This document shows, piece by piece, positions 1 to 64,000 of a stretch of 64,000 nucleotides of DNA. The notes beneath the pieces are model-generated. The model had not been told where the DNA came from and searched no databases. It saw only the letters and a program-made list of their open reading frames with translations. Both the position numbers and the translations under genes were made by a program. Location: the sequence record OR896820.1. One strand, written 5' to 3'. Within the stretch, counting starts at the first letter, position 1; each line of letters starts with the position of its first letter. Origin of the DNA: Escherchia phage Stokescottia.

Positions 1-111
1 TAATAGGGTATTTACTAGTCATTGTCTCTATGTGATAAGTGGTTTGCTTACTACAATAATCCCAAAGTTCATCATCGGGCTTGAAATAGGCTTTATTAGA
101 TATAACAACCT

Positions 112-609
112 TCATAATTTTATTCTAAGTCTAGGAATTTCAGGCTCCTCTTGATGGACTTGGTAAATAACAGGGCTATTATTTACCAGAATATAGCTTA
201 TATAAGCTGGAACATAGGATAATACAAATGGATATGGAACTTTAGCTACATAGCATTGGTATTTTCCGTTATAAATTCTAGCTGAATGCAAAACTTTAGA
301 GGTGACAACATCATAGAACGTAGTTTTCTTCCAGTTAATAAGATTTCCATCAGAATCTATAAATTGGCTACGTTTTGACCCAACTAATTGAGACAACATT
401 GATATTCTACCTCTAATAGGATAGAGCTTATATGGTAATTCTTTCCGTTTCTCAAATAGGATAAGCCTACGTTGAGAAAACGTGCCAGGCAACTTCCTGT
501 TATCTAGCACATATTTATTATATCTTGTTGTAATTACGGAATAATCACCTTCTTGCTCAATTGATACAAACGCCCGTAAAGCATATACGGGCAATTTGAA
601 ATCAAGCAC
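112..609 (-). CDS. hypothetical protein
   Basis: 165-aa ORF co-oriented with and overlapping the 3' end of the polymerase gene by 8 nt. Confidence 0.45.
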   Translation of the reverse strand: MLDFKLPVYALRAFVSIEQEGDYSVITTRYNKYVLDNRKLPGTFSQRRLILFEKRKELPYKLYPIRGRISMLSQLVGSKRSQFIDSDGNLINWKKTTFYDVVTSKVLHSARIYNGKYQCYVAKVPYPFVLSYVPAYISYILVNNSPVIYQVHQEEPEIPRLRIKL

Positions 610-3169
610 CGAGAATCCTTCTCACGTTATCCAAATCTTTACATACAGCAATAAACTTATCATCCTTGTATTTGCTATGATCTGGATGCTCTTTATCCAT
701 TGCAGCTAGTTTCTTATACTCGAACTCTGCATCAAGTAATACACCCTTGACATAACGAGTATACTCATCATCATCAATACAAGCGATTGATGGGTGCTGT
801 TTCTTCATCTTACCACAAGAGTAGTCACGAGAACCTCCAGCTTCAGAATCTGAATCAATACCAATCGGACAGCCAGGAATACTGATACCACGGTCTTTCT
901 GAATATTACGAATCAGGATTTCATTGTATTGGTCGATCAAATCCTCACGAACAATAGCAACTACGGAGTCGTGAACCAGCATAACAATCTTCATCTCTTG
1001 TTCTAGGCCAAGAGAAATGATCTCATTATCCGCATCTACAGCCCCTAAAAGGAGACTATCAGAAGAAGCAGACTGAATGATTGCGTTAAATCCAGAACGG
1101 ATTTCTTCACCCTGAACACCACGGTCTTCGGAGTGAATATTATGCAGACGACGTTTACGACCAAAGTGACTATAGATAAATCCATGATTCTTGATCTGAT
1201 CGTGGCACTTATCAATCCAACGCTTAAGCTGCGGGAACTGACCGAAGTAAGTTTCAATGTACTCTTTAGCATCCGCAACAGTACATTCAACAAACGGTTC
1301 GCCTGTCTTAGCAGCCTGTTCCAGAAGAGCTTCGTTAACAGAATGAGCTACTTTAGCTGGGCCAGAACCATACAAAATACCGAAGGTGATTGCCTTAGCA
1401 GCCTGACGCAGAGCTGGGAATAACTTTTTAACATCACGAGGTTCGCATTGTAGCTTAAATACCATATGTGCGATGTTAGAGTGGAAGTCAGGGTATTTAT
1501 CAGGTTCATTTCTCATGTTGATAAATACCTGTTGCATATTTCTATCACCAGATAGAACAGCAGCATAATAAACTTCCGCAGTTGTTAAGTCCCATGCGAT
1601 TACACGATACCCGGGAGGAGCTACTACACAACCCTTGATAATAGATTCATCACGAGGTAGCTGTTGCAGGTTCAGTTTACCAGAAGAACTCAAACGACCA
1701 GAAGTAGTCATGTGTTCATGGAAGCCAGTACGAATGCAACCATCAGCATCAATGCTCAGAAGAATCTTCTCAATGTAAGTAGAGATCAGCTTGGTCAGCT
1801 TACGAATCTCTAGTAGGGTCTTAGCAATTGGATGCTGCGTAGCCAATTCGTTCAAGGCTTCTGCATCTGTAGAGTCTGCTCCAGTATCCGTCAATTTACC
1901 TGTTGGAGTTAAGCCAACATAATCAAATAGAAGAACACGTAGCTGCTTAACAGAGTTAGGATTAAATGCTTCATTCTGATCTTTCTCTAGCTGAACTACT
2001 TCTGGATAAGTATACAGCTTCTCACGAGCTTTATTCAGATTATGAGTTAACTGATACTGAGCTTCTTTCAAGCGATCAATAGAAATTGGTACACCACGAT
2101 CCTCAACACGCTGGAGAAATACACAACCAGGCATTAGAACATCATAATACAGACTGCAAAGTTTTTCATTCTTCTCAATTTTTGGTAAGAAGAAATTGTG
2201 CAAACGTAGGGTGGCATCGGTATCTTTTGCAGCGTAAGGCCACATAATATCAAACGGAATTAAATCATAGGTGAAATCTTCTTTCTTGATTTTATGTGCT
2301 TTGCAGTAATCATCCTTGAACTTATCTAGTTCAAAGTCATAGTCACCCATATCGGTATACTTCATTGCTAGAGATTTCAAGCCATGAGTACCACGACGTT
2401 CATCTAGAACATAATGCTGCAACATAGTATCATGGAGCCTACGTTCTTTATGTGCTTTATCAAAAGTAAGTCCCAGATGGTACTTATAAAAGTGCATATC
2501 AAACTTCAAGTTGTGAAAAACAATAGTGTGGTTTTCACTATCCAGGATTTTCTGGAGATAATATACTGCAACCTCTGTGAGACAATCAGAATCGATATAT
2601 ACACCCTGATACTCTTGGTGAGACATAGAAACACCAAGCAGATAACCATCTCGACAGTATAGTGCTGAGGTTTCGGAGTCAAATGCGACAGGTCCGATAA
2701 CCATATTATACACCATCTTGATATATTCTTCCGCCTCATCAGGGTCAGTAATAGGACGGTAATCACCAGCTTTTGCAATCTTCTCACGACCATTGATAAT
2801 ATCGTGGATATTCTCTACTGTTGCATCAAAAACTGGTTTCATTTCAGGTTTAAAGTGTAACTGGGCTGGGCTGATACTCGCAATCCAGTTAGCATATCCA
2901 TTATACTCTACACGTTTACCAGTATAGTCACCAATGCCTTTCTTACCTGCGAAGTACAGGAAAGGTTCAGCACCTACTAGTATAACAAAATCATAATCAT
3001 TCGGATCAAATGGGTTTTCTGGTGTTCCAATAGTAATATGCTTTTTAAGCAAACGACCAGATAACTTCTCGTTACACATATGGAATACATCAACTTCCTC
3101 GCCGTATAGCTGGAAATGTTTATCATAACGAGTGTTATTTAGAGCTTTATCAACTACTGCGATCTTCAA
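602..3169 (-). CDS. DNA polymerase, family A, with 3'-5' exonuclease domain
   Basis: 855 aa; exo motif VAFDSETSALY, motif B RQAAKAITFGILYGSG, motif C MLVHDSVV; N-terminus resembles T5 polymerase as I recall it. Confidence 0.92.
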   Translation of the reverse strand: MKIAVVDKALNNTRYDKHFQLYGEEVDVFHMCNEKLSGRLLKKHITIGTPENPFDPNDYDFVILVGAEPFLYFAGKKGIGDYTGKRVEYNGYANWIASISPAQLHFKPEMKPVFDATVENIHDIINGREKIAKAGDYRPITDPDEAEEYIKMVYNMVIGPVAFDSETSALYCRDGYLLGVSMSHQEYQGVYIDSDCLTEVAVYYLQKILDSENHTIVFHNLKFDMHFYKYHLGLTFDKAHKERRLHDTMLQHYVLDERRGTHGLKSLAMKYTDMGDYDFELDKFKDDYCKAHKIKKEDFTYDLIPFDIMWPYAAKDTDATLRLHNFFLPKIEKNEKLCSLYYDVLMPGCVFLQRVEDRGVPISIDRLKEAQYQLTHNLNKAREKLYTYPEVVQLEKDQNEAFNPNSVKQLRVLLFDYVGLTPTGKLTDTGADSTDAEALNELATQHPIAKTLLEIRKLTKLISTYIEKILLSIDADGCIRTGFHEHMTTSGRLSSSGKLNLQQLPRDESIIKGCVVAPPGYRVIAWDLTTAEVYYAAVLSGDRNMQQVFINMRNEPDKYPDFHSNIAHMVFKLQCEPRDVKKLFPALRQAAKAITFGILYGSGPAKVAHSVNEALLEQAAKTGEPFVECTVADAKEYIETYFGQFPQLKRWIDKCHDQIKNHGFIYSHFGRKRRLHNIHSEDRGVQGEEIRSGFNAIIQSASSDSLLLGAVDADNEIISLGLEQEMKIVMLVHDSVVAIVREDLIDQYNEILIRNIQKDRGISIPGCPIGIDSDSEAGGSRDYSCGKMKKQHPSIACIDDDEYTRYVKGVLLDAEFEYKKLAAMDKEHPDHSKYKDDKFIAVCKDLDNVRRILGA

Positions 3170-3231
3170 ATTTAATCTCCTCTTGGTAAGTAAGTATAAC
3201 TTCAGTGTTTCTTCTCTAACTTACCAATATA

Positions 3232-4122
3232 TTATACCAAATCTTTAAGCGATTCAGCAACTAAAATTTCAATACGTTTTGCTAACATATCAATTTCTTC
3301 TTTATTTAAGTCACCAGGGTCTTTACCTTCAGGCAGAAGAAAGTTAGCAACTACAGGTGTTAAACGCGTTTTTGTACGAATTAGCTTGGCCAACGCTTGT
3401 GCAGCTTTGTTACCAGAAGCATCATTATCTAGTAAGATAACAACAACTTTTACACCAGCAATAATATAAGGACTGAACTTATCTGCAATGTTATCCGAAG
3501 TAAACTGATGTGTACCAAAGCAGCAAGAAGCATAGTCTATACCATTATCCTCTAGGTTCAGCATATCAAAGATACCTTCAACTAGAATAAGAACTGGAGT
3601 ATTATATCGTACAGGGAAAATCGGTGGTGAAACTTGCTTTGGTTTTACTAAGTATTTAGGAGGGGCAGAACTGTTTATAGAACGACCCAAAAATAGGATA
3701 TTGCGTCCAACAGCATCTGTGATTGGGAATACAATTCTGCCTTCCCAGTCTGCTTGGTGTTGGAAAGCAAAATATTTCTTCAAGGTCTTAGAACTTATAC
3801 CTCGGAAATCACCTTCGAAAAGGTAAGCAGATTCAGGAATTGCAAGATTCGTAGATCCATTCCTAATCTCTGAAATCTTTTTACGTACCTGCGATAGTCT
3901 TGGGGACTGTCGGTACTGAGTCTCATTAAAATAATGGTAAATGCTCGGTATACCTTTACCGAAGCCACAACTCAAGCAGTGCATAATACCTGTTTCAGGA
4001 TCAATACGCAAACTTGGGTGTTTATCGTCATGATCTGGATTGAGACAACAGATGAGGATGTCCCCACCTGTGTCTTTATATTCAATGCCTTTCAGATCAA
4101 GTAGTTCTGTTATTCTACTCAT
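3232..4122 (-). CDS. DNA primase (zinc-binding N-terminus plus Toprim domain)
   Basis: 296 aa; N-terminal CxxH...CxxC zinc motif (CCLNPDHDD...HCLSCGFGKG); Toprim-like LVEGIFDMLNLED...LLDNDASG. Confidence 0.75.
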   Translation of the reverse strand: MSRITELLDLKGIEYKDTGGDILICCLNPDHDDKHPSLRIDPETGIMHCLSCGFGKGIPSIYHYFNETQYRQSPRLSQVRKKISEIRNGSTNLAIPESAYLFEGDFRGISSKTLKKYFAFQHQADWEGRIVFPITDAVGRNILFLGRSINSSAPPKYLVKPKQVSPPIFPVRYNTPVLILVEGIFDMLNLEDNGIDYASCCFGTHQFTSDNIADKFSPYIIAGVKVVVILLDNDASGNKAAQALAKLIRTKTRLTPVVANFLLPEGKDPGDLNKEEIDMLAKRIEILVAESLKDLV

Positions 4123-5642
4123 ATATCGCTGGCCTGTTCACCTGTTGAATTTTCAGCTTTGTCTTTCTTAGCACGTTTAGGTTGAGCCGGCTTATCCTTC
4201 TCAATAGGGATAATGAACTCAGCTTCCATTTGAGATATATCTTCCATTGCTAGGTTGGTAGTGTTATCCATCCGCAGGGTTTCCCAGTTCATTTTAGGCA
4301 TAAACTTCACGCTATCAGAAGAACGAGTCTTAACGAAGTCAAACATAATAGCACCTTGACCATTATCAGCTTTTGCAGCATTAAGATTAGCAGCCATGTC
4401 AGCGGAATCAAGAATCCCCTTTGACATACGTGTTCTACCATCTTGATCAATCTGGTAAGGAGCTACACCAGCCACATTATGTTTCTGGCAGATAGATTTG
4501 AAAGACGAGCTGACAACCATCTGTTCTTTCCAGTCATACATATCAATGGTTTTAGAGTCTGGAAGTCTGGTCTGGTTAATATAGTCCAGTAAAGCTACTG
4601 TAACTTTATCTCCGTATCTAGCAACTAATTTATTTAATTCTACGTCAACTGTTGTAATAGACAGCTCAGGGTCATAAACAATAATCATAGGAGTATGTAG
4701 CTCATACCCTTCTATTAGCTTACTCTCCATATCGTAGAAATCACTCATCTTAGCCATTGTGTACTGTTTAACGAAGCTATCGAAAAGCTCTTCACCACCA
4801 TTAAACATTCTAGCTCTAGTTCTGGCTAATCTCAATAGAGCTGCACCTTCTAGAGTATTATTACGCATTGCTAATGCTGATACACCAGCTAACATGGCTA
4901 GATTACGTCTAAATACTTCATGTTCTTTCATCTCAATTGAGAAGTATGGAGCAATATCCCCATTCAAATATTGCTGAACCTGTATGTTTGAACAGATAAT
5001 GGATTTACCAGTACCACGCCAACCACCAAGCAGTAACGTTTCTGTGCGAGCTAAACCAATTTGAGCGTCGAACTCATTACAAATACCAAGAGCGATTAAG
5101 TTCAGTTTGGTATCTTCTTCTCTCTGGAAAATACGCATGTTATCTGCGTTGAATACTTTTCCAGTATTCGTTACTTTCTCTTCTAATTTTAAGTGAAGGG
5201 AGGCAACTCGGTTGAGAATTTCTCCCTGATCCAGCATTGTTAAATCTTGAAGCACGTCTGTTTCTAGAAGCTTCAGGAATAAATCCTGTGTATATTCAGC
5301 CTCTAGGACTTCAAGTGCCTGTTCCATGCTCACTTCTGGAATTTGAGTGTTAGCTAAGACGACTAGAGCTTGAGAAAGGCGGGCGTTCCTATTAGCCTCA
5401 AGCATCAGTGCGTCAATGGACGGCATTGTGTTATATTTTTTATAATAATTCTGGACGGCTTGGTAAATTGAGGAGAAAGCGTCATTAAAATGATCTTTAT
5501 GCAGTTTTGAGAATGTTTCCAATGCTATTTGCTTCTGTTCAGAAGCTAGAAGCATCTTCAACACTACAGCTTGCACGTTAAACAAGGTCATTCTCCTTTG
5601 CACGCTTTCGTGCCTTCTAAATGCAAAAAGGGGAAGGAGCAT
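4119..5642 (-). CDS. replicative DNA helicase, DnaB-like
   Basis: 507 aa; Walker A GGWRGTGKS; 4-nt overlap with primase; start uncertain because a terminator-like hairpin overlaps the first codons. Confidence 0.7.
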   Translation of the reverse strand: MLLPLFAFRRHESVQRRMTLFNVQAVVLKMLLASEQKQIALETFSKLHKDHFNDAFSSIYQAVQNYYKKYNTMPSIDALMLEANRNARLSQALVVLANTQIPEVSMEQALEVLEAEYTQDLFLKLLETDVLQDLTMLDQGEILNRVASLHLKLEEKVTNTGKVFNADNMRIFQREEDTKLNLIALGICNEFDAQIGLARTETLLLGGWRGTGKSIICSNIQVQQYLNGDIAPYFSIEMKEHEVFRRNLAMLAGVSALAMRNNTLEGAALLRLARTRARMFNGGEELFDSFVKQYTMAKMSDFYDMESKLIEGYELHTPMIIVYDPELSITTVDVELNKLVARYGDKVTVALLDYINQTRLPDSKTIDMYDWKEQMVVSSSFKSICQKHNVAGVAPYQIDQDGRTRMSKGILDSADMAANLNAAKADNGQGAIMFDFVKTRSSDSVKFMPKMNWETLRMDNTTNLAMEDISQMEAEFIIPIEKDKPAQPKRAKKDKAENSTGEQASDI

Positions 5643-5657
5643 AGCCCCCTCCCCTTA
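5624..5657 (-). terminator. rho-independent terminator-like hairpin
   Basis: GC-rich inverted repeat GGGGAAGG...CCCTCCCC followed by a U-run on the minus strand, just 3' of 5674..6441. Confidence 0.5.
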
Positions 5658-5673
5658 GGTTTAATTTACCAGA

Positions 5674-6441
5674 TTATTCAGCAGCCGCAGCTTTTGCATC
5701 CAGTTTAGCACGCTTAGCGGCACCATCATAGTCCTTAGCAACCAGACCACGACGAGACAGCATAGATTTAACACCACGCTCAGACTTACCAGTTTTCTCA
5801 GCGATCTCAGCAACAGTCATGTTAACCAGATCTAGACCTTCTAACAGATCTTCACGAGTTTTAGCACTTGAAGTTTCCTGTACCGGCATAGCAGCAATAC
5901 GACCTTCACGAAGCAGGCTCAGAGCTTTACCACGGATCTGCTTAATATTGCGACCGAAGTGAGCAGCGATAGCTTCAATAGTAGCACCAGCAACAACCTG
6001 ATTAACAAAATCAGTTTCTTCATCCGGAGTGAAGGAACGAACAGCAGCAGCTTTTTCAGTTGGTTTAACAGAAGCGGTCATTTCCAGACTCAGAATCTTA
6101 CCTTGTACCTGCTTAGCACCGAACTGACCACCAGCTACAGCAGCAGCGATTTCAGCATAGGTATACTGACCAGCATGAGCATTCAGGAAATCAACCAGTT
6201 CAGCTTCCTGCTCAGGAGTCCACGGGGATTTCTGTACTTCGTTAGCTTTCTGTACTTCAAAACCTTCTTTACGCAGTTTAGAGCCAACAGAGCGAGCGGT
6301 AACGTCTTTGCCAGTTTCAGCGGCCAGTTCAGCAGCGATAGCAGCTACTTGTTCTTGAGAGATTACAGCAACACCCAGAGCAGTGGCTTTTGCTTTCAGA
6401 GACTCGGTTACACCTTCTACGTTCCAGTTCAGTTTAGACAT
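5674..6441 (-). CDS. putative DNA-binding protein with four tandem ~40-aa HTH-like repeats
   Basis: 255 aa, Ala-rich; recurring pattern ...EIAxxxGxxxxxVxxKxxSL... Confidence 0.45.
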   Translation of the reverse strand: MSKLNWNVEGVTESLKAKATALGVAVISQEQVAAIAAELAAETGKDVTARSVGSKLRKEGFEVQKANEVQKSPWTPEQEAELVDFLNAHAGQYTYAEIAAAVAGGQFGAKQVQGKILSLEMTASVKPTEKAAAVRSFTPDEETDFVNQVVAGATIEAIAAHFGRNIKQIRGKALSLLREGRIAAMPVQETSSAKTREDLLEGLDLVNMTVAEIAEKTGKSERGVKSMLSRRGLVAKDYDGAAKRAKLDAKAAAAE

Positions 6442-7204
6442 TATTATTTTTCTCCAATAGTTCTTTAATCGACAGGATTTCTATCCCATTCGTTTCGGCT
6501 TTCTTATAAGATGAGGAAGAACGTTTTGATTCATCCTCACAGATTAGGTATTTGACGTCTTTGGTAACGGATTTCTTAACCGTATATCCTAGACCTTCTA
6601 AATAGTTTGTTGCATCCGTTCGATTTGCAAAATCTTGCAAAGATCCGGTAATACATACCACGATTCCATTTGGCTGGGCAACTAAATCATCAGTAACGAC
6701 AGTTTTAGCTTTAGCACCAGTTGAGAATTTCCACGGTAGTTCGATAACATCCTTGCCTTGTGGGGAATTTAGCCAGGCTTTGTAGTTTTCTCCAGCCTTG
6801 CCGTCAGCCTTCACATCGTGGAAGCTAGTGCAATTTTGGGATAATTTCTTTGCTGCAACCTCTCCGATTAGAGGGATTCCTAAAGAACCGAGAACTGAAC
6901 CAAAGTCAATGTCTCCGCGAACTTTAGTATTTAATTCGCTAATTAACTTAGCTGCAACCTTGCTACCCACGGCTCTAACTAAATCTTCTTCGGTTAGGTA
7001 AAATAGTTCTGAAATCTTCGTCAGCTCCAGCTTCTCAATAGTTTTTGGGCCAAAGCCCTTTAACTTCATTTTTGTACAGAAGTTCTCAATTAACTTACTT
7101 GATTGCGCTGGACAGTTGGACTTATTCCTACAGAATAATTGTCCGTTGACAAGATCTAGCTTAGAACCACAAGAGGGACATTGTGTTGGAATTTCGATTT
7201 TCAT
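6434..7204 (-). CDS. ligB: NAD-dependent DNA ligase, C-terminal part (Zn finger, HhH, BRCT)
   Basis: CPSCGSKLDLVNGQLFCRN..C zinc finger and BRCT-like tail; ATG at 7204 preceded by ATAAATTGATAAGGAAG box. Confidence 0.75.
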   Translation of the reverse strand: MKIEIPTQCPSCGSKLDLVNGQLFCRNKSNCPAQSSKLIENFCTKMKLKGFGPKTIEKLELTKISELFYLTEEDLVRAVGSKVAAKLISELNTKVRGDIDFGSVLGSLGIPLIGEVAAKKLSQNCTSFHDVKADGKAGENYKAWLNSPQGKDVIELPWKFSTGAKAKTVVTDDLVAQPNGIVVCITGSLQDFANRTDATNYLEGLGYTVKKSVTKDVKYLICEDESKRSSSSYKKAETNGIEILSIKELLEKNNNV

Positions 7205-7234
7205 CAAATTTCTTCCTTATCAATTTATATAAAT

Positions 7235-7263
7235 ATTATAGCAAGTATTTAAGCATTTAGCAA
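7235..7263 (-). promoter_or_regulatory. early-type promoter between the two ligase halves
   Basis: On minus strand TTGCTA, 17-nt spacer, TATAAT, then ATTTATATAAATTGATAAGG box. Confidence 0.6.
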
Positions 7264-7406
7264 CTACAATTTTAACTAACTTTGCTTACCCTCGCCATAA
7301 CTTTCTATCCCTCAACTGAATGATAATAGTATATACCTAAGCGGCGAAAATGTCAATAACCACTTTATAATTCCGATATGGTAGATGGGTAGCAAAGGGT
7401 TATGTA

Positions 7407-8378
7407 TTAATCGTATACTCGCTCTACTATGCACGGGATTACACCACCAGCACGAATTACTCGAATCTGGCAACCGATCTCTAGATCAAGAGAGTTAATA
7501 TAATCAACGTTATTAAGAGTCGCTTTAACAATTGTAGCATCATCAATAATTACCGGTTCGAAATAACCAACTGGAGTTACTTTACCAGAAGCCCCTACCT
7601 GCCACTCAACTTTAGTAAGAGTTGTAATCTCGCCTTCTTCATCCTCTTTAATAGCGAATGCTCCACGAGGGAATTTATTAGTCCAGCCTTCTCGGAAGAA
7701 TTTGTTGTTGTCATTAATACGAACAACTTTACCGTCCGTCGGAATCCATTTAAAGAATGAACGCACATTAACAACTGTTAAGAAGTCTTCATTCTCTAGC
7801 CAAAGCATATCTTTTAAATATGCTTCTGTAATACCTACAGATTCAGCAGAACACTGGATACCATATGCAACGAAGATTAAACCACCTTCCCCGATACGTT
7901 GTACGAAATCATCGCTATCTTTGAGGTTAATAGCACCAGAGGCAAAGTTACGTTTATTCTCTACTTCTTTTGTAATTAGAACTTCACCAGTGATTTGAGT
8001 AGGTACTTTTTGGGAAATCTTTTTAGGGATGTTCAGCAATCTTACGTTGCTTGTGACATCATTCCCTAGAATACCGTTACCACGAGTTAGTGCTTGAACA
8101 AATTCTCCATTAATATATAACAGAGAAATCGCACAACCATCTAATTTATCAGTTTCTACCTGACCTAATGGGTTAAACGGAGGTTTATCTCCACGATTAT
8201 AATAAACTTTCTGTAAAGAATACATACGATACAGATGTGGAATATCACCCTTAGGCCCGATCTCTTCTTCTAACGGGAAGCGTTTTACCAGGCAATCATA
8301 CTCCTCATCAGAGATTAAAGACATGCCTTGATAATATGCTTCTTGACAGCGTTTAATAAATTCTTTTACATTAGTCAT
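7407..8378 (-). CDS. ligA: NAD-dependent DNA ligase, N-terminal adenylation/OB part
   Basis: 323 aa; active-site KxDG motif in TDKLDGCAISLLY; separate ORF from the Zn/BRCT half. Confidence 0.8.
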   Translation of the reverse strand: MTNVKEFIKRCQEAYYQGMSLISDEEYDCLVKRFPLEEEIGPKGDIPHLYRMYSLQKVYYNRGDKPPFNPLGQVETDKLDGCAISLLYINGEFVQALTRGNGILGNDVTSNVRLLNIPKKISQKVPTQITGEVLITKEVENKRNFASGAINLKDSDDFVQRIGEGGLIFVAYGIQCSAESVGITEAYLKDMLWLENEDFLTVVNVRSFFKWIPTDGKVVRINDNNKFFREGWTNKFPRGAFAIKEDEEGEITTLTKVEWQVGASGKVTPVGYFEPVIIDDATIVKATLNNVDYINSLDLEIGCQIRVIRAGGVIPCIVERVYD

Positions 8379-8651
8379 TTATTCTGCCTCATAGTACGTG
8401 GGCTGTCTAGTGGACCCGTGCCATGTATAGTTTTTGCAAAGATGCAAATATGTAGTTTTTACTAGCCTATCTGACAACGGAGAGTATATTTCAGCTGTTA
8501 ATACTTCTTTTTCGTAATGAAGTGAAATCAGCTTATACCCACTTCTAGTTTTAGTATACTTTTCTCCATTAATCTTCTCCTCCCACATAAGTATAAGAGG
8601 CTGTCCGATGTATGGGAAAGGTTTAAGTGTACTTATATTTATCTTTTTCAC
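8379..8651 (-). CDS. hypothetical protein
   Basis: 90-aa ORF, apparent GTG start with GAGAGG SD, abuts ligase start. Confidence 0.4.
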   Translation of the reverse strand: MKKINISTLKPFPYIGQPLILMWEEKINGEKYTKTRSGYKLISLHYEKEVLTAEIYSPLSDRLVKTTYLHLCKNYTWHGSTRQPTYYEAE

Positions 8652-8681
8652 TTTGCAACCCTCTCATTAATTTATATAAAT

Positions 8682-8711
8682 ATTATATAACAAAACTGAG
8701 TTGAAAGCAAA
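8682..8711 (-). promoter_or_regulatory. early-type promoter
   Basis: Minus strand TTTGCT, 18-nt spacer, TATAAT, then ATAAATTAATGAGAGGG box. Confidence 0.55.
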
Positions 8712-8723
8712 TACATTTATAAA

Positions 8724-8757
8724 TAAAAAAGCCAAGAACTAGGCATTCTTGGCTTTG
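8724..8757 (-). terminator. rho-independent terminator
   Basis: Hairpin GCCAAGAA/TTCTTGGC flanked by A6 on plus strand (U-run on minus). Confidence 0.6.
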
Positions 8758-9047
8758 AGTTCTTCAGCTCGTTTCTGTACTTCATGTAAAACCTCAGATT
8801 CGCTAAGAATCTGTGTAAATGCATAGAAAAGCTGTGATGTTGTTTCTAGGGTGTAAGGAAAAGAGAAGCCAGATTTCGTTGGAAACCATTCATCATTAAT
8901 ATCAAGAAGCCAGTAACGAATACCCATGTATAGATTCCCACGAAATTCAGATACTGTTAATCTTACTTGTTCTCCCTCCTTCTCCCAAAGTATGATGGAC
9001 TGGTCATCAACGTGTCCTTCATAGTTTTGATTTACCTGTTCGCTCAT
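8739..9047 (-). CDS. hypothetical protein
   Basis: 102-aa ORF. Confidence 0.4.
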   Translation of the reverse strand: MSEQVNQNYEGHVDDQSIILWEKEGEQVRLTVSEFRGNLYMGIRYWLLDINDEWFPTKSGFSFPYTLETTSQLFYAFTQILSESEVLHEVQKRAEELKAKNA

Positions 9048-9065
9048 TTACATATCCCAAATACA

Positions 9066-9090
9066 CAAAAAGCCCCATATAGGGGCTAAT
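9066..9090 (-). terminator. terminator-like hairpin
   Basis: AAAAAGCCCC ATATA GGGGC hairpin with adjacent A/U-run. Confidence 0.45.
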
Positions 9091-9097
9091 TGGTTTC

Positions 9098-9394
9098 TTA
9101 TCGGCCTACTGGAGAAGCACGATCTAACTCTGATTGGAGGCTAGTCACACGACGGACTTTCTCGACAGGAATAAAACGGAAGCTATCATTAGTACGAGAG
9201 AAGACAAGGATTTCATCATCTTTCGCTTTACGAATACGTTCACGTTTAATACGCTCAGCCAGATATTTATCTTGGGCTGGATCAAATTCCATCGTACCCT
9301 GAAGGTACGTGGTTCCTTTCTGACGAAGTTTCTCGTAATGAAGATAAAACTCACCAAATTTTTCACATTGTGCGATAATTTCAGCTTTGGTCAT
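9098..9394 (-). CDS. hypothetical protein
   Basis: 98-aa ORF. Confidence 0.4.
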   Translation of the reverse strand: MTKAEIIAQCEKFGEFYLHYEKLRQKGTTYLQGTMEFDPAQDKYLAERIKRERIRKAKDDEILVFSRTNDSFRFIPVEKVRRVTSLQSELDRASPVGR

Positions 9395-9430
9395 AACTGT
9401 ATTCCTTTTGTTGGTGGATTTATCTAAAAA

Positions 9431-9841
9431 TTACTTAGTGATAGCTCGGATTGCTTCTGCCAGATGAGCGGCTGCTTTACCGGTCAGTTTGTCGATAATT
9501 GCATCATCCAGAAAATCTGGTGCTAAGCCAGCATCAGAAAATGCTGAACGAAGATCGGCATGAGCTTGGGCTTTGGAAGTACGAGAACCACCAGAAGCTT
9601 TTTCTCCAGTAGATGCGCTAGATTTAGAAGCAGAGCCAGCAGCTTTCTTGATATACAAACCTGCTTTAGTCAGCTTCATACGAAAACCGTTCGGAGTTAC
9701 ACCATTTTCCTGGGCAATTTCGCTAACAATTTCCATGCTAACACCCGGACGTTCATCCTCTGGGAATTGCTCCATACGAGCAACGTATTCGGAAGACATT
9801 TTTTCGAACAGTTCATCAGTCCACTGAGTTGGAGTAGTCAT
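9431..9841 (-). CDS. hypothetical protein
   Basis: 136-aa ORF, Ala/Ser-rich C-terminus. Confidence 0.4.
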   Translation of the reverse strand: MTTPTQWTDELFEKMSSEYVARMEQFPEDERPGVSMEIVSEIAQENGVTPNGFRMKLTKAGLYIKKAAGSASKSSASTGEKASGGSRTSKAQAHADLRSAFSDAGLAPDFLDDAIIDKLTGKAAAHLAEAIRAITK

Positions 9842-9944
9842 ATTTTATATTTCCTTAATTAAGAATTAAACAGAATAGTTCTTTCAAACTATGAGAATAT
9901 TATATCAAGAATAATAGGATTAAGCAACTGAAATTTTTCTGTAG

Positions 9945-10220
9945 TTACTCCACCAGGCCAACAGCGAGCATATCATCAATGCTGGCAATCTCCCAATCGT
10001 CGGCAATAGCTTCGCATACTGTTAACGTAACAACCTCACTATAGGGATAATTACCAGCTACCCAGGTATGTTGGGTAACTACATCCAGATCAGTATCCAA
10101 AGTTAATAATACTAAACCGTTATTATCGTTATTCCAACTTTTACGATATACGGTTTTTGTTTCACCATCTTTGAGCAAATCTGTTAGCTTACTCACGGCG
10201 TTTTCCTTTTTCTTTATCAA
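9945..10220 (-). CDS. hypothetical protein
   Basis: 91-aa ORF. Confidence 0.35.
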   Translation of the reverse strand: MIKKKENAVSKLTDLLKDGETKTVYRKSWNNDNNGLVLLTLDTDLDVVTQHTWVAGNYPYSEVVTLTVCEAIADDWEIASIDDMLAVGLVE

Positions 10221-10893
10221 GTTTCAGGGCAGCCTTAACAGCTTCGTTAATCAACGTAATAATTTCTTCACGAGTCCACTTGTATCCTAGAGATTTTACG
10301 TCTACCCCTAGTTTTTCCAGATGTTTAACAGAAGCCAGCTCGTAATTCATATAATGGACGTTCTGTTGTTTGCCTTCTGATAGAAGCCATACACGGTAGC
10401 AACCAACAGGATTATCCATTGCTTTTTTGATTTCACCGATACACTGGTATCCAGGGACCCAAACAAGCTCACCAACTGCAAATTCTTCTGCTACAGCATC
10501 ATCAGGAATAATTGGAGGATTCAATGGATCTACAATATCGTTCAAACGAAGTAGAGCACCATATCGTTCCAGAACGGATTTAACCATTGCTACAGAGCGG
10601 TAATTACGATCGGCAATTTCTTCGAAAGAATCACCAGATAAATACTGTTCAATAACGTTGGCTAACTCGATGCCTTCAATTAGTGTGCCACGTTTCTTTT
10701 TCTTCATTTCGGCAACTTGAATTTGGCGATCTTGCCACTCTTCAATCATCCTTTCCATAGTTGGATTGGATGATACGCCGAGCATTTCACATGCTGCTTT
10801 CTTAGTACCACCGTTCTCCAGATGCTCTATAACCTTTTTAAAGACTTCATCCGGGATTTCATGGATATGTTTCTTTCTACGAGAACCAGCCAT
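10189..10893 (-). CDS. hypothetical protein with N-terminal HTH-like motif
   Basis: 234 aa; GTKKAACEMLGVSSNPTMERMIEEW resembles a helix-turn-helix. Confidence 0.4.
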   Translation of the reverse strand: MAGSRRKKHIHEIPDEVFKKVIEHLENGGTKKAACEMLGVSSNPTMERMIEEWQDRQIQVAEMKKKKRGTLIEGIELANVIEQYLSGDSFEEIADRNYRSVAMVKSVLERYGALLRLNDIVDPLNPPIIPDDAVAEEFAVGELVWVPGYQCIGEIKKAMDNPVGCYRVWLLSEGKQQNVHYMNYELASVKHLEKLGVDVKSLGYKWTREEIITLINEAVKAALKLDKEKGKRRE

Positions 10894-10961
10894 ATTTAAA
10901 CTCCTCTCTCAAATTTATGAATCTATTATACAGAAATTTTTTGAACTATGCAAATAAATTT

Positions 10962-11204
10962 TTACGATTCCTTGAGCAAAGAAGCAAGTTCAGCATAGAC
11001 TTTATCTAACTCAAAGCCGATGCGAAGAGACACGTTTGTTTTCCGTTGTTTAAGTAACCACTCGGATATGTTAGGGATGCCAGCTAATCTATGCGGTACC
11101 ACCCTACATAGCTTTTCCGAAGTGTCGTAAACAGGAACTTTACGTTCTTTTACTGGGAACTTCCTTGTTTCCCATTTTTTATTCTTCACTGTCATTTCTA
11201 GCAC
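10962..11204 (-). CDS. hypothetical protein
   Basis: 80-aa ORF. Confidence 0.3.
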   Translation of the reverse strand: MLEMTVKNKKWETRKFPVKERKVPVYDTSEKLCRVVPHRLAGIPNISEWLLKQRKTNVSLRIGFELDKVYAELASLLKES

Positions 11205-14046
11205 CTAGCTCTGCCATTGCTTCATCATGCATATGTTTCTCCTCATCAGTCATAAACTTATACGGGATTGGCATACACTCGATTTTACAATAGGTTCTGT
11301 ACCAGTCTACAATATTTTCAGTGTTCATATCCTTACCAATACCCATCATACCAAGATACATTCTGGCGTATTTTGGGTTAGCACTCTGGCCTGTTTTAAG
11401 GAAGAAATCTTTCTTCTTACCTTTCAGAGCTTCTATGAATGGTTTGATAGTGACATTTGAACACTTCTTAATATCTTCCCAGAACATCTCGTGCATTTTA
11501 TGGAAGAATGCCGCTCGATCATTCGGTTTATCCTTGATATACTGTTCAACATGCTCAACTGTTACATCTTTAATAGACTCAAGATGATAATAGCGAACAA
11601 GAAGTAGTTTAGCTTCATACGCATCTGCATGGCGTGGAGCACAATAATCAGGAGTTGAATACAAAATAGCTTTGATTCGCTCTTCCGTATACTCTTTTCC
11701 TGCACCTTCGATAGTTCCCCAGCTTTCACTGAAAATATCAATAGTTGCACCCTGATCAAGCAAGTAATAACGTAAAGTACTAGTATAATTCCTAGACTCC
11801 AGCTCCCTGCGACGTGCGTATAATTGCTGTGCTAACTCCAGCCAACCTTCATCAATGTTATATTGCTCAGAACCTGCGGAGAACCCACTCGTAGATTTAT
11901 CAATAAAATAATAAATGTTCTGAGCGCCACGGTCGCGCCTGATTGCTTGGAAACGCATGTTTGGCGCTTGGTTTGAGGTTCTAGTAATAACGAATACGTT
12001 ATCAAAGTAGTTAAAGTCAACACCACTTGTTACGGATGGACTACATAATAAGCAATCAATTTGTTGATCAATTAGCTCATTAGTTGTGTAATCCAGAATA
12101 CGTCTAATATCCACATCAGACGTAGAGTTTGAGTGGATTTCCTTAACTAACGCACCCGTATTACGACGCAGAGCCATACCCTTCTCATTCAGTTCATCCG
12201 GCCCACAGTCAGATACTAGGATAGATTTCTCCCCCATCTCTAGAGAAGTCTGAAGTGCAACCCAAATACTGGATTCATCCGGGAACTCATAAGCATGAGC
12301 TTTTGATAGCATTTTACGGTGATGATTATAAAATGCAACCGGTTTATCAAACTCAATCAAAGAACCATATGCTTCAATGGTTTCTGCACTAATATCCCCA
12401 TCAGATAATATAATGATTTTTGCAGTTGCAAGAATATCCCGAAGAACCTGAATACATTCACGACGTTGTTTAACAACCGGGGCGAATAATAGGTCATTCA
12501 TTACAGCATCACATTCATCGATAAAGATTGCATCAATTTGACCAATAAAACTCTTGAACTTATGCAAAGAATGTATAGTTGTGGACATACGGTCAATAGC
12601 GCCACGCTTAAAATTAAGCATATCTACAGACTTATCATATTGTCCTGCACTAAATTTCTTAGCATTTGAAGATACCAGTGCTCGAGTATTGGTAATTGCT
12701 AAGAAATTACCTTTAATAACTCCTGAATCTAACCAACGCACAACCGCTGTAGTTTTACCTGTACCTAGACTTGCTTTTACAAAAGTCATATAACCTTCTG
12801 GTGGTACAGTATTTAATTTCAAGAAGTTATCAGTTTCTAGAGAATTAGTTTCTAGCTTTTTAAGTGGAATACCTTTTAAAACATCAGGTATATCACGTTT
12901 AGAATTATTAACAAACGCTTTCAGAGCCTGTTTACGACCGTTATTAAAGTAATCTTGAATATTACGACTATTATCTTTAGTTGCAATATATTCTGATAAG
13001 GCTGGGCGGATTTCTTTTTCTAGCCATGCAAAATCAACACCATCCTCTAAAGCTCTGTGATAGAGTTTAGGAATAATACGTAGATACACTCCATCCTCAG
13101 CTTCTTCTAGTTCGCTGATAGTTTCCTCTACTTTATCAGAGGCAGCTTTTTTACCTTTAATTTGGTCGAGTAAAGAGTAAAACTCCTCCTTAAACTCACC
13201 TCTAGTTGTTTCATAGTCAACCAGATTATTAGGTAAATTTACTTTAGAACCCTTAACAAATACCAGACGTGAAGCACCCTCCGCTTTAAACGGATCTACT
13301 ATACCATCGGTAAATAACGGATCTGCAAAATAATGGAGCTGTACGGAAGAGTAATAAGCTAAGTCGGCAATATCAAAGCCATACTTTTGTCTACTACTTT
13401 CGTTGATAGATGTAAATAAGAATTTGATTTGACCCTGAGTTACTTTAACATTAGATTCTAGTATTAAGTGCATTCGGATACCTGGTTTTAGCCCAGCCGA
13501 AGACGATGCATGAGCGATAAACCCTGCATCAAGAGGAAACATATCCTCACTAATACTATTTAACATTCTAATAATATGTCTAGCCATGCCAACAAGATCA
13601 AACTTGTTACAACCACCTGTATCTACAATACCATCCACATCCATTGCAATTATATGGCTTGGGTTAGATACATTAAAGTTGCCCTTCTTACGCCGCACAT
13701 TATTTTTAGGTGCAAGACATCGACCTCGTACCGCAACGATATGAGGGTCAGACGTTAAACGTCTCATAAGAGGAAGCATTTCTACTAGAGTTTGCGGATC
13801 AACTTCATCAATTACATCAAACTTGAAGGGCATTGAAGCTGGTTTACCTTCAGGATGCTTTGAGGAGAATCTTTTAGCAAAAAGATAGTCTTCTGCTTTA
13901 ACTTCTCGCCAATTGCCTGTGGCTAAATCGCGATGAAATCCTGCATGACCTTGTAGGATTGAGAACACAACAATACTCCTGTGTTGGAAATGAAATAAGT
14001 TTTCTTTAGGACTATTCAGAAAGAATAGAACAACTGTTACTGTCAA
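11179..14046 (-). CDS. P-loop NTPase, helicase-like replication protein
   Basis: Walker A SLGTGKTTAV, Walker B IFIDECD, arginine-finger-like QAIRRDRG; ORF opens on TTG at 14046, first ATG is at 13833, so the true start is uncertain. Confidence 0.55.
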   Translation of the reverse strand: MTVTVVLFFLNSPKENLFHFQHRSIVVFSILQGHAGFHRDLATGNWREVKAEDYLFAKRFSSKHPEGKPASMPFKFDVIDEVDPQTLVEMLPLMRRLTSDPHIVAVRGRCLAPKNNVRRKKGNFNVSNPSHIIAMDVDGIVDTGGCNKFDLVGMARHIIRMLNSISEDMFPLDAGFIAHASSSAGLKPGIRMHLILESNVKVTQGQIKFLFTSINESSRQKYGFDIADLAYYSSVQLHYFADPLFTDGIVDPFKAEGASRLVFVKGSKVNLPNNLVDYETTRGEFKEEFYSLLDQIKGKKAASDKVEETISELEEAEDGVYLRIIPKLYHRALEDGVDFAWLEKEIRPALSEYIATKDNSRNIQDYFNNGRKQALKAFVNNSKRDIPDVLKGIPLKKLETNSLETDNFLKLNTVPPEGYMTFVKASLGTGKTTAVVRWLDSGVIKGNFLAITNTRALVSSNAKKFSAGQYDKSVDMLNFKRGAIDRMSTTIHSLHKFKSFIGQIDAIFIDECDAVMNDLLFAPVVKQRRECIQVLRDILATAKIIILSDGDISAETIEAYGSLIEFDKPVAFYNHHRKMLSKAHAYEFPDESSIWVALQTSLEMGEKSILVSDCGPDELNEKGMALRRNTGALVKEIHSNSTSDVDIRRILDYTTNELIDQQIDCLLCSPSVTSGVDFNYFDNVFVITRTSNQAPNMRFQAIRRDRGAQNIYYFIDKSTSGFSAGSEQYNIDEGWLELAQQLYARRRELESRNYTSTLRYYLLDQGATIDIFSESWGTIEGAGKEYTEERIKAILYSTPDYCAPRHADAYEAKLLLVRYYHLESIKDVTVEHVEQYIKDKPNDRAAFFHKMHEMFWEDIKKCSNVTIKPFIEALKGKKKDFFLKTGQSANPKYARMYLGMMGIGKDMNTENIVDWYRTYCKIECMPIPYKFMTDEEKHMHDEAMAELGARNDSEE

Positions 14047-14503
14047 TTTCTCAACAAATTAATTGCAAATACTGAAGTGGGGTGGCAACTTCCACTTTCA
14101 CGCTGCGCTGCTGCTTTGCTATACCGCACAAATCCTTGAGGATGGCCGCTAAGCCAGATTTGCTCACCTAATGCTTCATATACTAGCTCATACTAGATGC
14201 AATATAACTTACAGAATCACGTCTCGGAGTTTTTCACTCCTCCCGTCTCACTTCACAACCACCTCTATCTAGGTTGCTTCGAGGCCTTACCAGGGTTCCT
14301 ACGGGACGCAGATCGCTAAGTATTCTATTAACTATTTGTTTAAAAACCAACACGTAACAGTTAAAACAACCCTTAATGGGGCAGCCTAACTGTTCCGTAT
14401 CGCGGATTGTAAACAAGAAAAATTAGCAAAATCAATTTTTACTAATGTCTCTCATTTATGGGAATATTATACTATAAAATAATACTCCCTTGCAAATGAA
14501 ATT

Positions 14504-14956
14504 TTACTGAATTGATTCCCTACCATATAATTGGCCCCTAAACATCTTGGCCATAGAACATGCAACTTCATAGTTATCATATGTTCCTTTAACTACTCGT
14601 TTACGATTAATAGTAAATACTACTTGCCAGTTCTTACTACCAGAAGGGTAAACATGCATTCCTTTCTTATATTTGGTATTTCTTAGATTACCAGTTACTG
14701 TCTGATCCCTAAGATTTTCAATACGATCATCGCCTTTTATAGTGTTCTCATGATCTACCAAATCAGGTAAGTATCCATGATGCATTAAGAAGATAGCTCT
14801 GTGTCGGAGCATAGTTCTACTCCCTAGAGAAATACGGTAATAACCATTCCCCGTTGAAACACAACATTCCTTGCCTGCATTTCTTCCTGTAGTTCTAAAT
14901 AATTTTCCATCTTCATATCGGAAATTATCTAAAAGTTCTTGTTGTGTGAGCGACAT
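14504..14956 (-). CDS. HNH homing endonuclease
   Basis: HNH motif HHGYLPD..VDHENTIKGDDRIENLR; ATG at 14956 has GGAGG SD. Confidence 0.75.
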   Translation of the reverse strand: MSLTQQELLDNFRYEDGKLFRTTGRNAGKECCVSTGNGYYRISLGSRTMLRHRAIFLMHHGYLPDLVDHENTIKGDDRIENLRDQTVTGNLRNTKYKKGMHVYPSGSKNWQVVFTINRKRVVKGTYDNYEVACSMAKMFRGQLYGRESIQ

Positions 14957-15098
14957 CTTTACCTCCAATACATATATTATTACATAATCCATCCAATTTG
15001 TCAATGACAATTTATTCATACTGTCAATTAACTGGAAAGATTAGGTAATAATCCGAGCACTAATAGCCCGGATTATAGAGTTCAGCTAATAAAAATCA

Positions 15099-15488
15099 TT
15101 AGTCACTTAACCCCGGAACATAGATCCCAACACGGTTTAATTGTTCTTTAGCTTCTTTGAGTATATCTGGAGTGTACTCCCAAATATCATCTTCCACCTG
15201 TAAAAGATGGGGCGAACAACCGTCATCAGGCACACGACATATGGCCAAACCACGTGGATGGAACAAAGAGAAATTTAGGGCAACAATTAAACCCATAGCA
15301 GACAATTCATTCCAATCCAATTCCCATTCCCCGGCGTATCCAGACAGGAAAATGCCAATGCATGGATCATCTATTTGCTGCTCCGGAAAAGTGAAGGAGG
15401 CTTGTCTTACCCCCAACCAACGTTGTAGCAGCTTCTCCGCACGTTTCACCAAACTAGGGTCAATCTGACGCCAATATACTTGTTCCAT
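15099..15488 (-). CDS. hypothetical protein, tandem paralog A
   Basis: 129 aa; shares CIGxxL...W.ELDEMGL..ALN..LF.P...Y.PGL pattern with the adjacent ORF. Confidence 0.45.
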   Translation of the reverse strand: MEQVYWRQIDPSLVKRAEKLLQRWLGVRQASFTFPEQQIDDPCIGIFLSGYAGEWELDWNELSAMGLIVALNFSLFHPRGLAICRVPDDGCSPHLLQVEDDIWEYTPDILKEAKEQLNRVGIYVPGLSD

Positions 15489-15497
15489 CCTGCCTCC

Positions 15498-15926
15498 TTA
15501 AGCAGTTAAACCTGGGATCATATACCCGAAACGTCGAAGTTTCTGAATCCCATCATTTACTTCTTCCGGTGAGTAAGACCAACCATAACGTTCATTAACC
15601 TGAAAACCAGGAGATTCACTAGTTTTATAGTTAACAACGAGGCGATGCTTAGCAGGCATAAACAGCTTATAGTTTAACGCAAAAACTAAGCCCATTTCAT
15701 CTAACTCTTTCCAGCCGACAATCTCTTCAAGACCCTCCTCTACCTGAACAATTAAACCAATACAGGGGGCCTCATCAATATCATCTTTAAAAGCAAAGGA
15801 GATTTCGTTATTCTCACACCATATTTTCAAAGAGTTAATAGCCTTATTATACAGGCTAGCTGGGAGAGTACGCCAAAAGTTAACCAAAATTGGGTTAGCT
15901 TCTTTAGAGAATACATTATTAAACAT
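15498..15926 (-). CDS. hypothetical protein, tandem paralog B
   Basis: 142 aa; paralog of 15099..15488. Confidence 0.45.
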   Translation of the reverse strand: MFNNVFSKEANPILVNFWRTLPASLYNKAINSLKIWCENNEISFAFKDDIDEAPCIGLIVQVEEGLEEIVGWKELDEMGLVFALNYKLFMPAKHRLVVNYKTSESPGFQVNERYGWSYSPEEVNDGIQKLRRFGYMIPGLTA

Positions 15927-15928
15927 AT

Positions 15929-16441
15929 TTACACCTTAAATTGTTGTAGGGCTTTACACATTTCAAGATCTGGACTAAATTCTAACATATAGCTAACAGC
16001 TTTTAAATCTTGAAGATTTATTCCAGTCCTACCGTTGACTATAACCGTTGGATACTGATACATCATAGCACCCGCATCGTCAAGCACACACCAATGTTTG
16101 AGCCTATGCTTTTCAACGAAGCGAAGAACAGAATTACCCCTAGATAATCCACCCCCGGTAAAATCCGTTGTACCAAGAAAACGATCGATAAGGCCTAATC
16201 CGGTCATAATCTGAACATTCTCCATCTCATTTCTGACAGAGAACCAAGATGATACTCCAACAATCATTATCGGGGAAGGACGAATAAAGTCCTGAAAAGC
16301 CTTGAGAAGCGGTTTGAAAACCCAGTCACTCCCAAAGAAAATCTTTTCATCATCAGGTGCATGATGGTGGGAGATGCTCGAATTGAGCACCCCATCAATG
16401 TCTAGAAAAATAATTGGAGTATTACTTATTTCCTGATACAT
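15929..16441 (-). CDS. HAD-superfamily phosphatase-like protein
   Basis: 170 aa; HAD motif I IIFLDIDGVLN near N-terminus. Confidence 0.55.
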   Translation of the reverse strand: MYQEISNTPIIFLDIDGVLNSSISHHHAPDDEKIFFGSDWVFKPLLKAFQDFIRPSPIMIVGVSSWFSVRNEMENVQIMTGLGLIDRFLGTTDFTGGGLSRGNSVLRFVEKHRLKHWCVLDDAGAMMYQYPTVIVNGRTGINLQDLKAVSYMLEFSPDLEMCKALQQFKV

Positions 16442-17237
16442 AAGGTCTATCCCCTAAATGAGCTTCTACACGAGCAATAAAATCAGGATCACTGAAAGCA
16501 TCTACCGCACCTTTACTCCAGTAAGGGATACCGCGTTCTTCCAGCTGGTACATCTCACTACGAGTCATACCTTGATAGCCCGGTTCCACCGCTAGGGCAC
16601 TATCATAGTAGTTAACAACCATTAGCTTGGCAGCAGTCAAATTAAGAACAGGAAATAATTCCCAGTAGAAATTAATTACTTGGTTAGAGCAACCAACCAC
16701 AATGATCATATCTTGACTGGTAATACCATCAAAAATATTGTACATCTCCGCATATGCTGGAGCATGCTCTCCAAAGAAGATTACATTAGGTTTAACCCAT
16801 TTATAATCATCTGGATCAATAGAATTGTATCCTACATCAATAATCCGTTTATTGCTACTATTGTAGCTATCAGCTACAACAACCTCTTTTAAATATCCGT
16901 GAATGTGCAGAATGTCACTATGTGAAACGCCAGCACGCTCAATAAGGTCATCAACGTTGGTAGTCAAGTTTACTACTTGACCTGGATATTGTTTATACCA
17001 TTCACCAATACGCAAATGCGCAAGATTGGGTTCAACAGTTTTTAGCTCTTCACGACGCTTGTTGTAAAACATATGGGTTTTATGATAAAAATTACCACGA
17101 AAGGCATGAATATTACATACTTCTTCTAGATCATAATCATCCCACAGTGCTTTACCACTAGCAGTATCAGTACGAAAAGCTCGTACACCACTTTCAACAC
17201 TCAAACCTGCACCGCTAATAATAATTAATCTACGCAT
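16422..17237 (-). CDS. Sir2-family NAD-dependent protein
   Basis: 271 aa; N-terminal Sir2 signature GAGLSVESGVRAFR. Confidence 0.6.
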   Translation of the reverse strand: MRRLIIISGAGLSVESGVRAFRTDTASGKALWDDYDLEEVCNIHAFRGNFYHKTHMFYNKRREELKTVEPNLAHLRIGEWYKQYPGQVVNLTTNVDDLIERAGVSHSDILHIHGYLKEVVVADSYNSSNKRIIDVGYNSIDPDDYKWVKPNVIFFGEHAPAYAEMYNIFDGITSQDMIIVVGCSNQVINFYWELFPVLNLTAAKLMVVNYYDSALAVEPGYQGMTRSEMYQLEERGIPYWSKGAVDAFSDPDFIARVEAHLGDRPYVSGNK

Positions 17238-17451
17238 TTTTCACCTGTTCTCTGAAGTTTTGCCCAATACTGTCTAATAGCTCAGCTAATTCTTTATTGC
17301 CTTTCTCCATTAAGGTATTAGCAATAACTTCTAGCATAGTAGCGCAGGATTCAACACCATCCTTATAGCCAGTTTCCCAGTGCTGCATTAATGCGTTTTC
17401 CAAAGCGGCGTTTAAACCCTTATCTGGTAGCATCGGCTTCGAGAATGCCAT
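17230..17451 (-). CDS. hypothetical protein
   Basis: 73-aa ORF. Confidence 0.35.
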   Translation of the reverse strand: MAFSKPMLPDKGLNAALENALMQHWETGYKDGVESCATMLEVIANTLMEKGNKELAELLDSIGQNFREQVKNA

Positions 17452-17623
17452 AAAGTTTCTCCTCTAGTTCCATAACACGATTTTCATAAGAGGCACGCAA
17501 CTTTTCAATTGCCAGCGCACGCACTGTAACCTCATTAGAATTAATAGCTAATTGGGCCAGGTCTTCTGTTTCCATACGTCCGTTGTAAATTAAGCGATAT
17601 TTAAGATGTTTTACGTTTTTCAT
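17420..17623 (-). CDS. hypothetical protein
   Basis: 67-aa ORF. Confidence 0.3.
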   Translation of the reverse strand: MKNVKHLKYRLIYNGRMETEDLAQLAINSNEVTVRALAIEKLRASYENRVMELEEKLYGILEADATR

Positions 17624-17832
17624 TCTTGTTCCTCAAACATTTCAATTTCTGCATTAGCAATAGAAAGGGCGGGCTCAGATAAGCACAATCCCATCCTAGG
17701 ATCGATCTTCCCTTCGCCAATCCAAGTACTTACTAAACATAATTTAGTTATATCCTCACGGAGAATCGAACCATATGCCCCAGAATCCATAATAAAATAG
17801 ATACGTTCTTTATCTACCTTGTGAACTCTCAT
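17620..17832 (-). CDS. hypothetical protein
   Basis: 70-aa ORF. Confidence 0.35.
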   Translation of the reverse strand: MRVHKVDKERIYFIMDSGAYGSILREDITKLCLVSTWIGEGKIDPRMGLCLSEPALSIANAEIEMFEEQE

Positions 17833-17896
17833 AGCTTTCTCCTCTCAAATTTATAAATCAATTATACATAAATTTTTGGCTGAAAGCAAATAAAAT

Positions 17897-17932
17897 AAAA
17901 GCCAGGTCGACTAGCAACCCGGCTGATTAGCT
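17897..17932 (-). terminator. rho-independent terminator after nrdD
   Basis: Minus-strand hairpin AGCCGGG...CCTGGCT followed by UUUUAUUUUAUUU. Confidence 0.55.
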
Positions 17933-19806
17933 TACTTAGCTCGAATATCCTGATGCTTCACTCTGCCCATCACCTCGTGCTGTTTGCCAGGGTTAAATGG
18001 ACGAGCACCTGGATTTCCAAGATACCCACAAACTCGACGAGTTACTTCAAGAGTTTCGGGGTCATGATTACCACAGATAGGGCACTTAAATCCATCTTCG
18101 GATGCTATTGTTTCACCTAAGAATCCACATTTACCACAAGAATCCACTGGAGTATTAATACCAAAGTAATGAACCTTACTAGCCGCATAATTAATAACCC
18201 ATTCCAGTGCATCTGGGAATCGTTTCATATCCGGTAGTTCTACATAGGAAATGCACCCACCAGAAGCAATCGGAGTAAAGTTAGACTCATAATCAAATTT
18301 CACGTTAGGAGCAACTTTACGTTCCACATCAAGGTGGTGAGAGTTAGTGTAGTATCCTTTGGACAGAATATCTTCATGCTCCGGGAAATATTCACGGTCT
18401 AGACGACAAAAACGGTCACATAGGGATTCTGATGGTGTAGCATACAGGCTATAGCCTAACTTAGTTTCTTCCTTCTTCTGATCGACTCTATCCCGCATGT
18501 ACTGCAATACACGCTGAACAAACTTGATGCAGGTCTCGGACATTGTGTCCACATCTTTGCCAAACATGAACTGTAGCATTTCATGGCAACCAATATACCC
18601 TAGAGATACAGAAGCACGGTTATAGAAATGATCGAATACATATTCATCAGGCTCCAAGCGTAACCCAAAGGCTCCTGACATATAGAGGATGGGTGCAGCT
18701 TTAGCTTGGATGTATTTTAAGCGATCAACTCTCCACTCCAATGCTTTTAACGCTGTATCCACACGTAGCTCAAGCAAATCAAAGAATAGATCAATATTTC
18801 CTTCAGCTTCGATAGCAATTCTAGGCAAGTTTACAGAAACAACACCTAAGTTATTACGACCGGCAGTTTCACCGTCTTCTGTAGCAGCTAGGAATGAACG
18901 GCAGCCCATAGAAACTTTATAGTCTCCAGTAACTTCCACAACCTTATCATAGCTGATATAATCTGGATACATACGTTCAGACGTACATTTCATAGCTAAC
19001 TTCTTGATGTCATAATTAACATCTCCTGGTTTCATGTTAACACCATCACGAAGTACAAATACCAGTTTCGGGAAGATAGCTGTACGTTTATTGATACCTA
19101 AACCATCCATGCGTACTTTCAGTATTGCTTTCTGTACTAGACGTGCTTCCCAAGAAGTTCCTAGACCAAAACCAAAGGCAATAAAGGGACTCTGACCATT
19201 AGAGTTAAACATGGTATTGATTTCATATTCTAAACCCTGACAAGCGTCATAGACTTCTTTTTCAGTCATCTCCGTAGCCATTACGGATGCTTTGGCTTCA
19301 TCCTTAGTCCAACGTTTTGCAAACGCATGATTTTTGTCATAGGATTTACGAACATAAGGAGCTAATACTTCATCAAGGCGATCTACAGAGGTACCACCAT
19401 ACTGATGGGAGCTAACTTGAGTGATAATCTGAGCAGTAATAGCCGCCGCAGTAGTGATAGAGTTTGGAGTGCTAATTTCAGCATTACCAACCTTCATACC
19501 ATTCTTCAACATATCTTCCAGGGCTACCAGACAACAGTTAGTCATGCCTAATGCAGCATAATCAGCATCATGGAAATGAATATCCCCAATCATATGAGCA
19601 TTTCGAATCTGAATTGGCATTTCTTCTAGAATTAGATACTTACTCAATTCACCTGCAAGCATATCCCTTTGTGTAGGGAAACGTTCTGAGGGTTTATTGG
19701 CATTATTAAATAACAGTTCTTCATCTGCTGACCCTTCGATAATCTCTTTGCAGTTTCTAATTAATGCCTGCATTTCTTTATATTTTAGTTCTTCATTACG
19801 ATTCAT
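17932..19806 (-). CDS. nrdD: anaerobic ribonucleoside-triphosphate reductase
   Basis: 624 aa; C-terminal glycyl-radical motif RRVCGYLGNPGARPFNPGKQ; Cys-rich zinc site CGKCGF...CPICG. Confidence 0.9.
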   Translation of the reverse strand: MNRNEELKYKEMQALIRNCKEIIEGSADEELLFNNANKPSERFPTQRDMLAGELSKYLILEEMPIQIRNAHMIGDIHFHDADYAALGMTNCCLVALEDMLKNGMKVGNAEISTPNSITTAAAITAQIITQVSSHQYGGTSVDRLDEVLAPYVRKSYDKNHAFAKRWTKDEAKASVMATEMTEKEVYDACQGLEYEINTMFNSNGQSPFIAFGFGLGTSWEARLVQKAILKVRMDGLGINKRTAIFPKLVFVLRDGVNMKPGDVNYDIKKLAMKCTSERMYPDYISYDKVVEVTGDYKVSMGCRSFLAATEDGETAGRNNLGVVSVNLPRIAIEAEGNIDLFFDLLELRVDTALKALEWRVDRLKYIQAKAAPILYMSGAFGLRLEPDEYVFDHFYNRASVSLGYIGCHEMLQFMFGKDVDTMSETCIKFVQRVLQYMRDRVDQKKEETKLGYSLYATPSESLCDRFCRLDREYFPEHEDILSKGYYTNSHHLDVERKVAPNVKFDYESNFTPIASGGCISYVELPDMKRFPDALEWVINYAASKVHYFGINTPVDSCGKCGFLGETIASEDGFKCPICGNHDPETLEVTRRVCGYLGNPGARPFNPGKQHEVMGRVKHQDIRAK

Positions 19807-19835
19807 TATACCCTCCTTCTCTAACTAAGACTACT

Positions 19836-19864
19836 ATTATAACTCATTCGAGGGCGGATGTCAA
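19836..19864 (-). promoter_or_regulatory. consensus sigma70 promoter for nrdD
   Basis: Minus strand TTGACA, 17-nt spacer, TATAAT, then GAAGGAGGG SD and ATG. Confidence 0.65.
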
Positions 19865-19915
19865 CAATATTTTACTATAAAGTTCTGTAACATGATCTGA
19901 GTCAAAAAATTTTAT

Positions 19916-19944
19916 TTGCCAACCTCTATTAAAAATTGTATAAT
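19916..19944 (+). promoter_or_regulatory. early-type promoter (divergent region)
   Basis: TTGCCA, 17-nt spacer, TGTATAAT extended -10. Confidence 0.5.
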
Positions 19945-20056
19945 CACGCACTCGTGTATGCGATATAAAATGATTATCTAGTATCACACATCTCCCGTTA
20001 AAAGCAAGCAAATTTTTTATTTAAATGCAATATCATAGGCTTATTTAAAATTGTAG

Positions 20057-20085
20057 TTGCTTTTTACTGTATATATTGGTATAAT
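20057..20085 (+). promoter_or_regulatory. early-type promoter upstream of phoH
   Basis: TTGCTT, 17-nt spacer, TGgTATAAT; A/T-rich upstream. Confidence 0.6.
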
Positions 20086-20158
20086 ATATTTGTAAGTTGA
20101 TAAACAAGATCTTTTTGTTGATCCTCTGTTAGCGAAGTACACTATAGGAGTGTTATTT

Positions 20159-20911
20159 ATGGGAAAAGCACGTCAAAAAAGAGAGAACCGCAATGGTTCA
20201 AGAAAGCGTGGCAACAAATATGAGAACAACGTAATTCAGGCTGATTTTTCTAATGATTACGCTAATCCAGTTGCTAAATCCCTAGTAGGTAAAAACCGCG
20301 AGCAAAAATCATATATCAATATGATCAAGAACAACACAGTGACTGTGGGTATCGGTGAGCCAGGTACTGGTAAAACCTTTATTCCGTCCGTTCTTGCAGC
20401 TCAGGAACTCGTAGACATTCACTCAGATATTGAGCAGGTGATTCTCGTACGTCCTAATGAACCTCTAGGTAAGTCTCTTGGTATGCTTCCTGGTGATCTA
20501 GCAGAAAAGCTAGAGCCTTGGTTAGAGCCAATAGCTGATGGTATGAAATGGGCCATCGGTGATCATGCCTATAAGGGATATGTCGAACGTCAGAAAATTA
20601 AATTTTTGGCTATCGAACATGCTCGTGGCAGAACTTTCAACAACTCCTATGTAATTGTCGATGAAGCTCAGAATATTTCCGTTGAGGCAATGATTTGTCT
20701 CCTAACTCGTGTAGGACAAGACTGCCGTTTAATTATCTGCGGAGATATAGCTCAGAAAGACATTAAAGGTGACTCAGGTCTAGCACTCCTTATGGAAGTC
20801 TATGAGAAATACGAAAATGCCCCATTCTCAATGATCGAATTGATTGATAACGTTCGTTCTGTTGAGTCTAAAGCATTCTATGATATTTTTAAAGACATGG
20901 GGAAGGTGTAA
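20159..20911 (+). CDS. phoH: PhoH-like ATPase
   Basis: Walker A GEPGTGKTF, Walker B VIVDEAQN; AGGAG SD 8 nt before ATG. Confidence 0.85.
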   Translation: MGKARQKRENRNGSRKRGNKYENNVIQADFSNDYANPVAKSLVGKNREQKSYINMIKNNTVTVGIGEPGTGKTFIPSVLAAQELVDIHSDIEQVILVRPNEPLGKSLGMLPGDLAEKLEPWLEPIADGMKWAIGDHAYKGYVERQKIKFLAIEHARGRTFNNSYVIVDEAQNISVEAMICLLTRVGQDCRLIICGDIAQKDIKGDSGLALLMEVYEKYENAPFSMIELIDNVRSVESKAFYDIFKDMGKV

Positions 20912-20912
20912 T

Positions 20913-21155
20913 ATGGGAAACGTCGTTCATCTGAGCCGTAAAACTAAAATACATCGTACTTCACTGAGTGCTGCTAATATGATTACACGTAAGGAAGGGG
21001 AAGAAAGTCCTAAGACAGCCCTAGCGTGGAAAATTGTAACCTCAAATCCAAATAAACCATTCAATTATAACGAGCTGAGCACCTCCATAGATATTCTATT
21101 AAAAGAAGTTGCTAGAGCTAAAGTAATTGAACAAGCTAAAAAGCTAGACTGGTAA
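20913..21155 (+). CDS. hypothetical protein
   Basis: 80-aa ORF starting 2 nt after phoH stop. Confidence 0.4.
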   Translation: MGNVVHLSRKTKIHRTSLSAANMITRKEGEESPKTALAWKIVTSNPNKPFNYNELSTSIDILLKEVARAKVIEQAKKLDW

Positions 21156-21275
21156 TATACAGGCCTGGGTATGAAAATACTCGGGCCTTTTCTATCAGAA
21201 AATTTTATTTGCCTAATGACCGATAATAAAGTAGAATATTCCTTAAATCCTGATAACTATAAAAAGGAAAGCCAA

Positions 21276-23606
21276 ATGAGCCATCGCATTGAAAAAGTAA
21301 TTAAACGTGACGGTACTGTAGAAGACTTTGCTCCTGAAAAACTCAATGGTTGGGCGGAGTATGGTTGCAAAACAGTTGATGTAAGTTGGTCAGCCATTAC
21401 TATGGCTGCTCAAAAAACTCTGCCTAAAGGGGTTGTAGATTCCGACACTCTGATGGATGCATTAATTAAAGCTGCTGAAAGTCTTATTAAAGATAATCCA
21501 GCATATGATGTGCCAGCAAAGGAGTTACGTCTTGCGCAAATGCGTAAACGCCTTTATGATTCTTTCGAACCACCTTCTCTACGCTTCTTCCATGACCATA
21601 TGGTTAGCGTAGGTGCATGGGAAGACATGAGTGCATGGATTACCGATGAACAATTTGAAGCTCTGAATCAGGTTATCGACCATGATCGTGATCGTCTTTT
21701 TACTAGTGGTGGGCTGAAGCAGTTCTTTGATAAATATTCCCGTCGTAACATAGCCACTGGTGAAATTTATGAAACTCCGCAGTTTGCCTACATGGGTATG
21801 GCAATGGCGATGCTATCTCAACCTAACTGGACAATTCTAGATGCAATCGACCTCTACAACGCAATGTCACTCCACAAAATCAACGTTCCTACGCCGCCAT
21901 TGGTTGGTCTGCGCTCTAGTGACCGTGGATTTGCTAGTTGCTGCCTCGTGGATTCCACTGACACGTTGGATTCAATTGACACCGCCGAGCACATCGTCTT
22001 CAAAATGGTCGCAGCCAGAGCGGGAATCGGGTATCATCTTGAAAGCCGATCAATTGCTGATCCGGTGCGAAATGGGGCATTCCCGCATTCCGGAAAACTG
22101 CCATATTATCGACACATTGACCGCTCAGTAAAGGCCAATACTCAGCAAACTCGTGGTGGTTCTGCCACAGTGTCTTATCCATACTTCGACCCTGAAATCA
22201 TTCAATTGATGCAGGTTAAGCAACAACGTGCTACAGATGAGAATAAAATCGATAAGATGGATTATTCCCTGAGCTTTAACAATCTTTTGTTAAAACGTTA
22301 TCTTAAAAACGAAGATATTACGCTAATGTCATACTTCTATGCTCCAGAAGTTCATGAAGCGTTTTATAGTGATGACGAGGCTAAATTTGAAGAAATCTAC
22401 GTGGCAGCGGAGAAACGTGTGGCATCTCTTACAAAAATCGACCATGAAGGAAAAACAGTTCCTGCAGCTCCTAAAGTCTCCGCAAAAGAAATCCTAGATA
22501 CTTGGCTACGTATTCGAATGGAAACAGGACGTATGTACGCTCATCACATCGGGGAATCTAACCGTCACGGTAACTTCCTTGATCCGATCCGTATGACAAA
22601 CCTTTGTGTTGAAATTACTCAGCCTACACGCCCGTTCCATCATATCACGGAACTGTATAAAACAAAAGAACAACTCGATCAAATGAAGCCGGAGGATATT
22701 GGTGAAGTATCTCTGTGTAACTTAGGTGGTGTTGTACTTGGACGCATGGAATCTCTGGCCGAGTGGGAAAAAACCTGCTACATCCTCCTGAAATTCGTTG
22801 ATACAATTATTGAAATTCAGGATTATCCGTTCCCAACTATGGAATATACTGCTAAGAAACGTCGTAATGTTGGTATTGGCCTGATGAACGCAGCAGGTGC
22901 AATGGCAGCAGAAGGTCTGGCTTATGAAGGTATTGAAGCCCGTAACTGGATTCACCGTGAGGCTGAAAAACTGTCTTACTTCCTGCATAAAGCCTCTGTA
23001 CGCCTAGCTAAAGAACAGGGTGCATGTGAGTGGTTTGATCGTACTAAACCATCTAAAGGAATTCTGGTAATCGACACGTACAAGAAAACTGTTGATGAAC
23101 TGGTATCCGTAGGTCTAGAAATGGATTGGGAGTCTCTGCGTGCAGATATTCTGAAATATGGTATGCGTAACTCTGTTCTGACTGCTCAGATGCCGGGAGA
23201 AAGTTCTTCTGTTCTGTTAGGTGTTACTAACTCTATTGAACCGCCTCGTAAGATTGTATCTATCAAAGGTAGTGCAGTAAATAAAGTAATTGCAATTGCT
23301 CCAGGTGCAACCGATTGGGAAACGTTAATGAGCTATAAACTGGCTTATGATGTAGATCGTATCGAGTGGATCAAGTGGGTAGCAACTATGCAGAAATTCT
23401 TCAGTCAGTCTATCAGTACGAATATGTACTATGACTACACCAAGTTTGAGAATGAAATCATTCCTGGCCCAGTAGTAGTTCGTGATTTCATGACTGCTGT
23501 TAAGTATGGGTGGAAAACTTGGTATTATGCTAACTTCAATACCGCAAATGGTGGAGGTGCTGGAGAAGAAGCAGCCGGTTGTGCATCCGGTGGTTGTACT
23601 ATTTAA
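21276..23606 (+). CDS. nrdA: ribonucleotide reductase class Ia large subunit
   Basis: ATP-cone N-terminus VIKRDGTVEDF; catalytic region with CNLG and PGESSS motifs. Confidence 0.9.
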   Translation: MSHRIEKVIKRDGTVEDFAPEKLNGWAEYGCKTVDVSWSAITMAAQKTLPKGVVDSDTLMDALIKAAESLIKDNPAYDVPAKELRLAQMRKRLYDSFEPPSLRFFHDHMVSVGAWEDMSAWITDEQFEALNQVIDHDRDRLFTSGGLKQFFDKYSRRNIATGEIYETPQFAYMGMAMAMLSQPNWTILDAIDLYNAMSLHKINVPTPPLVGLRSSDRGFASCCLVDSTDTLDSIDTAEHIVFKMVAARAGIGYHLESRSIADPVRNGAFPHSGKLPYYRHIDRSVKANTQQTRGGSATVSYPYFDPEIIQLMQVKQQRATDENKIDKMDYSLSFNNLLLKRYLKNEDITLMSYFYAPEVHEAFYSDDEAKFEEIYVAAEKRVASLTKIDHEGKTVPAAPKVSAKEILDTWLRIRMETGRMYAHHIGESNRHGNFLDPIRMTNLCVEITQPTRPFHHITELYKTKEQLDQMKPEDIGEVSLCNLGGVVLGRMESLAEWEKTCYILLKFVDTIIEIQDYPFPTMEYTAKKRRNVGIGLMNAAGAMAAEGLAYEGIEARNWIHREAEKLSYFLHKASVRLAKEQGACEWFDRTKPSKGILVIDTYKKTVDELVSVGLEMDWESLRADILKYGMRNSVLTAQMPGESSSVLLGVTNSIEPPRKIVSIKGSAVNKVIAIAPGATDWETLMSYKLAYDVDRIEWIKWVATMQKFFSQSISTNMYYDYTKFENEIIPGPVVVRDFMTAVKYGWKTWYYANFNTANGGGAGEEAAGCASGGCTI

Positions 23607-23614
23607 TAAAAACA

Positions 23615-23641
23615 AGGAGATCTTCGGGTCTCCTTTTTCTT
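23615..23641 (+). terminator. terminator-like hairpin after nrdA
   Basis: GGAGATC TTCG GGTCTCC followed by TTTTTCTTT. Confidence 0.55.
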
Positions 23642-23652
23642 TGAAATTTTAC

Positions 23653-23681
23653 TTGCTAATCGCTACCAGATTTGCTATAAT
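23653..23681 (+). promoter_or_regulatory. early-type promoter upstream of nrdB
   Basis: TTGCTA, 17-nt spacer, TATAAT. Confidence 0.55.
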
Positions 23682-23712
23682 ATTCCTGAAATAGTGAGAA
23701 AGAGGAAAATCA

Positions 23713-24858
23713 ATGACTACTTTACTAAACCTGAATTGGGATCATACTAACGCTGACCTTTTCCTGGGAGATTCTCTCGGTATCGCAGATTATGTACGTG
23801 TAGCACATCCAGAACTAGAACGTCTGGCACTTCTGCAACGCTCTCAATTTTGGACTGAAACTGAAATCAGTCTGGAAGCAGATAAGAAACAATGGCCTAA
23901 TCTCCCGCGTGAAATTCAGGAAATTACACTCCTGAACTTAGCATGGCAGACTCAAACTGATTCCTTTATCAGTCGTGCTCCTGAAGCAGCTATTATGCCG
24001 CTTGTAAGTCGTCCAGAATTGGAAGGTATGCTCAAGCAGTGGAGCTACTTCGAAGATCTGCATAGTCGTGCTTATAGTAATATTATTCGTAATGTACTGA
24101 CTGATCCAGCAGAATTTATTGATTCTGTAACCAAAAACCAGGAAGCATTCGCACGAATCGCTGATTCTGTTGAGCTATTTGATGAGCTATATCAGTTAGG
24201 TCAGTATTTCATCGCAGTACGTGATCATCGTGGTGACAATACATATCCAGAAACTGAGTTCCCTGAAGTTAAACGTGAAACTCAGGCTAAACTATTAGAC
24301 GCTTACTTTGCGATCTATGGTCTGGAAGCAATGCAGTTCTACGCATCCTTTGCATGTACCTTTGCATTAGCAGAGAACGATATTCTGCAAGGTATTGCTA
24401 AAAATCTGCAATTAATCGCTAAAGATGAAGCTCTGCACACTCAGATGTCCAAAGCAATCATCCAGATTATGTTCCAGCAGTTTGACAAAGATCTGGTGGA
24501 TGAAGCAGTGGCTAAAGCACCAGCACAGCTCCTGAAAACTCTGAAAACTGAAATTGAATGGGGTCATTTCATCTTCAAAGGTCGTAGTCTGATTGGCTTG
24601 AATGCAGAACTTCTAGAAGAATATCTGTACTTTGTGGGGCGTAATGCATTTATGCACATCGGTGTAGAATGGCCTAGTCATTTACCAGTAATCACCAAAA
24701 ACCCTATTCCGTGGATCATGAACTGGTTGGATACCACTTCTTTACAGCCTGCTCCACAAGAAATCCAGATTGGTGCAGCATATCGTGTAGGTCAGGTAAC
24801 TGAGACCTCTACTGATACTCTGAAAGATCTGGGTAATGAATTTGGAGATTTCTTATGA
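23713..24858 (+). CDS. nrdB: ribonucleotide reductase class Ia small subunit
   Basis: 381 aa; diiron ligand regions (EAxH-type) such as KDEALHTQ. Confidence 0.85.
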   Translation: MTTLLNLNWDHTNADLFLGDSLGIADYVRVAHPELERLALLQRSQFWTETEISLEADKKQWPNLPREIQEITLLNLAWQTQTDSFISRAPEAAIMPLVSRPELEGMLKQWSYFEDLHSRAYSNIIRNVLTDPAEFIDSVTKNQEAFARIADSVELFDELYQLGQYFIAVRDHRGDNTYPETEFPEVKRETQAKLLDAYFAIYGLEAMQFYASFACTFALAENDILQGIAKNLQLIAKDEALHTQMSKAIIQIMFQQFDKDLVDEAVAKAPAQLLKTLKTEIEWGHFIFKGRSLIGLNAELLEEYLYFVGRNAFMHIGVEWPSHLPVITKNPIPWIMNWLDTTSLQPAPQEIQIGAAYRVGQVTETSTDTLKDLGNEFGDFL

Positions 24859-25388
24859 TTACAGCAATGTATGCAGTTGGGCCGAATGGGGAGTTCGGCC
24901 TCCGCGGTAAACTTCCATGGGGTTCCTTCAAAGAAGAACTAGATGCTTTCTATTCTCAATTGGACGTGTTGAATCCAGATAACATCATCATTGGTGCTGG
25001 TACTTATTTAGCTCTCCCATACGCCGTTAGGGAACGTATGATTGGAGCTTCCGACCTATTTATTCGTGCTGATCGTCCACTGCCAGACGATATTACACAT
25101 GATATTTACACCCCAATTTCTAAGATCGGGGATACATTGCCTACGTTCTTAAAAGATCAACAGACAGTGGTTTTAGGTGGTGCAACATTACTGTACGAAA
25201 TGTATATTCATGGTCATATTGAAAGTGCTTTCGTATCCACAATCTTTAGTAATCAAAAACTAGAGGCAGATGTACATCTGGATAATACGATTCTAGATTA
25301 CAACTATGAATCTACTCGTTTAGTTTACGCAACCGGCGCAAACAGTGATAACAGCCTGCGATTTGTACAGGAATTGGTTACTTATTAA
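24855..25388 (+). CDS. frd: dihydrofolate reductase
   Basis: 177 aa; N-terminal [16 protein letters not shown]; start overlaps nrdB stop. Confidence 0.7.
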
Positions 25389-26242
25389 TGGATCAGTATA
25401 TCGAAGTTGGAAAACGTATTCTATCAGAGGGTCAGTGGGTAACGAATCCTAGAACAGGGGTTCGTTGCCTCACTATTATTGATGCAGACTTTACTTTTAA
25501 CGTAGGTGCAGGTGAATTTCCACTTATTACTACTCGTAAGGCGTTTGCAAAACAAGCAATAATGGAAATGATTGGGTATCTACGTGGGTATGATTCAGCA
25601 GCACAATTCCGCGCTATTGGTGTTAACACATGGAATGCTAATGCAAATGAAAACTTAGCTTGGCTAGACAATCCATACCGTAAAGGTGAGGATGATATGG
25701 GACGAGTCTATGGTGTTCAAGGACGTCAGTGGACTAATTCCGATGGTCTTATGTTTGACCAACTAGCCAAGATTTATCATAATCTGAAAAATGGCATTGA
25801 TGATCGTGGGGAAATTCTAACATTCTGGAATCCGGGAGAGTTCTCAAAGGGTTGCTTACGTCCATGTATGCACACTCATCAGTTCTCTATTTTGGGAGAT
25901 ACATTATATCTGAACTCTTTCCAGAGATCTAATGACTTCCTGTTAGGCCAAGTATTTAACATGGTTCAGTGCTATACGCTTCTAGCATTAATGGCACAGA
26001 TTACAGGCCTTAAACCAGGAATTGCACGCCAGAAGATTATCAATCTTCATATCTATGAGGATCAGTATAACGTTCTTATGGAGCATAAGCAATTCGATCG
26101 TGAACCTTTTGCACCTCCTACTCTAGAAATCAATCCAAATATCCGAACTCTGGAGGATGTATTGACCTGGGTAAATAAGGATGATTTTACTGTTCGTGGT
26201 TACAAACACCATCCTGCTATTGCATACCCCTTTACGGTATAA
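25388..26242 (+). CDS. thyA: thymidylate synthase
   Basis: 284 aa; active-site region [21 protein letters not shown]. Confidence 0.9.
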
Positions 26243-26245
26243 TAT

Positions 26246-26599
26246 ATGTTTACAATATTATTATTTGTTATATTCTTCCTGAAACATTTTATGGCTGATT
26301 ATCCCCTCCAAACTCCATACATGTTAAGGAAGACTCACAAAATAGGATGGAAACTTCCATTACTAACCCATTCTCTAGTACATGCTGGACTAACCTTTAT
26401 AATTCTTACTATGTTCACATCACTAGGAATGGCTATAACTTTAGCTATAATGGAATTAATCCTACACTTTATCATAGATTACTGGAAAGCACAACGCTGT
26501 AAATACGATATAAGTGATTCCAAGTTTTGGATAGCTTTAGGATTTGATCAGTTACTCCATTACTTAACCTATGCTCTCATAATCTTGATTATAATTTAA
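26246..26599 (+). CDS. hypothetical membrane protein
   Basis: 117 aa with hydrophobic N- and C-terminal segments. Confidence 0.4.
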   Translation: MFTILLFVIFFLKHFMADYPLQTPYMLRKTHKIGWKLPLLTHSLVHAGLTFIILTMFTSLGMAITLAIMELILHFIIDYWKAQRCKYDISDSKFWIALGFDQLLHYLTYALIILIII

Positions 26600-26605
26600 C
26601 TCAAA

Positions 26606-26630
26606 TAGCCCTTCGGGGCTATTATATTTA
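26606..26630 (+). terminator. terminator-like hairpin
   Basis: AGCCC TTCG GGGCT followed by a T-rich run. Confidence 0.5.
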
Positions 26631-26638
26631 AATTTCAT

Positions 26639-26667
26639 TTGCTTATTTAGTGAAATTTAAATATAAT
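26639..26667 (+). promoter_or_regulatory. early-type promoter
   Basis: TTGCTT, 17-nt spacer, TATAAT, then TTTATAAATTGGAGG box. Confidence 0.55.
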
Positions 26668-26692
26668 ATATTTTATAAATTGGAGGTATATA

Positions 26693-26974
26693 ATGATTTC
26701 AGCCAAAGAAGCTCAAGAACTCGCAGGATTAACAGAAGTACCCGCATTTCTAAAGTTTATAGAAGAAAAGATTGTAGAAGCTGCTAAGTCTGGAAATACA
26801 GAAGTAATTATTCGAGATAATCCTTACGCTAGGTGGCTATATAATCCTAGAGAAATGCCAGGAGCAGCTAAATCAGTACTAAAAACCTTATCGGATAAGG
26901 GGTATCATCTCTCACAATACTACCGAGAAGCCGCCTTTGTAGACATGGGTCTTAAAATTAGTTGGGAGGTATAA
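26693..26974 (+). CDS. hypothetical protein
   Basis: 93-aa ORF after promoter and SD. Confidence 0.45.
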   Translation: MISAKEAQELAGLTEVPAFLKFIEEKIVEAAKSGNTEVIIRDNPYARWLYNPREMPGAAKSVLKTLSDKGYHLSQYYREAAFVDMGLKISWEV

Positions 26975-27450
26975 TGTCGGTTTTCCACATTTACACAGAT
27001 GGTGCTTGTAAGTCTAACCCAGGTCCAGGTGCTTGGGGTTTTATTGTCTATGATGATAACGACGATCGTTTAGGTTCTAAATCTGGTTATAATCCTAAAA
27101 CTACAAATAATGAGATGGAACTCACAGCTATTGTAGAAGCTCTACGTTGGTCCGTTAAAAAAGATAATAGACCAATTGCTATCTATACTGACTCTGCTTA
27201 TTGCAAAAACGGCATGGAAAGTTGGATGTTTTCTTGGCAAAGGAAAGGCTGGAAGAAAGCAGATGGTGAAGTTCCTCTTAATCTAGAACTTTGGCAGGAA
27301 GCATTTAAATTAACACAGCAGTATATCAACTTTCATAATACTAATCCTACCTTTATTAAGGTTAAAGGACATTCTGGTATTAGTGGTAATGAAGCTGTAG
27401 ATGCATTGTGTAATACTGTTATTACTGAGCAAGAACTTGCCGAGATGTGA
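26974..27450 (+). CDS. rnh: ribonuclease H
   Basis: RNase H1 signature HIYTDGACKSNPGPGAWG; ATG at 26974 after GGGAGG. Confidence 0.85.
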   Translation: MSVFHIYTDGACKSNPGPGAWGFIVYDDNDDRLGSKSGYNPKTTNNEMELTAIVEALRWSVKKDNRPIAIYTDSAYCKNGMESWMFSWQRKGWKKADGEVPLNLELWQEAFKLTQQYINFHNTNPTFIKVKGHSGISGNEAVDALCNTVITEQELAEM

Positions 27451-27470
27451 TAAATAAATTAAAAATTTTC

Positions 27471-27499
27471 TTGCTTAAAGCCCTCTAATTTAGTATAAT
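27471..27499 (+). promoter_or_regulatory. early-type promoter
   Basis: TTGCTT, 17-nt spacer, TATAAT. Confidence 0.55.
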
Positions 27500-27526
27500 A
27501 TTCATATTGAAAGTGAGGAGGGCTTT

Positions 27527-27811
27527 ATGCGGATTTATAACTCAAATTCATTAGGATTTAAACCATTGAGAAAACGTGCACAATCACCTCGTCAAATAAG
27601 AAAGGCTAATATTGGTGAGCCAGAGACACGACTTCCACCTCCTCCAGAACAACGTTTAGTTTATCTGGACGAAGAATTAGCGGAATGCGAAAGAAAAGCT
27701 CAAGAAGAGATTGAGCGTAAGAAAATGTGTACTGCTCCAGCCTACTCCAAAGGGGCTTATCAGTATATCTATACAGCCGAGGAGGCTAAAGATGCGGGGC
27801 GTAAAAAATGA
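27527..27811 (+). CDS. hypothetical protein
   Basis: 94-aa ORF. Confidence 0.4.
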   Translation: MRIYNSNSLGFKPLRKRAQSPRQIRKANIGEPETRLPPPPEQRLVYLDEELAECERKAQEEIERKKMCTAPAYSKGAYQYIYTAEEAKDAGRKK

Positions 27812-28257
27812 AGATTACTGAATTTAAAGGTACTTATAGTTTCTTATCAAACTTTTATTTATCACCAATTACTTTCGAATATCTAAATGAAATATGGCAT
27901 GCTGATACTGTAGAACATGCTTTTCAGGCTATGAAATCCGACCAAAAAGATGATGTAGCTCATGTACTGCGCTCCCTAAATGCAGGAGTTGCCAAACGTA
28001 GAGGACGTAAATTAACTCTACGCTCTGACTGGGATAAGGTAAAAGATGATGTAATGCTAGAGCTTTTACGGTTAAAGTTTGCAATCCCTGATTTGAGAGA
28101 CAAACTGTTAGCAACAAAAAATGCAACTTTGATCGAAGGAAATACCTGGGGAGATACATATTGGGGTGTTTGCCGAGGCATTGGGGATAATACTCTAGGT
28201 GTTCTTTTGATGCAGGTAAGGTCTGAAATTAAAAGAAGCTTACAGTTAATAAATTAA
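27808..28257 (+). CDS. NADAR-domain protein (YbiA-like)
   Basis: 149 aa; FLSNFY...EHAFQAMK...W...DTYWG pattern typical of YbiA/NADAR. Confidence 0.75.
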   Translation: MKITEFKGTYSFLSNFYLSPITFEYLNEIWHADTVEHAFQAMKSDQKDDVAHVLRSLNAGVAKRRGRKLTLRSDWDKVKDDVMLELLRLKFAIPDLRDKLLATKNATLIEGNTWGDTYWGVCRGIGDNTLGVLLMQVRSEIKRSLQLIN

Positions 28258-28265
28258 AAATTCAT

Positions 28266-28294
28266 TTGCTAAACGCTTCAAATTCTCGTATAAT
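28266..28294 (+). promoter_or_regulatory. early-type promoter
   Basis: TTGCTA, 17-nt spacer, TATAAT, then CATAAATTGATAAAC box. Confidence 0.6.
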
Positions 28295-28332
28295 ATACTT
28301 CATAAATTGATAAACAAAAAGGAAAACAAATA

Positions 28333-28848
28333 ATGGCTAAGCAGAAAAACGCAAAAACTCAAGCAGCTCCGGCAGTTAAAACTTTCCCGCAGACCGAGGC
28401 TAATCGCAAAGATCGCCTGGAACGTCACCTGCGTAAGCATCCTACCGATACCCAGGCTGCGCAAGCACTGAATAATCCGGCTCCGATTCGTCAGAAGCCT
28501 AAAGCTAAAAATGCCACCCGTAAATCCTACAAAATGGTTATGTATGTAGAAAATTACGGCCACAAATCTGTCCCAGTTTCCCTGAGCTTTAACGCTGGGG
28601 CTGAATTGTTCTCTCGTAATGGTATGTCTATGAAAGACTATGAGAAGGCAGTTAACCAGAAGCGTAAACCAACAGCAGATGTATTGCGTGATACTCGTGG
28701 ACAGTTTGGTTCTGTTAAGCCAAATATCTTTGGCGTAGAGTATAGTAAAGATAATGTTCGTGCTCTGTGTTACGGTGTAGGCATTAAGTTCACGGGTGAT
28801 TCTGCTCGTAAATCTGCTAAACCAGCTCGTAAGCGTAAAGCGAAGTAA
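28333..28848 (+). CDS. hypothetical basic protein
   Basis: 171 aa, Lys/Arg-rich at both termini. Confidence 0.45.
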   Translation: MAKQKNAKTQAAPAVKTFPQTEANRKDRLERHLRKHPTDTQAAQALNNPAPIRQKPKAKNATRKSYKMVMYVENYGHKSVPVSLSFNAGAELFSRNGMSMKDYEKAVNQKRKPTADVLRDTRGQFGSVKPNIFGVEYSKDNVRALCYGVGIKFTGDSARKSAKPARKRKAK

Positions 28849-28912
28849 TAGATAAATAGGGGCGAAAGCCCCTACAATCGATTAATTCTCTAACTAATCA
28901 AGGATATTTTTT

Positions 28913-29128
28913 ATGTTCTCTAAGAAACCACGTTCTGTTACTGAAATTGTTGCTTCCTTTACCACTATCACTGATGAACTTCAAGCTCGTATTGAGGCTG
29001 ATCAAAAAATCGCAGCTGATATTCAGAAACAGCAGGAAGAACTCGCTTTAAAGTTGGCTGAAACTAACAAGAGTGAAAAATCTGCCCAAACTATTATGGA
29101 AAATATCCTTAAACTGCTGGGCAAGTGA
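28913..29128 (+). CDS. hypothetical protein
   Basis: 71-aa ORF flanked by GNRA-loop hairpins. Confidence 0.4.
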   Translation: MFSKKPRSVTEIVASFTTITDELQARIEADQKIAADIQKQQEELALKLAETNKSEKSAQTIMENILKLLGK

Positions 29129-29169
29129 TTTAAATCAGGGGGCAAAAGCCCCTCTTATTTGGAGAAACT

Positions 29170-29391
29170 ATGCGTAATTTTGTAGCAAAGAATGATTTTA
29201 ACCGTGCTAGCACCCATAAGTCAGCTAGGGATTATACACGACTTTCTAGTCATGAGGTAATGGATTTAGCAGTGGATGAGTTAGACTTAGATGACCCCTA
29301 TATGGAAGAGAACTGGGATGTCAGTGAGGATATGCTTCCTGGTTTTAAAGACCCCAAGAAGTGGGAGTCTATTAAAGAGACAGCTCTTTAA
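29170..29391 (+). CDS. hypothetical protein
   Basis: 73-aa ORF. Confidence 0.4.
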   Translation: MRNFVAKNDFNRASTHKSARDYTRLSSHEVMDLAVDELDLDDPYMEENWDVSEDMLPGFKDPKKWESIKETAL

Positions 29392-29419
29392 TAGTTTTCT
29401 ACACAATAAAGGATAAGTT

Positions 29420-30121
29420 ATGAAAGTAAAACCATTTGGTATGCTAGATATTGAATCTCTAGGAACTCCAGGAGATTGTGGTACTACTCATATCGCAATG
29501 CCTTCTTTCGCTTTTGTGGCTATGCATGGAATTGATAAAGACCCTGATCTAGTATTTGTTACTTTGGATGTGCAAGATCAACTTAATTCTGGTGCCAAAG
29601 TCACAGCATCTACTCTAGCATTCTGGATGGATCAAGCTAAAAATAGTCCGTCTGCTATCCACATTATGGAAGCTATGAAGGAACGTAATCCAAAACTGAT
29701 TGCCTTCCAAAATGGTAAACATCATTGCACTAATAAATTAGGCTCAAACTATGCTGCCTTCTCTATGGCTCAAAATATTATGGAGTTGGCTCTAGGCGAA
29801 AATGCTTTGTATTATGGCAATGGCCCAGAGTTTGATATGACTATCTACTCTGCAAATACGTTCCATGCTGGAACCAATGAAGAGGTAGTTCCGTGGAAAT
29901 TCTGGAATTTGGGCAATGTTCGATCTCTTCGTAATCTCTGGATGCAAGCTGGATACAGTTATAAAGCTCTAGAGACCGAAGGTATTAGCTGGGCAATAGC
30001 TAAAATGGAGAAGATGGACACTATTCGTTATGGGATCTATCCAGTTAAGCACGACCCAGCATTCGATGCCTTAGTTGAGAGCTATTGTGTTGCAGCTATG
30101 ATCGAAAAAATGAAAATTTGA
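29420..30121 (+). CDS. putative DnaQ-like 3'-5' exonuclease (DEDDh)
   Basis: 233 aa; Exo I-like MLDIESLG and Exo III-like HDPAFDALV. Confidence 0.5.
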   Translation: MKVKPFGMLDIESLGTPGDCGTTHIAMPSFAFVAMHGIDKDPDLVFVTLDVQDQLNSGAKVTASTLAFWMDQAKNSPSAIHIMEAMKERNPKLIAFQNGKHHCTNKLGSNYAAFSMAQNIMELALGENALYYGNGPEFDMTIYSANTFHAGTNEEVVPWKFWNLGNVRSLRNLWMQAGYSYKALETEGISWAIAKMEKMDTIRYGIYPVKHDPAFDALVESYCVAAMIEKMKI

Positions 30122-30122
30122 T

Positions 30123-30151
30123 TTGCTTCCGGCTCCAAAATTCTGTATAAT
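30123..30151 (+). promoter_or_regulatory. early-type promoter
   Basis: TTGCTT, 17-nt spacer, TGTATAAT, then CATAAATTTGAGAAAAC box. Confidence 0.6.
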
Positions 30152-30191
30152 ATATTCATAAATTTGAGAAAACAATAAAAGGAAAACAAAT

Positions 30192-30374
30192 ATGCCAGTA
30201 TCTAAAAATGTTCGTAAAAATGGTAAGAAAGCTACTCGTGATCTGGGTATCCGTCGTATGGCTGAACGTCAATCAGGTATCCAGAAAATCTTTAATCTAC
30301 TAAATCGTGCTAATCCTAAAATTGATAACAGTAACGATACTGTTCTGCGCACTCTGCTGGCAATTGGTCTGTAA
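30192..30374 (+). CDS. hypothetical protein
   Basis: 60-aa basic ORF. Confidence 0.35.
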   Translation: MPVSKNVRKNGKKATRDLGIRRMAERQSGIQKIFNLLNRANPKIDNSNDTVLRTLLAIGL

Positions 30375-30427
30375 TAGACCAAATTTAAACAAATTCAAAT
30401 CTCAAACTTCGTATAAGGAAGCAAATA

Positions 30428-31066
30428 ATGACTACTCGTATTTCTAAAACTCGCGCTCTGGCAACTATCAAATCTCTGGAAGCTAAAATCCGTAAAGCTA
30501 CTGAACAGCAGCTTCTGATTGCTGTTGGTGAAGGTAAGGATAAAAACCAGGTTGTAGTTGGCGCTGCAATCGAAGTAGCTGATCTGTCTACCCGTATTAA
30601 GACTGATTTCCAATCTCTGCTGGATATGATGTCTCAGCGTGATCGTATCAAATCTGCTCTGATTAAGAGCAATGCAGAAACAATCGTTGAGATCGGTTCT
30701 CGTAAAATGACTGTTGCGGAAGCAATTGAAGCTAAGCGCTCTATGGAGCTTAAAGCTCAACTGCTGGCTAACATGCGTAAGCAGTTCCATGCCGCTACGG
30801 TTAAATTTAATACGCAGAAAGCACAATTTGATGCTAAATATGAGCGTTTACAGGATAGTATGGCTACTCGCGATAAGAAAACTTCCGAAGATGAAGTTAA
30901 AATGCAGCTCAACCTGCTGGAACTCAAGAATACTCCATTCTTGATTGACCCGCTGGAACTGGAAAAGCTGATTAAGCAGCATGACGAGGAATATCAGGAC
31001 TTTGCAACAAATGTTGACTTTGTTCTGTCCGAGTCTAACGCCTCTACCTTCATTGAAGTAGAGTAA
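30428..31066 (+). CDS. hypothetical protein
   Basis: 212-aa ORF, charged and probably helical. Confidence 0.45.
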   Translation: MTTRISKTRALATIKSLEAKIRKATEQQLLIAVGEGKDKNQVVVGAAIEVADLSTRIKTDFQSLLDMMSQRDRIKSALIKSNAETIVEIGSRKMTVAEAIEAKRSMELKAQLLANMRKQFHAATVKFNTQKAQFDAKYERLQDSMATRDKKTSEDEVKMQLNLLELKNTPFLIDPLELEKLIKQHDEEYQDFATNVDFVLSESNASTFIEVE

Positions 31067-31448
31067 TAATTTAAAAGCTAGTAAATCGGTAGACGAAAGC
31101 CCAAGCATCTTACCTCGCAGCAGCGGTTGAAATACGAGGTTAAATAAGACCGCTGACCATACTATAAAGTATAATCTATTGGAGATTATGTTTATTACAC
31201 CAGCCTTTTAAGCTGACACGTAAGAACAAAGCGTCGTTGATATTACCGACACAACTTCAAAGATCAACATTTAAGTATGAAAGCTGAAAAGTTTAAAGAA
31301 CTCAAACTTCTAAACTTCTAAAGCTAAAAGATGCAAAGTATTCGTTGATGATTCAAACCCTAGATCAAAGGTACATGGCTCATAAGATATGGCCTGTGGC
31401 GCCTCTAGGCTGTTTATCGGTTTACTAGTTTCACAATTTAAAAATGTA

Positions 31449-31478
31449 TTTGCTAATTTACTAAGTTATCTGTATAAT
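31449..31478 (+). promoter_or_regulatory. early-type promoter
   Basis: TTGCTA, 18-nt spacer, TGTATAAT. Confidence 0.55.
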
Positions 31479-31508
31479 ATATTTTTAAATTGATGAAACG
31501 AGGCTATT

Positions 31509-31826
31509 ATGACTTTTCATATTTTGATTGATGATGTGCGTAATCTTCACGGAATGGACATTATCATTCGAACCCCAGAAGCCGCTGTAGAGTTTCTGAA
31601 TAAAACTGATACCACAGGCCATTTCGTTTATATGGATAATGACTTGGCTGTAGATGGTATGGAGGGTTATCAAATTCTTCGTTTACTCTTAGAATTTGGG
31701 CAGAGACCAAAGAAAGTGGTACTAGTAACCTCGAACCCAGTAGCTAAGCAAAATATGCGTAATGATTTGCTTGACTTAGGGTATAAAGAAAATCCCAATC
31801 GTGTTGAATATGATTGGCAGGAGTAA
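31509..31826 (+). CDS. hypothetical protein
   Basis: 105-aa ORF. Confidence 0.4.
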   Translation: MTFHILIDDVRNLHGMDIIIRTPEAAVEFLNKTDTTGHFVYMDNDLAVDGMEGYQILRLLLEFGQRPKKVVLVTSNPVAKQNMRNDLLDLGYKENPNRVEYDWQE

Positions 31827-31831
31827 AAAGA

Positions 31832-32281
31832 ATGAAGGCAGCTTTGCTTTTAGTAGCTGCCCTTACCTTCAGCTTTAGTAGTCAGGCATCGCACGATGCA
31901 AGAGAAATAGATTGCATTGCTAAAAATATCTATTTCGAAAGTCGTGGTGAGGGCATAAAGGGAATGACGGCGATTGCACATGTTACTAAAAACCGTGTAA
32001 ACTCCGGTAAATTCCCAGATTCCTACTGTAAAGTAGTATATCAGTCTAACCAGTTCTCTTGGGTATCTAAGAGACCAAAAGTTGATAAAACTGATGAGGC
32101 TTGGCAAACCGCTAAGAATTTAGCTAGAGTGATATACTACGTTGATTTACCACAAGATCCTACACATGGAGCACTATACTTCCACAGTGGTAAAGATAAA
32201 CCTTACTGGACAAAGAAGTTTAAGAAAACAACTAAGATTAAGGGACATACGTTTTATAAACCTGTTGTCACTAAAACTTAA
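31832..32281 (+). CDS. SleB-like cell wall hydrolase with signal peptide
   Basis: N-terminal signal MKAALLLVAALTFSFSSQA; hydrolase-like NIYFESRGE...HVTKNRV...QFSWV. Confidence 0.6.
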   Translation: MKAALLLVAALTFSFSSQASHDAREIDCIAKNIYFESRGEGIKGMTAIAHVTKNRVNSGKFPDSYCKVVYQSNQFSWVSKRPKVDKTDEAWQTAKNLARVIYYVDLPQDPTHGALYFHSGKDKPYWTKKFKKTTKIKGHTFYKPVVTKT

Positions 32282-32289
32282 AAATTTAC

Positions 32290-32318
32290 TTGCTTAAATA
32301 CTTAAATTTCCGTATAAT
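32290..32318 (+). promoter_or_regulatory. early-type promoter
   Basis: TTGCTT, 17-nt spacer, TATAAT, then CATAAATTAATGAGAGG box. Confidence 0.6.
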
Positions 32319-32349
32319 ACTTCCATAAATTAATGAGAGGAAGCGAAAT

Positions 32350-32520
32350 ATGAAATCAGTTGTAATTATTGGTGTTAACACTCGCGGTATTCGTACTACG
32401 AAAACTGTTAAAACTTCTAACGTTGCTGAAATCACTACGAACCCTAAAAAGTTTGATTTCGCCAAAGTCTCAGCAGTTATGACAGAACAATCTTTTAACC
32501 AAGCGTTAGGAATGAAATAA
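32350..32520 (+). CDS. hypothetical small protein
   Basis: 56-aa ORF (below the 60-aa track cut-off) placed right after promoter and SD. Confidence 0.35.
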   Translation: MKSVVIIGVNTRGIRTTKTVKTSNVAEITTNPKKFDFAKVSAVMTEQSFNQALGMK

Positions 32521-32963
32521 TGGAAGAGAATATTTTAGATGTTTTGCGTAGAGCTTTGCAGGATTCTAAGTTTAATGGTTCTGATAAAGAAGTCGCCAAA
32601 AGCTATCAGACCATAATTGGGGATCTTCAGCGTATTGATAAAGATTTCATCACTTCTGAACAATTTGTGTCTTATCTCAAAGCTCAACTAAAAAGCATTA
32701 ACCAGATGAAAGCTAAACTTCATGGTCAAGATCTCGATAGTTATAGCCTACAGTCTGCTCAGTATGAATACATTCTAAATAAGTGGTTGCAGGAGTATCT
32801 GCCCCCTCAGTTATCTGATACTGAGATTCGTAAATACTTTGCAGAATTAGTTAAGCTAAACCCTGGAATTACAAAGGGTATGCTGATGAAAGCGATTAAG
32901 GAAGAATTTCCTGGGCGTTATGATGGTGGTACTGCTGCTCAGATTGCTGGCGAATTTAATTAA
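32520..32963 (+). CDS. GatB/YqeY-domain-like protein
   Basis: 147 aa; C-terminal ...KGMLMKAIKEEFPGRYDGGTAAQIAGEF resembles YqeY. Confidence 0.4.
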   Translation: MEENILDVLRRALQDSKFNGSDKEVAKSYQTIIGDLQRIDKDFITSEQFVSYLKAQLKSINQMKAKLHGQDLDSYSLQSAQYEYILNKWLQEYLPPQLSDTEIRKYFAELVKLNPGITKGMLMKAIKEEFPGRYDGGTAAQIAGEFN

Positions 32964-32971
32964 AAATTCAT

Positions 32972-33000
32972 TTGCTAAATGCTTATAAATTCTGTATAAT
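32972..33000 (+). promoter_or_regulatory. early-type promoter reading into a non-coding region
   Basis: TTGCTA, 17-nt spacer, TGTATAAT; no ORF follows for ~900 nt. Confidence 0.6.
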
Positions 33001-33224
33001 ATATTCATAAATTAGGGAACAGCGAGCCGATTACGCTGAGTGCAGAATCCCAACCGGAGCGCATTGAATAGAGTCGGTGGGTTAGTTGTAAAACTAGTAC
33101 ACAGGGGGCGGCAATTCCGGTTAGTGGCTAGAACGTGTAAAATGAGGCGTCTGAAACCTCTCCCCTAAACTCTTCTCTAATTTATAAATAGTGGGGTGTG
33201 GAAATCACTTATGTAGTAACACTG

Positions 33225-33295
33225 CCGTCCTAGTATAATTGGTATTATCAAGCCGTAACTGGTGGAAGATGTAGGTTCGAATCCTACGGTCGGTA
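33225..33295 (+). ncRNA. degenerate tRNA-like element
   Basis: Canonical T-arm GTAGG TTCGAAT CCTAC but no canonical acceptor or anticodon stems. Confidence 0.25.
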
Positions 33296-33797
33296 AGAAC
33301 TGGATAACTGGTGCTTTTAACGTAAAAGCTTCCGAGGTTAGTTGCGCACTGCCTAAACCACGCGGTAGTTGGTTCCAGACTAACCAACCAGTCTGCTGAA
33401 TAGTTTTATTACGATTTAACTATGTCCAGGCTAAAGAAGAACTTTAGAAGGTATTCTAGGATAGTGAAGTTCTTTCTCCATATCGGAGTAGTTTTTCAAG
33501 CTATCCACAAAGTGGGAAATGCTGACATGAGAGATGTCACTAATGGTGCACAATAGCACAGGTAATTCGCGATAATTCCTGTTGAGTAGCAGCAAAAGGC
33601 GGGAAGTCATGACCCCAAGCCTAACCGAGTCCTCAATATACCGCAGGACATAACCACTAAGTCACCCTGACTTAAACTGGAAAATAATAGACGTTACCGT
33701 ATTTTGTCTTGAAATACTTAATGAGTGGGACTTATGACTCTCCCGGTATCGTCTGTATTTTTAAGAGTTTTTACGAGAGTTCTTAAAAATACTTAAA

Positions 33798-33872
33798 CGG
33801 GGTGTAGTCTAAGGGAGAGGCAGGAGTCTTCTAAATTCCTTTATGCAGGTTCGAATCCTGTCACCTCGGCCA
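33798..33872 (+). tRNA. tRNA-Arg(TCT)
   Basis: Hand-folded cloverleaf: acceptor CGGGGTG/CACCTCG, anticodon loop CTTCTAA, T-loop TTCGAAT, encoded CCA. Confidence 0.65.
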
Positions 33873-33906
33873 ATTTTATTAACTGTAACTAAAACAAAGG
33901 AAATAT

Positions 33907-34854
33907 ATGTTTGCTACTAAAAACACTAAAGAACTGACTTATGAGCAAAAATTAATGCGTAATATCAAACGTTGGGGTATTGGGGCTGCAGTTGGTTTGG
34001 TAGGTTTAGTTCTGGCTCTTAACTCTTACACTGTTGTTCAAGACGGTACTGTTAAAACCCAGACTTTCCTGGGTAAAGTTGACCCTAGCCCAGTATTACC
34101 CGGCTTTCATATTGTAAATCCTTTTGCTTCTTTCGATACTTTTAGTACTAAAGATATTGCTCTAAAATTAGATAAACTTCAGGTTCCTAGTCAGGATAAG
34201 TTTAAATCCACTGTTGACCTGACTGTTATGTTGCAGTTTGATGGTTCTAAGGCACCGATTAACCGTATTAATGCAGGTACTCAGGATCAAGCATTAGACA
34301 AATATGTAACTGAAAAATTACTGTCTACTATTCGTGAGTTTGGTAAGTCTGTACCTAAAGCACAAGATTTATTTGATGCTAAAATTCAGGCTCAATTGCA
34401 AACTGCAATTCAACAGGAAGTTGAAGAGTATGCACGCCCATATGGTTACACAGTTAAGCAGGTGTTTCTTCAGGATATTACTTTGCCACCGGTAATCATG
34501 GAACAGGTACAGAATACCAAAGTTCGTGAAGAGCAAGTTAATGCTGCGAAAGCTGAGCTTGCTCGTGTTGAACAGGAAGCACAGCAAAAAGTTAAACAAG
34601 CAGAAGCAGATCGTGAAGCTCGCAATAACCAAGCTATTGCTAATGAACGTGACGCAGATGCTAAACTGTACGCAGCTAAGAAAGAAGCTGAAGCTAACGC
34701 CGCACTGCAACGTACCATTACTCCTGAGATGATTCGTTGGAAACAACTGGAAGTTGAGATGATTCGTGCTCAGAAATATCAAGGTGGTGTACCTCAGACT
34801 GTAGTTGGCACTGGCTATGATGGTCAAATGATCATGGATATGCGTAACAAGTAA
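33907..34854 (+). CDS. SPFH/band-7-like membrane protein
   Basis: 315 aa; N-terminal TM helix, then domain followed by Ala/Glu-rich coiled coil. Confidence 0.5.
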   Translation: MFATKNTKELTYEQKLMRNIKRWGIGAAVGLVGLVLALNSYTVVQDGTVKTQTFLGKVDPSPVLPGFHIVNPFASFDTFSTKDIALKLDKLQVPSQDKFKSTVDLTVMLQFDGSKAPINRINAGTQDQALDKYVTEKLLSTIREFGKSVPKAQDLFDAKIQAQLQTAIQQEVEEYARPYGYTVKQVFLQDITLPPVIMEQVQNTKVREEQVNAAKAELARVEQEAQQKVKQAEADREARNNQAIANERDADAKLYAAKKEAEANAALQRTITPEMIRWKQLEVEMIRAQKYQGGVPQTVVGTGYDGQMIMDMRNK

Positions 34855-34878
34855 TAGTTACACGTAATCTTCGAACTA

Positions 34879-34915
34879 AGCCCGCGTTTTCTCCGAGAGC
34901 GCGGGCTTTTCTGTA
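34879..34915 (+). terminator. rho-independent terminator
   Basis: AAGCCCGCG...CGCGGGCTT hairpin followed by TTTCTGTATTT. Confidence 0.6.
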
Positions 34916-34920
34916 TTTAA

Positions 34921-34968
34921 GGAAAAAGAAAAAGCCCCTTACCTTTCGGCAGGGGCTTTTGTTTTTTG
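34921..34968. terminator. bidirectional terminator between convergent genes
   Basis: AGCCCCTT...AGGGGCT hairpin flanked by an A-run upstream and a T-run downstream. Confidence 0.6.
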
Positions 34969-35174
34969 GTTTAGAACCACACTCTCGGTGTACAGCAACC
35001 ACCTATATGGGAGGCCAACCTTGACTGAAAATCTACTCTAGGGGGCAGGATAAGAGTAGGCTTAAAGGCAAACGGATTGAACGCCGGTATTTGCGTAAAC
35101 ATTGCTGGAGAGCAACAACGTGCTACAGGCATTGGGCAGCACGAAACAGATTTTCTGCAACACATAATTCCTCC

Positions 35175-35591
35175 TTAGGAGTTATTACCACCATTTTGAG
35201 CTTTTGCAACTTGGCTTTGGCAGAAGCTATTAAACTTACCCATAAGTGATACAAGCTGCTTCCCGTCCTCTGTCTTTGCGAAGTCTTCGAAAAGGGCTAG
35301 TACTGCCTGTCCTTCCGCAGAAACCTGCGGTTGTTGGGTTTGTTGCTGAACTTGCTGCTGCGGCATCTGTTGCTGCATTTGTTGAGGCATTTGCGACTGC
35401 CCGCTCATTTGCTGCATCATTTGCATAGGACTCACACTTCCAGGGTTTTGCTGGAGTTGTTGCTGCATCTGTTGCGCTTCTGCTAAACGCTGTTGCAACT
35501 GTTGTAAGTAGGGGTTATCCAGACCCGGCATGGGCTGCTGGGAGCCCATACTTTGATTAAGTCCGTTATTTACAAAACCATATTTACTCAT
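35175..35591 (-). CDS. glutamine-rich hypothetical protein
   Basis: 138 aa; long Q/M-rich low-complexity core. Confidence 0.45.
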   Translation of the reverse strand: MSKYGFVNNGLNQSMGSQQPMPGLDNPYLQQLQQRLAEAQQMQQQLQQNPGSVSPMQMMQQMSGQSQMPQQMQQQMPQQQVQQQTQQPQVSAEGQAVLALFEDFAKTEDGKQLVSLMGKFNSFCQSQVAKAQNGGNNS

Positions 35592-35612
35592 AATGGGCTC
35601 CTCCCCTTAATA

Positions 35613-36605
35613 TTAAGCCGGCAGTTTAGCCTGCAGACCAGCCAGAGTCTGAGTGATAGCACCAAGACTTAAAGCGATTTGATTAATTACCTGACCGTTA
35701 GCACCGCTACCCGCAGCGATTGCTTCACGTAGGCGACATGCATCTAACTCATCCTGGATACGCGCAGTAGTTACACCAGCGATCGCAGTCTGAAGCTCAC
35801 AGCAGCACTCAGCAAGCTGGCGTTCGATAGAGTTCTGGTTAGCACACATCTGAGCCTGAACAGCGGCAAACTGGTTATTAGTTTGTAAAGTCTGCTGGAA
35901 AGCGATCTGTGCAGAATCAAACTTATCTTGTGCACGAGCTATCTGGTTAGCTGCGAAAGATTGATCAATCTGGCGAGAAAGATCGAACTGACCCTGAATA
36001 ACGTTGCGAGTTTCCTGGCAGATCTGATTAGACAGATTAGCACCTGTACCATAGATCGTAGTTAGTACAGACTGAGTATCACGGCTCTGGTTTTGGGATG
36101 TCTGGCTAAAACCATTGTTAACTGCGCTTAAAACAGCTCCAGTACCCTGGTTAGCTTCTGTACGAGTAGTGTTAATAGCTGCTAGAATACTAGCGGTATC
36201 TTGGTTCTGAAGTACTGCATCAACTGCGGTACCTTCACCAACTATACCACGTCCACCGAATCCACCGAAACCACCGAATCCGCCTGTTAATAGAGCACCG
36301 ATTAGGATAGCTCCGAATAGTCCCATACCTTCACCACCGAAAGCGCCTGCGTTTGCTGGGTAACCACCCATTAGGCCAGGGAAGCCACTAGTGAATACGT
36401 TTACTGGTTCTTGCATTTTACGTTTTCCATATTTATGACAATACTCATCATCGTCATCTTCTTCATCATCTTCATCGTGTTCACGATGTTTCTCTTCGTA
36501 GGCTCTGACCTTCTCCCACTTTTTCTTATCTGATTCCTCGTGACGGTGCAGTTCTGCTGCAACGCTAGCGACGGTCTCAGGACTCTTAGCTACTTCTTCT
36601 GTCAT
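35613..36605 (-). CDS. glycine-rich hypothetical protein with acidic N-terminal tract
   Basis: DEDDEEDDDDEY tract, GGFGGFGGFGG repeat, Q/N/T-rich tail; ATG at 36605 has AGGAGG SD. Confidence 0.5.
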   Translation of the reverse strand: MTEEVAKSPETVASVAAELHRHEESDKKKWEKVRAYEEKHREHDEDDEEDDDDEYCHKYGKRKMQEPVNVFTSGFPGLMGGYPANAGAFGGEGMGLFGAILIGALLTGGFGGFGGFGGRGIVGEGTAVDAVLQNQDTASILAAINTTRTEANQGTGAVLSAVNNGFSQTSQNQSRDTQSVLTTIYGTGANLSNQICQETRNVIQGQFDLSRQIDQSFAANQIARAQDKFDSAQIAFQQTLQTNNQFAAVQAQMCANQNSIERQLAECCCELQTAIAGVTTARIQDELDACRLREAIAAGSGANGQVINQIALSLGAITQTLAGLQAKLPA

Positions 36606-36812
36606 TTTTTGACACCTCCTAGTATATAGAAAATGTGTGTCTCTTTGATCACTCATCCATAACATATACTTTACACTACCCCAGCGAAAATGTCAAGGGG
36701 TCTTTAAAAATTGCCCCTGGATTTTTAGTGGGGTCACAAATTTTGGTCCTCACCACTTATCTGCTACCCTTAAGTGCCCTATGATTTTCCTCTAAAAAGT
36801 TAAAAAATTTGA

Positions 36813-36841
36813 TTGCTTGAATGCTAAATTCTCTGTATAAT
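36813..36841 (+). promoter_or_regulatory. early-type promoter
   Basis: TTGCTT, 17-nt spacer, TGTATAAT, then CTATAAATTTGAGAGAGG box. Confidence 0.6.
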
Positions 36842-36871
36842 ATATCTATAAATTTGAGAGAGGAACCAAAT

Positions 36872-37390
36872 ATGAATGTTGATGAGCTAACACAGCACCT
36901 CTTATCTAGAGGATTTGATACAGATAAATATCATTGCTGGTTAAGTCCGGAAGGGTGGCTAACAGTCCCGTTGTATGATTTCTCTGGAATGTTGAGGGGC
37001 TATCAAACTTATAATCCTTCTGCTCCAAAAGGTCATGGTAAGTGCCCCTTTGAAGCTAAATACTTTACTTATTCTACTACACAGTGTGTATGGGGACTAG
37101 AAACTCTCAATGGGGATGAAAAAGTAGTATTGATTGCTGAATCTGTATTTAAGGCAGTTGCATTACATAATGCTGGTTATCCAGCCCTAGCAATGTTAGG
37201 TTCTTCTCCAGGAAAAGCGTTATTAAAGCAACTGAAATTACTACCCTTTAAATTGGTAGCTGTCGGGGATAATGATCCTGCGGGTGAAAAATTTGCTAGA
37301 AAATTAAACGGCTTTGTTTCTCCCGTAGATGTGGATGAGATGTCTACCGAAAACTTGAAAAATTTTCTTGCTATGAAGCTAAATTTCTAA
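36872..37390 (+). CDS. Toprim-domain protein
   Basis: 173 aa; Glu in LIAESVF and DxD in VGDNDPAG suggest a Toprim fold. Confidence 0.45.
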   Translation: MNVDELTQHLLSRGFDTDKYHCWLSPEGWLTVPLYDFSGMLRGYQTYNPSAPKGHGKCPFEAKYFTYSTTQCVWGLETLNGDEKVVLIAESVFKAVALHNAGYPALAMLGSSPGKALLKQLKLLPFKLVAVGDNDPAGEKFARKLNGFVSPVDVDEMSTENLKNFLAMKLNF

Positions 37391-37396
37391 TATAAT
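37367..37396 (+). promoter_or_regulatory. early-type promoter driving the tRNA island
   Basis: TTGCTA, 18-nt spacer, TATAAT; overlaps the 3' end of the Toprim ORF; tRNA-Ser begins ~16 nt after the -10. Confidence 0.55.
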
Positions 37397-37411
37397 ATAT
37401 CTTATAAATTC

Positions 37412-37500
37412 GGAAGAATAGCATAACGGTATTGCAGCAGATTGCTAATCTGTCGGTTTGAAATATAGCCTTGTGGGTTCGATTCCCACTTCTTCCGCCA
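37412..37500 (+). tRNA. tRNA-Ser(GCT)
   Basis: Acceptor GGAAGAA/TTCTTCC, anticodon loop TTGCTAA, long variable arm, encoded CCA. Confidence 0.7.
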
Positions 37501-37505
37501 AATTT

Positions 37506-37583
37506 GGTTCTCAAGCTCATATGGTATGAGCACCCGGCTCATAACCGGAAGGTACGTAGGTTCGAATCCTCGGGGAGCCACCA
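37506..37583 (+). tRNA. tRNA with CAT anticodon (Met or Ile2)
   Basis: Acceptor GGTTCTC/GGGAGCC, D-stem GCTC/GAGC, anticodon loop CTCATAA; T-stem imperfect. Confidence 0.55.
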
Positions 37584-37601
37584 ATTAAATAGAGGTCACA
37601 A

Positions 37602-37790
37602 ATGGATCTATATATAGTTTATGTTGTGTTTATTCAAGATAGAGAATACCCGGATGAATATAAAAAAGGATATAGGTTAGCCAGAGCTACATCTGAAGCC
37701 CAAGCTATGGATAAAGTGGCGGATTATATGATTACGGTAGAAAACGTACACTATATCGACTACCTTGAAGCCTCAAAAGTAATTGACTAA
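37602..37790 (+). CDS. hypothetical protein
   Basis: 62-aa ORF inside the tRNA island. Confidence 0.35.
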   Translation: MDLYIVYVVFIQDREYPDEYKKGYRLARATSEAQAMDKVADYMITVENVHYIDYLEASKVID

Positions 37791-37799
37791 GGAGACTAT

Positions 37800-37985
37800 A
37801 TGTCTAAGTTTCAAGAACTCAAGCAAGAGCTAGAAGAATGTGCCTGCCCTGAGTGTAGGGGAATTGGTGAAAGTTCTGATGCAGAAGCAGGAGATACTTT
37901 TTGCAATATCTGGGTTTGCCCAAATTGCAAGGGTACAGGTATTAATCCTAACTGCGGTATTTCCCTAGATATTGAACGAGGATAA
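37800..37985 (+). CDS. hypothetical zinc-ribbon-like protein
   Basis: 61 aa with CxxC...CxxC (CACPECRG...CPNCKG). Confidence 0.4.
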   Translation: MSKFQELKQELEECACPECRGIGESSDAEAGDTFCNIWVCPNCKGTGINPNCGISLDIERG

Positions 37986-38086
37986 TACCTGTGAAACTAA
38001 AAGATTATTATATTGGTTGGTTTGTAGGACTAGTAGTAGGATTTTCACTAGGCTATAATATGTATCAACTAATAAACTGATTACAC

Positions 38087-38163
38087 GGGGGTGTAATCGA
38101 ATTGGCATAGGTACTGGACTTAAAATTCAGGTTTTGTGGGTTCGAATCCCACCACCACTACCA
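38087..38163 (+). tRNA. tRNA-Leu(TAA), atypical short variable loop
   Basis: Anticodon loop CTTAAAA, T-arm GTGGG TTCGAAT CCCAC, encoded CCA; one acceptor mismatch; 5-nt variable loop. Confidence 0.5.
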
Positions 38164-38338
38164 AATTAAGGAAATAAGATGTATAGACATCCACCTCCGC
38201 CAACACGTCGTTCTAGAGAAGTTATTCTCATGGAATTGACTAAAAACTTCAAGGCAACCCTTGAAGATAGAGATCTAGGCACGGATGAAGACATTGATTT
38301 TATTTGTAGACTATTAAAGATGAAACTGGAGAAACAAC

Positions 38339-38545
38339 ATGGCTAATCCTGAAATTACCGCACAACGTTTCATGCTTAAAGGTATGATTGCTGAGGCGGG
38401 TATAACTCAAGAGGTTGCAGATTTTCATAAGCAATTTCTTGATATTATAACTCTAGCTAAAGAGACTGGAGAAAAAGAGCACGGAGCAGCAATTATGGCT
38501 ATATCTCTTATTAGTCTAGACTTGGCTGAAGAATCTGGAGTTTAG
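38339..38545 (+). CDS. hypothetical protein
   Basis: 68-aa ORF. Confidence 0.35.
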   Translation: MANPEITAQRFMLKGMIAEAGITQEVADFHKQFLDIITLAKETGEKEHGAAIMAISLISLDLAEESGV

Positions 38546-38575
38546 CTCCTCCAAACAGAATTTTTAAAAATGTAC

Positions 38576-38605
38576 TTGCCTTTTGCTTTAAATTTCTGGT
38601 ATAAT
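38576..38605 (+). promoter_or_regulatory. early-type promoter
   Basis: TTGCCT, 18-nt spacer, TGgTATAAT, then TATAAATTGATGAAGGAG box. Confidence 0.55.
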
Positions 38606-38635
38606 AATTATATAAATTGATGAAGGAGTTAACTA

Positions 38636-38911
38636 ATGCAAAATCGTGTTATAGCTGCTGGTATTGAAAGTGCAATCTGTAAATCCTGGGAAGGCTGGGA
38701 AGGTGAGATTGAATGGCTTTATTTCTACGATGTAGAACTTCTGCCGGAAATTAAAGCTAAATGTATTGAAGCTGGCATGGCTCCAGATGCAAAAGCTGAT
38801 ATTGATATTTCAATGTCTGAACTTAAAGGTCGTGTAATCACTGTTAGTGATGAGGGCGAAGAAGTTTTTGAACTTCCGTTCTCCTTAACTGTCACTCCTA
38901 AGTTCGACTAA
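38636..38911 (+). CDS. hypothetical protein
   Basis: 91-aa ORF. Confidence 0.4.
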   Translation: MQNRVIAAGIESAICKSWEGWEGEIEWLYFYDVELLPEIKAKCIEAGMAPDAKADIDISMSELKGRVITVSDEGEEVFELPFSLTVTPKFD

Positions 38912-38947
38912 CTAATACAGCATTGGGCAAGTTCTTTAAAATTTGAC

Positions 38948-38976
38948 TTGCCCAATACTATAAAACTTGATATAAT
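38948..38976 (+). promoter_or_regulatory. early-type promoter overlapping a hairpin
   Basis: TTGCCC, 17-nt spacer, TGaTATAAT; -35 lies in the inverted repeat TTGGGCAAG...CTTGCCCAA. Confidence 0.45.
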
Positions 38977-39042
38977 ATTTATCTAATTTGGAAACATATT
39001 TAAAAGTGTTTAAATGAGAATTTTTTGAATACTTCTAAATAT

Positions 39043-39130
39043 GGGGAAATATTCTGTAAGTGGTAGCAGAGCTGACTGTAAATCAGTTGTCATTGCGACT
39101 CGGGTGGTTCGACTCCATCTTTCCCCACCA
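39043..39130 (+). tRNA. tRNA-Tyr(GTA)
   Basis: Acceptor GGGGAAA/TTTCCCC, anticodon loop CTGTAAA, long variable arm, encoded CCA. Confidence 0.7.
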
Positions 39131-39137
39131 ATTTAAT

Positions 39138-39212
39138 GCACCTATCGTCTAGCGGTTAGGACACCACTCTTTCACAGTGGGAACACGAGTTCGATCCTCG
39201 TTGGGTGTGCCA
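39138..39212 (+). tRNA. tRNA-Glu(TTC)
   Basis: Acceptor GCACCTA/TGGGTGT, anticodon loop CTTTCAC, T-arm ACGAG TTCGATC CTCGT, CCA. Confidence 0.7.
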
Positions 39213-39221
39213 ATTAATAAT

Positions 39222-39292
39222 TGGGGTACGCATAGGTTGCAAATGGGCCTCCAAAACCCATGAAAAGGTTTCGAATACCTTTACCCCTGCCA
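39222..39292 (+). tRNA. tRNA-Trp(CCA)-like
   Basis: Anticodon loop CTCCAAA, T-arm AAGGT TTCGAAT ACCTT, CCA; mismatches at 1-72 and in the D-stem. Confidence 0.45.
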
Positions 39293-39298
39293 AAATTT

Positions 39299-39373
39299 GC
39301 ACCTTTAGCTGAGATGGATTAGCGCTTGCCTGAAGAGCTTGAGAGGTTCGTTCGATACGAACAGGGTGCACCA
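39299..39373 (+). tRNA. tRNA-Phe(GAA)-like
   Basis: Acceptor GCACCTT/AGGGTGC, D-stem GCTG/TAGC, loop CTGAAGA; anticodon stem has two mismatches. Confidence 0.5.
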
Positions 39374-39390
39374 AATTGAAGGAGCTGCTG

Positions 39391-39663
39391 ATGCATCCTG
39401 AAAACTTCTTTATTTACTGCGCGGATAAGTCGCTGAAACGTAGAATTAACAAAGTCTATCATTATCGTGCTAGTCAACAGCCTTATGTATATGCTTTTGA
39501 CGGTGATCACATTCCCCTAGAACAATTATCTTGTGATTACATGATATTGAAGAACTTTGACGAGACGAAGATCTCAAGCGTTCATAATCGACAGAATCCA
39601 TTAACGTGGAAATATAAGAAGAAAAAGAAAGGCATCAAATTCTTAAAAAATGTAGTTGCTTAG
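39391..39663 (+). CDS. hypothetical protein
   Basis: 90-aa ORF starting at the first ATG after tRNA-Phe. Confidence 0.4.
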   Translation: MHPENFFIYCADKSLKRRINKVYHYRASQQPYVYAFDGDHIPLEQLSCDYMILKNFDETKISSVHNRQNPLTWKYKKKKKGIKFLKNVVA

Positions 39664-39684
39664 TTTCCAAAAGTTCTGTATAAT
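39656..39684 (+). promoter_or_regulatory. early-type promoter
   Basis: TTGCTT, 17-nt spacer, TGTATAAT, then CATAAATTGAACTGGAG box. Confidence 0.6.
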
Positions 39685-39713
39685 AATTACATAAATTGAA
39701 CTGGAGAAGCAAC

Positions 39714-39938
39714 ATGACAGAACAAGAATTGAATGAACGTAAGCTGGTAATGCTTCGCTTACTAAATATTTTCTCTGGTATGGACGGTGGAATTGACTTT
39801 GTTCTTCTACGTTCTTTCGTAGAAGAAGCCGAAGGCGAATCTATCACTAAAATCCTTAAACACATGGGATTACTTTTAGATGCTGCTAATGTGGCTACTG
39901 AATATAAACTAGAAGATCTACCGGAGCGTGTTAAATGA
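39714..39938 (+). CDS. hypothetical protein
   Basis: 74-aa ORF. Confidence 0.4.
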   Translation: MTEQELNERKLVMLRLLNIFSGMDGGIDFVLLRSFVEEAEGESITKILKHMGLLLDAANVATEYKLEDLPERVK

Positions 39939-40126
39939 AACGATTAGTTAGATTTAAGTGTTGTGGTTCTGAACATACTTTCACACATCTTCGTGAATTT
40001 AAAATGTGTGATTGTGGTAAATCAGGCTATGACTCAGGAGATGGGTTCTACACCCGTACTCTAGGGAACTTCAATGATCTAGAATTTGAAGATCTCGAAA
40101 AACAAGATAAATCGACCGTTGGCTGA
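39935..40126 (+). CDS. hypothetical zinc-ribbon-like protein
   Basis: 63 aa with CC...CDC Cys pairs. Confidence 0.35.
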   Translation: MKRLVRFKCCGSEHTFTHLREFKMCDCGKSGYDSGDGFYTRTLGNFNDLEFEDLEKQDKSTVG

Positions 40127-40188
40127 ATGGCTTAGGCGAAGGATTGCAAATCCTTTTTATGTGAGTTCAAATCTCATGCGGTCGTCCA
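40113..40188 (+). tRNA. tRNA-Cys(GCA)
   Basis: Acceptor CGACCGT/GCGGTCG, anticodon loop TTGCAAA, T-arm GTGAG TTCAAAT CTCAT, CCA; overlaps the end of the preceding ORF. Confidence 0.65.
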
Positions 40189-40340
40189 ATTTGCTGAAAG
40201 AATTGTTAAATCAATTCAGGCACGCGTAGGAACACTGTCTCCGTAATTGAAAGATGGGGCACGGTTTGGAGAGGTATGCCGCTACACGCTACGGTGCTAA
40301 CTCCGTCTAGGTGAAAATCCTAGTCAGCAATGTAAATTTA

Positions 40341-40423
40341 GGGTCGTTAGCCAAGCGGTTTGGCGGCGGATTGTTAATCCGTGTCGAAAGACAACGTAGG
40401 TTCGAATCCTACACGGCCCGCCA
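40341..40423 (+). tRNA. tRNA-Asn(GTT) with extended variable hairpin
   Basis: Acceptor GGGTCGT/ACGGCCC, D-stem GCCA/TGGC, loop TTGTTAA, 13-nt variable region GTCGAAAGACAAC, CCA. Confidence 0.6.
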
Positions 40424-40525
40424 AATTCTGTGTAGAGTTAAGTAAACCGGTAGCCAATCAGCTATCATTGCTGACATCGAATTCAGCCACAGATACCATT
40501 TTCATTAATAACTGAGGAAACAAGC

Positions 40526-40711
40526 ATGTCCAAGAATGTAATTGCACAGTTAGAAGTTCATCGTGATAGCACTATCAACAATATTGAAGTTGAGAAGAAA
40601 TACATCGAAGAACTTAAACATGATATACTAGTAAGTCTTAATCGTCTTAATGTACGAAAAGAGTTTCTTAAAGAACTTAATGCAGCTATTGAAAAACTCA
40701 AAGCTGAGTAA
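40526..40711 (+). CDS. hypothetical protein
   Basis: 61-aa ORF, probably coiled coil. Confidence 0.35.
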   Translation: MSKNVIAQLEVHRDSTINNIEVEKKYIEELKHDILVSLNRLNVRKEFLKELNAAIEKLKAE

Positions 40712-40720
40712 ATGAATTAT

Positions 40721-40797
40721 GCGACCGGGGCTGGCTTGGTAATGGTACTCCCCTGTCACGGGAGGGAATGTGGGTTCAAATCCCATCGGTCGCGCCA
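40721..40797 (+). tRNA. tRNA-Asp(GTC)
   Basis: Acceptor GCGACCG/CGGTCGC perfect, anticodon loop CTGTCAC, T-loop TTCAAAT, CCA. Confidence 0.7.
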
Positions 40798-40823
40798 AAC
40801 TAAACTAGCACGAGAAAAATGCT

Positions 40824-41171
40824 ATGATTAATGCTAAAGAAGAATTGTTACTTGCCCTAAAGAATACTAATTCTGAAGTTAAGTGTATTAAGATAGAATT
40901 CGGTTATTATGGGGACAAAGAAGTTTGGGTATTACCCGTAGGTTATACAGAAAAAGATATTGAAGATTTTCTAAATAATCTAGACTTTAAATATGATTCT
41001 GGTTTCGGTGGACAATTGCTTTATGGTAACGTATGGTTTACTGATGGAACTTGGTTAGAACGTGGTGAATATGATGGTTCTGAATGGTGGGAGTATAAGA
41101 CTACACCAGCAATCCCTGAGGAATGCCGAACAATTAATGGTGAGGTAGATAATACTTTACGGTTAAACTAA
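40824..41171 (+). CDS. hypothetical protein
   Basis: 115-aa ORF. Confidence 0.4.
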   Translation: MINAKEELLLALKNTNSEVKCIKIEFGYYGDKEVWVLPVGYTEKDIEDFLNNLDFKYDSGFGGQLLYGNVWFTDGTWLERGEYDGSEWWEYKTTPAIPEECRTINGEVDNTLRLN

Positions 41172-41563
41172 TAAAATTTCAGTGCAGAACACGGAGCTAG
41201 CAATTCGGAAGTGCTGACTCATGATAAGCTGCCTATGTACTTGCGAAGCGGTCGTGTCCAAGACTCGGACTCTTGCACTGAAAACAATCAAACATTCTAG
41301 CGTGGTTGATGGGGAAACCAGCTTGGCGAGGGCAGAAGCTCGTTCGATTCGAGTGAAAGAATGGTTCTCGTAAGTCCGCACAAGTGATAACAGGTTCGAG
41401 TCCTGTCTAGAATGACACTATAAAGTTTACTTATTATGTAGGTTCCGGTAGATCGGCGGGTCTATTCTGGCATTTAAGAGAGGTCTCGCAAACTTCTTTG
41501 TCAGCCGTGGGGTTGGTAGCCTCCAGGCGGCCTACACAATAAGTAAATTTATTAAAAATTCAT

Positions 41564-41592
41564 TTGCTATTCTGCTTAATTCTCTGTATAAT
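41564..41592 (+). promoter_or_regulatory. early-type promoter
   Basis: TTGCTA, 17-nt spacer, TGTATAAT. Confidence 0.6.
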
Positions 41593-41624
41593 ATATTTTA
41601 TAAAGTGAAGAGAAGGAAAGCAAA

Positions 41625-41783
41625 ATGAAACACAAGATAGCTCAAGTTTTTATGGCATTATGGTGTATGCCAATAGCTGTAACAGCTTTTAATCTAGATA
41701 CTTTTACTATAGAAGAAAAATATATCGGATTAGTTAGCGGCTTTAGTATACTTGGCTTATCTTTGTTGTGGTTGAAGAAATAA
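41625..41783 (+). CDS. hypothetical small membrane peptide
   Basis: 52-aa hydrophobic ORF right after promoter and SD; below track cut-off. Confidence 0.3.
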   Translation: MKHKIAQVFMALWCMPIAVTAFNLDTFTIEEKYIGLVSGFSILGLSLLWLKK

Positions 41784-41787
41784 TATT

Positions 41788-41865
41788 CTCCGTGTAGCTC
41801 AGTTTGGCCAGAGCGTTTCGTTTGGGGCGATAGGGTCGGGGGTTCAAATCCTCCCACGGAGACCA
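41788..41865 (+). tRNA. tRNA-Pro(TGG)
   Basis: Acceptor CTCCGTG/CACGGAG, D-stem GCTC/GAGC, loop TTTGGGG, CCA. Confidence 0.65.
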
Positions 41866-41871
41866 AACAAT

Positions 41872-41949
41872 TGCGGGTTAGATCTCTGGTAGAGATCGCT
41901 AGTCTCATAAGCTAGAAAGAGGTAGGTTCGATTCCTGCACCCGCTTCCA
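41872..41949 (+). tRNA. tRNA with CAT anticodon (Met or Ile2)
   Basis: Anticodon arm CTAGT CTCATAA GCTAG, T-arm GTAGG TTCGATT CCTGC, CCA; 1-72 mismatch. Confidence 0.55.
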
Positions 41950-42138
41950 TTTTAATAGGGGATTTCGAAATGAAAGTATTTCGATTAGTAGTAAGTGACA
42001 AACGTTTAGGTAAGAATACCTCAAAATCATTACTTGCTCATTATGGTAAAAATTGGGATGAAGTAATGGTAGAGTTTAATACTAATCACCCTTACTTGAA
42101 AGTTCACTCTATTAAAGAAGTATACAATGGTTACTAAT

Positions 42139-42217
42139 AGATCGCTAGCTCAATAGGTTTAGTAGCATCCGACTTTTAATCGGAAGGTTCTGGGTTCGAG
42201 TCCCAGGCGATCTACCA
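42139..42217 (+). tRNA. tRNA-Lys(TTT)
   Basis: Acceptor AGATCGC/GCGATCT, anticodon arm TCCGA CTTTTAA TCGGA, CCA. Confidence 0.7.
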
Positions 42218-42236
42218 ATTTCAAGAAAAAACGCAG

Positions 42237-42265
42237 TTGCTTGATGCTTAATTTCTTGTTATAAT
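42237..42265 (+). promoter_or_regulatory. early-type promoter with long RNA leader
   Basis: TTGCTT, 17-nt spacer, TGTTATAAT, then TATAAATTGATGAGGAG box; no ORF before tRNA-Ala. Confidence 0.6.
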
Positions 42266-42503
42266 ATTTATATAAATTGATGAGGAGAAATCCTCATCAT
42301 AGTTCACTAAGGTATTAGCTCGACCTAGGACTGGCTGCCAAAAAGCACGATCCCCATGATTCGGGAGAAGTTCTAGATTGGTCCACTAGATTCAGCGGCA
42401 ACTGAATAGTGTATTGGGTTTGCGAGATGACGCAGTTCCTTCCGCTCGAAGCGAAGGTGCTGTAGTTACGCCGAGCTAATAGCCTTAGTAAACTAAAGAA
42501 TTT

Positions 42504-42582
42504 GGGGAATGGGTCTGCATGGAGTGGACACCTCGCTTGCACCGAGGACATCAGAACGGTTCGATTCCGTTATTCTCCACCA
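42504..42582 (+). tRNA. tRNA-Ala(TGC)
   Basis: Acceptor GGGGAAT/ATTCTCC with G3-U70, anticodon arm CCTCG CTTGCAC CGAGG, CCA. Confidence 0.7.
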
Positions 42583-42587
42583 AATAC

Positions 42588-42664
42588 GCGTGATTGATGG
42601 AATTGGCATACATACCGTCCTTAGAAGTCGGGTTTTGAGGGTTCGAATCCCTTGTCACGCACCA
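42588..42664 (+). tRNA. tRNA-Leu(TAG), atypical short variable loop
   Basis: Acceptor GCGTGAT/GTCACGC, loop CTTAGAA, T-arm GAGGG TTCGAAT CCCTT, CCA; 5-nt variable loop. Confidence 0.5.
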
Positions 42665-42776
42665 AATTTGATGGTCAGAGTAAATTAAACCTACTATCTC
42701 GGTTGAGCTGTTTTAATGGGTTCGAATCCCAGCGAGGCGTAACTGCCTGGTGTGATAGAGGCATCATCTTATTATT

Positions 42777-42867
42777 GGAAGAGCAAATCGAATTGGCGAC
42801 GAAAACCGCTTGGAAAGTGGCTGACTGGTAAAACGGCTTGAGAGTTCAAATCTCTCCTCTTCCGCCA
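42777..42867 (+). tRNA. tRNA-Ser(GGA)
   Basis: Acceptor GGAAGAG/CTCTTCC, loop TTGGAAA, long variable arm, T-arm GAGAG TTCAAAT CTCTC, CCA. Confidence 0.65.
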
Positions 42868-42886
42868 AACACTTGAGGTAATAATA

Positions 42887-43234
42887 ATGCTAGCAAAAGA
42901 TAAAGCTCTAGAGTTTTTAGCATCTTTAGATGAAGATAAGATTATAGATGCTGCTGAAAAAGCTGGAATGCCAGATTTAACATATCTGGAACGTGCTATT
43001 ATTGCTCGTGATAAACTACAGAAAGAGTTTGCTATTGCTCAGGAGGAGTTTTATACTCGCTATAACGCTCTTACTAAGCAAATTGAAAATGAGTGTTCTC
43101 ATACTTGGGGAGTAACAGAAAACCTAGGTAATGATCACGATGGCTGGTCTAAAGTAAAAATTACCTACTACCATCGTAGGACTTGTAAAATTTGTGGAAA
43201 AGTAGAAAACTTCACTAGTACGAGTGACTATTAG
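42887..43234 (+). CDS. hypothetical protein
   Basis: 115-aa ORF with C-terminal CxxC pair. Confidence 0.4.
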   Translation: MLAKDKALEFLASLDEDKIIDAAEKAGMPDLTYLERAIIARDKLQKEFAIAQEEFYTRYNALTKQIENECSHTWGVTENLGNDHDGWSKVKITYYHRRTCKICGKVENFTSTSDY

Positions 43235-43247
43235 TATAATAAATACT

Positions 43248-43337
43248 AGAAGATAGGACGTAGTGGTACGTAACTGGTCTTGAAAACTAGCCCGCTGTAG
43301 TGATACGGTGATGGTTCGACTCCATTATCTTCTGCCA
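43248..43337 (+). tRNA. tRNA-Ser(TGA)
   Basis: Acceptor AGAAGAT/ATCTTCT, anticodon arm CTGGT CTTGAAA ACTAG, long variable arm, CCA. Confidence 0.65.
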
Positions 43338-43889
43338 ATTAACTATAAGGAAATCTTATGAGCAAAACAGTTACTGTAACAATGAAGGATGGTAAAAAAT
43401 TTAAAGCATGTCTTCATGAAACAGATAAGGGATGGATGGCTTATTTGCCACACCTAGATTCCACCAGGTACGGAATGACCCAACGTGAAGCTATTGTTGA
43501 TGCTTTAAATGAGGCTTCTGCTGGTTTATAAAAATTCTTGAAGTATGCCGGAATTGGTAGACGGGGCTGCCTAAAAGGTTTATAGAGAACATCCACTCTC
43601 TACAACATACCTCATAAAGCGGCTGAGATAAATGGTCTATCTCGTGAAGGTTCAAGTCCTTCTGCTTCTTGATACATCTATGGCTCAAAGTGTAACGGTG
43701 CTATTTGATGCTCTTAGTAAGACTTCCCCGACATGCGTTCGGGAGTAAGCTGCTAAGGCTAGAGTAGAAGAGTTTCTGAGAGCCGCCACAATTGAAAATT
43801 CGTACTCGTCTTGAGCTGCGTGCAATAGGAGATAACTTGATTAGTATTCTAGAACATGCTAATTGAGGAAGGTTTCGCTAACCCTGCGA

Positions 43890-43966
43890 GTTTTCAATTG
43901 TGGCTATATCATAATTGGTTAATGATCCTGATTGTGAATCAGGCCTATGTGGATTCGAGTTCCACT
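43890..43966 (+). tRNA. tRNA-His(GTG)
   Basis: Acceptor GTGGCTA/TAGCCAC, D-stem TCAT/ATGA, anticodon arm CCTGA TTGTGAA TCAGG, CCA. Confidence 0.7.
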
Positions 43967-44001
43967 AGCCACCCCAAATTAACTTAAATAGGAAATAATA
44001 T

Positions 44002-44202
44002 ATGGCTGATTTCTGCAAACAATGCTCCATTGATATGTGGGGCAGAGATACTGGTGATCTTTCTGGTTTGATTACAGAAGCCGAAGTTAAAGAAGGCTAC
44101 GGTGCTGTTGTAATCTGTGAAGGTTGTGGTGTTATTCGTGTAGATCATGAAGGCAAACGTCTAGAAGAACCAGAACCAATAGCCACGGTTCCTGTAGAGT
44201 AA
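44002..44202 (+). CDS. hypothetical zinc-ribbon-like protein
   Basis: 66 aa with CKQC...CEGCG. Confidence 0.4.
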   Translation: MADFCKQCSIDMWGRDTGDLSGLITEAEVKEGYGAVVICEGCGVIRVDHEGKRLEEPEPIATVPVE

Positions 44203-44210
44203 AGAATTAT

Positions 44211-44286
44211 TGGAGTGTAGATCAATTGGCAGATCGTCGGCCTCTGACTTCGAAGGTTCCTGGTTCGATCCCAGGCACTCCAGCCA
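44211..44286 (+). tRNA. tRNA-Gln(CTG)
   Basis: Acceptor TGGAGTG/CACTCCA, loop CTCTGAC, T-arm CCTGG TTCGATC CCAGG, CCA. Confidence 0.65.
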
Positions 44287-44292
44287 AATAAT

Positions 44293-44368
44293 TGGAGAGT
44301 AGTGTAACGGTTAGCACAACGGCCTTTGACTCCGTTAATGGTAGGTTCGATTCCTCCTTCTCCAGCCA
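44293..44368 (+). tRNA. tRNA-Gln(TTG)
   Basis: Acceptor TGGAGAG/TTCTCCA, loop CTTTGAC, CCA; paralog of the preceding tRNA. Confidence 0.65.
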
Positions 44369-44376
44369 AACAATAA

Positions 44377-44452
44377 GCGGTTAAGCACACGGGTTGTGTC
44401 GCAGGCCTTCCAAGCCTCGCTGAGTAGGGTTCGATTCCCTCTAGCCGCTCCA
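44377..44452 (+). tRNA. tRNA-Gly(TCC)
   Basis: Acceptor GCGGTTA/TAGCCGC, anticodon loop CTTCCAA, T-loop TTCGATT, CCA. Confidence 0.6.
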
Positions 44453-44468
44453 ACTTTAAGGAAACGTT

Positions 44469-44690
44469 ATGCACGTTTTTGAGTTTCGTAATAAAAGTAC
44501 CGATAAACGAGTTATTGTTATTGGAGAAACATACCGAGCATATGAACAAACTGACGGCTCTGTTATCCTGAATGATGAGAAAGGGGGTTTTAGCTTTTAT
44601 CCCAAAGAAACTTACGAAGAATTTCGTACAAAGTTTCTTCTACCAGACTGGCTAGAAGTAGCGCAGCAACGAGAACCCGAAGATGGCTGA
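44469..44690 (+). CDS. hypothetical protein
   Basis: 73-aa ORF. Confidence 0.4.
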   Translation: MHVFEFRNKSTDKRVIVIGETYRAYEQTDGSVILNDEKGGFSFYPKETYEEFRTKFLLPDWLEVAQQREPEDG

Positions 44691-44855
44691 TAACCTAAAA
44701 GTCAAGATCGATAAACAAAAGAAACGTGTAGAAGTAGAGATTGGTGAAGAACGTGTAGCCTTCACCTTTGAATTTCTACAACAAATGGCAATGACAGTCA
44801 TGACTGATAAGTCTCCTGTTATTGAAAAAGAAATCCCGTTGAAATAACGGGTTCT

Positions 44856-44942
44856 GCTGGGTTGGCAGAATGGTTGAATGCACCTGATTTGTAATCAGGA
44901 GGAGTAATCCCATTGCAGGTTCGAATCCTGTGCCCAGCACCA
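44856..44942 (+). tRNA. type-II tRNA (long variable arm) with apparent TGT anticodon
   Basis: Acceptor GCTGGGT/GCCCAGC, 3-bp D-stem with 11-nt D-loop, anticodon arm CCTGA TTTGTAA TCAGG, 15-nt variable arm, CCA. Confidence 0.5.
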
Positions 44943-44956
44943 ATTTAAGGACTAGT

Positions 44957-45124
44957 ATGTTTAAACTGTTAGTAGTTATCTGGTATAGTCAATCAAATAG
45001 AGCGAATACCTCCCACGTTATAGACTTTAATACTAAAAATGAAGCTGAAAAAGCATATGCTAATTTAATAGAACGTAATAAAGAATCTCGTAGTATAGTT
45101 TATGAAGTGACTAAACTTTATTAA
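44957..45124 (+). CDS. hypothetical protein
   Basis: 55-aa ORF from the first ATG after the tRNA. Confidence 0.3.
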   Translation: MFKLLVVIWYSQSNRANTSHVIDFNTKNEAEKAYANLIERNKESRSIVYEVTKLY

Positions 45125-45131
45125 AAATTCA

Positions 45132-45160
45132 TTTGCTTTCTCTCTTATTTCTTGTTATAA
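45132..45160 (+). promoter_or_regulatory. early-type promoter
   Basis: TTGCTT, 17-nt spacer, TGTTATAAT, then TATAAATTAATGAGAGGG box. Confidence 0.6.
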
Positions 45161-45191
45161 TACTTGTATAAATTAATGAGAGGGAAACCAA

Positions 45192-45485
45192 ATGAAACGT
45201 TATCTTTCTGTTATGTTCCAAACTGGTGGTCAACGCTATACCTATGAATTTCCATCTTCTTGGAAAATCAAAGAAGGTGATCAAGTAGTTGTACTAACAC
45301 CGCGTGATGGGTACAAGGTAGTAACGGTTAAGCAAGTCTTTCCAAAAGATTATACACCATCTAAGTCTATTAATTATAAGATGATTCATGGTGTAGTTCG
45401 TCAAGTACCCCGAGTGGACATCGAGGTCAAAGTAGATAAAGATGGTAAACTTAAATATACCTCTTGCTTAGAAGAGTTGCTATAA
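45192..45485 (+). CDS. hypothetical protein
   Basis: 97-aa ORF. Confidence 0.45.
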   Translation: MKRYLSVMFQTGGQRYTYEFPSSWKIKEGDQVVVLTPRDGYKVVTVKQVFPKDYTPSKSINYKMIHGVVRQVPRVDIEVKVDKDGKLKYTSCLEELL

Positions 45486-45691
45486 TGAGGATTACTTTTA
45501 CAGAAAAGATCATGAGTAATGGTGTTATGATCATTACTGCATGGGATGGTAATCAGTGGTGTAGTGTTTCAGGTATTAAGCCTGAAGAACAAACACTAGA
45601 AAATATCTCAAAGATTAAGCGAAGAATGGCAGAACGTGCACGACTTCCAGGTGCACCTAGAAATGGCAAACGTTCTGCAATTAAATGTTAA
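45485..45691 (+). CDS. hypothetical protein
   Basis: 68-aa ORF; TAATG stop/start overlap with the previous gene. Confidence 0.4.
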   Translation: MRITFTEKIMSNGVMIITAWDGNQWCSVSGIKPEEQTLENISKIKRRMAERARLPGAPRNGKRSAIKC

Positions 45692-45692
45692 T

Positions 45693-45769
45693 GCTTCGGT
45701 AGCTTAGCGATCTAAAGCACTCGGCTGATAACCGAGAGATCGGGGGTTTAAATCCCTCCCGGAGTACCA
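45693..45769 (+). tRNA. tRNA-Ile(GAT)
   Basis: Acceptor GCTTCGG/CCGGAGT, anticodon arm CTCGG CTGATAA CCGAG, T-loop TTTAAAT, CCA. Confidence 0.65.
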
Positions 45770-45865
45770 AATTTAGGAATTAAGACTATGCGTCCAGGAA
45801 AGTTTAAAAAAGCTAATTGGTCTAAAGAGTATAAAGAATACTTACTTAGTCTAGTAAAACATAAC

Positions 45866-45941
45866 AGTTAGTTGGCAGAGTGGTTATGCACCTCCTTCAT
45901 ACGGAGCGACTACAGTGGTTCAAATCCACTACTAACTACCA
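45866..45941 (+). tRNA. tRNA with CAT anticodon (third copy)
   Basis: Acceptor AGTTAGT/ACTAACT, anticodon loop TTCATAC, T-arm AGTGG TTCAAAT CCACT, CCA. Confidence 0.55.
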
Positions 45942-45978
45942 TTAAAATAGCTAGAGATAGCTAAATTTAGGAGCAGCT

Positions 45979-46173
45979 ATGTTAACAATTAAAATAATGT
46001 CAGCCAAGAATGGGGAACAGATTCACACAGGCAAAAGTGTAAGCTTTAATCCTAGAAATAAAAGATTGGCTATAGTTAGAGTAGACCAAGCCATCTTTTT
46101 AAAAGAAGATGAAGTAGCATATGTCATGAACCAAACTGGTAAGACAGTTTCCGTATACTATGGAAAAGTATAA
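45979..46173 (+). CDS. hypothetical protein
   Basis: 64-aa ORF. Confidence 0.4.
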   Translation: MLTIKIMSAKNGEQIHTGKSVSFNPRNKRLAIVRVDQAIFLKEDEVAYVMNQTGKTVSVYYGKV

Positions 46174-46215
46174 AGAATAAAGAGCTGAGCCAAATTCTAA
46201 CATCGGGGAGATCTA

Positions 46216-46584
46216 ATGAAAGCATATCAAAATCTTAAATCTGGCGTAATTAACCTTGTTCATGAAAATCAGATTATTCAGCTATACTCCGACAACGGTG
46301 AACTTAAACAGAAAGTTCTAGTTGAAGATCTAGAAGGTATCACACCACAATTCGATCCTGAAGCCTTCCGTGAAGTTAAGGTGGAAGTCGCACCTCAAAT
46401 CGAAGGTGGTCAGCACCTAAATGTCAATGTGTTAAGTCGTGATCAGCTTTTGGATGCACAGAAACACCCTGAAAAATACCCTCAATTAACTATCCGTGTA
46501 TCTGGCTACGCTGTTCGATTTAACGCGCTGACTCGTGAACAACAGAACGACGTTATTAGTCGTACATTTACTCAGGCGATGTAA
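46216..46584 (+). CDS. grcA: autonomous glycyl-radical cofactor, GrcA/YfiD-like
   Basis: C-terminal half [11 protein letters not shown]...[37 protein letters not shown] matches E. coli GrcA as I recall it, including RVSGY. Confidence 0.8.
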
Positions 46585-46665
46585 TGGGGTTTGGATACGA
46601 TTTCTCCCAGCTACGCAAGGTAGTCGAGCAAACTCCATTTATCTCCCAAGTTTTAGGAGAAATGT

Positions 46666-46980
46666 GTGGATCGAGCATTGAGACGCCATCACCGGCAACG
46701 TGTGAAGAACAACCGCAAGAAGTATTGGACAGTCTTCCCACATGAAGAAAGCCCTAAGCGGTTAGGTATTATCACTACTACTCCTTGCATCTGTTCTTGT
46801 TGGATGTGTGGGAACCCTCGCAAATATTATAAGAATAGTAAAGCAGGCATGAAAATCTCGGAGATTAGGAAAATGGAAGCAATGATTATGGGCATCTCAA
46901 ATGATGAATTTGATGGCTTTGTAGGATTCGGAGAAGGAATCAGCTCAGGCTGTTTCGAAGATGAACGCCCCGATCTGTAA
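46666..46980 (+). CDS. hypothetical basic Cys-rich protein
   Basis: 104 aa, apparent GTG start after AGGAGA; CICSCWMCG motif. Confidence 0.35.
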   Translation: MDRALRRHHRQRVKNNRKKYWTVFPHEESPKRLGIITTTPCICSCWMCGNPRKYYKNSKAGMKISEIRKMEAMIMGISNDEFDGFVGFGEGISSGCFEDERPDL

Positions 46981-46989
46981 TTAATAACA

Positions 46990-47026
46990 AACCCCAGCTA
47001 TTGAATAAGTAGTCTGGGGTTTTTCT
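46990..47026 (+). terminator. rho-independent terminator
   Basis: AACCCCAG...CTGGGGTT hairpin followed by TTTTCTGTAT. Confidence 0.6.
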
Positions 47027-47101
47027 GTATACAGGAAAATAGTTTATGTATAATAAAATTCATCCACATTAGGTTAATTTAAAAGACTTAATGGAGGTAA
47101 T

Positions 47102-47449
47102 ATGAGCCGTACTTATCGTAGACAATCTGGTGATCAGTGGTGGAAATCTAAAGAACAATTCTCTCAAGAATATTCTTTCCTCAAAGAAAATGGCTACTGG
47201 ATTCGCGTTATTTATGCCAAATCCTGGGACGACATCAAAAAAGAAATGAAGGAAGCAACCATTCGTAATGAGAAAAAGGATGGTTATAACTGGAATTCTA
47301 TTAGTAAGAATGTTAAGTGGCATTCTAATAAAATGGTTCGTCAAGGGAATCGTCAAGAACTCCACCGCGTGATGAAAGATCCAGAAAATTATGACTATAA
47401 TCGCGATCATGACATGCGTAAGCGTGGATTATGGTGGTGCTATGACTAA
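47102..47449 (+). CDS. hypothetical protein
   Basis: 115-aa ORF. Confidence 0.45.
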   Translation: MSRTYRRQSGDQWWKSKEQFSQEYSFLKENGYWIRVIYAKSWDDIKKEMKEATIRNEKKDGYNWNSISKNVKWHSNKMVRQGNRQELHRVMKDPENYDYNRDHDMRKRGLWWCYD

Positions 47450-47466
47450 ATTCTGAAATAATTCAT

Positions 47467-47495
47467 TTGCTAAACCTCTCTTTTCTTGCTATAAT
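47467..47495 (+). promoter_or_regulatory. early-type promoter
   Basis: TTGCTA, 17-nt spacer, TATAAT, then TATAAATTGATGAGAGAGG box. Confidence 0.6.
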
Positions 47496-47525
47496 ATGTT
47501 TATAAATTGATGAGAGAGGTTTGAA

Positions 47526-47807
47526 ATGAAAACTCGTCTAGACTGTGCTGTTCATGTTCTTGAACATGATGTTGCGGGAACCTGTATGTCTTACCACGAA
47601 GCAGGTCGTTTAATTAAAGAACGTGTGGCAGATGTGTGCGGATTGAAGATTACTGCTGAGGAAGCTGATGATCTTTTAGGCCAAGCACTGGAGAAAACCG
47701 AAATGTTTCTCTGCGATTCTTGTTCTTGGTGGTGTGAAGCTCACGAACGTTCTTTCAACGATTATGATGTATGTCGTGATTGTAGTGGGGAGGATGAAGA
47801 TGAGTAA
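47526..47807 (+). CDS. hypothetical Cys-rich acidic protein
   Basis: 93 aa with CDSCSWWC and CRDCSGEDEDE. Confidence 0.4.
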   Translation: MKTRLDCAVHVLEHDVAGTCMSYHEAGRLIKERVADVCGLKITAEEADDLLGQALEKTEMFLCDSCSWWCEAHERSFNDYDVCRDCSGEDEDE

Positions 47808-48099
47808 GCTTATTATTGCACTGATGATCTCCGCAGTTAGTTTCGGTTCTCTGGCATCTACCAAAGTTTCTATGAAAAATGGTAATGTTAAAGTCCAACA
47901 GAACGGCATTATTACCGAGTATGGTAAAGTTCGTGATGTTAAGGAACGTAATGGTAAAGTAGAAATATATACTAATAAAAACTTCTCTACTCCAGCCGTT
48001 ACTATTAGCAAACGCGGTGAAATAACCACTCAACGTACTAATAGTTCTGATTCTTTTACTTGTCGTTATGATTGCGACTTTGAAGGTGAAGATGAATAA
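47800..48099 (+). CDS. hypothetical secreted protein
   Basis: N-terminal signal-like MSKLIIALMISAVSFGSLAS; ATG at 47800 after GGAGG. Confidence 0.4.
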   Translation: MSKLIIALMISAVSFGSLASTKVSMKNGNVKVQQNGIITEYGKVRDVKERNGKVEIYTNKNFSTPAVTISKRGEITTQRTNSSDSFTCRYDCDFEGEDE

Positions 48100-48511
48100 T
48101 TTAGACCCTAGAATTAAATTTGCAATTACAGAAATCCAAGATCAAATTGATGAGGACTTCACTGTTTGGTCAAGGTCTGGTAATGGAGAATATTGCCAGC
48201 TTTATAGCATGAAAATGGGTATCTCAATTGAGCTTAATATCAACTCTGAAGGTAGAGTAGAAGCCCAACCCATGTTCAGTGTTCCAGGCTTCTCTGGATT
48301 TGTTGCAGGTATAAAATTGTGTCTACCAAATAACCATCTTCATCGAGTTATTTGTCAGCTAGTGACTATTAAGCATTTCTTGCCAGAAGGTAACATTAAT
48401 GACTACTACCATGAAGTTGTAGCAGCTCATATGATGAAAGAACGCAAACGTCGGAGAGAAGAACGTGAAAAGACTAAACATCAACAGCACAGTGCAGATT
48501 CCAGCAACTAA
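48092..48511 (+). CDS. hypothetical protein
   Basis: 139-aa ORF. Confidence 0.4.
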   Translation: MNNLDPRIKFAITEIQDQIDEDFTVWSRSGNGEYCQLYSMKMGISIELNINSEGRVEAQPMFSVPGFSGFVAGIKLCLPNNHLHRVICQLVTIKHFLPEGNINDYYHEVVAAHMMKERKRRREEREKTKHQQHSADSSN

Positions 48512-48761
48512 GGATGTTTTAACATTCCTACGTAGTGAGAATACCCAATTTTGGCATGACTATATTCAGGAAAATAAAAATAATCCAGGTATAGTTGCTT
48601 TTGCCAAGAAACGTATCGAAGAATATAAAGATCCAGAGATTAAAGATGGGATGATCACAATGCAATTGTGGGTAGCCATGAATACGTTTGGACCCACTAT
48701 GAGTCTAGGAGTTACTCCACTGTTTACTAATATTCTAATTAATGAAAAGGATCTGAAATGA
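48465..48761 (+). CDS. hypothetical protein
   Basis: 98-aa ORF. Confidence 0.35.
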   Translation: MKRLNINSTVQIPATKDVLTFLRSENTQFWHDYIQENKNNPGIVAFAKKRIEEYKDPEIKDGMITMQLWVAMNTFGPTMSLGVTPLFTNILINEKDLK

Positions 48762-49042
48762 TTGTTTCTCCGTTTGCTCTTTGGTTCGTCATTGGGTCTG
48801 TGGTTGCTATTTACAGCTTGGTTGATGATCTGTATATTTCTAAGAATAAAGATGTAATATTATACGTTATACGTAAAACTCGACCGTTAGATCTGCCACC
48901 TCTTGATGATAAAACATTACTCAGATGTGCTAGATCTGTGATATTTATTGTGGATATTCTTCTAGGCCCAACATCTGTGTTTTTCTTTTATAGAAAAACT
49001 CGTAATATGAAAAAATTTAAAGCTGAAATGCAGAATACTTAA
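48758..49042 (+). CDS. hypothetical membrane protein
   Basis: 94 aa with N-terminal hydrophobic helix. Confidence 0.4.
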   Translation: MIVSPFALWFVIGSVVAIYSLVDDLYISKNKDVILYVIRKTRPLDLPPLDDKTLLRCARSVIFIVDILLGPTSVFFFYRKTRNMKKFKAEMQNT

Positions 49043-49152
49043 AGAACTCGCGTAGGACCGAGTTGCGTCACCTGCAACTGTTACGGATAAGGGAGTCGTG
49101 CCCCTTAGTGCGGTAAGTGGTGAGGTGGCTGCTAGCCCTAACTGGAGATAAT

Positions 49153-49497
49153 ATGACTATATTACTAATTCTTGTTACAACTTGGTTTTTAATCGGTGCT
49201 GGATATGCGATAGCTATTATTAGACATTTGGACGAATATTCTGCTGAATGGTTTATTAAGTATCTACGTATTGATGATCAAGAACAGAAGTTTAAAGATG
49301 AAAAGCAGAAAAAAGCAGTAAATAATATGACAGCCAAAGAATGCTTGTTCTACATGCGTATTGTAGGGTTCTTTGGACTATTAGTTGCTGGCCCAATTGG
49401 TTCTACCATTGCTCCGTATAAAGAAACAGTTGCTGACATCAAATTGTGGAGAAATGCAGGGGTACTGCGTAAAGCTAGAGAAACTAATATTACATAA
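49153..49497 (+). CDS. hypothetical membrane protein
   Basis: 114 aa; hydrophobic segments TILLILVTTWFLIGAGYAIAII and IVGFFGLLVAGPIG. Confidence 0.4.
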   Translation: MTILLILVTTWFLIGAGYAIAIIRHLDEYSAEWFIKYLRIDDQEQKFKDEKQKKAVNNMTAKECLFYMRIVGFFGLLVAGPIGSTIAPYKETVADIKLWRNAGVLRKARETNIT

Positions 49498-49540
49498 GAT
49501 TGATACTAAATCAACTTACTAGCAAAAGCAAATAATGACA

Positions 49541-49578
49541 AAGCCCAGCTTGCACTTTTGCGACTGGGCTATTTTTAT
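49541..49578 (+). terminator. terminator-like hairpin
   Basis: GCCCAG...CTGGGC stem followed by TATTTTTAT. Confidence 0.45.
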
Positions 49579-49591
49579 AATAAAATTTTAG

Positions 49592-49620
49592 TTGCTTAGA
49601 TGCCCAAACTTTTGTATAAT
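49592..49620 (+). promoter_or_regulatory. early-type promoter
   Basis: TTGCTT, 17-nt spacer, TGTATAAT. Confidence 0.6.
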
Positions 49621-49651
49621 ATGTTTATAGATTGAGGCAAGAGGATTAAAT

Positions 49652-50350
49652 ATGAGGATTATTTCTAAGTTCGCCGATGTGTATGATTTGCAGAACAGTT
49701 TGTTCGACCCAGATCGTGTGTGGGAACGTAAAACTGAGGAGTTACTGGTTAAAGTAACCGATGATGCAGAAAAGAACATTGTGCATACTCGCCAGGTATT
49801 TCGTGATGGTTCGCTATCTTTCCGTGGTGATTTCGAATACTTCGTAAACCCCCTATTTGTTGCAGGTGAAGTTTACTGGTTACACGAGCTGTACTGCTGG
49901 CATCCAGCATTTAGCTTCAAAACGTTTAATCTCGACACTATGTTTGATAAAATGGAAGAGATGGGATTACATGCTCGCTCTTACTTAATGGATAAGAGTC
50001 GTGGAGATGTTCGTGAAACAATGCGTGATCTACTAGCTGAAGCAAAACCTAAAGCAGAACGTATCTTATCCGAACTGCGTGTACCGATTGCATATGTGAA
50101 AGGTATTAAAAAGAACGATAACGATGATGTTCGTAACTTCGTAATTCAGACTAACATTCGTTTCCATCAGTCCGGTATTCCGTGGCAGGAAATTGAAAGC
50201 AACTTATACCGTTTACACCAAGTTCTCGAACAGTATATCTTCGGTGTACTAGGAACTGGTGAGCCTGATATGATTAAAGTATCAGATAAAGACAGGTTAG
50301 CAGCGCATGGATTTGATACAAAAACTTCTTTCAGGAATATGGCGCGGTAA
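49652..50350 (+). CDS. hypothetical protein
   Basis: 232-aa ORF. Confidence 0.5.
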   Translation: MRIISKFADVYDLQNSLFDPDRVWERKTEELLVKVTDDAEKNIVHTRQVFRDGSLSFRGDFEYFVNPLFVAGEVYWLHELYCWHPAFSFKTFNLDTMFDKMEEMGLHARSYLMDKSRGDVRETMRDLLAEAKPKAERILSELRVPIAYVKGIKKNDNDDVRNFVIQTNIRFHQSGIPWQEIESNLYRLHQVLEQYIFGVLGTGEPDMIKVSDKDRLAAHGFDTKTSFRNMAR

Positions 50351-50756
50351 GTGGTATATCCTGGGAGCAGGTCTAGCGATAGGCATCGGGTTCGGTGCTT
50401 ATCACCTAATAAATAAAGTGGAGACTTTGGCAGGAGATCTTGCGGTAGCTACTAAAAAGATCTCTTCTCTAGAGACTTCCCTTAACAAGGTGAAAGCTGA
50501 GAGTGAACTTCGTGAGACTCGTATGAATCAGTATTTCACAATGAATAATGTTTCCCAAGCAGATCTAGATAAGAAAATTAGTCAGCTTGATAAAGCACTT
50601 AGTCGTCAAGACATTATAGCTGCAAAGCCTAGATTGGTAACATTAATTGCTAAAAAGCAGAGTAAGGAGTTCGAGGAAAGATTAGCATGTTTAACTGGAA
50701 ACTTGGAATACTGCTCGCAGCCGCAATCACAATCACAGGCTGTGCACAAGAAATAA
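50307..50756 (+). CDS. hypothetical membrane-anchored coiled-coil protein
   Basis: 149 aa; N-terminal TM followed by heptad-like region; start uncertain. Confidence 0.4.
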   Translation: MDLIQKLLSGIWRGKWYILGAGLAIGIGFGAYHLINKVETLAGDLAVATKKISSLETSLNKVKAESELRETRMNQYFTMNNVSQADLDKKISQLDKALSRQDIIAAKPRLVTLIAKKQSKEFEERLACLTGNLEYCSQPQSQSQAVHKK

Positions 50757-51040
50757 AGACAGAATCTACACATGAGCTACCAACAGCTCATGTAGACTGG
50801 CCCAAAGGACTTCAACCTTGTAGCTTTGACTTTAAGTTTGAAAAGAAATTAGCTACAAATGGAGAAGATGGCGTAGTAGTTGTTGTACCATATAAAGACT
50901 GGAATATGTTGGCAAAATGCCGTGAGGCAGAATATTCCTATATTTCACGACTGACTGGTATGGTTTGCTTCTATCGCCAAGATTTACAAGAAAAACGTTG
51001 CTTAGTTTACTATCCACCAATTAACAATAGGAAAGATTAA
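50687..51040 (+). CDS. putative lipoprotein
   Basis: Signal peptide with lipobox MFNWKLGILLAAAITITGC. Confidence 0.45.
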   Translation: MFNWKLGILLAAAITITGCAQEIKTESTHELPTAHVDWPKGLQPCSFDFKFEKKLATNGEDGVVVVVPYKDWNMLAKCREAEYSYISRLTGMVCFYRQDLQEKRCLVYYPPINNRKD

Positions 51041-51792
51041 TGTCAGTATTAGTCGGTTTACATGGTGAAGCTGGTTCGGGAAAAGATACTGTTGCAAAAT
51101 TAATTATCGATTGGTGTAATGACACGTATCCAACGTGTTTACCCCGTCGTTACAGTTTTGCTAAGCCCGTTTATGAACTTGCATCCGTAATCCTCGGTGT
51201 AACTCCAGAGTTTCTAGGAGAGCGCAGGGGAAAAGAGGTTGACCAATGGTTTACAGTCACACAATCTCAATTGGAGCGAGCCAGAGATGTGTGGTTTAAG
51301 TACGGTATCGATAAGTTTGAAGACTTCTCGTACGTTTGGCCTATTTTTGAGGAAAAATATCTTAATCCTCAACAACTTATCTCAGAGAATAAAGAAGACG
51401 GACTTTATAGTTTATTTATTTCTCCGAGAAAAATGTTACAGCTCGTAGGGACAGAGCTAGGAAGGCAGCTGGTGCATGAACGCATTTGGCTCATAATTCT
51501 GGAGCAATCCATCGCTAAAGACGACCCAGATGTCGCCGTAATAACAGATGTTAGATTCCCCAATGAAGGAGAGCTACTCAGAGAAACAAACCATTTAGAT
51601 ATGGATTCTTTGATAGTAAATGTAGTACCCGCTGAGCAGAAGTTCACTATTAAATCAGATCATCCATCTGAAAGTGGTATTCCTGCAAAATATATTACTC
51701 ACGAATTAGTTAATAAATTCGATGGTATCAATAACCTTAAACTAGAAGTTTATAACTTCTGTGACTTAGAGCTAGAACCACTAGTTGGATAA
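51040..51792 (+). CDS. dnk: deoxynucleoside monophosphate kinase
   Basis: 250 aa; P-loop LHGEAGSGKDT at N-terminus. Confidence 0.65.
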   Translation: MSVLVGLHGEAGSGKDTVAKLIIDWCNDTYPTCLPRRYSFAKPVYELASVILGVTPEFLGERRGKEVDQWFTVTQSQLERARDVWFKYGIDKFEDFSYVWPIFEEKYLNPQQLISENKEDGLYSLFISPRKMLQLVGTELGRQLVHERIWLIILEQSIAKDDPDVAVITDVRFPNEGELLRETNHLDMDSLIVNVVPAEQKFTIKSDHPSESGIPAKYITHELVNKFDGINNLKLEVYNFCDLELEPLVG

Positions 51793-51804
51793 TCAAGGAT
51801 CGCT

Positions 51805-52404
51805 ATGACTAATAAAAAAGAAGAAAAGACTAACCTGTTTCACTCCATTCGCCAATCTAACGAGTATACCTTTTTCTTTGATGAAGAATTAGGGCCGCCG
51901 GATGAATACCGTGATTTATCAATGGTACTTATGCAGGCAAATGAGGACGACGAAATTAATTTGATGATTAATGGCCCGGGTGGTTATGTTGATACTGCTG
52001 CACAGTTATCTAACTTAATTGCTAATTGCCGTGGAACAGTTATAGGACATCTGATTGGTCCTAGTGCTTCTGCTTACTGCACAATTTTCCTATCCTGTCA
52101 TGGATGGGTAGTACATCCACATGCTACGCTAATGGGACACACGTTCTCTGGCGGGTTCTGTGAGAAAGGTCAAGAAATCAAGAAAGCCTATGAATCTTAC
52201 AACAAGTTCGTAGAAGATATGATGCTAGATGTCTACTATCCATTCTTCTCAATAGATGAAATCGACGAGATGGTAAAAGACAACAAAAATATCTATCTAG
52301 ATAGCAAAGAAATCCATAAGCGTATTGAAATCTTGGCAAAATATCGATCTGAGCAATATAATAAAGCCCAGTTACCTCAATTCGAGGAGCACAACGAAGA
52401 GTAA
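51805..52404 (+). CDS. ClpP-like serine peptidase
   Basis: 199 aa; MINGPGGYV...GPSASAYCTIFL...HPHATLMGHTFSGG matches the ClpP core pattern. Confidence 0.6.
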   Translation: MTNKKEEKTNLFHSIRQSNEYTFFFDEELGPPDEYRDLSMVLMQANEDDEINLMINGPGGYVDTAAQLSNLIANCRGTVIGHLIGPSASAYCTIFLSCHGWVVHPHATLMGHTFSGGFCEKGQEIKKAYESYNKFVEDMMLDVYYPFFSIDEIDEMVKDNKNIYLDSKEIHKRIEILAKYRSEQYNKAQLPQFEEHNEE

Positions 52405-52412
52405 GTAGTTTT

Positions 52413-52448
52413 AAGCCAGGGTTTAACGACCCTGGCTTTTCTTTTATC
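52413..52448 (+). terminator. rho-independent terminator
   Basis: AGCCAGGGT...ACCCTGGCT hairpin followed by TTTTCTTTTAT. Confidence 0.65.
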
Positions 52449-52560
52449 TAAAATTCTTCTTGACAACGACAAAATTTTATGCTCCAGAAGTGATCTTTAA
52501 AAACACATTGTAATTTTCCTCCAAAATTAGTATAATGGTACTGGTTAGAGGAGGTTACAA

Positions 52561-53217
52561 TTGGAAAAGTTCTTACAATTATTAACGGTACTGCTCCAAG
52601 AAGCGAAAGATCCAGCATCGCTTCTTAAACGTCTGCTAACTATCTTAGTTGCTGTCATTATTTTCTTATTTGTTAGTAATACTAGCGAGGTGATGTCATT
52701 CTTAAAGACTTTCTCCACGTCTGCGGTTCTACAGGATGTTCAAACTCAAAGGATAGATAACTTTCCTAATGTAGCTAGAGAGAAGAGCATGGTACTCTTT
52801 TCTCAAACGGGTGCGGATGCTGTTTTTGTCGTCAAGTATAAACCCGATGCCATTAATGATTATTCTAACATTATTGCATGGGAAAGCAATGCGCAATTAG
52901 ATAGGGCTGACTTGGCCGATAAAGCGGTAAATAAAACGTCTGAGCTATATAGACGTCACTTGGAAGGCTTTAACTACGCATCGGATTTAAGTGTAAAAGT
53001 AAATAAATACATGGGGTTAAATATACCTGCGTTTAAGAACGTTACTTTTAATTACATATACACTTGTCCGTATTTCAATCTAAACAATATCTATGCTGGA
53101 TATATTGGTATTGCTTGGAAAGATAATCCTGTAGATGCAGCCGATTCTGAGAAATTTAACGAGTATTTAACAAAGCTCTGTTCCCCACAACAGAGATCTT
53201 TAGGTAGATCAATATGA
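52561..53217 (+). CDS. putative holin or lysis membrane protein
   Basis: 218 aa, TTG start after GAGGAGG, N-terminal TM helix, stop overlaps endolysin start. Confidence 0.45.
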   Translation: MEKFLQLLTVLLQEAKDPASLLKRLLTILVAVIIFLFVSNTSEVMSFLKTFSTSAVLQDVQTQRIDNFPNVAREKSMVLFSQTGADAVFVVKYKPDAINDYSNIIAWESNAQLDRADLADKAVNKTSELYRRHLEGFNYASDLSVKVNKYMGLNIPAFKNVTFNYIYTCPYFNLNNIYAGYIGIAWKDNPVDAADSEKFNEYLTKLCSPQQRSLGRSI

Positions 53218-53627
53218 GTTTTAAATTTGGTAAAAATAGCGAAAAACAATTAGCTACCGTTAAGCCAGAGCTACAAAAAGTAGCTCGTAGAGCTTTAGAA
53301 TTATCTCCGTATGATTTCACGATCGTACAGGGTATTCGTACAGTAGCACAAAGTGCCCAGAATATTGCTAATGGTACTTCATTTTTAAAAGATCCTAGTA
53401 AAAGCAAGCATATTACTGGGGATGCCCTTGATTTTGCTCCATACATTAATGGCAAAATTGATTGGAATGATTTAGAAGCATTTTGGGCAGTTAAAAAGGC
53501 TTTTGAACAAGCTGGTAAAGAACTGGGCATTAAACTTCGCTTTGGTGCTGATTGGAATGCTTCGGGAGATTATCACGATGAAATAAAACGTGGTACCTAT
53601 GATGGCGGTCATGTCGAACTAGTTTAA
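53214..53627 (+). CDS. lys: endolysin, M15-type L-alanyl-D-glutamate peptidase
   Basis: 137 aa; C-terminal DWNASGDYHDEIKRGTYDGGHVEL metallopeptidase-like. Confidence 0.75.
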   Translation: MSFKFGKNSEKQLATVKPELQKVARRALELSPYDFTIVQGIRTVAQSAQNIANGTSFLKDPSKSKHITGDALDFAPYINGKIDWNDLEAFWAVKKAFEQAGKELGIKLRFGADWNASGDYHDEIKRGTYDGGHVELV

Positions 53628-53637
53628 TTAATAACTG

Positions 53638-53662
53638 AGGCGGGAATATTCCCGCCTTTTTA
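53638..53662 (+). terminator. rho-independent terminator
   Basis: GAGGCGGG AATATT CCCGCC followed by TTTTT. Confidence 0.65.
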
Positions 53663-53704
53663 GGCAAAGGGGGCTTTAATAATTTTTGAAGATAGGAGAA
53701 AGCC

Positions 53705-54094
53705 ATGTTTGCAGAACTATTCACTATGATGCTGCTAGGTATCTGGAAAATAAGTCTAGTAGTATTCGTTTTAATGATAGTCTTTACTATCCTTGCATTA
53801 ACTACCCGAAATAGCTTATTAATAAAGGTTATTCACGGACTAGAGTATATAATTATGGGTTCATTCGGCGTTTGTAAATGCAATTGCCATAGAGATACGA
53901 AATATTGTTGGTTATGGATGGAACTAGAGAATCCTATATCCATAGCTTTGGCTGTTTCATTCGGTATGATTCTTATGGCCCTTACTCTAGCATTAATACC
54001 TTTGATGTTAGCTGGGGGAGTTACAGCGTATTTCACCCCTTTTCTCCCCGATACTTATGTACTCAATTTACCCAATAACTATGTATCTAGTTAG
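53705..54094 (+). CDS. hypothetical multi-pass membrane protein
   Basis: 129 aa with 3-4 hydrophobic helices. Confidence 0.45.
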   Translation: MFAELFTMMLLGIWKISLVVFVLMIVFTILALTTRNSLLIKVIHGLEYIIMGSFGVCKCNCHRDTKYCWLWMELENPISIALAVSFGMILMALTLALIPLMLAGGVTAYFTPFLPDTYVLNLPNNYVSS

Positions 54095-54134
54095 GAAAAG
54101 ATTTATACATGTAGTAGATTAAGATAAAAAAGTA

Positions 54135-54164
54135 GTTGACTTTTAGTCCTAGTTATTATATAAT
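54135..54164 (+). promoter_or_regulatory. early-type promoter
   Basis: TTGACT, 18-nt spacer, TATAAT, then CATAAATTAGTTAAGAGAGG box. Confidence 0.55.
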
Positions 54165-54197
54165 ATATACATAAATTAGTTAAGAGAGGTATATATT

Positions 54198-54629
54198 ATG
54201 TCTGATCGTTTCTATACTCAAATGGCGGAACATTTTCGTATACCACATTACGAGCTAAACATTGCACTCCGTGATCATGACTCTCCTGAGTACAAAAAGC
54301 TCGAAAAGAAAGCGGAAAAATCTATTGATACAAAGGTAGGTGCATCTATGTCTAAGGGCAAAAAGTTAACTCGTCTTGATCTTAATAAAATTTTAACTGA
54401 ACTTTTGGGTACTGATATTGAAGGTGCTAAATTACCACTTCTTGTACTAGAGACTATGATTAAAAAGGTCAAAAATAAAGAGTATAAAAAGGTAGAAGTC
54501 CCAGAAGGCAGATTAAAAGCTCCTTATCAGGAAGCATTAACCGAGTGTTTGGGTGTAAATCTTGATCTAAGCACTGCAACCGTAAAAACTATGAGAAACT
54601 TCTTAGAGGCCATTAATAACTATGAGTAA
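54198..54629 (+). CDS. hypothetical protein
   Basis: 143-aa ORF. Confidence 0.45.
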   Translation: MSDRFYTQMAEHFRIPHYELNIALRDHDSPEYKKLEKKAEKSIDTKVGASMSKGKKLTRLDLNKILTELLGTDIEGAKLPLLVLETMIKKVKNKEYKKVEVPEGRLKAPYQEALTECLGVNLDLSTATVKTMRNFLEAINNYE

Positions 54630-54912
54630 ATTAGTATATCTATTGAAAGGTTCCACTTGCAATCCTTGCAAAATGTTTGAGCCAGTATTTGATAAAGTAG
54701 TCAATGACTATAATTTGGAAATCCATAAAGAGACTGATAATACAGAATTAATGCAGAAATTTGGTGTGCGCCAAGTTCCTGTAGTAGTTCTGGCGGATCG
54801 CTTACCTAATGGTCGAGTAGAAGCTAATCATATTCTGATTGGACGTCAGCTTCGTAAAGAAACTATGCACGAAGCTATTAAAAATTTCCTGGATGATAAT
54901 CCAGAGGACTAA
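54622..54912 (+). CDS. thioredoxin/glutaredoxin-like protein
   Basis: 96 aa; redox motif CNPC near N-terminus. Confidence 0.55.
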   Translation: MSKLVYLLKGSTCNPCKMFEPVFDKVVNDYNLEIHKETDNTELMQKFGVRQVPVVVLADRLPNGRVEANHILIGRQLRKETMHEAIKNFLDDNPED

Positions 54913-54918
54913 TAAACA

Positions 54919-54951
54919 AAGCCTGATCTTAGCTGATCAGGCTTTTATTTT
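54919..54951 (+). terminator. rho-independent terminator
   Basis: AAGCCTGATC...GATCAGGCTT hairpin followed by TTATTTT. Confidence 0.65.
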
Positions 54952-54953
54952 AC

Positions 54954-54982
54954 TTGCTTTTTGCTAAAAATTTTGGTATAAT
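54954..54982 (+). promoter_or_regulatory. early-type promoter
   Basis: TTGCTT, 17-nt spacer, TGgTATAAT, then TATAAATTGATGAGAG box. Confidence 0.6.
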
Positions 54983-55091
54983 ACTTATATAAATTGATGA
55001 GAGACATTAATATGATTATGTCACATATCTTTGTATGGATTTTAGTCATATTAATGGCTTTCTTTGTCCTTCAAGAAATAGGAGTATTACG

Positions 55092-55469
55092 ATGAACTAT
55101 GCATATCTTATTATTAATAATAATGTAGTTTGTGGTACTCGCGCCGTTGAGATGGGTATTACAGAAGAAAAGTATAAGTCACTTCCAGAAAAGGAACAAC
55201 AATATTATGTTGAAGAAGCTGCTTGGGAATATGCTGATGTTTATCCCGAACAACGTGAAGATCGCATTACTATTGTTGTTTCTTTGGGGTTGGTTGGCTG
55301 TGATACCGAAGTTGATACAGACCTAGAGACTTTAGAAGAATGGGGAGAATTAGACATTTTAGCTAAAAACTCTTTAATCCGTGAGGCTTTTTGGGAAGCA
55401 GTTGACTGCCATGTTGTCTTTGAGCCTAACGATGAGGAAGCTGAGAAGCATACTAATCACTGGAGATAA
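55092..55469 (+). CDS. hypothetical protein
   Basis: 125-aa acidic ORF. Confidence 0.4.
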   Translation: MNYAYLIINNNVVCGTRAVEMGITEEKYKSLPEKEQQYYVEEAAWEYADVYPEQREDRITIVVSLGLVGCDTEVDTDLETLEEWGELDILAKNSLIREAFWEAVDCHVVFEPNDEEAEKHTNHWR

Positions 55470-55473
55470 TTAA

Positions 55474-55719
55474 ATGTTAGCAGAACAAGCAAAACGTTTA
55501 ACCAGAATAAATAGAGCTGCACTTCTTAAGAGCAGAAAGAAATCATATAAGTATGTTAAAAAGAGAATAGTTTCTTCTGTGGAGATTGGGGGTTCTTTTG
55601 TACAGTTTAATCGTGATGAAATTAGTTATGAAGCTATAAAAGCCCTCTATAAAGAGGGTTATACTCTCCAACTATCTAATGATTATGGCACAACTATTTT
55701 AACTGTTATTTGGGAATAA
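55474..55719 (+). CDS. hypothetical protein
   Basis: 81-aa ORF. Confidence 0.4.
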   Translation: MLAEQAKRLTRINRAALLKSRKKSYKYVKKRIVSSVEIGGSFVQFNRDEISYEAIKALYKEGYTLQLSNDYGTTILTVIWE

Positions 55720-55721
55720 TT

Positions 55722-56585
55722 ATGAAAAAAGAATTTAATGTACATAAAACTCTAGTAGTGCCTGATGACGCCAACTTATTTTTCGTTGGTGATATTCATG
55801 GATGCAATGATTTGCTAGAAGATGCGTTGAAATTAGCGGGGTATAATGGCAAAAAAGATTGCTTAGTATGTGTTGGTGACTTAATTGACCGAGGCACACA
55901 AAACCTACAAGTTTTAGCCAAATTCCTGTATAATCCACATTTTATCAGTGTCCGTGGTAATCATGACCAATTTATGATTGCAGGAGATTGGGCTAATTGG
56001 ATGTATAACGGTGGTATGTGGGCTATGGATGAGCTGGATGCAGACACCATTAAAAATATTGCCGAAGATATGGCTGAAAAAATGCCAGTATTCCTAACTG
56101 TTAGACATCGTGGTAAGAAGTATGGTGTTGTTCACGGTGGCGTACCTTTTACGTACAAAGAATGTGGTAATGAAGTAGAAACCCCCATATGGGATAATCT
56201 TATTGCACAAGTAGAAGCAGCTAAGGAAGACCCACATGACCATCCTGGATACCATATTGAACCATATTTATGGGATCGAGATGTAATCCAAGAAATAGGC
56301 TTCTACTTGTCCAAAAATGGTGAAGAACACCCGTATTTCCAGCGTTACGCAGGATTTAAAGAAAAATACACGGTAGAAGTACCAGAAGTTAAAGGTGTAG
56401 ATTTCGTGTTTCACGGACATACTGGAGTTCCTTACCCACTTCTTTATAAAAACCGTGTTTATCTGGATACTGGCGGTGTTTTCAACGGGCAGTTGACGGT
56501 TGCGCAAGTTAATGATGAAACGGGTAAAATCACCACATTTACTACACTCCGGGAAGATAGCTGTGGTGTACAGAGGGTTCTTTAA
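55722..56585 (+). CDS. Ser/Thr protein phosphatase (PPP family)
   Basis: GDIHGC, GDLIDRG and RGNHD signature motifs. Confidence 0.85.
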   Translation: MKKEFNVHKTLVVPDDANLFFVGDIHGCNDLLEDALKLAGYNGKKDCLVCVGDLIDRGTQNLQVLAKFLYNPHFISVRGNHDQFMIAGDWANWMYNGGMWAMDELDADTIKNIAEDMAEKMPVFLTVRHRGKKYGVVHGGVPFTYKECGNEVETPIWDNLIAQVEAAKEDPHDHPGYHIEPYLWDRDVIQEIGFYLSKNGEEHPYFQRYAGFKEKYTVEVPEVKGVDFVFHGHTGVPYPLLYKNRVYLDTGGVFNGQLTVAQVNDETGKITTFTTLREDSCGVQRVL

Positions 56586-57106
56586 TGAAAGTTCGCTTTT
56601 GGAGTGATCTCCACTTGGGGCATGCAAATATTACTAAATTCAGACCAATCTTCTCTACTATGGAAGAGCATGACGAATTTATTATGGATACTATTACATC
56701 CGTGAAAGATAAGCGTACAGTATTCTATATTTTAGGAGACGCATTTGTATCTAGAAATGGTTTGGAGAAGTTCGAAAAACTCTTTGGCAATGTTAGAACT
56801 ACGTTAGTTTTGGGAAACCACGACTTAGAACGAGAAGGATTATCTTTCAAAGACTTAATAGGGATTGTAGATAATGTACAATCACTAGTTAAGTATAAAA
56901 ACTTCTGGCTTTCCCATGCTCCAATACACCATGGGGAGCTGAGAGGTAAGAAGAACTTACATGGGCATACTCACTTTGAGCTAATGGGGGATCCTCGTTA
57001 TATTAACGTTTGTGTCGAGTATGCAAAATCACCAGTACGTCTGGAAGACATCATGAGTGGTAAGTATATCTCACATGATAAAACTAGCTGGATGTTAAAT
57101 GTCTGA
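56585..57106 (+). CDS. metallophosphoesterase
   Basis: 173 aa; GDAF..., LGNHD and HGHTH motifs. Confidence 0.6.
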   Translation: MKVRFWSDLHLGHANITKFRPIFSTMEEHDEFIMDTITSVKDKRTVFYILGDAFVSRNGLEKFEKLFGNVRTTLVLGNHDLEREGLSFKDLIGIVDNVQSLVKYKNFWLSHAPIHHGELRGKKNLHGHTHFELMGDPRYINVCVEYAKSPVRLEDIMSGKYISHDKTSWMLNV

Positions 57107-57214
57107 GTATATAGCTGAGGCTATTATTAAACGAATCATACAAGCGATAGCAATACTTACAATCATTTGTATTGCTATTGGCACAGGATTAGGCATTTTA
57201 ATTAAAAGTTTTAT

Positions 57215-57243
57215 TTGCTAAAATGCTTAAGTTTCTGTATAAT
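57215..57243 (+). promoter_or_regulatory. early-type promoter
   Basis: TTGCTA, 17-nt spacer, TGTATAAT, then TATAAATTGATGAGAAGG box. Confidence 0.6.
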
Positions 57244-57273
57244 TACTTTATAAATTGATGAGAAGGAATCAAA

Positions 57274-57705
57274 ATGAACAAAGTTGATAAAGCTCTAGTT
57301 TTCGCAGCAGCAGATAAGTTTGAACAAGTTAAGGCAACTTTCCGAACCTTGTTCCAGTCTTACGTTCAAGATAAGTCTAATCCTATCTCTGAACGTTTGA
57401 TGGTCTGGGAGTGTCATGCTTGCAATGCCCTATTAATTGCGGATTATCGTAGTGATATAGATAAAGATCTGTGCGAAATTCTTATCGCTGAGGAGGCAGA
57501 ACGTTATCAGTTAATCTCTTTCCAAGATTTGGCGGAGCATATCATTCCTGATGATCTTTGGGATAAATACTATGGTGATCCTGAAGATGAAGGAATGACT
57601 CCAGAAGCCTGTATTGAGCTAATCTGCAAAAATCATCCTGAAATTGCAGAGAAATTTGAAAAAGTTTTTGCTTCTGAGTTCTCCGGAGTTGTTAACGATT
57701 GGTAA
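57274..57705 (+). CDS. hypothetical protein
   Basis: 143-aa ORF. Confidence 0.45.
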   Translation: MNKVDKALVFAAADKFEQVKATFRTLFQSYVQDKSNPISERLMVWECHACNALLIADYRSDIDKDLCEILIAEEAERYQLISFQDLAEHIIPDDLWDKYYGDPEDEGMTPEACIELICKNHPEIAEKFEKVFASEFSGVVNDW

Positions 57706-57723
57706 GTAATTAAAAAAATTCAG

Positions 57724-57752
57724 TTGCTTTAAGCCTTAAAATTCTGTATAAT
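57724..57752 (+). promoter_or_regulatory. early-type promoter
   Basis: TTGCTT, 17-nt spacer, TGTATAAT, then CATAAATTAATGAGAGAGG box. Confidence 0.6.
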
Positions 57753-57784
57753 AAGTTCATAAATTAATGAGAGAGGAAATTCTA

Positions 57785-58036
57785 ATGGAAAACATGACTA
57801 AAAACGAAATGGCTAACGTTCTGGCAATTCTCCTCGACATGCAGGGTTTTGAGGGTCAGCTCATGAAGATGTCTATTCCGGCGATGAAAAAGATGTATGA
57901 TTCTCTGAATAAGAATGCTATGGCGTTCAACCTTGCAAAACAGGAAGCACGTTTTGCTAAAGAGCATCAAGCGACTGCCGAACGTCGTGCAGCATCTTTT
58001 GAGCGTGAAGTTAAGCAACTGAAAGGTAAGAAATAA
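57785..58036 (+). CDS. hypothetical protein
   Basis: 83-aa ORF. Confidence 0.4.
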   Translation: MENMTKNEMANVLAILLDMQGFEGQLMKMSIPAMKKMYDSLNKNAMAFNLAKQEARFAKEHQATAERRAASFEREVKQLKGKK

Positions 58037-58199
58037 TGGAAAGGGTATCAATTTCAATACTGTCATTCCTTATAGGAATACTAATATATAATATAGTTGC
58101 TCTTAATGTACACTTAACTGAGGTAGACAAATCTCTCCATGAGTTAAATGTAGAAATGTGTAAATTAGTCCCGGATAACGAAAAATGTAGGGGTATTTA

Positions 58200-58481
58200 A
58201 TGTTAATTGAAATTCTTATTGGATTGTTAGTGCTTATGACACTAGCAGCGATTGGCGGGGTTATTGGTATTGTAAGCATGCGAAAAAATATAGAGAGTAT
58301 GCTTACTACTAATAGTGGACTTCACTGCCGCTTAATAGAACAAGAACAAGATATTGAGCTAGCACAAAGACGTTCAGATATTCTAAAAGAAAAACTAAAC
58401 AATATTGAAGCAATAGCTGGGAATACAAAATTACCTAATAAAGTAATGCGTGCACAGATAATTACGGAGATTAAAAAATGA
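58200..58481 (+). CDS. hypothetical membrane protein
   Basis: 93 aa, N-terminal TM helix. Confidence 0.4.
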   Translation: MLIEILIGLLVLMTLAAIGGVIGIVSMRKNIESMLTTNSGLHCRLIEQEQDIELAQRRSDILKEKLNNIEAIAGNTKLPNKVMRAQIITEIKK

Positions 58482-58723
58482 TGATGTTTATTCTAGCGTT
58501 TTATCTAATTGTGGTTGGTGTACTGGTTACTAAGTATCACACATGGGCACCAAAGAATGTTGTTAAGGTAGCTTTATTTGTTATTCCAGTTCCACTTATT
58601 ATCTTTTCTATGCTACTGGTGATGTTAGTTGGTAAAGTAACAAAAACCGATATTAAACGTATTGCTGATGAATTGCAACAGTCTTGTGATATGGTAGAGG
58701 ATATTCTTAAAGATGAAGCTTAA
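58478..58723 (+). CDS. hypothetical membrane protein
   Basis: 81 aa, two hydrophobic helices. Confidence 0.4.
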   Translation: MMMFILAFYLIVVGVLVTKYHTWAPKNVVKVALFVIPVPLIIFSMLLVMLVGKVTKTDIKRIADELQQSCDMVEDILKDEA

Positions 58724-59039
58724 TTTTAATGAATTAAATACCTTACATGAGATATTACAGTTTGTGAATAATAATATTAGTATTCCAGATGATACATTAG
58801 AAGTTCTCATGTTAATCGAGAAAAAGGTAGGGATTGAAATTGAGGATTCCTGGAAACCACTTTCTGTATTAACACCTCTTAATATGAAAGTGATAGTTAA
58901 AAATATCGATACTGGTGAAGAATGTAAGATGATTCGTAAAGAACTAGCGGATAGTTATTCACCAAAGTCTGTAGTAATGTATCATAATGACACACCTAAG
59001 ATCCTACAGACAGCTAATTACGTATGGCGTCTCCCATGA
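58713..59039 (+). CDS. hypothetical protein
   Basis: 108-aa ORF. Confidence 0.4.
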   Translation: MKLNFNELNTLHEILQFVNNNISIPDDTLEVLMLIEKKVGIEIEDSWKPLSVLTPLNMKVIVKNIDTGEECKMIRKELADSYSPKSVVMYHNDTPKILQTANYVWRLP

Positions 59040-59138
59040 TTGATTTAGTACCAATTACTGCGGGGCTAGTAGCACTATTAGTGCTTGCAGTTTTTATTAT
59101 TGTGGAGCAGGCCAAAGTAATAAGGAGACTTAAAAACA

Positions 59139-59339
59139 ATGATAAAACGTCTTGTTTATCAGGCACCAAAGATTGTAACTGAGTATTTTGTATTACTGCC
59201 TCAGATTGTATTTCTAACAGCATTATTTAATATACTTTTTCGACATCTAGGAATAACGGAAAATATCTTCTACACTTCTGGACTACTTCCTTTTATGTAC
59301 GAAGGCATCATCGTGGCAATTAACGGAGTTCGTAAATGA
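59139..59339 (+). CDS. hypothetical membrane protein
   Basis: 66-aa hydrophobic ORF. Confidence 0.35.
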   Translation: MIKRLVYQAPKIVTEYFVLLPQIVFLTALFNILFRHLGITENIFYTSGLLPFMYEGIIVAINGVRK

Positions 59340-59797
59340 CAGCACTACAACAACTACAGAATTACTGGTTTGATAACCAATTTAACGATCTCTTCATCCA
59401 GTTGTTTGTCGAAACGAACGGACGCTTCAACTACCGATTCTTTAATAAGTTTCACGAAACAAAATTCTCGCATACAGAAATTAACGCAGCGATCCAAGAC
59501 CTAACTGGTTCTAAAGTAGTTCAATATCGTGAAGTAGACTTTACACCAGATTGTTTTGGGTTTGAATTGTTTAAGAAAGCATATAAATTTGGTAAGTTTG
59601 AGGATGCTCGTCAATGGGTTCATGATTTCTGGTACAACACTGATATTGTTCCTAGTCGTGTACTGATTCTTAACTGGATTGCTAAACAACATCCACCTAA
59701 AGCTCAATCGTCCTTCTTACCAACTGACACAGGAAACCTCTACCATGACAGAAAAGAAAAATCCATTGCTGGAGCAGATGAAGGAATGGGAGAGTAA
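59336..59797 (+). CDS. hypothetical protein
   Basis: 153-aa ORF. Confidence 0.45.
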   Translation: MTALQQLQNYWFDNQFNDLFIQLFVETNGRFNYRFFNKFHETKFSHTEINAAIQDLTGSKVVQYREVDFTPDCFGFELFKKAYKFGKFEDARQWVHDFWYNTDIVPSRVLILNWIAKQHPPKAQSSFLPTDTGNLYHDRKEKSIAGADEGMGE

Positions 59798-60116
59798 TAT
59801 TGAATCTGGTCTAGTAGACGGAGAAGATATTGTTAACTCCATGTTAGAAGTAACAATAGATAATATTGATCCCATCTTAGCTAGTGAAACCTCAGATCTT
59901 ATAGGACTTTCTATTGCGTTCGATTCTTTGGCTAAATTAGCTTTAGATGATGAAGAGATAACCAAAGAAGATCTCGCCTCAGCTATGAATATGGCTATTA
60001 ACGCTTACATTGGCAAACGTACCGATGAACTCGACAAACAAATCAAAAAGCGTGATACAACGTTAAATCTTATGGAAACGGCCACTATGTTAAGAAGTGG
60101 TAAACAACTTCATTAA
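59745..60116 (+). CDS. hypothetical protein
   Basis: 123-aa ORF from ATG 59745; overlaps the previous ORF in another frame. Confidence 0.35.
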   Translation: MTEKKNPLLEQMKEWESNIESGLVDGEDIVNSMLEVTIDNIDPILASETSDLIGLSIAFDSLAKLALDDEEITKEDLASAMNMAINAYIGKRTDELDKQIKKRDTTLNLMETATMLRSGKQLH

Positions 60117-60123
60117 TTCTAGA

Positions 60124-60156
60124 GGCCAGGGCTTAATTGTTCTGGCCTTTTGTGTT
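60124..60156 (+). terminator. rho-independent terminator
   Basis: GGCCAG...CTGGCC hairpin followed by TTTTGTGTTT. Confidence 0.6.
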
Positions 60157-60170
60157 TCAAGGAATATAAT

Positions 60171-60368
60171 ATGAAAGCACTAGATAATTACTTAAAGGCT
60201 AAATATAGTCCTACAGAAGATCAATCTGCTGTAACTTGTGAAATAAGTCGAAATAATACAGTACGATTGGCTCAAAAAGGCGGAGGAACATCTGCCAGTA
60301 TTATTTGGCTATCAGAAGAACAAGCAAAAGACTTGTACCATAAACTAGACAAGTTATTTAACAAGTAG
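60171..60368 (+). CDS. hypothetical protein
   Basis: 65-aa ORF. Confidence 0.4.
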   Translation: MKALDNYLKAKYSPTEDQSAVTCEISRNNTVRLAQKGGGTSASIIWLSEEQAKDLYHKLDKLFNK

Positions 60369-60369
60369 T

Positions 60370-60816
60370 ATGAGAGAAAAAGTAAATGAATTACTAATCG
60401 AGGAAGCTAATAACTTCCCAATAAATAGGTTTGTCAAATCGGATGGATCTATTAATAGAACTAAGATTAAGCAGCTACATCCCGACTTTCAGCAAGAAGC
60501 ACTAAATCTTATATTTATCAAGAAAGCTGTTGCAGTTCATGGAGCTTTCTTTGGGTATGAGCGTGTAAATTATAAAACAATGCAACAGCAAGTCGAGATC
60601 TATTGTCCAGATCATGAAGGGTATTATTGGCAAACTGCTAGATCTCATTTAGAAGGGCATGGTTGTCGACTGTGTGCACACAAGGTTGTGCAGCGTGTCA
60701 CGGATTATGGAACTTATACCGTACCAGCATGTTATCATAAATTTGTAATTGACGATAATCATATAGTTTGGTATAATAAGTTTTCAAAGTTAAGAATGGA
60801 GATAAATAGTGAGTAG
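60370..60816 (+). CDS. hypothetical protein
   Basis: 148-aa ORF. Confidence 0.45.
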   Translation: MREKVNELLIEEANNFPINRFVKSDGSINRTKIKQLHPDFQQEALNLIFIKKAVAVHGAFFGYERVNYKTMQQQVEIYCPDHEGYYWQTARSHLEGHGCRLCAHKVVQRVTDYGTYTVPACYHKFVIDDNHIVWYNKFSKLRMEINSE

Positions 60817-61099
60817 CTATATTATATGGTCAAACCCATTAGCAGCACTTAGTAACAAACTATTTAAAACAACGTGGGGCTATAATGAAATAGACTTAGG
60901 CAGTCGCCCCGTACCAAATACATGCTCACTAGTCCCAGATCTGTATAAAGTAATAATAAATGATGTAGAGTATTTAGTTGACGAATTTGACAGAAGGTAT
61001 ATACTAGAGTGCATTTACGATAACAACACATCAATGAATGAACTGATAGATCATGCCCAAATGTGTGATAAAAGCTGGATGTTAATATGGAAATCATAG
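60809..61099 (+). CDS. hypothetical protein
   Basis: 96-aa ORF. Confidence 0.4.
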   Translation: MSSYIIWSNPLAALSNKLFKTTWGYNEIDLGSRPVPNTCSLVPDLYKVIINDVEYLVDEFDRRYILECIYDNNTSMNELIDHAQMCDKSWMLIWKS

Positions 61100-61320
61100 C
61101 AATTATTTTAGTAGTTATGTTATTCATCGTAGTACTTGTATCTTTTGCTATTATGCGTAGAGCTAGAGAACTAGCAGAAGATCTAATAAAATTACGTGGT
61201 GAGGTAGCGGGTCTCAAACTACAACGTGAAGCTCTCAAGCTATTCGTAGCTCAAGGTAGTGTAGAGCATACAGCGGAAGACTTCATCGTATATCTTAAAC
61301 GTTACATGGGAGTTAAATAA
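61087..61320 (+). CDS. hypothetical membrane protein
   Basis: 77 aa, N-terminal TM. Confidence 0.4.
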   Translation: MEIIAIILVVMLFIVVLVSFAIMRRARELAEDLIKLRGEVAGLKLQREALKLFVAQGSVEHTAEDFIVYLKRYMGVK

Positions 61321-61505
61321 TGGAAACACTTTTTCTTTTAATGCTCGTAGGTTCTCTGTTACTAATACTAGCACTTCTACTAATCTGCAACATTCTTAAT
61401 AATAAGAATCTAGAGCTAAAGTGGGAGAATCAAATCCTTAACCGTGAACTTAAACAATATAACATTGCAGCCCATAAACTGTTAGACAAACTGGAGAATA
61501 TATAA
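61320..61505 (+). CDS. hypothetical membrane protein
   Basis: 61 aa, N-terminal TM. Confidence 0.35.
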   Translation: METLFLLMLVGSLLLILALLLICNILNNKNLELKWENQILNRELKQYNIAAHKLLDKLENI

Positions 61506-62119
61506 TGTTTACACAACAACCTATTCAAGTAGTACCGGATCATGAACTGAATACGTGGGATTATAGCTTTAAAGATTTAACCGCTACTGTACAATTTAAG
61601 TCTATGAAGCTAACATTTGCACACAATGACCTTAGAGCATGTAAAGATCTTGAGGATAAGCTCGAAGATGCTCGTAAGATTTTTGGCAAGGCTCGCATCC
61701 CAGCTGATAATCTAATTAACGCATTAATCGATGCAGGGTACAAACTTGTGAAGACTGAGGTGAACCGCCCTAGTACTCCAGTGACTATTAGAGATCCGTG
61801 GCAGTCCGGGACAATCTCAATGCTGAATAACTCCGATAAAAGATTAATGTCGGATATGCACAATGTTCCTTGTGGGGGTGTGGTAAGTAGTACGCAGTCA
61901 TATAAGTTTGTGGAAGATTACGGCCCTTCTGTACAGTTGAAACATACTCAAGAAGCTTTTGAATCTGATATGCGAAGCGTAGCACCTGCGGATGCTGGAG
62001 TTTCTAGGAGTTCTGTTTGTACTATTCATTTTAATAATCCTAATAAACATGGAAGTTTAGAAGATGCTATTATGGAGGCGTTGGGAGCTGCTATTAATGA
62101 AGATAAGAGGGGTAATTAA
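61505..62119 (+). CDS. hypothetical protein
   Basis: 204-aa ORF. Confidence 0.5.
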   Translation: MFTQQPIQVVPDHELNTWDYSFKDLTATVQFKSMKLTFAHNDLRACKDLEDKLEDARKIFGKARIPADNLINALIDAGYKLVKTEVNRPSTPVTIRDPWQSGTISMLNNSDKRLMSDMHNVPCGGVVSSTQSYKFVEDYGPSVQLKHTQEAFESDMRSVAPADAGVSRSSVCTIHFNNPNKHGSLEDAIMEALGAAINEDKRGN

Positions 62120-63009
62120 TGGGATTTTATAGTAATAGAAAACCAAAAGGTGTAACTGGTAAATTCGCAGTTGAAGAAAGACCTTTTCCACCAGTCGATG
62201 TAGAGAAACTACGTAAACTTCTAGAAATGCTAGAAGGTTGCCATGAACGTTGTTATTCTGAACTCTCTTTAAATGAAAAACGTGTTGTTGAGATGTTCTG
62301 TATTCGTTCAGCTAGAACAGCTAAAGGTACTTCTCCAAAAGATGAAGTAAAAGAATACAGAGTTCTAGTGATGCATGCTTGGGCACAACGTTTTGCAGTT
62401 CATTCGCTTCAGGAATGGTTTAATCTTCCTGCATATAAAGATTTCCATGTTTACGAAGATGAAGTTATGAATTATAATGAGTTATATGGTTTGTCCTTCA
62501 AAAAGACAGGCTCACCGATGCATGATGCACTCAATTCATTCCCTGATCATTACCTTCCAGTTCGTGAATACAGAGATCGTGAAGGAAATAAACCCTGCTT
62601 CACTATTTGGAATAAGTCTAAGACGATATCTGATCTAGATAATTATTGGTTCCGCACAAAAGAAGGATTCCTAGGAACAGAACCTTTACCTAAGGATCTC
62701 AAACCTATCCTTCCTCCTGCGAAACCTAAGCATGAAGTAACGATTGCTATTAATAGAATAATTCTAGGAGCAGATGATCTTACTAAACAAATCGCCGCAG
62801 TTATCGCAGTTCTGTTTGATGGTACAAATTCTTCTACACGTTATGAGAAGCTAACGGATAACAAATTGCAGATACCTAACGAGTTGTATGAGAGTTCGTG
62901 CAAGATCTATGATAACTTTAGTAAAGTAGATTACCCCGTGAGATCCATCAAAGAACTCATGGAGTATGCGGAGATGGGGATGAAAGGAAATCTCATGTTC
63001 GATGAATAA
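62119..63009 (+). CDS. hypothetical protein
   Basis: 296-aa ORF. Confidence 0.5.
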   Translation: MGFYSNRKPKGVTGKFAVEERPFPPVDVEKLRKLLEMLEGCHERCYSELSLNEKRVVEMFCIRSARTAKGTSPKDEVKEYRVLVMHAWAQRFAVHSLQEWFNLPAYKDFHVYEDEVMNYNELYGLSFKKTGSPMHDALNSFPDHYLPVREYRDREGNKPCFTIWNKSKTISDLDNYWFRTKEGFLGTEPLPKDLKPILPPAKPKHEVTIAINRIILGADDLTKQIAAVIAVLFDGTNSSTRYEKLTDNKLQIPNELYESSCKIYDNFSKVDYPVRSIKELMEYAEMGMKGNLMFDE

Positions 63010-63016
63010 ACTCTAC

Positions 63017-63045
63017 TTGACGTTATGATTTCTGCATGTTATAAT
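63017..63045 (+). promoter_or_regulatory. consensus-like sigma70 promoter facing the non-coding end region
   Basis: TTGACG, 17-nt spacer, TGtTATAAT; no credible ORF downstream. Confidence 0.55.
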
Positions 63046-63380
63046 AACTCTATGAAATAACATAGAATAAAGAGATCCACCCGGATACGGATGGTGGATG
63101 GGAAACTTCTATTTCCCCCGTAGCTTGTCGGAGGGCTAGGGAAATCTTAAGAAGTTTTGTACCATCTCACGCAATTCGTATCCCAGGGGTGGAGCATCTC
63201 TTCCAATCTTTGGGGATCTTATACTTAAATTAAAGGTAAAACTTTTGACCACATAATTTACATTTAAGATGATACACCGGTTGCCGCCATTCTTCCTAGG
63301 ATGGCACAACACTTTCTAGTAGACTCCTAAGTTTCTAGGAATAGTTGAACACTAACTCTAGAGTTTACACTAAACTTTAA

Positions 63381-64000
63381 ATCGGATTTGCACATGTTCT
63401 AGGGCAGTTTTTCACCTACTATAAATACCCTAGGCCGGTTTTCCTATACAGGGCGGTTATTTCTAGGAGACATTTTTTGAAAACACATTTCCAGAAATTA
63501 CTGTCGGATTTGCACATTGTGTTTCTAGAAATTTATGGTCGGATTTGCACAATTGCCTAAGTTTTCATGGACACATAATCTCCTGAAAATGGCAGCATTA
63601 TTTCGGGCCGAAGGCCCATGATTGCCTGAGTTTTTAGAGCCACAGAAATTTTCACTTGTCAAGCTATTTTGCCCCATTTTGCTAATAAAATTTTACTTTA
63701 TCTCGCCCCAAGCCCAATTAACCCAAATTATCTCAACTCTTCCCCAAAAACGCAGCAAATCAGGTGCCCCGCACCAAATATGCTGCCCCTCTAGCTTCTC
63801 CCTCTATTTTCTCTCGCTCTCTCATCTTCTCCCCAAACTCACACAATCACACGCCCTCTCATCGAAGTCACAAAAATCTTGTCGGATTCGCACATCTTAA
63901 TCCTAGAAAAACCATGTCGGATTTGCACATACCCCACAGGATTCGAACGCAGTTCGAGATTGCTGGAGTTTTTGGGAAAATTCATTGTCGGATTTGCACA
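63381..64000. repeat. array of a 14-bp GTCGGATTTGCACA motif
   Basis: Copies at 63381, 63503, 63538, 63881, 63916 and 63987; two pairs spaced exactly 35 bp; array runs to the window edge. Confidence 0.8.
63660..63870. repeat. C/T-rich low-complexity tract
   Basis: About 210 nt almost devoid of G on the plus strand, between repeat clusters. Confidence 0.6.

What the first reader, a model, noticed from the sequence alone, without database searches (positions are those of the whole stretch)
37800..47807. Several small Cys-pair (zinc-ribbon-like) ORFs scattered through the tRNA island
ORFs at 37800-37985, 39935-40126, 44002-44202, 46666-46980 and 47526-47807 each carry paired CxxC motifs in 60-100 aa. 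Small zinc-ribbon proteins placed between tRNA genes could be nucleic-acid-binding regulators or host-takeover factors.
Basis: inference. Interest (0 to 1): 0.4.

Follow-up and report, generated by a model that had tools for sequence, protein, structure and literature searches.

The report
Small cysteine-cluster genes in T5-like phage
The five small cysteine-rich reading frames are real, conserved genes of a T5-like phage from five unrelated families that probably each bind a zinc ion, but they are already catalogued as hypothetical proteins, their function is unknown, and nothing ties them to the neighbouring tRNA genes.

Summary
The window is a T5-like phage (Tequintavirus), 95-97% identical to sequenced phages. 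All five ORFs exist at the stated coordinates. They have Shine-Dalgarno-like sequences, are under purifying selection (dN/dS 0.08-0.24) and match PHROG families.

The description is only partly right. Two CxxC pairs occur in three ORFs: 37800, 44002 and 47526. ORF 39935 has CC...CxC and no CxxC. ORF 46666 has a C-x-C-x-C-xx-C cluster. The last two ORFs lie beyond the last tRNA gene.

Profile comparison shows five unrelated families:
- A is a single DnaJ-type CxxCxGxG zinc centre, mislabelled 'antitermination protein Q'.
- B is a sub-threshold DUF7695 relative.
- C is a confidently modelled fold with no PDB match, also present in Felix O1-like and jumbo phages.
- D has an arginine-rich helix followed by CSCWMCGNPR.
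- E is restricted to T5-like phages.

Relatives of A, C and D mostly lie far from tRNA genes. Published work shows that a deletion of about 8 kb in the tRNA-rich region leaves the phage viable, and it maps anti-retron activity to other genes. Function is unknown; this is ordinary phage accessory content.

The parts
37800..37985 (+). ORF A, 61 aa. It has an N-terminal helix-like segment and two CxxCxGxG motifs (C16, C19, C40, C43), which would form one DnaJ-type Zn(Cys)4 centre. It belongs to phrog_6060 and is often annotated 'antitermination protein Q(-like)'. It is absent from T5 itself and from SP15.
   Evidence: ORF and AAGGAG Shine-Dalgarno sequence. PHROG match E=1.7e-33. dN/dS 0.21. 192 representatives at 50% clustering. 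C16, C19, C40, C43 and G47 invariant, G21, G23 and G45 nearly invariant. The family profile hits the DnaJ Cys-rich domain 1exk at E=7e-6, the lambda Q zinc finger at 1.7e-3 and anti-TRAP at 0.025. Found in 294 phage records.
39935..40126 (+). ORF B, 63 aa, with a CC...CxC cluster (C9, C10, C25, C27). It belongs to phrog_7042 and is a sub-threshold DUF7695 relative. Its start overlaps the stop of the upstream ORF (ATGA). Its last 14 nt, including the stop codon, lie inside tRNA-Cys (40113-40188).
   Evidence: PHROG match E=4.9e-37. DUF7695 scores 22.2 bits against a cut-off of 25, and relatives score 20-24.7. The four Cys are invariant down to 50% identity. dN/dS 0.24. Found in 296 records, all T5-like. 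Truncated in phiP4.
44002..44202 (+). ORF C, 66 aa, equivalent to T5.062. It has two CxxC pairs (C5, C8, C39, C42), the signature MADFCKQCS...CEGCG, and belongs to phrog_2210. It is near-universal in T5-like phages and also occurs in Felix O1-like, Pseudomonas and jumbo phages.
   Evidence: 66 IMG/VR loci. 88 protein clusters, none with a Pfam domain. M1, A2, F4, C5, C8, C39, E40, C42 and G51 invariant. AF2 pLDDT 93.2. No PDB fold match, best E=1.5. BFVD matches are all uncharacterised proteins. Found in 835 phage records. dN/dS 0.08.
46666..46980 (+). ORF D, 104 aa, equivalent to T5.055. It has a GTG start 6 nt after AGGAG, an Arg/His-rich N-terminal helix (RALRRHHRQRVKNNRKK), the cluster C41-x-C43-S-C45-W-M-C48-GNPRK, and a variable acidic C-terminal tail (DEFDGF...EDERPDL). 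It matches phrog_4499 and phrog_6828. It is the last gene before the terminator annotated in T5.
   Evidence: Phage L014 has ATG at the same position. Invariant columns. The wider family keeps RAxRR...CSCWMCGN but not C41. AF2 gave a poor model, pLDDT 51, with helices 3-21 and 59-74. Found in 489 records, including Erwinia, Serratia and Rhizobium large phages, and 144 IMG/VR relatives. dN/dS 0.19.
47526..47807 (+). ORF E, 93 aa, equivalent to T5.053. It has a variable N-terminal part and a C-terminal FLCDSCSWWC...CRDC motif followed by an acidic tail. C20, C63, C66, C70, C83 and C86 are invariant. It belongs to phrog_2855 and is preceded by a TTGCTA-17-TATAAT promoter-like site at 47467-47495. 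Its end overlaps the start of the next gene by 8 nt.
   Evidence: T5 has a promoter annotated immediately upstream of T5.053. Invariant columns at 32-37% identity. Found in 518 records, all T5-like. Only 6 clusters in the protein database. dN/dS 0.11.
42887..43234 (+). It carries C70-x-H72 ... C100-xx-C103 and is a possible sixth metal-binding small protein in the island. It belongs to phrog_36910.
   Evidence: PHROG match E=4.7e-81. Present in 5 of the fetched T5-like loci. dN/dS 0.05 from few substitutions.
46584..46745 (+). Mini-ORF of 53 aa upstream of D that overlaps D's start in another frame. Its first ~22 residues are homologous to the N-terminal extension fused in frame to the D homologue in Yersinia phage phiR2-01, which suggests the two were once one gene or are functionally linked.
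   Evidence: It is annotated as a separate CDS (E0157_056) in phage SP15.

Best explanation
These are five unrelated, genuinely protein-coding accessory genes of the early-transcribed, tRNA-rich part of a T5-like phage genome.

Each protein is too small for a large hydrophobic core. It most plausibly folds around one structural zinc ion held by its invariant cysteines:
- A: four Cys in two DnaJ-type CxxCxGxG motifs.
- B: CC...CxC.
- C: two CxxC pairs.
- D: CxCxxC, plus an extra Cys in the T5 clade and possibly a His.
- E: CxxC...CxxC, plus two further invariant Cys.

The folded mini-domains then probably act as binding modules for a host or phage macromolecule. A and C most likely bind proteins, as the DnaJ Cys-rich domain and anti-TRAP do. 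D more likely binds nucleic acid through its arginine-rich helix.

The genes sit among tRNA genes because T5-like phages pack tRNAs and short accessory ORFs into the same short early operons, not because the proteins act on tRNA.

Shown: the ORFs exist, are under purifying selection, have invariant Cys, belong to five separate families with the stated distributions, and are not linked to tRNA genes in relatives. Inferred: zinc binding, expression, binding partners and any role in host takeover.
For: Identity of the window: 95-97% nucleotide identity to Tequintavirus genomes.

Coding:
- dN/dS is 0.08-0.24 for all five.
- All have Shine-Dalgarno-like sequences.
- PHROG matches range from E=1e-31 to 1e-41.
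- T5 annotates C, D and E as T5.062, T5.055 and T5.053, with a promoter and a terminator flanking them.

Cys invariance: A, B, C, D, E. Cys clustering is far above chance.

Five separate families: hhalign probability is below 1% for the four family pairs compared, C-A, C-E, B-C and D-E.

A is a DnaJ-type centre: the family profile matches the DnaJ Cys-rich domain at E=7e-6. C has a confident compact model, pLDDT 93.

Not tRNA-bound:
- 29 of 38 distant C loci have no tRNA within 10 kb and no conserved neighbour.
- 43 of 50 non-T5 D loci have no tRNA within 4 kb.
- One A relative sits in an array of tiny ORFs with no tRNA.

Accessory character:
- A and B are found in about 295 records each, against about 440 close T5-like records counted by the DNA polymerase.
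- T5 and SP15 mutants that have spontaneously lost about 8 kb of the tRNA-rich region are viable (PMC11555353).
Against: - No metal-binding, expression or phenotype data exist for any of the five. No paper mentions T5.053, T5.055 or T5.062.
- D has only three Cys conserved family-wide, so a classical Cys4 site is not assured, and its model is poor.
- I could not inspect model coordinates, so the Cys geometry in C is not verified.
- The homologue sets for C and D were gathered with seeds that include the Cys motifs. This inflates apparent invariance at those motifs.
- C, D and E are nearly universal in close T5-like phages, so 'accessory' may understate their importance.
- The published deletion probably covers A, B and C but perhaps not D and E. 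Its exact end points were not available.
Confidence: 0.7

Rival explanations
1. Anti-defence island reading. The tRNA-rich region is a counter-defence locus, and at least one of the five Cys proteins is a dedicated inhibitor of a bacterial immune system or of a host takeover target. It would work by stoichiometric binding, as small anti-restriction and anti-CRISPR proteins do.
For: - The same region encodes proven counter-defence elements: tRNA-Tyr against retron Eco7 and ORF75 against Eco2 and Eco7 (PMC11555353). ORF75 corresponds to 36821-37390 in the window, just upstream of A.
- A and B show patchy presence, as accessory genes do.
- An A relative lies in a small-ORF array that also holds a Lar restriction-alleviation homologue.
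Against: - In the nine-fragment test of the SP15 region, only the fragments carrying tRNA-Tyr and ORF75 rescued the phage from Eco2 or Eco7. The fragment holding the C homologue therefore did not, at least for those two retrons.
- The authors found few known anti-defence genes in the region.
- No family match hints at such a role.
Confidence: 0.3
2. tRNA-linked function. The proteins bind, process, protect or regulate the neighbouring phage tRNAs or their precursor transcripts.
For: - A, B and C lie between tRNA genes, and B's stop codon lies inside tRNA-Cys.
- Five of 50 non-T5 D-family loci have a tRNA within 1 kb. One D relative sits inside a 20-tRNA array (L133) and others sit directly beside tRNAs (L104, L130).
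Against: - Most relatives of C and D, and the one A relative examined, have no tRNA nearby.
- The five families are unrelated, so no common tRNA-related activity is implied.
- There is no similarity to known tRNA enzymes.
- In temperate-type phages, D relatives lie after Q-like regulators or before lysis or terminase genes. That is a moron-rich spot where tRNAs also tend to accumulate.
Confidence: 0.07
3. ORF A is a Q-type transcription antiterminator, as many GenBank records and phrog_6060 label it.
For: It is annotated 'antitermination protein Q(-like)' in many records. The family profile matches the zinc-finger stretch of lambda Q (4mo1 residues 79-116, E=1.7e-3).
Against: - The match covers only the roughly 36-residue Zn module and is weaker than the matches to DnaJ (7e-6) and UvrA (2e-4).
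- A is 61 aa, against 207 aa for lambda Q.
- No Pfam antiterminator family appears even at E<=1.
Confidence: 0.04
4. The cysteines serve redox chemistry, an iron centre (rubredoxin-like) or disulfide bonds rather than structural zinc.
For: E has six invariant Cys and A has extra Cys in the T5 clade. DnaJ-type zinc centres have reported thiol-disulfide activity (established knowledge). There are weak rubredoxin-type Pfam hits for an A relative.
Against: The proteins are cytoplasmic, with no signal peptides. The motif spacing is typical of zinc sites. The rubredoxin hits are far below threshold (14 bits against 23).
Confidence: 0.07
5. The ORFs are chance reading frames or decayed fragments of the HNH homing endonucleases that populate this region in T5.
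For: T5 carries hegA, hegC, hegD and hegE in the same region. hegA sits where A is and hegD sits next to C.
Against: Purifying selection acts on all five, and the families are conserved across hundreds of genomes. There is no significant similarity to the T5 endonucleases and no HNH Pfam hit.
Confidence: 0.02

Closest known systems
DnaJ cysteine-rich (CxxCxGxG) zinc-finger domain, PF00684; PDB 1exk
   Same: ORF A and its family carry two CxxCxGxG motifs with invariant Cys and Gly. This is the best profile match among solved structures (E=7e-6).
   Different: DnaJ has four motifs forming two zinc centres inside a protein of about 375 aa that also has J and C-terminal domains. A is a stand-alone 61-aa protein with two motifs, enough for one centre, and a conserved DDAxxGD loop. 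It scores below Pfam's cut-off, 16 bits against 32.7.
Anti-TRAP (RtpA) of Bacillus subtilis, PF15777
   Same: It is a stand-alone protein of about 53 aa built on one DnaJ-type Zn(Cys)4 centre, and it works by binding and blocking another protein. It is the closest functional analogy for A. There are weak sequence matches (Pfam 16.9 bits; PDB profile E=0.025-0.065).
   Different: All matches are below threshold. The spacer between motifs is about 20 residues in A against about 10 in anti-TRAP (the latter from memory). No TRAP-like target is known in enterobacteria.
Lambda Q antitermination protein (PDB 4mo1, 7ubm)
   Same: It shares a Cys4 zinc-finger stretch with A's family (E=1.7e-3). This is the source of the database label.
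   Different: Q is 207 aa with DNA- and RNA polymerase-binding regions that A lacks. There is no Pfam Q-family match.
DUF7695 (PF24749)
   Same: B and its relatives align to positions 7-52 of this 58-position profile at E=2e-5 to 6e-4.
   Different: All scores (20-24.7 bits) fall below the 25-bit gathering score. The family itself has no known function, and no paper mentions it.
Partial DnaJ domain with two CxxCxGxG motifs inside the DNA polymerase of HMO-2011-type marine phages
   Same: It is another phage use of exactly two CxxCxGxG zinc-binding motifs (PMC9038755).
   Different: There the module is inserted into a polymerase. Here it is a free-standing small protein. No sequence comparison was made.
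Lar restriction-alleviation protein (PF14354) and similar small Cys4 phage early proteins
   Same: It is a small cysteine-pair protein encoded in phage early or accessory ORF arrays, with a counter-defence role. A Lar homologue lies 2.7 kb from an A relative in L151.
   Different: None of the five ORFs matches PF14354. The analogy is by kind only.

Membership tests
Classical zinc ribbon (two CxxC knuckles on beta-hairpins) | Two CxxC (or CxxH) pairs separated by a spacer | tested here: inconclusive
   Met by A, C and E. Not met by B (CC...CxC) or D (contiguous CxCxCxxC).
Classical zinc ribbon (two CxxC knuckles on beta-hairpins) | Ligand residues invariant among homologues | tested here: met
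   A: C16, C19, C40, C43. B: C9, C10, C25, C27. C: C5, C8, C39, C42. D: C43, C45, C48, but not C41. E: C63, C66, C83, C86, plus C20 and C70.
Classical zinc ribbon (two CxxC knuckles on beta-hairpins) | Both knuckles sit in beta-hairpin turns | tested here: not met
   Tested only for C. In the AF2 model (pLDDT 93), C39 and C42 lie in the turn between strands 35-39 and 43-47, but C5 and C8 lie at the start of helix 6-13. This is a knuckle-plus-helix (treble-clef-like) layout.
Classical zinc ribbon (two CxxC knuckles on beta-hairpins) | Stoichiometric zinc bound | not testable with these tools
   Needs metal analysis of purified protein.
DnaJ_CXXCXGXG (PF00684) / Anti-TRAP (PF15777), for ORF A | Repeated CxxCxGxG motif | tested here: met
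   CPECRGIG and CPNCKGTG. The Cys and Gly positions are invariant or nearly so in 44 family members.
DnaJ_CXXCXGXG (PF00684) / Anti-TRAP (PF15777), for ORF A | Score at or above Pfam's gathering threshold | tested here: not met
   DnaJ_CXXCXGXG scores 16.0 bits against 32.7 and Anti-TRAP scores 16.9 against 32. Relatives reach 20-24 bits. The family profile against PDB DnaJ 1exk gives E=7e-6.
Lambda-type antitermination protein Q, for ORF A | Match to a Q family model over the body of the protein, at a comparable length | tested here: not met
   No Q family appears in the Pfam or NCBIfam output at E<=1. A is 61 aa against 207 aa. Similarity is confined to 36 residues of the zinc finger.
Lambda-type antitermination protein Q, for ORF A | Modifies RNA polymerase at a late promoter so that it reads through terminators | not testable with these tools
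   Needs transcription assays.
DUF7695 (PF24749), for ORF B | Score at or above the gathering threshold of 25 bits | tested here: not met
   22.2 bits for the window protein and 24.7, 20.9 and 20.0 for three relatives. The hits are consistent but all below threshold, so B is a probable distant relative and not a certified member.
PHROG families 6060, 7042, 2210, 4499/6828 and 2855 | Significant full-length match to the family profile | tested here: met
   E=1.7e-33, 4.9e-37, 2.9e-38, 7.1e-41 (plus 1e-16) and 2.2e-31. Four are 'unknown function'; phrog_6060 is labelled Q-like.
HNH homing endonuclease (remnant) | Similarity to an HNH core or to the T5 heg genes | tested here: not met
   No Pfam HNH hit. 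BLASTP against hegA, hegC, hegD and hegE gives only short Cys-motif matches.

The most novel reading that the evidence does not exclude
At least one of the five is a previously unrecognised counter-defence or host-takeover inhibitor that works by zinc-stabilised binding to a conserved bacterial protein. This would make the tRNA-rich region a mixed RNA-and-protein anti-defence island. The leading candidates are A (an anti-TRAP-like DnaJ-type finger) and C (a confidently folded domain with no PDB match, shared by T5-like, Felix O1-like and jumbo phages).
Probability: 0.3. Interest if true: 0.55.

Novelty: already known. Interest (0 to 1): 0.22.

Why it matters
As it stands this matters little. 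The genes are 96-100% identical to proteins already deposited for hundreds of T5-like phages and already grouped in PHROGs. Small cysteine-cluster proteins are common in phage early regions.

Three practical points come out of the check:
- The widespread label 'antitermination protein Q' on ORF A rests only on a shared zinc module and should not be trusted.
- Family C is a widely distributed, confidently modelled mini-fold without a solved counterpart, which makes it a cheap structural-genomics target.
- The ORFs lie in or next to a region now known to carry counter-defence tRNAs and an anti-retron gene, so they are reasonable candidates for deletion screens against defence-system panels.

Tried and rejected
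- **Literature.** Searches for T5.053, T5.055, T5.062, T5.070 and DUF7695 found nothing. General T5 searches gave only context.
- **Fold of C.** A PDB fold search gave no match (best E=1.5), and a PDB sequence-profile search gave only chance hits.
- **Structure of D.** AlphaFold2 gave pLDDT 51, so I made no fold search with it.
- **PDB relatives of B, D and E.** Profile searches gave chance-level hits only.
- **More A loci.** Fetching A-family loci from an alignment failed because no stretch was conserved enough. I examined only one A relative's context.
- **Conserved neighbours.** I looked for neighbours that might hint at function. None was found for C. For D the context is variable: after Q-like regulators, before holin or endolysin, before terminase, or after DnaB.
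- **Common origin of the five.** Rejected for the four family pairs compared by hhalign.
- **HNH endonuclease remnants.** Rejected.
- **Defence-system proteins.** No PADLOC match.
- **Frameshift joining the mini-ORF at 46584 to D.** I think this unlikely. The D frame has a TAG four codons before its start, there is no slippery site, a strong AGGAG precedes the GTG, and one phage has ATG there.
- **Anti-retron gene.** I checked whether the published anti-retron determinant (ORF75 of SP15) is one of the five. It is not. It is the Toprim 'primase' gene at 36821-37390.

Full report
**What the window is.** The region 37.5-48 kb matches more than 1,200 phage records. The best matches are 95-97% identical over 90-95% of the query, and all of them are T5-like phages (Tequintavirus and related Demerecviridae). 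Annotated relatives (phiP4, slur09, T5, SP15) show the same layout: a run of tRNA genes interspersed with short + strand ORFs, flanked by a Toprim 'primase' gene on one side and a GrcA-like gene on the other. ARAGORN finds 21 tRNA genes in the window, 20 of them between 37412 and 45941. Rfam adds one at 37506-37580.

**The observation.** All five ORFs exist at the stated coordinates on the + strand.
- A (37800-37985, 61 aa) has CPEC and CPNC.
- C (44002-44202, 66 aa) has CKQC and CEGC.
- E (47526-47807, 93 aa) has CDSC and CRDC.
- B (39935-40126, 63 aa) has no CxxC at all. Its four Cys are C9-C10 and C25-x-C27.
- D (46666-46980, 104 aa, GTG start) has one contiguous cluster, C41-x-C43-x-C45-xx-C48.

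So 'paired CxxC' is right for three of five. A, B and C lie between tRNA genes. D and E begin 0.7 and 1.6 kb beyond the last tRNA.

The Cys clustering is not chance. I used a crude greedy set of 121 ORFs with an overall Cys frequency of 1.5%. Four proteins carry two CxxC against 0.125 expected from residue shuffles, and none of 2,000 shuffles reached four. Seven small proteins carry two Cys knuckles against 0.25 expected. A sixth candidate in the island, F (42887-43234; C-x-H ...

**Are they genes?** Each has a Shine-Dalgarno-like sequence at a suitable distance: AAGGAG for A, AGGAG for D, GAGG for E, GGAG with an ATGA start/stop overlap for B, and AGGAA for C. I fetched 66 related loci from IMG/VR and recovered the homologues by tblastn. 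Summed Nei-Gojobori comparisons against the window give dN/dS of 0.21 (A), 0.24 (B), 0.08 (C), 0.19 (D) and 0.11 (E). All five match PHROG profiles at E=1e-31 to 1e-41. By coordinates, C, D and E are T5.062, T5.055 and T5.053. T5's annotation places a promoter just upstream of T5.053 and a terminator just after T5.055. A TTGCTA-17-TATAAT site lies at 47467-47495 in the window. D's GTG start is backed by an ATG at the same position in one relative and by a TAG four codons upstream in the same frame. There are no direct expression data.

- A: 44 family members at 30-62% identity keep C16, C19, C40, C43 and G47 invariant, with G21, G23 and G45 nearly so. That is two CxxCxGxG motifs. The other three Cys of the window protein are not conserved.
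- B: C9, C10, C25 and C27 are invariant down to 50% identity. The two His are not.
- C: C5, C8, C39 and C42 are invariant in 40 sequences down to 40% identity. Most distant members carry an extra C-x4-C-x4-H cluster that the T5 clade has lost.
- D: among 16 sequences, C43, C45 and C48 and the N-terminal R/H positions are invariant. Across 50 more distant phage and prophage relatives the consensus is RAxRR...CSCWMCGN(P)R, and C41 is usually replaced. Only three Cys are family-wide.
- E: homologues at 32-37% identity from Klebsiella and Epseptimavirus phages keep C20, C63, C66, W68, W69, C70, C83 and C86.

The test therefore did not refute. One caveat applies: the C and D homologue sets were gathered with seeds that include the Cys motifs.

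**Five families, not one.** Profile-profile comparisons of four family pairs (C-A, C-E, B-C, D-E) give probabilities below 1%.

**Family A.** This family has 192 representatives at 50% clustering in an exhaustive HMMER search. Its profile matches:
- the DnaJ Cys-rich domain best (1exk, E=7e-6; 6jzb, 7e-5);
- then a UvrA zinc module (2e-4);
- then the zinc finger of lambda Q (4mo1 residues 79-116, 1.7e-3);
- then anti-TRAP (0.025-0.065).

Pfam hits to DnaJ_CXXCXGXG and Anti-TRAP are consistent but below threshold. The common label 'antitermination protein Q(-like)' therefore rests on a shared 36-residue zinc module. A is 61 aa against 207 aa for Q, and it matches no Q family model.

**Family B.** B hits DUF7695 at 20-24.7 bits against a cut-off of 25. 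It is confined to T5-like phages (296 records).

**Family C.** C has 88 protein clusters with no Pfam domain and occurs in 835 phage records, including Felix O1-like, Pseudomonas and large myoviruses. AlphaFold2 gives a confident model (pLDDT 93.2). C5 and C8 sit at the start of helix 6-13, and C39 and C42 sit in the turn between strands 35-39 and 43-47. That is a knuckle-plus-helix arrangement rather than a classical ribbon. Foldseek finds nothing in the PDB (best E=1.5). In BFVD it finds only uncharacterised proteins of PSTCR5, Felix O1, Sugarland, Lana and BcepSauron.

**Family D.** D occurs in 489 records, including Erwinia, Serratia and Rhizobium large phages, and has 144 IMG/VR relatives. 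Its model is poor (pLDDT 51) and shows only helices 3-21 and 59-74.

**Family E.** E is restricted to T5-like phages (518 records; 6 clusters). B, D and E have no PDB sequence relatives.

**Counts against a denominator.** About 441 records carry a DNA polymerase at least 90% identical to the window's. C, D and E are therefore close to universal in close T5-like phages. A and B are present in roughly two thirds, and both are missing from T5 and SP15.

**Link to tRNA genes.**
- Of 38 distant C loci with up to 10 kb of flank, 29 contain no tRNA. No neighbouring gene family recurs with C.
- Of 50 non-T5 D loci with 4 kb flanks, 43 contain no tRNA. Five have one within 1 kb, including one D relative inside a 20-tRNA array. 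This trend is weak and I could not control it properly.
- In temperate-type contigs, D relatives sit after Q-like regulators, before holin or endolysin, or directly before terminase genes.
- One A relative sits in an array of 50-100-aa ORFs beside a Lar restriction-alleviation homologue and a peptide deformylase, with no tRNA.

The position among tRNAs thus reflects how T5-like phages organise their accessory early operons. It does not point to a shared tRNA-related function.

**What is known about the region.** Azam et al. (PMC11555353) report that T5 and SP15 spontaneously lose about 8 kb of this tRNA-rich region and remain viable, but become sensitive to retrons Eco2 and Eco7. Of nine cloned fragments, only those with tRNA-Tyr and with ORF75 restored infection. 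The authors found few known anti-defence genes in the region. ORF75 is the 189-aa Toprim gene, which is 36821-37390 in the window, and not one of the five ORFs. No paper in the library mentions T5.053, T5.055 or T5.062. None of the five matches a PADLOC model or the T5 homing endonucleases.

**Most likely mechanism.** Each protein probably folds around one structural zinc ion held by its invariant Cys and acts as a small binding module.
- For A, the analogy with the DnaJ Cys-rich domain and anti-TRAP favours protein binding.
- For D, the arginine/histidine-rich N-terminal helix and acidic tail favour nucleic-acid binding or competition with a nucleic-acid-binding partner.
- For B, C and E there is no basis for choosing.

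The existence of the genes, the selection on them, the Cys invariance, the family separation and the lack of tRNA linkage are shown. Zinc binding, expression and partners are inferred.

**Verdict.** The zinc-binding idea survives its test. The functional idea remains open. The genes are already deposited and catalogued as hypothetical proteins in hundreds of genomes, so this is ordinary phage accessory content with modest follow-up value. The follow-up points are the mislabelled 'Q' annotation, the unmatched fold of family C, and candidacy for counter-defence screens.

Noticed in passing
window 46584-46745 (+): A 53-aa mini-ORF ([27 protein letters not shown]...) starts on the stop codon of the GrcA-like gene and overlaps D's start in another frame. 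Its first ~22 residues are homologous to an N-terminal extension that is fused in frame to the D homologue in Yersinia phage phiR2-01 and Salmonella phage UTK0009. This is a gene fission or fusion.
   Followed up: partly
window 40113-40126: The last four sense codons and the stop codon of ORF B lie inside tRNA-Cys (acceptor stem and D arm). RNase P cleavage of the precursor would therefore leave B's mRNA without a stop codon. Many GenBank records show the same overlap.
   Followed up: partly
L069 10628-10756 (T5 record 34627-34755, T5.070): At the position of B, T5 itself carries a different 42-aa ORF with CxCxxC...CxxC (MTEQEKELCICYECGDQDYYSKTGKKVCGNCGSDHVATYYER). The slot next to tRNA-Cys therefore holds alternative Cys-cluster mini-genes in different phages.
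   Followed up: no
window 42887-43234 (+): A 115-aa ORF carries C70-x-H72 and C100-xx-C103 (phrog_36910).
   Followed up: partly
window 34971-35165 (-): A 64-aa ORF has eight Cys arranged as four CC pairs (MCCRKSVSCCPMPVARCC...GGCC). It lies on the opposite strand, in the operon that corresponds to T5.077-T5.079.
   Followed up: no
window 36821-37390 (+): The 189-aa Toprim protein annotated 'DNA primase' corresponds to ORF75 of phage SP15. That gene is the published determinant that lets T5-like phages escape retrons Eco2 and Eco7, and its mechanism is still uncharacterised.
   Followed up: partly
window 37506-37580 (+): Rfam's tRNA model scores 40.3 bits here, but ARAGORN did not report a gene. 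T5 annotates tRNA-Ile2(CAU) at the equivalent place, and phiP4 annotates a tRNA-Met on the opposite strand.
   Followed up: no
L133 3801-4303; L104 4001-4281; L130 3669-4162: In three non-T5 phage contigs, distant D-family genes lie directly beside tRNA genes. In L133 the gene sits inside a 20-tRNA array, and its 3' end appears to overlap a tRNA-Gly. Overall, 5 of 50 loci have a tRNA within 1 kb, a weak association that I could not control for properly.
   Followed up: partly
A1 alignment, columns after the CEGCG motif: Most distant members of family C carry an additional C-x4-C-x4-H cluster (for example GKCVSEDCLxxxH) that the T5-like clade has lost. The ancestral protein may therefore have bound two metal ions.
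   Followed up: no

What the first reader, a model, noticed from the sequence alone, without database searches (positions are those of the whole stretch)
38087..42664. Two paralogous Leu-anticodon tRNAs with short (type-I) variable loops
The tRNAs at 38087-38163 (TAA) and 42588-42664 (TAG) share D-loop AATTGGCAT and a GTTTT variable loop of only 5 nt, whereas bacterial tRNA-Leu normally has a long variable arm. They may still be charged with Leu, or they may carry another identity and recode leucine codons.
Basis: partly seen in the sequence, partly recalled or inferred. Interest (0 to 1): 0.5.

Follow-up and report, generated by a model that had tools for sequence, protein, structure and literature searches.

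The report
Phage leucine tRNAs lacking the long arm
Two real tRNA genes of a T5-like phage carry leucine anticodons but lack the long extra arm of bacterial leucine tRNAs; they keep every feature the host leucine-charging enzyme is known to need, so they are most likely ordinary leucine tRNAs of a short form that turns out to be common in phages.

Summary
The window is a T5-like phage (Tequintavirus, about 96% identical to phage phiP4). It carries two 77-nt tRNAs, UAA at 38087-38163 and UAG at 42588-42664. Each has a 5-nt variable loop GTTTT and the D loop AATTGGCAT.

Recoding is not supported. Outside the missing arm, both align position for position with E. coli leuZ/leuW and with T5's own long-armed tRNALeu(UAG). 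Both keep the reported E. coli LeuRS determinants: A73, U8:A14, A15:U48, G18G19 in the Leu register, and A20a. With the anticodon masked and the variable region removed, both score best against a profile built only from long-armed Leu tRNAs (margins +10.5 and +12.5 bits).

A 15-member alignment from phages of enterobacteria, Vibrio and Aeromonas and from viral metagenome contigs shows 99% pairing. Eighteen of 20 pairs show compensatory change.

The short form is not rare. It makes up about half of Leu tRNAs in a sample of viral contigs. It is also a single-copy chromosomal gene in many Actinomycetota.

The genes are already annotated as tRNA-Leu in hundreds of GenBank records. Leucylation itself is inferred, not shown. 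Interest is low to moderate.

The parts
38087..38163 (+). tRNALeu(UAA), type I, 77 nt with encoded CCA. It stands alone between short + strand ORFs of the phage tRNA region.
   Evidence: ARAGORN; Rfam RF00005 51.3 bits; segmentation against E. coli leuZ; best isotype profile is type II Leu, 45.7 bits against Lys 35.2.
42588..42664 (+). tRNALeu(UAG), type I, 77 nt with encoded CCA. It lies 5 nt downstream of tRNA-Ala(UGC) at 42504-42582.
   Evidence: ARAGORN; Rfam RF00005 47.5 bits with alignment; 100% identical copies are among the 130 phage records at >=99% identity; best isotype profile is type II Leu, 43.3 bits against Gly 30.8.
38131..38135 (+). 5-nt variable loop GTTTT of the UAA tRNA. 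Its last base is U48, the partner of A15.
42632..42636 (+). 5-nt variable loop GTTTT of the UAG tRNA. Its last base is U48.
38099..38109 (+). G13, the D loop A14 A15 U16 U17 G18 G19 C20 A20a U21, and A22 of the UAA tRNA. The register matches E. coli tRNALeu: four bases before G18G19 and three after.
   Evidence: ATCG AATTGGCAT AGGT aligns with leuZ GTGG AATCGGTAG ACAC and leuW GCGA AATTGGTAG ACGC.
42600..42610 (+). G13, the same D loop, and A22 of the UAG tRNA.
38157..38157 (+). A70 of the UAA tRNA. This substitution (C70A) is private to this window and gives a G3.A70 mismatch.
   Evidence: phiP4 has C at this position. No record among 50,697 phage records reaches 99% identity, and 324 sit at 95-99%.
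38160..38160 (+). Discriminator A73 of the UAA tRNA. The UAG tRNA has A73 at 42661.
   Evidence: A73 is invariant in the 15-sequence family alignment.

Best explanation
Both genes encode functional leucine tRNAs of a phage-borne type I lineage. This lineage is a tRNALeu body from which the variable stem-loop has been lost.

Shown:
- Each folds into a standard cloverleaf with a 5-nt variable loop.
- The fold is maintained by compensatory changes across distant phages.
- Each keeps the Leu-type D arm: a 3-bp stem plus R13.A22 and the loop AAYYGGYAN.
- Each keeps A73, U8:A14, A15:U48, G18G19 and A20a.

Inferred:
- The host LeuRS reads neither the anticodon nor the long arm of E. coli tRNALeu, so it should leucylate them through the discriminator base and the D/T elbow.
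- The tRNAs then decode UUA/UUG (anticodon UAA) and at least CUA/CUG (anticodon UAG).
- These are the Leu codons this 39% G+C phage uses far more than E. coli does, so the tRNAs supplement the host's scarce leuZ/leuW isoacceptors late in infection.

The UAA anticodon loop (C U U-A-A A A) also keeps the A36-A37-A38 / pyrimidine-34 motif. That motif is required by the host enzymes that modify tRNALeu(UAA).

In my reading, loss of the arm is tolerated because LeuRS does not need it. Loss also removes the main handle for SerRS.
For: 1. Structure. ARAGORN and Rfam agree.

2. Leu body. The genes align position for position with E. coli leuZ/leuW and with T5's type II tRNALeu(UAG). The only gap is the variable arm.

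3. Determinants. The review PMC9976931 lists A73, the A15-U48 Levitt pair, G18G19, A20a and the D/T tertiary pairs for E. coli. It states that the long arm's sequence and folding do not correlate with leucylation, and that variants lacking the anticodon and variable arms stay active. All the listed bases are present. In the family alignment, A14, G18, G19 and A73 are invariant, and A15, A20a and U48 are at least 90% conserved.

4. Specificity. In the window, A14+A15+U48+A73 occurs only in the two Leu genes, the Lys gene and the class-II-shaped Thr gene. Only the two Leu genes combine it with the Leu-register D arm.

5. Isotype proxy. Profile HMMs were built with the anticodon masked and the variable region deleted. 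Both genes score best with the model trained only on type II Leu (45.7 and 43.3 bits; next best 35.2 and 30.8). For 17 of the other 19 window tRNAs, the best profile equals the isotype predicted from the anticodon.

6. Selection. In 15 homologues, 99% of cells are paired, 18 of 20 pairs show changes on both sides, and 0 of 500 shuffles reach the observed score. Slid controls give 36-48% pairing.

7. Demand. TTA is 24% and CTA is 20% of Leu codons in window ORFs of at least 120 aa. From my own knowledge, E. coli uses roughly 13% and 4%.

8. Precedent. One LeuRS charges both types of tRNALeu in Streptomyces (PMC6614811).
Against: - No aminoacylation or expression data exist for these type I genes.
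- PMC6614811 reports that E. coli LeuRS does not charge the Streptomyces type I tRNALeu(CAA). It calls EcLeuRS an enzyme that 'only charges type II', and cites work showing that the E. coli leucine-specific domain favours tRNAs with a large variable region. Charging may therefore be slower than for host tRNALeu.
- Each window gene has one stem mismatch: G3.A70 in UAA (private to this window) and U30.U40 in UAG (shared with relatives).
- The UAG tRNA has A37, whereas host leuW has G37.
- My isotype profiles are small, sequence-only, and labelled by anticodon.
Confidence: 0.8

Rival explanations
1. The short variable loop is an adaptive anti-defence trait rather than tolerated streamlining. The tRNAs would still be Leu tRNAs. 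Removing the arm would make them invisible to a host (or rival-phage) nuclease or modifier that recognises long-armed tRNAs, or would let a phage factor tell phage tRNALeu from host tRNALeu.
For: Phage T5 tRNAs are known to neutralise tRNA-cleaving defences through small structural differences. Examples are T5 tRNALys/Thr/Asn against PARIS AriB (PMC12409363) and T5 against retron PtuAB (cited). Eukaryotic SLFN11 selects type II tRNAs (reference list). In the same window the Thr(UGU) and Asn(GUU) tRNAs have gained variable arms while keeping the AriB site sequence UAAUC|A/C. So the variable region is being remodelled in this cluster in both directions.
Against: No bacterial defence that targets tRNALeu, or that recognises a variable arm, turned up in the papers I read. 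AriB targets Lys/Thr/Asn. HepS targets Thr/Ile/Ser. In RorSlfn5-expressing infected cells, tRNALys(UUU) fragments were the most abundant, with cleavage signatures also in tRNAVal(UAC), tRNAPhe(GAA) and tRNAIle(CAU). The OLD paper contains none of my search terms. Type I and type II alleles of tRNALeu(UAG) both circulate at the same locus in close relatives. Several phages combine a type II UAG gene with a type I UAA gene: Th1, phA11, Kenya-K37, HK6, SB9 and Lindwurm. This argues against a strong general advantage.
Confidence: 0.12
2. The tRNAs carry a non-leucine identity and recode, or make ambiguous, UUA/UUG or CUA/CUG codons. For the window's UAA gene specifically, the private G3.A70 mismatch with G2-C71, G4-C69 and A73 could give partial alanine acceptance.
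For: LeuRS, SerRS and AlaRS ignore the anticodon, so a Leu anticodon alone says nothing about identity. The review notes that tRNAAla mutants with a G-A mispair at 3-70 retain substantial activity. It lists A73, G2-C71, G3.U70, G4-C69 and G20 as the bacterial Ala set. The window's UAA gene has three of these plus the G.A mispair.
Against: All Leu determinants are present and conserved, and the best profile is Leu. There is no G3.U70. In the relative I inspected (phiP4) position 70 is C, giving G3-C70; none of the 324 relatives at 95-99% identity matches the window exactly. The UAG gene has G3-C70. G1.U72 is reported as an antideterminant for E. coli AlaRS, and G20 is absent. There is no long arm and no G73 for SerRS. 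Other synthetases read anticodon bases that do not fit. TTA and CTA together make up 44% of Leu codons in the phage's own ORFs. T5, a close relative, lacks the UAA gene and has a standard type II UAG gene. A changed meaning would therefore be proteome-wide damage rather than a code.
Confidence: 0.04
3. The genes are decaying or non-functional tRNA relics (pseudogenes) in a mosaic tRNA region rich in homing endonucleases.
For: Each has one stem mismatch. An identical copy of the UAG gene is annotated 'tRNA-OTHER' in MN994504. The region holds other aberrant tRNA-like pieces. The T5 annotation notes that several of its tRNAs cannot be converted into suppressors.
Against: There is strong covariation with 99% pairing across genera. 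The functional bases are invariant. 130 records are at least 99% identical to the UAG gene and 324 records are 95-99% identical to the UAA gene. CCA is encoded. Rfam scores sit well above the gathering score.
Confidence: 0.04

Closest known systems
E. coli tRNALeu(UAA) leuZ and tRNALeu(UAG) leuW
   Same: Same anticodons. Same D-arm design: 3-bp stem, R13.A22, loop AAYYGGYAN with G18G19 in the same register, and A20a. Also U8, A14, A15:U48 and A73. The UAA loop keeps U34-A35-A36-A37-A38.
   Different: The host genes are 87 and 85 nt with 15- and 13-nt variable arms; the phage genes have 5 nt. The stems are unrelated in sequence. The phage UAG gene has A37 where leuW has G37. BLAST against 5,426 E. 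coli genomes finds no match.
Phage T5 tRNALeu1(UAG), 85 nt, type II (NC_005859 T5t10)
   Same: Same genomic slot, directly after tRNA-Ala(UGC) and before tRNA-Ser(GGA). Same anticodon, same Leu D arm, A73 and A37. The T5 record states that its anticodon-replaced derivative works as an amber suppressor.
   Different: T5 keeps a 13-nt variable arm, and its stems differ. T5 has no UAA gene. The T5-type allele is found in about 54 phage records at >=90% identity, against 161 at >=95% for the window-type short allele.
Streptomyces coelicolor type I tRNALeu(CAA) (PMC6614811)
   Same: A bacterial-system tRNALeu with a 5-nt variable loop. It coexists with type II isoacceptors and is charged by the single LeuRS. 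The U8:A14 pair is an identity element.
   Different: In Streptomyces, A73 is not an identity element, and a special leucine-specific domain is needed. The same paper reports that E. coli LeuRS does not charge that tRNA. The phage genes keep the E. coli-type D arm and A73.
Animal mitochondrial tRNALeu(UUR)
   Same: Type I tRNALeu with anticodon UAA. Identity is set by A73 and A14, without a long arm.
   Different: It has a dedicated mitochondrial LeuRS, a fragile anticodon stem and a different elbow. There is no sequence relationship.
Short-loop tRNALeu(TAG) in mycobacterial tRNA gene clusters (PMC6582537)
   Same: A tRNALeu with a short variable loop. It is encoded in a mobile tRNA cluster that also carries an HNH endonuclease, alongside a normal long-armed chromosomal isoacceptor.
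   Different: The host is an actinobacterium. It is mentioned only in passing, and no functional data are given.
Engineered minimal E. coli tRNALeu lacking the variable and anticodon arms (Larkin et al. 2002, as summarised in PMC9976931)
   Same: Shows that E. coli LeuRS charges and edits tRNALeu without the long arm, provided A73 and the D/T tertiary pairs are intact.
   Different: These are laboratory constructs derived from host tRNALeu. I could not read the primary paper.

Membership tests
tRNA (Rfam RF00005) | Covariance-model score above the gathering score of 29 bits over the full model | tested here: met
   51.3 and 47.5 bits, model positions 1-71.
Type I (class I) tRNA | Variable region of 4-5 nt with no stem | tested here: met
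   GTTTT, 5 nt, in both genes. Total length is 77 nt including CCA.
Bacterial (E. coli-type) tRNALeu | Discriminator A73 | tested here: met
   A73 is present in both genes. It is invariant in 15 homologues and present in 100% of 92 type I and 56 type II Leu tRNAs surveyed.
Bacterial (E. coli-type) tRNALeu | U8:A14 and the A15:U48 trans-Levitt pair | tested here: met
   T8, A14, A15 and T48 are present in both genes. The pairing itself is inferred from the bases.
Bacterial (E. coli-type) tRNALeu | G18G19 placed four bases after position 13, with A20a; 3-bp D stem with R13.A22 | tested here: met
   ATCG/ATGG AATTGGCAT AGGT/ACAT has the same register as leuZ, leuW and T5 tRNALeu.
Bacterial (E. 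coli-type) tRNALeu | Long variable arm (type II architecture) | tested here: not met
   The loop is 5 nt. By the review, the arm is characteristic of tRNALeu but its sequence and folding do not correlate with E. coli leucylation. So this fails the structural class, not the identity set.
Bacterial (E. coli-type) tRNALeu | Body most similar to Leu tRNAs when the anticodon is ignored | tested here: met
   The profile built from 54 type II Leu tRNAs is the top model for both genes, with margins of +10.5 and +12.5 bits. This is a home-made proxy, not the tRNAscan-SE isotype models.
Bacterial (E. coli-type) tRNALeu | Leucylation by LeuRS and decoding of Leu codons | not testable with these tools
   Needs charging assays or tRNA sequencing of infected cells.
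tRNAAla identity | G3.U70 wobble pair (with A73, G2-C71, G4-C69, G20) | tested here: not met
   The UAA gene has G3.A70 in this window and G3-C70 in the relative inspected (phiP4). It also has G1.U72 and C20. The UAG gene has C2-G71 and G3-C70.
tRNASer identity | Long variable arm of the right size, G73, G2-C71 | tested here: not met
   No arm is present, and the discriminator is A73.

The most novel reading that the evidence does not exclude
Remodelling of the variable region is a general counter-defence strategy of phage tRNAs. In this one cluster the Leu tRNAs have lost the arm. The Thr(UGU) and Asn(GUU) tRNAs are homologues of two of the three host tRNAs cut by PARIS AriB next to the variable region. 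They have gained an arm while keeping the cleavage-site sequence. If so, arm loss or gain changes how host tRNA nucleases dock, or lets the phage tell its own tRNAs from host ones, without changing amino-acid identity. A narrower variant: the window's private G3.A70 makes its UAA tRNA partly alanine-accepting.
Probability: 0.1. Interest if true: 0.65.

Novelty: already known. Interest (0 to 1): 0.3.

Why it matters
For this window, the result settles an annotation question. These are leucine tRNAs, not recoding devices, and the phage uses the standard code.

More generally, a major review still states that tRNALeu carries a long arm everywhere except animal mitochondria. A 2019 paper presents Streptomyces as the first case of both types sharing one LeuRS. 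The quick surveys here point the other way:
- Short-armed tRNALeu makes up about half of the Leu tRNAs in a pattern-selected sample of viral contigs.
- Coliphages of at least three families carry them.
- Many Actinomycetota carry them as single-copy chromosomal genes.

T5-like and Felix O1-like phages therefore offer a natural test of how enterobacterial LeuRS handles type I substrates. They may also be a ready source of compact Leu tRNAs that ignore the anticodon, useful for suppressor engineering.

Tried and rejected
- Mis-parsed variable arm: rejected. The length of 77 nt, the ARAGORN drawing and the Rfam alignment all agree.
- BLAST of the UAG tRNA against 5,426 E. coli genomes found no match even at E <= 10. 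I therefore fetched leuW and leuZ by coordinates.
- My first genome contigs pattern had the wrong spacing and found nothing. I corrected it and checked it on the window.
- A strict D-arm regex caught only about half of Leu tRNAs of either type. The causes are ARAGORN register shifts and loop-length variation. I replaced it with per-position frequencies and profile HMMs.
- Alanine identity through G3.A70: considered and judged unlikely.
- I looked for a known defence nuclease acting on tRNALeu or on variable arms. The papers on bacterial Schlafen, PARIS AriB, P2 OLD and HepS describe none.
- Promoter-like sites around the genes are not above chance: 20 found against 23 expected. I make no transcription claim.
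- Papers I could not read: Scherberg & Weiss 1970, Larkin 2002 and Sargen & Helaine 2024.
- Literature searches found no paper describing short-armed tRNALeu in coliphages. The library lacks most of the 1980s T5 tRNA sequencing papers, so this absence is weak evidence.
- tRNAscan-SE isotype models were not available.

Full report
**What is there**

The window is a T5-like phage. Its tRNA region (37-46 kb) is about 96% identical to Escherichia phage phiP4 (Tequintavirus, Demerecviridae). It matches more than 1,200 phage records.

ARAGORN finds 21 tRNAs between 33.8 and 45.9 kb. They include tRNA-Leu(taa) at 38087-38163 and tRNA-Leu(tag) at 42588-42664. Rfam's tRNA model matches both end to end, at 51.3 and 47.5 bits against a gathering score of 29.

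Both are 77 nt including an encoded CCA. The cloverleaf has:
- a 7-bp acceptor stem;
- a 3-bp D stem plus G13.A22;
- the 9-nt D loop AATTGGCAT;
- a 5-bp anticodon stem;
- a 5-nt variable loop GTTTT;
- a standard T arm and A73.

A composite pattern of D loop, anticodon loop, spacing and T loop hits only these two sites and is expected 0.00 times by chance. The two genes share 54 of 77 bases. All loops are identical except for the third anticodon base, and the stems diverge.

**Are they leucine tRNAs?**

I fetched E. coli leuW and leuZ and T5's own tRNALeu(UAG) and segmented all five molecules. Outside the variable region they correspond position for position. The D arms are:
- GTGG AATCGGTAG ACAC (leuZ)
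- GCGA AATTGGTAG ACGC (leuW)
- CTGG AACTGGTAG ACAA (T5)
- ATCG AATTGGCAT AGGT (window UAA)
- ATGG AATTGGCAT ACAT (window UAG)

The variable region ends in U48 in every case, and the discriminator is always A.

The Giege and Eriani review lists the E. coli leucine determinants as A73, the A15-U48 Levitt pair, G18G19, A20a and the D/T tertiary pairs. It states that the long arm's sequence and folding do not correlate with leucylation. It also states that variants without the anticodon and variable arms remain active. Every listed base is present in both window genes.

The UAA anticodon loop keeps U34-A35 and A36-A37-A38. According to the same review, the host enzymes that modify tRNALeu(UAA) require this motif.

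**An isotype test**

tRNAscan-SE's isotype models were not available, so I built a proxy. I collected 655 parsed tRNAs from the fetched phage, viral-contig and E. coli loci. I masked the anticodon, deleted the variable region, and built one profile HMM per isotype. The Leu model was trained only on 54 long-armed Leu tRNAs, and window and phiP4 sequences were excluded.

The two window genes score best with that Leu model: 45.7 and 43.3 bits, against next-best scores of 35.2 (Lys) and 30.8 (Gly). For 17 of the other 19 window tRNAs, the top profile equals the isotype implied by the anticodon, which validates the proxy.

Across the survey, A73 is present in 100% of both short and long Leu tRNAs. 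A15 with U48 occurs in 74% of short and 98% of long Leu tRNAs, against 36% of other type I tRNAs.

**Are they under selection as tRNAs?**

I aligned 15 homologues with no gaps. They came from:
- the window and phiP4;
- Epseptimavirus S124;
- Seunavirus NINP13076;
- Vibrio phage X1 (Pogseptimavirus);
- Aeromonas phage AhSzw-1 (Shenzhenvirus);
- five viral metagenome contigs.

Between them they carry anticodons UAA, UAG, CAA and AAG.

On the type I cloverleaf, 99% of cells form standard pairs. Eighteen of 20 pairs show changes on both sides, and none of 500 shuffles reaches the observed values. Sliding the partners drops pairing to 36-48%.

The invariant positions include G1, U8, A14, G18, G19, U33, A35, A37 and A73 (the T loop is also largely invariant). 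A15, A20a, A22 and U48 are at least 90% conserved. These are working tRNAs, not relics.

**Demand**

In window ORFs of at least 120 aa, TTA is 24% and CTA is 20% of leucine codons. The window is 39% G+C. From my own knowledge, E. coli uses about 13% and 4%. The two anticodons therefore cover exactly the leucine codons the phage over-uses.

**How unusual is the short form?**

T5 itself has an 85-nt long-armed tRNALeu(UAG) in the same slot, between Ala(UGC) and Ser(GGA), and no UAA gene. The record counts are:
- about 54 phage records at 90% identity or better for the T5 long-armed allele;
- 161 records at 95% or better for the window-type short UAG allele;
- 324 records at 95-99% for the short UAA gene.

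Several phages combine a long UAG gene with a short UAA gene.

Felixounavirus HY02 carries three short Leu tRNAs (UAG, CAA, UAA). Seunavirus NINP13076 has one short and one long. Streptomyces phage PacManQ has two short ones.

I scanned IMG/VR for any UAA-anticodon tRNA with a GGTTCGAATCC T arm. In the first 120 contigs, tRNAs of 73-79 nt outnumber those of 81-89 nt, 68 to 45. Restricting to loci with at least 8 tRNAs still gives 21 short against 16 long Leu tRNAs.

The same short pattern in one genome per species returns mostly Actinomycetota. In 98 of 120 loci it is the only tRNA in the 8-kb locus fetched, which I read as a single-copy chromosomal gene rather than part of a tRNA cluster.

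Published precedents:
- the Streptomyces type I tRNALeu(CAA), charged by the single LeuRS;
- a passing remark on a short-loop tRNALeu(TAG) in a mycobacterial tRNA cluster.

I found no paper describing the short form in coliphages. The genes themselves are annotated as tRNA-Leu in hundreds of records, and once as 'tRNA-OTHER'.

**Cautions**

Leucylation is inferred, not shown. The Streptomyces paper reports that E. coli LeuRS does not charge the Streptomyces type I tRNALeu. It cites work showing that the E. coli leucine-specific domain favours a large variable region. The phage tRNAs may therefore be poorer substrates than leuZ/leuW.

They do differ from the actinobacterial type in keeping the E. 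coli-type D arm. I judge this to be the relevant difference, but that is inference.

The window's UAA gene has a private C70A change giving G3.A70. With G2-C71, G4-C69 and A73 this loosely resembles the alanine acceptor set, and G-A mispairs at 3-70 can work in tRNAAla. However, G1.U72 is an antideterminant for E. coli AlaRS and G20 is missing. I rate alanine acceptance as unlikely.

**Rivals**

An anti-defence reason for losing the arm cannot be excluded. It is attractive because T5 tRNAs are proven counter-defences. Against it, no known bacterial system targets tRNALeu or reads the variable arm, and long and short alleles coexist in close relatives.

Recoding and pseudogene readings each conflict with several independent results above.

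**Verdict**

The feature is real and was correctly described. The best explanation is a pair of ordinary leucine tRNAs of a short-armed lineage that is widespread in phages. The genes are already in the databases. The structural point is under-described rather than new.

Noticed in passing
window 44856-44942 (+): The 'tRNA-Thr(UGU)' is 87 nt and class-II shaped. It has a 3-bp D stem, a tRNASer-like D loop GAATGGTTGAA, a 15-nt variable arm AGGAGTAATCCCATT, and A73, with G1-C72 and C2-G71. My isotype profiles rank Ser (40.0) and Met (38.9) above Thr (34.5). It keeps the PARIS AriB cleavage-site sequence U36-A-A-U-C|A41. T5 itself has a normal 75-nt Thr tRNA. The long form occurs in about 100 T5-like records (99 at >=90% identity) and, at 78% identity, in Aeromonas phages Ah1 and AsFcp_2.
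   Followed up: partly
window 40341-40423 (+): tRNA-Asn(GUU) is 83 nt, with a 13-nt variable region GTC-GAAA-GAC-AAC (a 3-bp mini-arm with a GAAA loop). It keeps UAAUC|C at the AriB site. Seunavirus NINP13076 also has an 83-nt Asn tRNA with an enlarged variable region. T5's Asn tRNA is 78 nt.
   Followed up: partly
window 38157: A private C-to-A change at tRNA position 70 of the UAA tRNA creates G3.A70. No record among 50,697 phage records shares the exact sequence; the best matches are 98.7% identical. It could be a real variant or a sequencing error.
   Followed up: partly
window 42777-42867 (+): A 91-nt Ser(GGA)-like tRNA with C at position 8 and G73. ARAGORN misses it, and Rfam gives only 19.7 bits (to the tRNA-Sec model). 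It is the counterpart of T5 tRNASer2(GGA), which the T5 record says cannot be converted into an amber suppressor. It is annotated tRNA-Ser(GGA) in phiP4 and S124.
   Followed up: partly
window about 42695-42745 (+): A tRNA 3'-half-like remnant just after tRNALeu(UAG). The sequence GTTTTAATGGGTTCGAATCCCAG (a GTTTT loop plus a T arm) is closed by CTCG/CGAG, like a minihelix. T5 has an HNH endonuclease gene (hegC) between its Leu and Ser2 genes, and S124 has one between Ala and Leu.
   Followed up: no
window 37506-37580, 33224-33295, 44376-44449, 43539-43670 (+): Rfam reports tRNA-like matches that ARAGORN does not list: 40.3, 35.5, 30.9 (tRNA-Sec model) and 25 bits. At the first three positions, relatives annotate Ile2/Met(CAU), 'tRNA-OTHER/Undet' and Gly(UCC). 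The fourth lies where T5 annotates tRNA-like stable RNAs.
   Followed up: no
window 45866-45941 (+): The tRNA with anticodon CAU scores best with the Val profile (33.9 bits) rather than the Met profile (22.1). The T5 record notes that its counterpart cannot be made into a suppressor.
   Followed up: no
L002 (T5) 7625-7709 versus window 42588-42664: Long-armed and short-armed tRNALeu(UAG) genes are alternative alleles at one syntenic slot within Markadamsvirinae. The same holds for Thr and Asn (T5 short, window long). Homing-endonuclease genes sit at several of these junctions in relatives, which suggests cassette-like replacement of tRNA genes.
   Followed up: partly
L131-L250 (genome contigs): Type I tRNA(UAA) genes of 73-77 nt are widespread in Actinomycetota (Nonomuraea, Nocardia, Microbacterium, Leucobacter, Corynebacterium and others). 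They have A73 and a CCCAAYNGGCAGAGG D arm. In 98 of 120 loci the gene is the only tRNA in the 8-kb locus fetched. This is at odds with the review statement that tRNALeu has a long arm everywhere except animal mitochondria.
   Followed up: partly
window 42139-42217 (+): tRNA-Lys(UUU) carries U36-A-A-U-C|G41. That is a substitution at position 41 of the PARIS AriB site, different from T5's two substitutions (U39A, A41C).
   Followed up: no

What the first reader, a model, noticed from the sequence alone, without database searches (positions are those of the whole stretch)
41172..41563. Unresolved structured RNA between tRNA-Asp and the next promoter
This ~390 nt gap in the tRNA island has no plausible ORF. 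It contains a ~100 nt element closed by a long-range helix (CAGTGCAGA...TCTTGCACTG, about 41181-41280), a T-arm-like hairpin (GCTCG TTCGATT CGAGT, 41338-41354) and a second T-arm (ACAGG TTCGAGT CCTGT, 41390-41406). The second is flanked by palindrome-derived pairing ATTCTAG/CTAGAAT about 120 nt apart. None folds into a standard 76-nt tRNA, so these may be non-canonical or intron-containing tRNAs, tRNA pseudogenes or a different stable RNA.
Basis: seen in the sequence. Interest (0 to 1): 0.65.

Follow-up and report, generated by a model that had tools for sequence, protein, structure and literature searches.

The report
Known T5 stable RNAs, function unknown
This gap in a T5-like phage's tRNA island holds two small stable RNA genes already annotated in phage T5 (the tRNA-like RNA2 and RNA IV, both of unknown function), plus one extremely conserved 100-nt stretch that nobody has annotated.

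Summary
The window is a Tequintavirus, 99.8% identical to Escherichia phage BUCT632 over this interval. The interval is not unresolved. GenBank records of T5 (NC_005859) and phage 5 (AJ604531) annotate two genes here. RNA2 is a 'tRNA-like stable RNA with unknown functions' at window 41293-41417. RNA IV is a 'stable RNA with unknown functions' at 41436-41538.

It has a tRNA scaffold: acceptor stem, D-arm and T-arm. Its anticodon loop is replaced by a conserved ~55-nt branched insert that carries a second canonical T-arm. Covariation across about ten phage lineages supports this fold strongly. The family also occurs in T4-like Acinetobacter phages, and I found no convincing bacterial copy.

It is also supported by covariation.

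It is the most conserved stretch of the neighbourhood (99.3% identity), but its helix is no better than chance and its fold is unproven.

My best reading is three co-transcribed non-coding modules, with RNA2 a non-decoding tRNA mimic. That function is inferred, not shown. Verdict: already known, with modest new detail.

The parts
41180..41280 (+). Element A: an unannotated 101-nt ultra-conserved segment. It is closed by CAGTGCA(GA)/(TC)tTGCACTG. The folding ensemble predicts a central 10-bp hairpin, 41204-41214 with 41237-47. The strand is inferred from context only.
   Evidence: Not annotated in NC_005859 or AJ604531. Present in 219 phage records, all at least 93.8% identical. 99.3% identity with 10 variable columns of 101 over about 38 distinct loci, against 91.4% for the adjacent ORF. 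Fold z = -0.19. Helix not beyond chance. Substitutions neither support nor exclude the inner helices. No Rfam match.
41281..41292 (+). A-rich spacer (AAAACAATCAAA) between element A and RNA2.
   Evidence: In phages that lack element A, RNA2 directly follows a tRNA 3' end...CCAAAT(A/T)A.
41293..41417 (+). RNA2 ortholog: a 125-nt tRNA-like stable RNA. Acceptor stem 41293-41300 with 41407-41414. D-arm 41303-41320. 4-bp 'anticodon' stem 41322-41325 with 41381-41384. 5-nt variable loop 41385-41389. 3' tail ACA with no encoded CCA.
   Evidence: Maps onto the rna2 features of AJ604531 and NC_005859. Scores 149 bits with covariance model R1. 96% of cells paired, and 23 of 30 pairs changed on both sides.
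41326..41380 (+). Conserved insert that replaces the anticodon loop of RNA2. J1 GCGAGGGCAGAA (GGG invariant). T-arm 1 at 41338-41354. J2 GAAAGAA. Hairpin P5 at 41362-41378 (UGG/CCG stem, loop UUCUCGUAAGU). Then CA.
   Evidence: GAAAGAATGGTTCNCGTAA is identical in T5-like, Serratia, Acinetobacter and metagenomic phages. T-arm 1 has 3 of 5 pairs changed on both sides, and its G-C pair next to the loop is invariant. P5 rests only on U-G to U-A changes.
41390..41406 (+). T-arm 2 of RNA2 (ACAGG TTCGAGT CCTGT), in the normal tRNA position next to the acceptor 3' strand.
41423..41550 (+). RNA IV precursor structure. A ~22-bp closing stem (the outer 13 bp are A/U-rich and invariant) leads to a four-way junction with three hairpins: 41447-41466, 41467-41504 (loop CUCGCAA) and 41509-41523.
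   Evidence: Inverted repeat I5. Fold z = -5.4. RNAalifold and pair counts: 99% paired, 10 pairs changed on both sides against 1.7 in shuffles. Model R2 scores 146 bits on the + strand and 30 bits on the - strand.
41436..41538 (+). Mature RNA IV as annotated in T5 and phage 5 (103 nt, AUGUAGG...CCUACACA). Both ends lie opposite each other inside the closing stem.
   Evidence: Mapping. The sequence is identical in layout to T5 rnaIV.
41564..41592 (+). Sigma-70-type promoter (TTGCTA, 17 nt, TATAAT), equal to T5 promoter P13a. It starts the next operon and bounds the non-coding block.
   Evidence: Annotated as P13a. Member of the promoter repeat family D6.

Best explanation
The interval carries three consecutive non-coding modules of the T5-type early tRNA operon. 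All are read on the + strand together with the flanking tRNAs.

(1) RNA2 (41293-41417) is the ortholog of T5 RNA2. Shown: it has a tRNA scaffold of an 8-bp acceptor stem, a D-arm with a GG loop, a 5-nt variable loop and a canonical T-arm. Its anticodon loop is replaced by a conserved ~55-nt three-way insert that carries a second canonical T-arm and an invariant GAAAGAAUGGUUCNCGUAA segment. Inferred: it is cut out of the precursor like a tRNA, by RNase P and 3' trimming. It folds into an L-shape with a second T-loop/GG 'elbow'. It acts in trans as a tRNA mimic that engages a tRNA-recognising factor and does not decode. The factor could be a host defence nuclease, or a processing or modification enzyme.

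(2) RNA IV (41436-41538) is the ortholog of T5 RNA IV. Shown: it is a cloverleaf-shaped four-way junction. Inferred: it is released from a ~22-bp stem by a double-strand-specific cut of the RNase III type.

(3) Element A (41180-41280) is an unannotated segment under very strong sequence constraint. It is probably a third processed RNA of the same transcript. Its fold and role are open.

Likelihoods: identity of RNA2 and RNA IV above 0.95; that RNA2 is a non-decoding tRNA mimic acting in trans about 0.5; that its target is an anti-phage defence factor about 0.25; that A is an RNA gene about 0.5.
For: Identity:
- 99.8% identity to a Tequintavirus.
- Base-for-base mapping onto rna2 and rnaIV of AJ604531 and NC_005859.

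RNA2 structure:
- 23 distinct sequences from about 10 lineages. 96.1% of cells are paired, against 27-44% when partners are slid.
- 23 of 30 pairs changed on both sides, and 0 of 500 shuffles reach this.
- Ordinary tRNAs score 16-37 bits with the RNA2 model and true members score 71 bits or more. The outer scaffold is therefore tRNA-like while the family stays distinct.

Not decoding:
- There is no 7-nt anticodon loop. Aragorn and Rfam are negative.
- The position that would be U33 in the CUCGUAA loop varies among U, G, A and C.
- The Acinetobacter versions lack a convincing acceptor stem but keep both T-arms and the insert.

Trans-acting accessory gene:
- The insert is the most conserved part across unrelated phage families, T5-like siphoviruses and ~160-kb T4-like Acinetobacter phages.
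- It nearly always lies in or beside tRNA clusters on the tRNA strand.
- No protein family is shared between the T5-like and the Acinetobacter-type or metagenomic neighbourhoods.
- No copy in E. coli genomes or plasmids. None is convincing in 185,579 prokaryotic species genomes.
- The T5 tRNA region is deletable and already known to carry counter-defence tRNAs (PMC11464382; see also PMC13096335 for T6).

RNA IV.

Element A conservation.
Against: - No expression, end-mapping or binding data could be examined here. The 'stable RNA' status rests on GenBank annotation. The original papers are not in the searchable library.
- Nothing identifies a target for RNA2, and the decoy idea is by analogy only.
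- Hairpin P5 of RNA2 has almost no covariation.
- The RNA2 alignment was fitted to the model, which inflates pair counts somewhat.
- The annotated RNA IV ends give about a 1-nt 3' overhang, not the canonical 2-nt overhang of RNase III.
- Element A: the helix is chance-level, the fold energy is ordinary, there is no covariation, and three independent substitutions at 41245 break a pair in both candidate folds. Its conservation could reflect a DNA-level role or recent horizontal spread.
Confidence: 0.6

Rival explanations
1. Cis-acting punctuation. The three elements have no trans function. They are structured spacers that guide RNase P, RNase III or RNase E processing, stabilise the polycistronic tRNA precursor, or insulate it from the next promoter.
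For: All three lie between genes of one transcription unit, directly upstream of promoter P13a. RNA IV and RNA III both use long terminal stems that abut neighbouring genes. The region is dispensable in laboratory hosts (PMC11464382).
Against: A pure spacer would not keep a 19-nt internal motif identical between T5-like and T4-like Acinetobacter phages, whose flanking genes differ completely. The modules are gained and lost independently. Element A is absent from most Epseptimavirus. A tRNA-Gly or an ORF can sit between RNA2 and RNA IV. SHSML-45 matches only A and RNA2, not the RNA IV part of the interval.
Confidence: 0.2
2. RNA2 is a chargeable tRNA-like RNA that acts on the ribosome in a tmRNA-like or other non-canonical translational role.
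For: It has an intact acceptor/T-arm minihelix and a D-loop GG. The Klebsiella version encodes N-CCA. The Kamaji version has G3-U70 plus A73, the alanine identity set. In Acinetobacter phage W16 the homolog sits 16 nt upstream of an RF-1-domain ORF.
Against: The acceptor sequence and discriminator base are not conserved. T5-type copies end in ACA or ACT, not CCA. The Acinetobacter versions lack a convincing acceptor stem. There is no tag-like reading frame or pseudoknot series, and Aragorn finds no tmRNA.
Confidence: 0.07
3. One reading: decaying tRNA pseudogenes, or tRNAs interrupted by an intron that is removed to give a decoding tRNA.
For: Two T-arms and an acceptor stem are present. T5 RNA1 (window 43539-43670) does hit the tRNA model weakly, as a tRNA with a large insert.
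Against: Compensatory changes maintain every tRNA-like helix, and the insert is the most conserved part, which is the opposite of decay. The insert is about 55 nt, with no group I intron match and no Rfam match at E<=10. Removing it would leave only a 4-bp stem with no loop or anticodon.
Confidence: 0.04
4. Element A is conserved for a DNA-level reason, such as a homing-endonuclease target, a recombination joint or a recent sweep of a mobile module, and not as an RNA.
For: There is near-identity without any diverged homologs. Its presence is modular, with sharp junctions at tRNA-3'-end-like CCAAAT sequences. HNH homing endonuclease genes populate this island in relatives. There is no thermodynamic or covariation support for a fold.
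Against: The constraint covers the full 101 nt, more than a nuclease site needs. It lies inside a transcribed operon on the tRNA strand. It is more conserved between genera than RNA2 or RNA IV in the same genomes: in L003, A has 3 substitutions, while RNA2 is 91% and RNA IV 75% identical.
Confidence: 0.15

Closest known systems
Bacteriophage T5 RNA2 (gene rna2, T5s06; also annotated in phage 5, AJ604531)
   Same: Same gene. It is collinear and nearly identical, and lies between ORF T5.067 and RNA IV / promoter P13a.
   Different: Nothing essential differs. New here are a fold supported by covariation, the recognition that the insert holds a second canonical T-arm, and homologs outside the T5-like phages.
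Bacteriophage T5 RNA IV (gene rnaIV, T5s05)
   Same: Same gene and position. The window scores 146 bits with the family model.
   Different: Nothing essential differs. The four-way-junction fold and the staggered ends inside a long stem are my inference.
Phage T4 species 1 and species 2 RNAs (rnaC, rnaD)
   Same: Small stable RNAs of unknown function, encoded at the end of a phage tRNA cluster and co-processed with tRNAs. rnaC ends in a T-arm.
   Different: Homology is not detectable. rnaC scores 19 bits with the RNA2 model, the same as ordinary tRNAs. It has no second T-arm and no GAAAGAAUGG motif.
Bacterial Y RNA-like YrlA (RF02553)
   Same: A non-decoding RNA with a tRNA-like domain (T-arm, D-arm, acceptor-like stem) that tRNA enzymes recognise. 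Some are cut by RNase P and receive CCA (PMC4201824).
   Different: No Rfam YrlA match on RNA2 or any homolog. No Ro60/Rsr gene was seen nearby. In RNA2 the 5' and 3' ends form the acceptor stem, not a Ro-binding stem.
Canonical tRNA (RF00005)
   Same: Acceptor stem, D-arm with GG, 5-nt variable loop, T-arm with G53-C61 and a TTCRA loop. tRNAs cross-match the RNA2 model at 16-37 bits.
   Different: No anticodon arm, no encoded CCA, 125 nt long, and not detected by Aragorn or Rfam.

Membership tests
T5 RNA2 (tRNA-like stable RNA) | Sequence orthology to the annotated rna2 gene | tested here: met
   Alignment to AJ604531 rna2 has only a few mismatches. T5 rna2 scores 145.6 bits and the window 149.4 bits with the same model.
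T5 RNA2 (tRNA-like stable RNA) | Synteny: downstream of ORF T5.067 / tRNA-Asp, upstream of RNA IV and promoter P13a | tested here: met
T5 RNA2 (tRNA-like stable RNA) | Accumulates as a discrete stable RNA in infected cells | not testable with these tools
   Only the GenBank annotation is available. No primary paper is in the library.
T5 RNA IV (stable RNA) | Sequence orthology and synteny with the annotated rnaIV gene | tested here: met
T5 RNA IV (stable RNA) | Discrete 103-nt stable species | not testable with these tools
   Annotation only.
Canonical tRNA | Cloverleaf with a 5-bp anticodon stem and a 7-nt loop bearing an anticodon | tested here: not met
   Aragorn finds none in 41172-41563. 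Rfam tRNA has no match even at E<=10. The conserved fold has a 55-nt insert instead.
Canonical tRNA | Acceptor stem, D-arm with GG, T-arm with a T-loop | tested here: met
   Cross-scores with real tRNAs.
Canonical tRNA | 3' CCA, encoded as in the other tRNAs of this island | tested here: not met
   RNA2 is followed by ACA, while the neighbouring tRNAs end ...CCAAA(T).
tmRNA | tRNA-like domain plus a tag reading frame and pseudoknots | tested here: not met
   Aragorn reports no tmRNA. No Rfam tmRNA match.
YrlA / Y RNA-like | Match to RF02553, with a Ro-binding terminal stem | tested here: not met
   No match on the window interval or on five homologs at E<=10. The weak YrlA matches fall on genuine tRNAs.
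T4 species 1 RNA (rnaC) | Detectable homology to rnaC | tested here: not met
   19.2 bits, E = 0.029, within the range of unrelated tRNAs.
tRNA with group I intron | A group I intron of about 200 nt or more in the anticodon loop | tested here: not met
   The insert is about 55 nt. No intron family matched.

The most novel reading that the evidence does not exclude
RNA2-type 'double T-arm' RNAs are a phage-specific class of tRNA mimic. They are exchanged between unrelated phage families. They act in trans on a host tRNA-recognising factor, for example as a decoy for a tRNA-targeting defence nuclease. Element A would be a third, so far unannotated, stable RNA gene of T5-like phages whose near-invariant sequence reflects a specific molecular partner.
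Probability: 0.2. Interest if true: 0.65.

Novelty: already known. Interest (0 to 1): 0.33.

Why it matters
T5's non-tRNA stable RNAs have been annotated since at least the mid-2000s GenBank records without a function. The tRNA island they sit in is now known to carry counter-defence tRNAs, such as the T5 tRNA-Lys that counters PARIS.

Three results here give concrete handles for experiments:
- A fold of RNA2 supported by covariation.
- The finding that its conserved core (two T-arms plus an invariant 19-nt motif) is shared with T4-like Acinetobacter phages.
- The identification of an unannotated, almost invariant 101-nt neighbour.

As a genome-scan finding, however, it mainly rediscovers annotated genes.

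Tried and rejected
- Rfam at gathering score and at E<=10, on the window interval and on five diverged homologs: nothing relevant.
- Aragorn: no tRNA or tmRNA in the interval.
- Host mimicry by sequence: no blastn match in 5,426 E. coli genomes or in PLSDB plasmids.
- Motif scan of 185,579 species genomes: four hits. Three are chance matches in Bacteroidota. The fourth is a phage-like 167-kb contig.
- Conserved protein partner: no ORF family is shared between T5-like and Acinetobacter-type neighbourhoods. Flanking ORFs have no known function.
- Paralogy among T5 stable RNAs (RNA1, 2, 3, I, III, IV, 2H and element A): none beyond 7-mers.
- The MFE fold of RNA2, which pairs J1 with the P5 region: rejected. 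The G/T polymorphism at 41328 has an invariant partner, and other lineages break those pairs.
- Extending the P3 stem by GCG/CGC: rejected for the same reason.
- An alternative pairing of the RNA2 5' end with AGAAUG after T-arm 1: present only in T5-type sequences, so treated as chance.
- Coding potential of element A: a stop codon appears in L003 and the GTG start has no Shine-Dalgarno sequence.
- Kissing interaction between A's UUGCGA and the CUCGYAA loops of RNA IV and RNA2: the motif contains A's most variable positions, so it was dropped.
- The T5 nick consensus (GCGC) is absent from element A.
- Repeats: none involve element A.
- Literature searches for T5 RNA2 or RNA IV function: nothing is held in the library. 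Wang et al. 2005 is not held.

Full report
WHAT THE WINDOW IS. Over 41150-41600 the window is 99.8% identical to Escherichia phage BUCT632, and 476 phage records match this stretch, mostly T5-like Salmonella and Escherichia phages. It is therefore a Tequintavirus (Demerecviridae). The interval lies in the early tRNA island: Aragorn tRNAs between 33.8 and 45.9 kb, all on the + strand. Upstream of the interval is a 115-aa ORF, 40824-41171, equal to T5.067 and of unknown function. Downstream is a strong sigma-70-type promoter, TTGCTA-17-TATAAT at 41564-41592, equal to T5 promoter P13a.

THE OBSERVATION. The T-arm hairpins are far beyond chance. The window has 26 hairpins with a 5-bp stem, a G-C closing pair and a TTYRANN loop. 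All are on the + strand, against 0.56 expected on both strands. The two at 41338-41354 and 41390-41406 are among six that lie outside tRNAs called by Aragorn or Rfam. No tRNA, tmRNA or Rfam family is detected in the interval, even at E<=10. There is no credible ORF.

The long-range helix of the first element is not statistically unusual. 82% of shuffles of the interval contain an equally long perfect helix, and 42% contain an equally long bulged one. The element's folding energy is ordinary, z = -0.19.

IT IS ALREADY ANNOTATED. The GenBank record 'Bacteriophage 5 tRNA gene region' (AJ604531) and the T5 RefSeq record (NC_005859) both annotate two misc_RNA genes here:
- rna2: 'tRNA-like (stable) RNA with unknown functions', 125 nt.
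- rnaIV: 'stable RNA with unknown functions', 103 nt.

A pairwise alignment maps rna2 to window 41293-41417 (CAUUCUAG...CUAGAAUGACA) and rnaIV to 41436-41538 (AUGUAGG...CCUACACA). Phage 5 has an extra 350 bp between them, containing an ORF. Many Epseptimavirus genomes have a tRNA-Gly there.

RNA2. Both T-arms and the ATTCTAG/CTAGAAT pairing belong to this one molecule. I collected homologs by BLAST and by motif scans of viral, genomic and metagenomic collections. I then built a covariance model and aligned 23 distinct members from about ten lineages. The lineages are:
- Tequintavirus and Epseptimavirus;
- Serratia phage Kamaji and Klebsiella T5-like phages;
- three unclassified metagenomic or MAG contigs: L164 and L171 (164-167 kb) and L182 (10.5 kb);
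- the T4-like Acinetobacter phages 133, W16 and AB2I2.

The comparative fold, in window sequence, is:

CAUUCUAGCGUGGUUGAUGGGGAAACCAGCUUGGCGAGGGCAGAAGCUCGUUCGAUUCGAGUGAAAGAAUGGUUCUCGUAAGUCCGCACAAGUGAUAACAGGUUCGAGUCCUGUCUAGAAUGACA
((((((((..(((((........))))).((((............(((((.......))))).......(((...........)))..)))).....(((((.......)))))))))))))...

96.1% of cells form standard pairs, against 27-44% when the partners are slid by 1-3 columns. 23 of 30 pairs show changes on both sides, and no shuffle out of 500 reaches any of the five measures. The acceptor stem, D-arm, the 4-bp 'anticodon' stem and both T-arms all covary. The small hairpin P5 is supported only by U-G to U-A changes. One caveat applies: the alignment was fitted to the model, which favours it somewhat.

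The scaffold follows tRNA numbering: acceptor stem, two nucleotides, D-arm with GG, one nucleotide, stem, 5-nt variable loop, T-arm, acceptor strand. The exception is that the 7-nt anticodon loop is replaced by about 55 nt. That insert consists of a GGG-containing strand, a second T-arm with a canonical TTCGATT loop and an invariant G-C closing pair, GAAAGAA, and a hairpin whose loop contains CNCGUAA.

Real tRNAs score 16-37 bits with this model, and true members score 71-150 bits. The single-sequence MFE fold mis-pairs the insert. A G/T polymorphism at 41328 with an invariant partner, and the sequences of other lineages, refute that pairing.

The insert is the most conserved part. GAAAGAATGGTTCNCGTAA is identical from T5 to Acinetobacter phage 133. 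The Acinetobacter versions lack a convincing acceptor stem and D-stem, yet they keep both T-arms, the enclosing stem and the insert.

The element lies in or next to tRNA clusters on the tRNA strand in four of the five non-T5 loci examined. I found no protein family shared between the T5-like and the Acinetobacter-type or metagenomic neighbourhoods. It has no match in E. coli genomes or plasmids. The only 'bacterial' hit in 185,579 species genomes that looks genuine is a 167-kb contig with a phage-like tRNA cluster. T4 species 1 RNA is not detectably related, at 19 bits.

RNA IV. A 20-nt inverted repeat, 41423-41442 with 41531-41550, is 90% complementary, and the fold has z = -5.4. Twenty-one distinct sequences, down to 75% identity, give a consensus of a ~22-bp closing stem and a four-way junction with three hairpins. 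99% of cells are paired, and 10 pairs change on both sides against 1.7 in shuffles and 0-4 when slid.

A covariance model scores 146 bits on the + strand and 30 bits on the - strand. It finds the RNA only in Markadamsvirinae loci, not in the Kamaji, Klebsiella or Acinetobacter loci held. BLAST gives the same range.

The annotated mature ends lie opposite each other inside the closing stem, at a 2x2 internal loop, with a 3' overhang of about 1 nt. This suggests a double-strand-specific cut of the RNase III type. That is inference. RNA III (43785-43904) uses the same long-stem design.

ELEMENT A (41180-41280). It occurs in 219 phage records, all at least 93.8% identical and 154 of them at least 99% identical, and no diverged homolog was found. 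Across about 38 distinct loci it is 99.3% identical, with 10 variable columns of 101. That makes it the most conserved annotated or structured block of the neighbourhood; only the 18-nt spacer before RNA IV scores marginally higher. For comparison, the adjacent ORF is 91.4% identical, RNA2 97.5%, RNA IV 94.6% and the tRNAs 88-99%. In the Epseptimavirus PRF-SP12 it has 3 substitutions, while RNA2 is 91% and RNA IV 75% identical.

It behaves as a module. It is absent from most Epseptimavirus genomes, where RNA2 directly follows a tRNA 3' end. In PRF-SP12 it is preceded by an odd tRNA-like sequence and not by the ORF.

It is not coding: the only ATG frame acquires a stop codon in PRF-SP12. The folding ensemble favours the terminal helix and a central 10-bp hairpin, 41204-14 with 41237-47, at P about 0.85. 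The few substitutions are uninformative or mixed: two preserve pairs as wobbles, and three independent changes at 41245 break one. It has no paralog among the other T5 stable RNAs and takes part in no repeats. Its strand is inferred only from context.

HOW IT MOST LIKELY WORKS.

Shown:
- Three non-coding modules lie in one + strand tRNA operon.
- RNA2 is a conserved tRNA-shaped RNA without an anticodon arm and with two T-arms.
- RNA IV is a conserved four-way junction closed by a long stem.

Inferred:
- RNA2 is excised by the tRNA-processing machinery, as shown for tRNA-like Y RNAs with 7-bp acceptor stems (PMC4201824).
- RNA2 acts in trans as a tRNA mimic and not as a decoder. The position equivalent to U33 is variable, the acceptor identity is not conserved, and the acceptor stem is dispensable in one lineage.

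An anti-defence decoy role is attractive for two reasons. The T5 tRNA island is dispensable in the laboratory: the T5Mos deletion 30661-38625 spans these genes if the coordinates refer to the reference genome. The island also encodes a tRNA-Lys that neutralises PARIS (PMC11464382). T-even tRNA loci similarly counter Septu (PMC13096335). No direct evidence links RNA2 to any target, and I put this specific version at about 0.25.

Rival explanations are cis-acting processing punctuation (about 0.2), a chargeable ribosome-directed RNA (about 0.07), a pseudogene or intron-containing tRNA (about 0.04), and, for element A, a DNA-level constraint (about 0.15).

NOVELTY AND VERDICT. RNA2 and RNA IV are orthologs of genes already annotated in T5, BF23-type and phage 5 records, so the finding is a rediscovery: 'already known, function unknown'.

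Modestly new here are:
- the RNA2 architecture supported by covariation, with its second T-arm;
- its presence in T4-like Acinetobacter phages and its absence from Rfam 15;
- the RNA IV fold;
- the recognition of an unannotated, near-invariant 101-nt element upstream.

Interest is low to moderate.

Noticed in passing
window 42838-42876: A T-arm (GAGAG TTCAAAT CTCTC) followed by ...GCCAAA, like a tRNA 3' end. Neither Aragorn nor Rfam at gathering score calls a tRNA here. It is a degenerate tRNA or another tRNA-like RNA.
   Followed up: no
window 43539-43670: Ortholog of T5 RNA1. It matches the Rfam tRNA model below threshold (25 bits) over 132 nt, meaning a tRNA scaffold with a large insert. 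This is the same design principle as RNA2, with no sequence similarity to it.
   Followed up: partly
window 39222-39289 and 44376-44449: Sub-threshold tRNA matches (23 and 31 bits) at the positions of T5 tRNA-Trp and tRNA-Gly1. Aragorn missed both.
   Followed up: no
window 43785-43802 / 43887-43904: An 18-nt, 94% complementary closing stem of the RNA III ortholog, abutting tRNA-His. It uses the same long-terminal-stem design as RNA IV.
   Followed up: no
L003 (Salmonella phage PRF-SP12) 714-796: An odd tRNA-like sequence, GGGGTCT...AGACTCCACCA, whose 'T-arm' has a non-T-loop (GGGAG TAACACGTAGT CTCCC). It sits just upstream of element A. A related piece lies inside the phage 5 insert between RNA2 and RNA IV.
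   Followed up: no
L163 (Acinetobacter phage W16) 560-926: The RNA2-like RNA lies 16 nt upstream of a 76-aa ORF annotated 'RF-1 domain peptide chain release factor'. The same clusters in L166 and L171 carry tRNAs with a CUA (amber-reading) anticodon.
   Followed up: partly
window 41365-41375 and 41485-41491: The RNA2 hairpin P5 and the RNA IV long hairpin both display a CUCGYAA loop (CUCGUAA and CUCGCAA) that looks like an anticodon loop. In non-T5 RNA2 homologs the 'U33' position varies, so a true anticodon-loop mimic is doubtful.
   Followed up: partly
L004 (Serratia phage Kamaji) 307-429: The acceptor end of this RNA2 homolog reads G1-C72, G2-C71, G3-U70 with A73, which is the alanine identity set. 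Other lineages do not share it.
   Followed up: no
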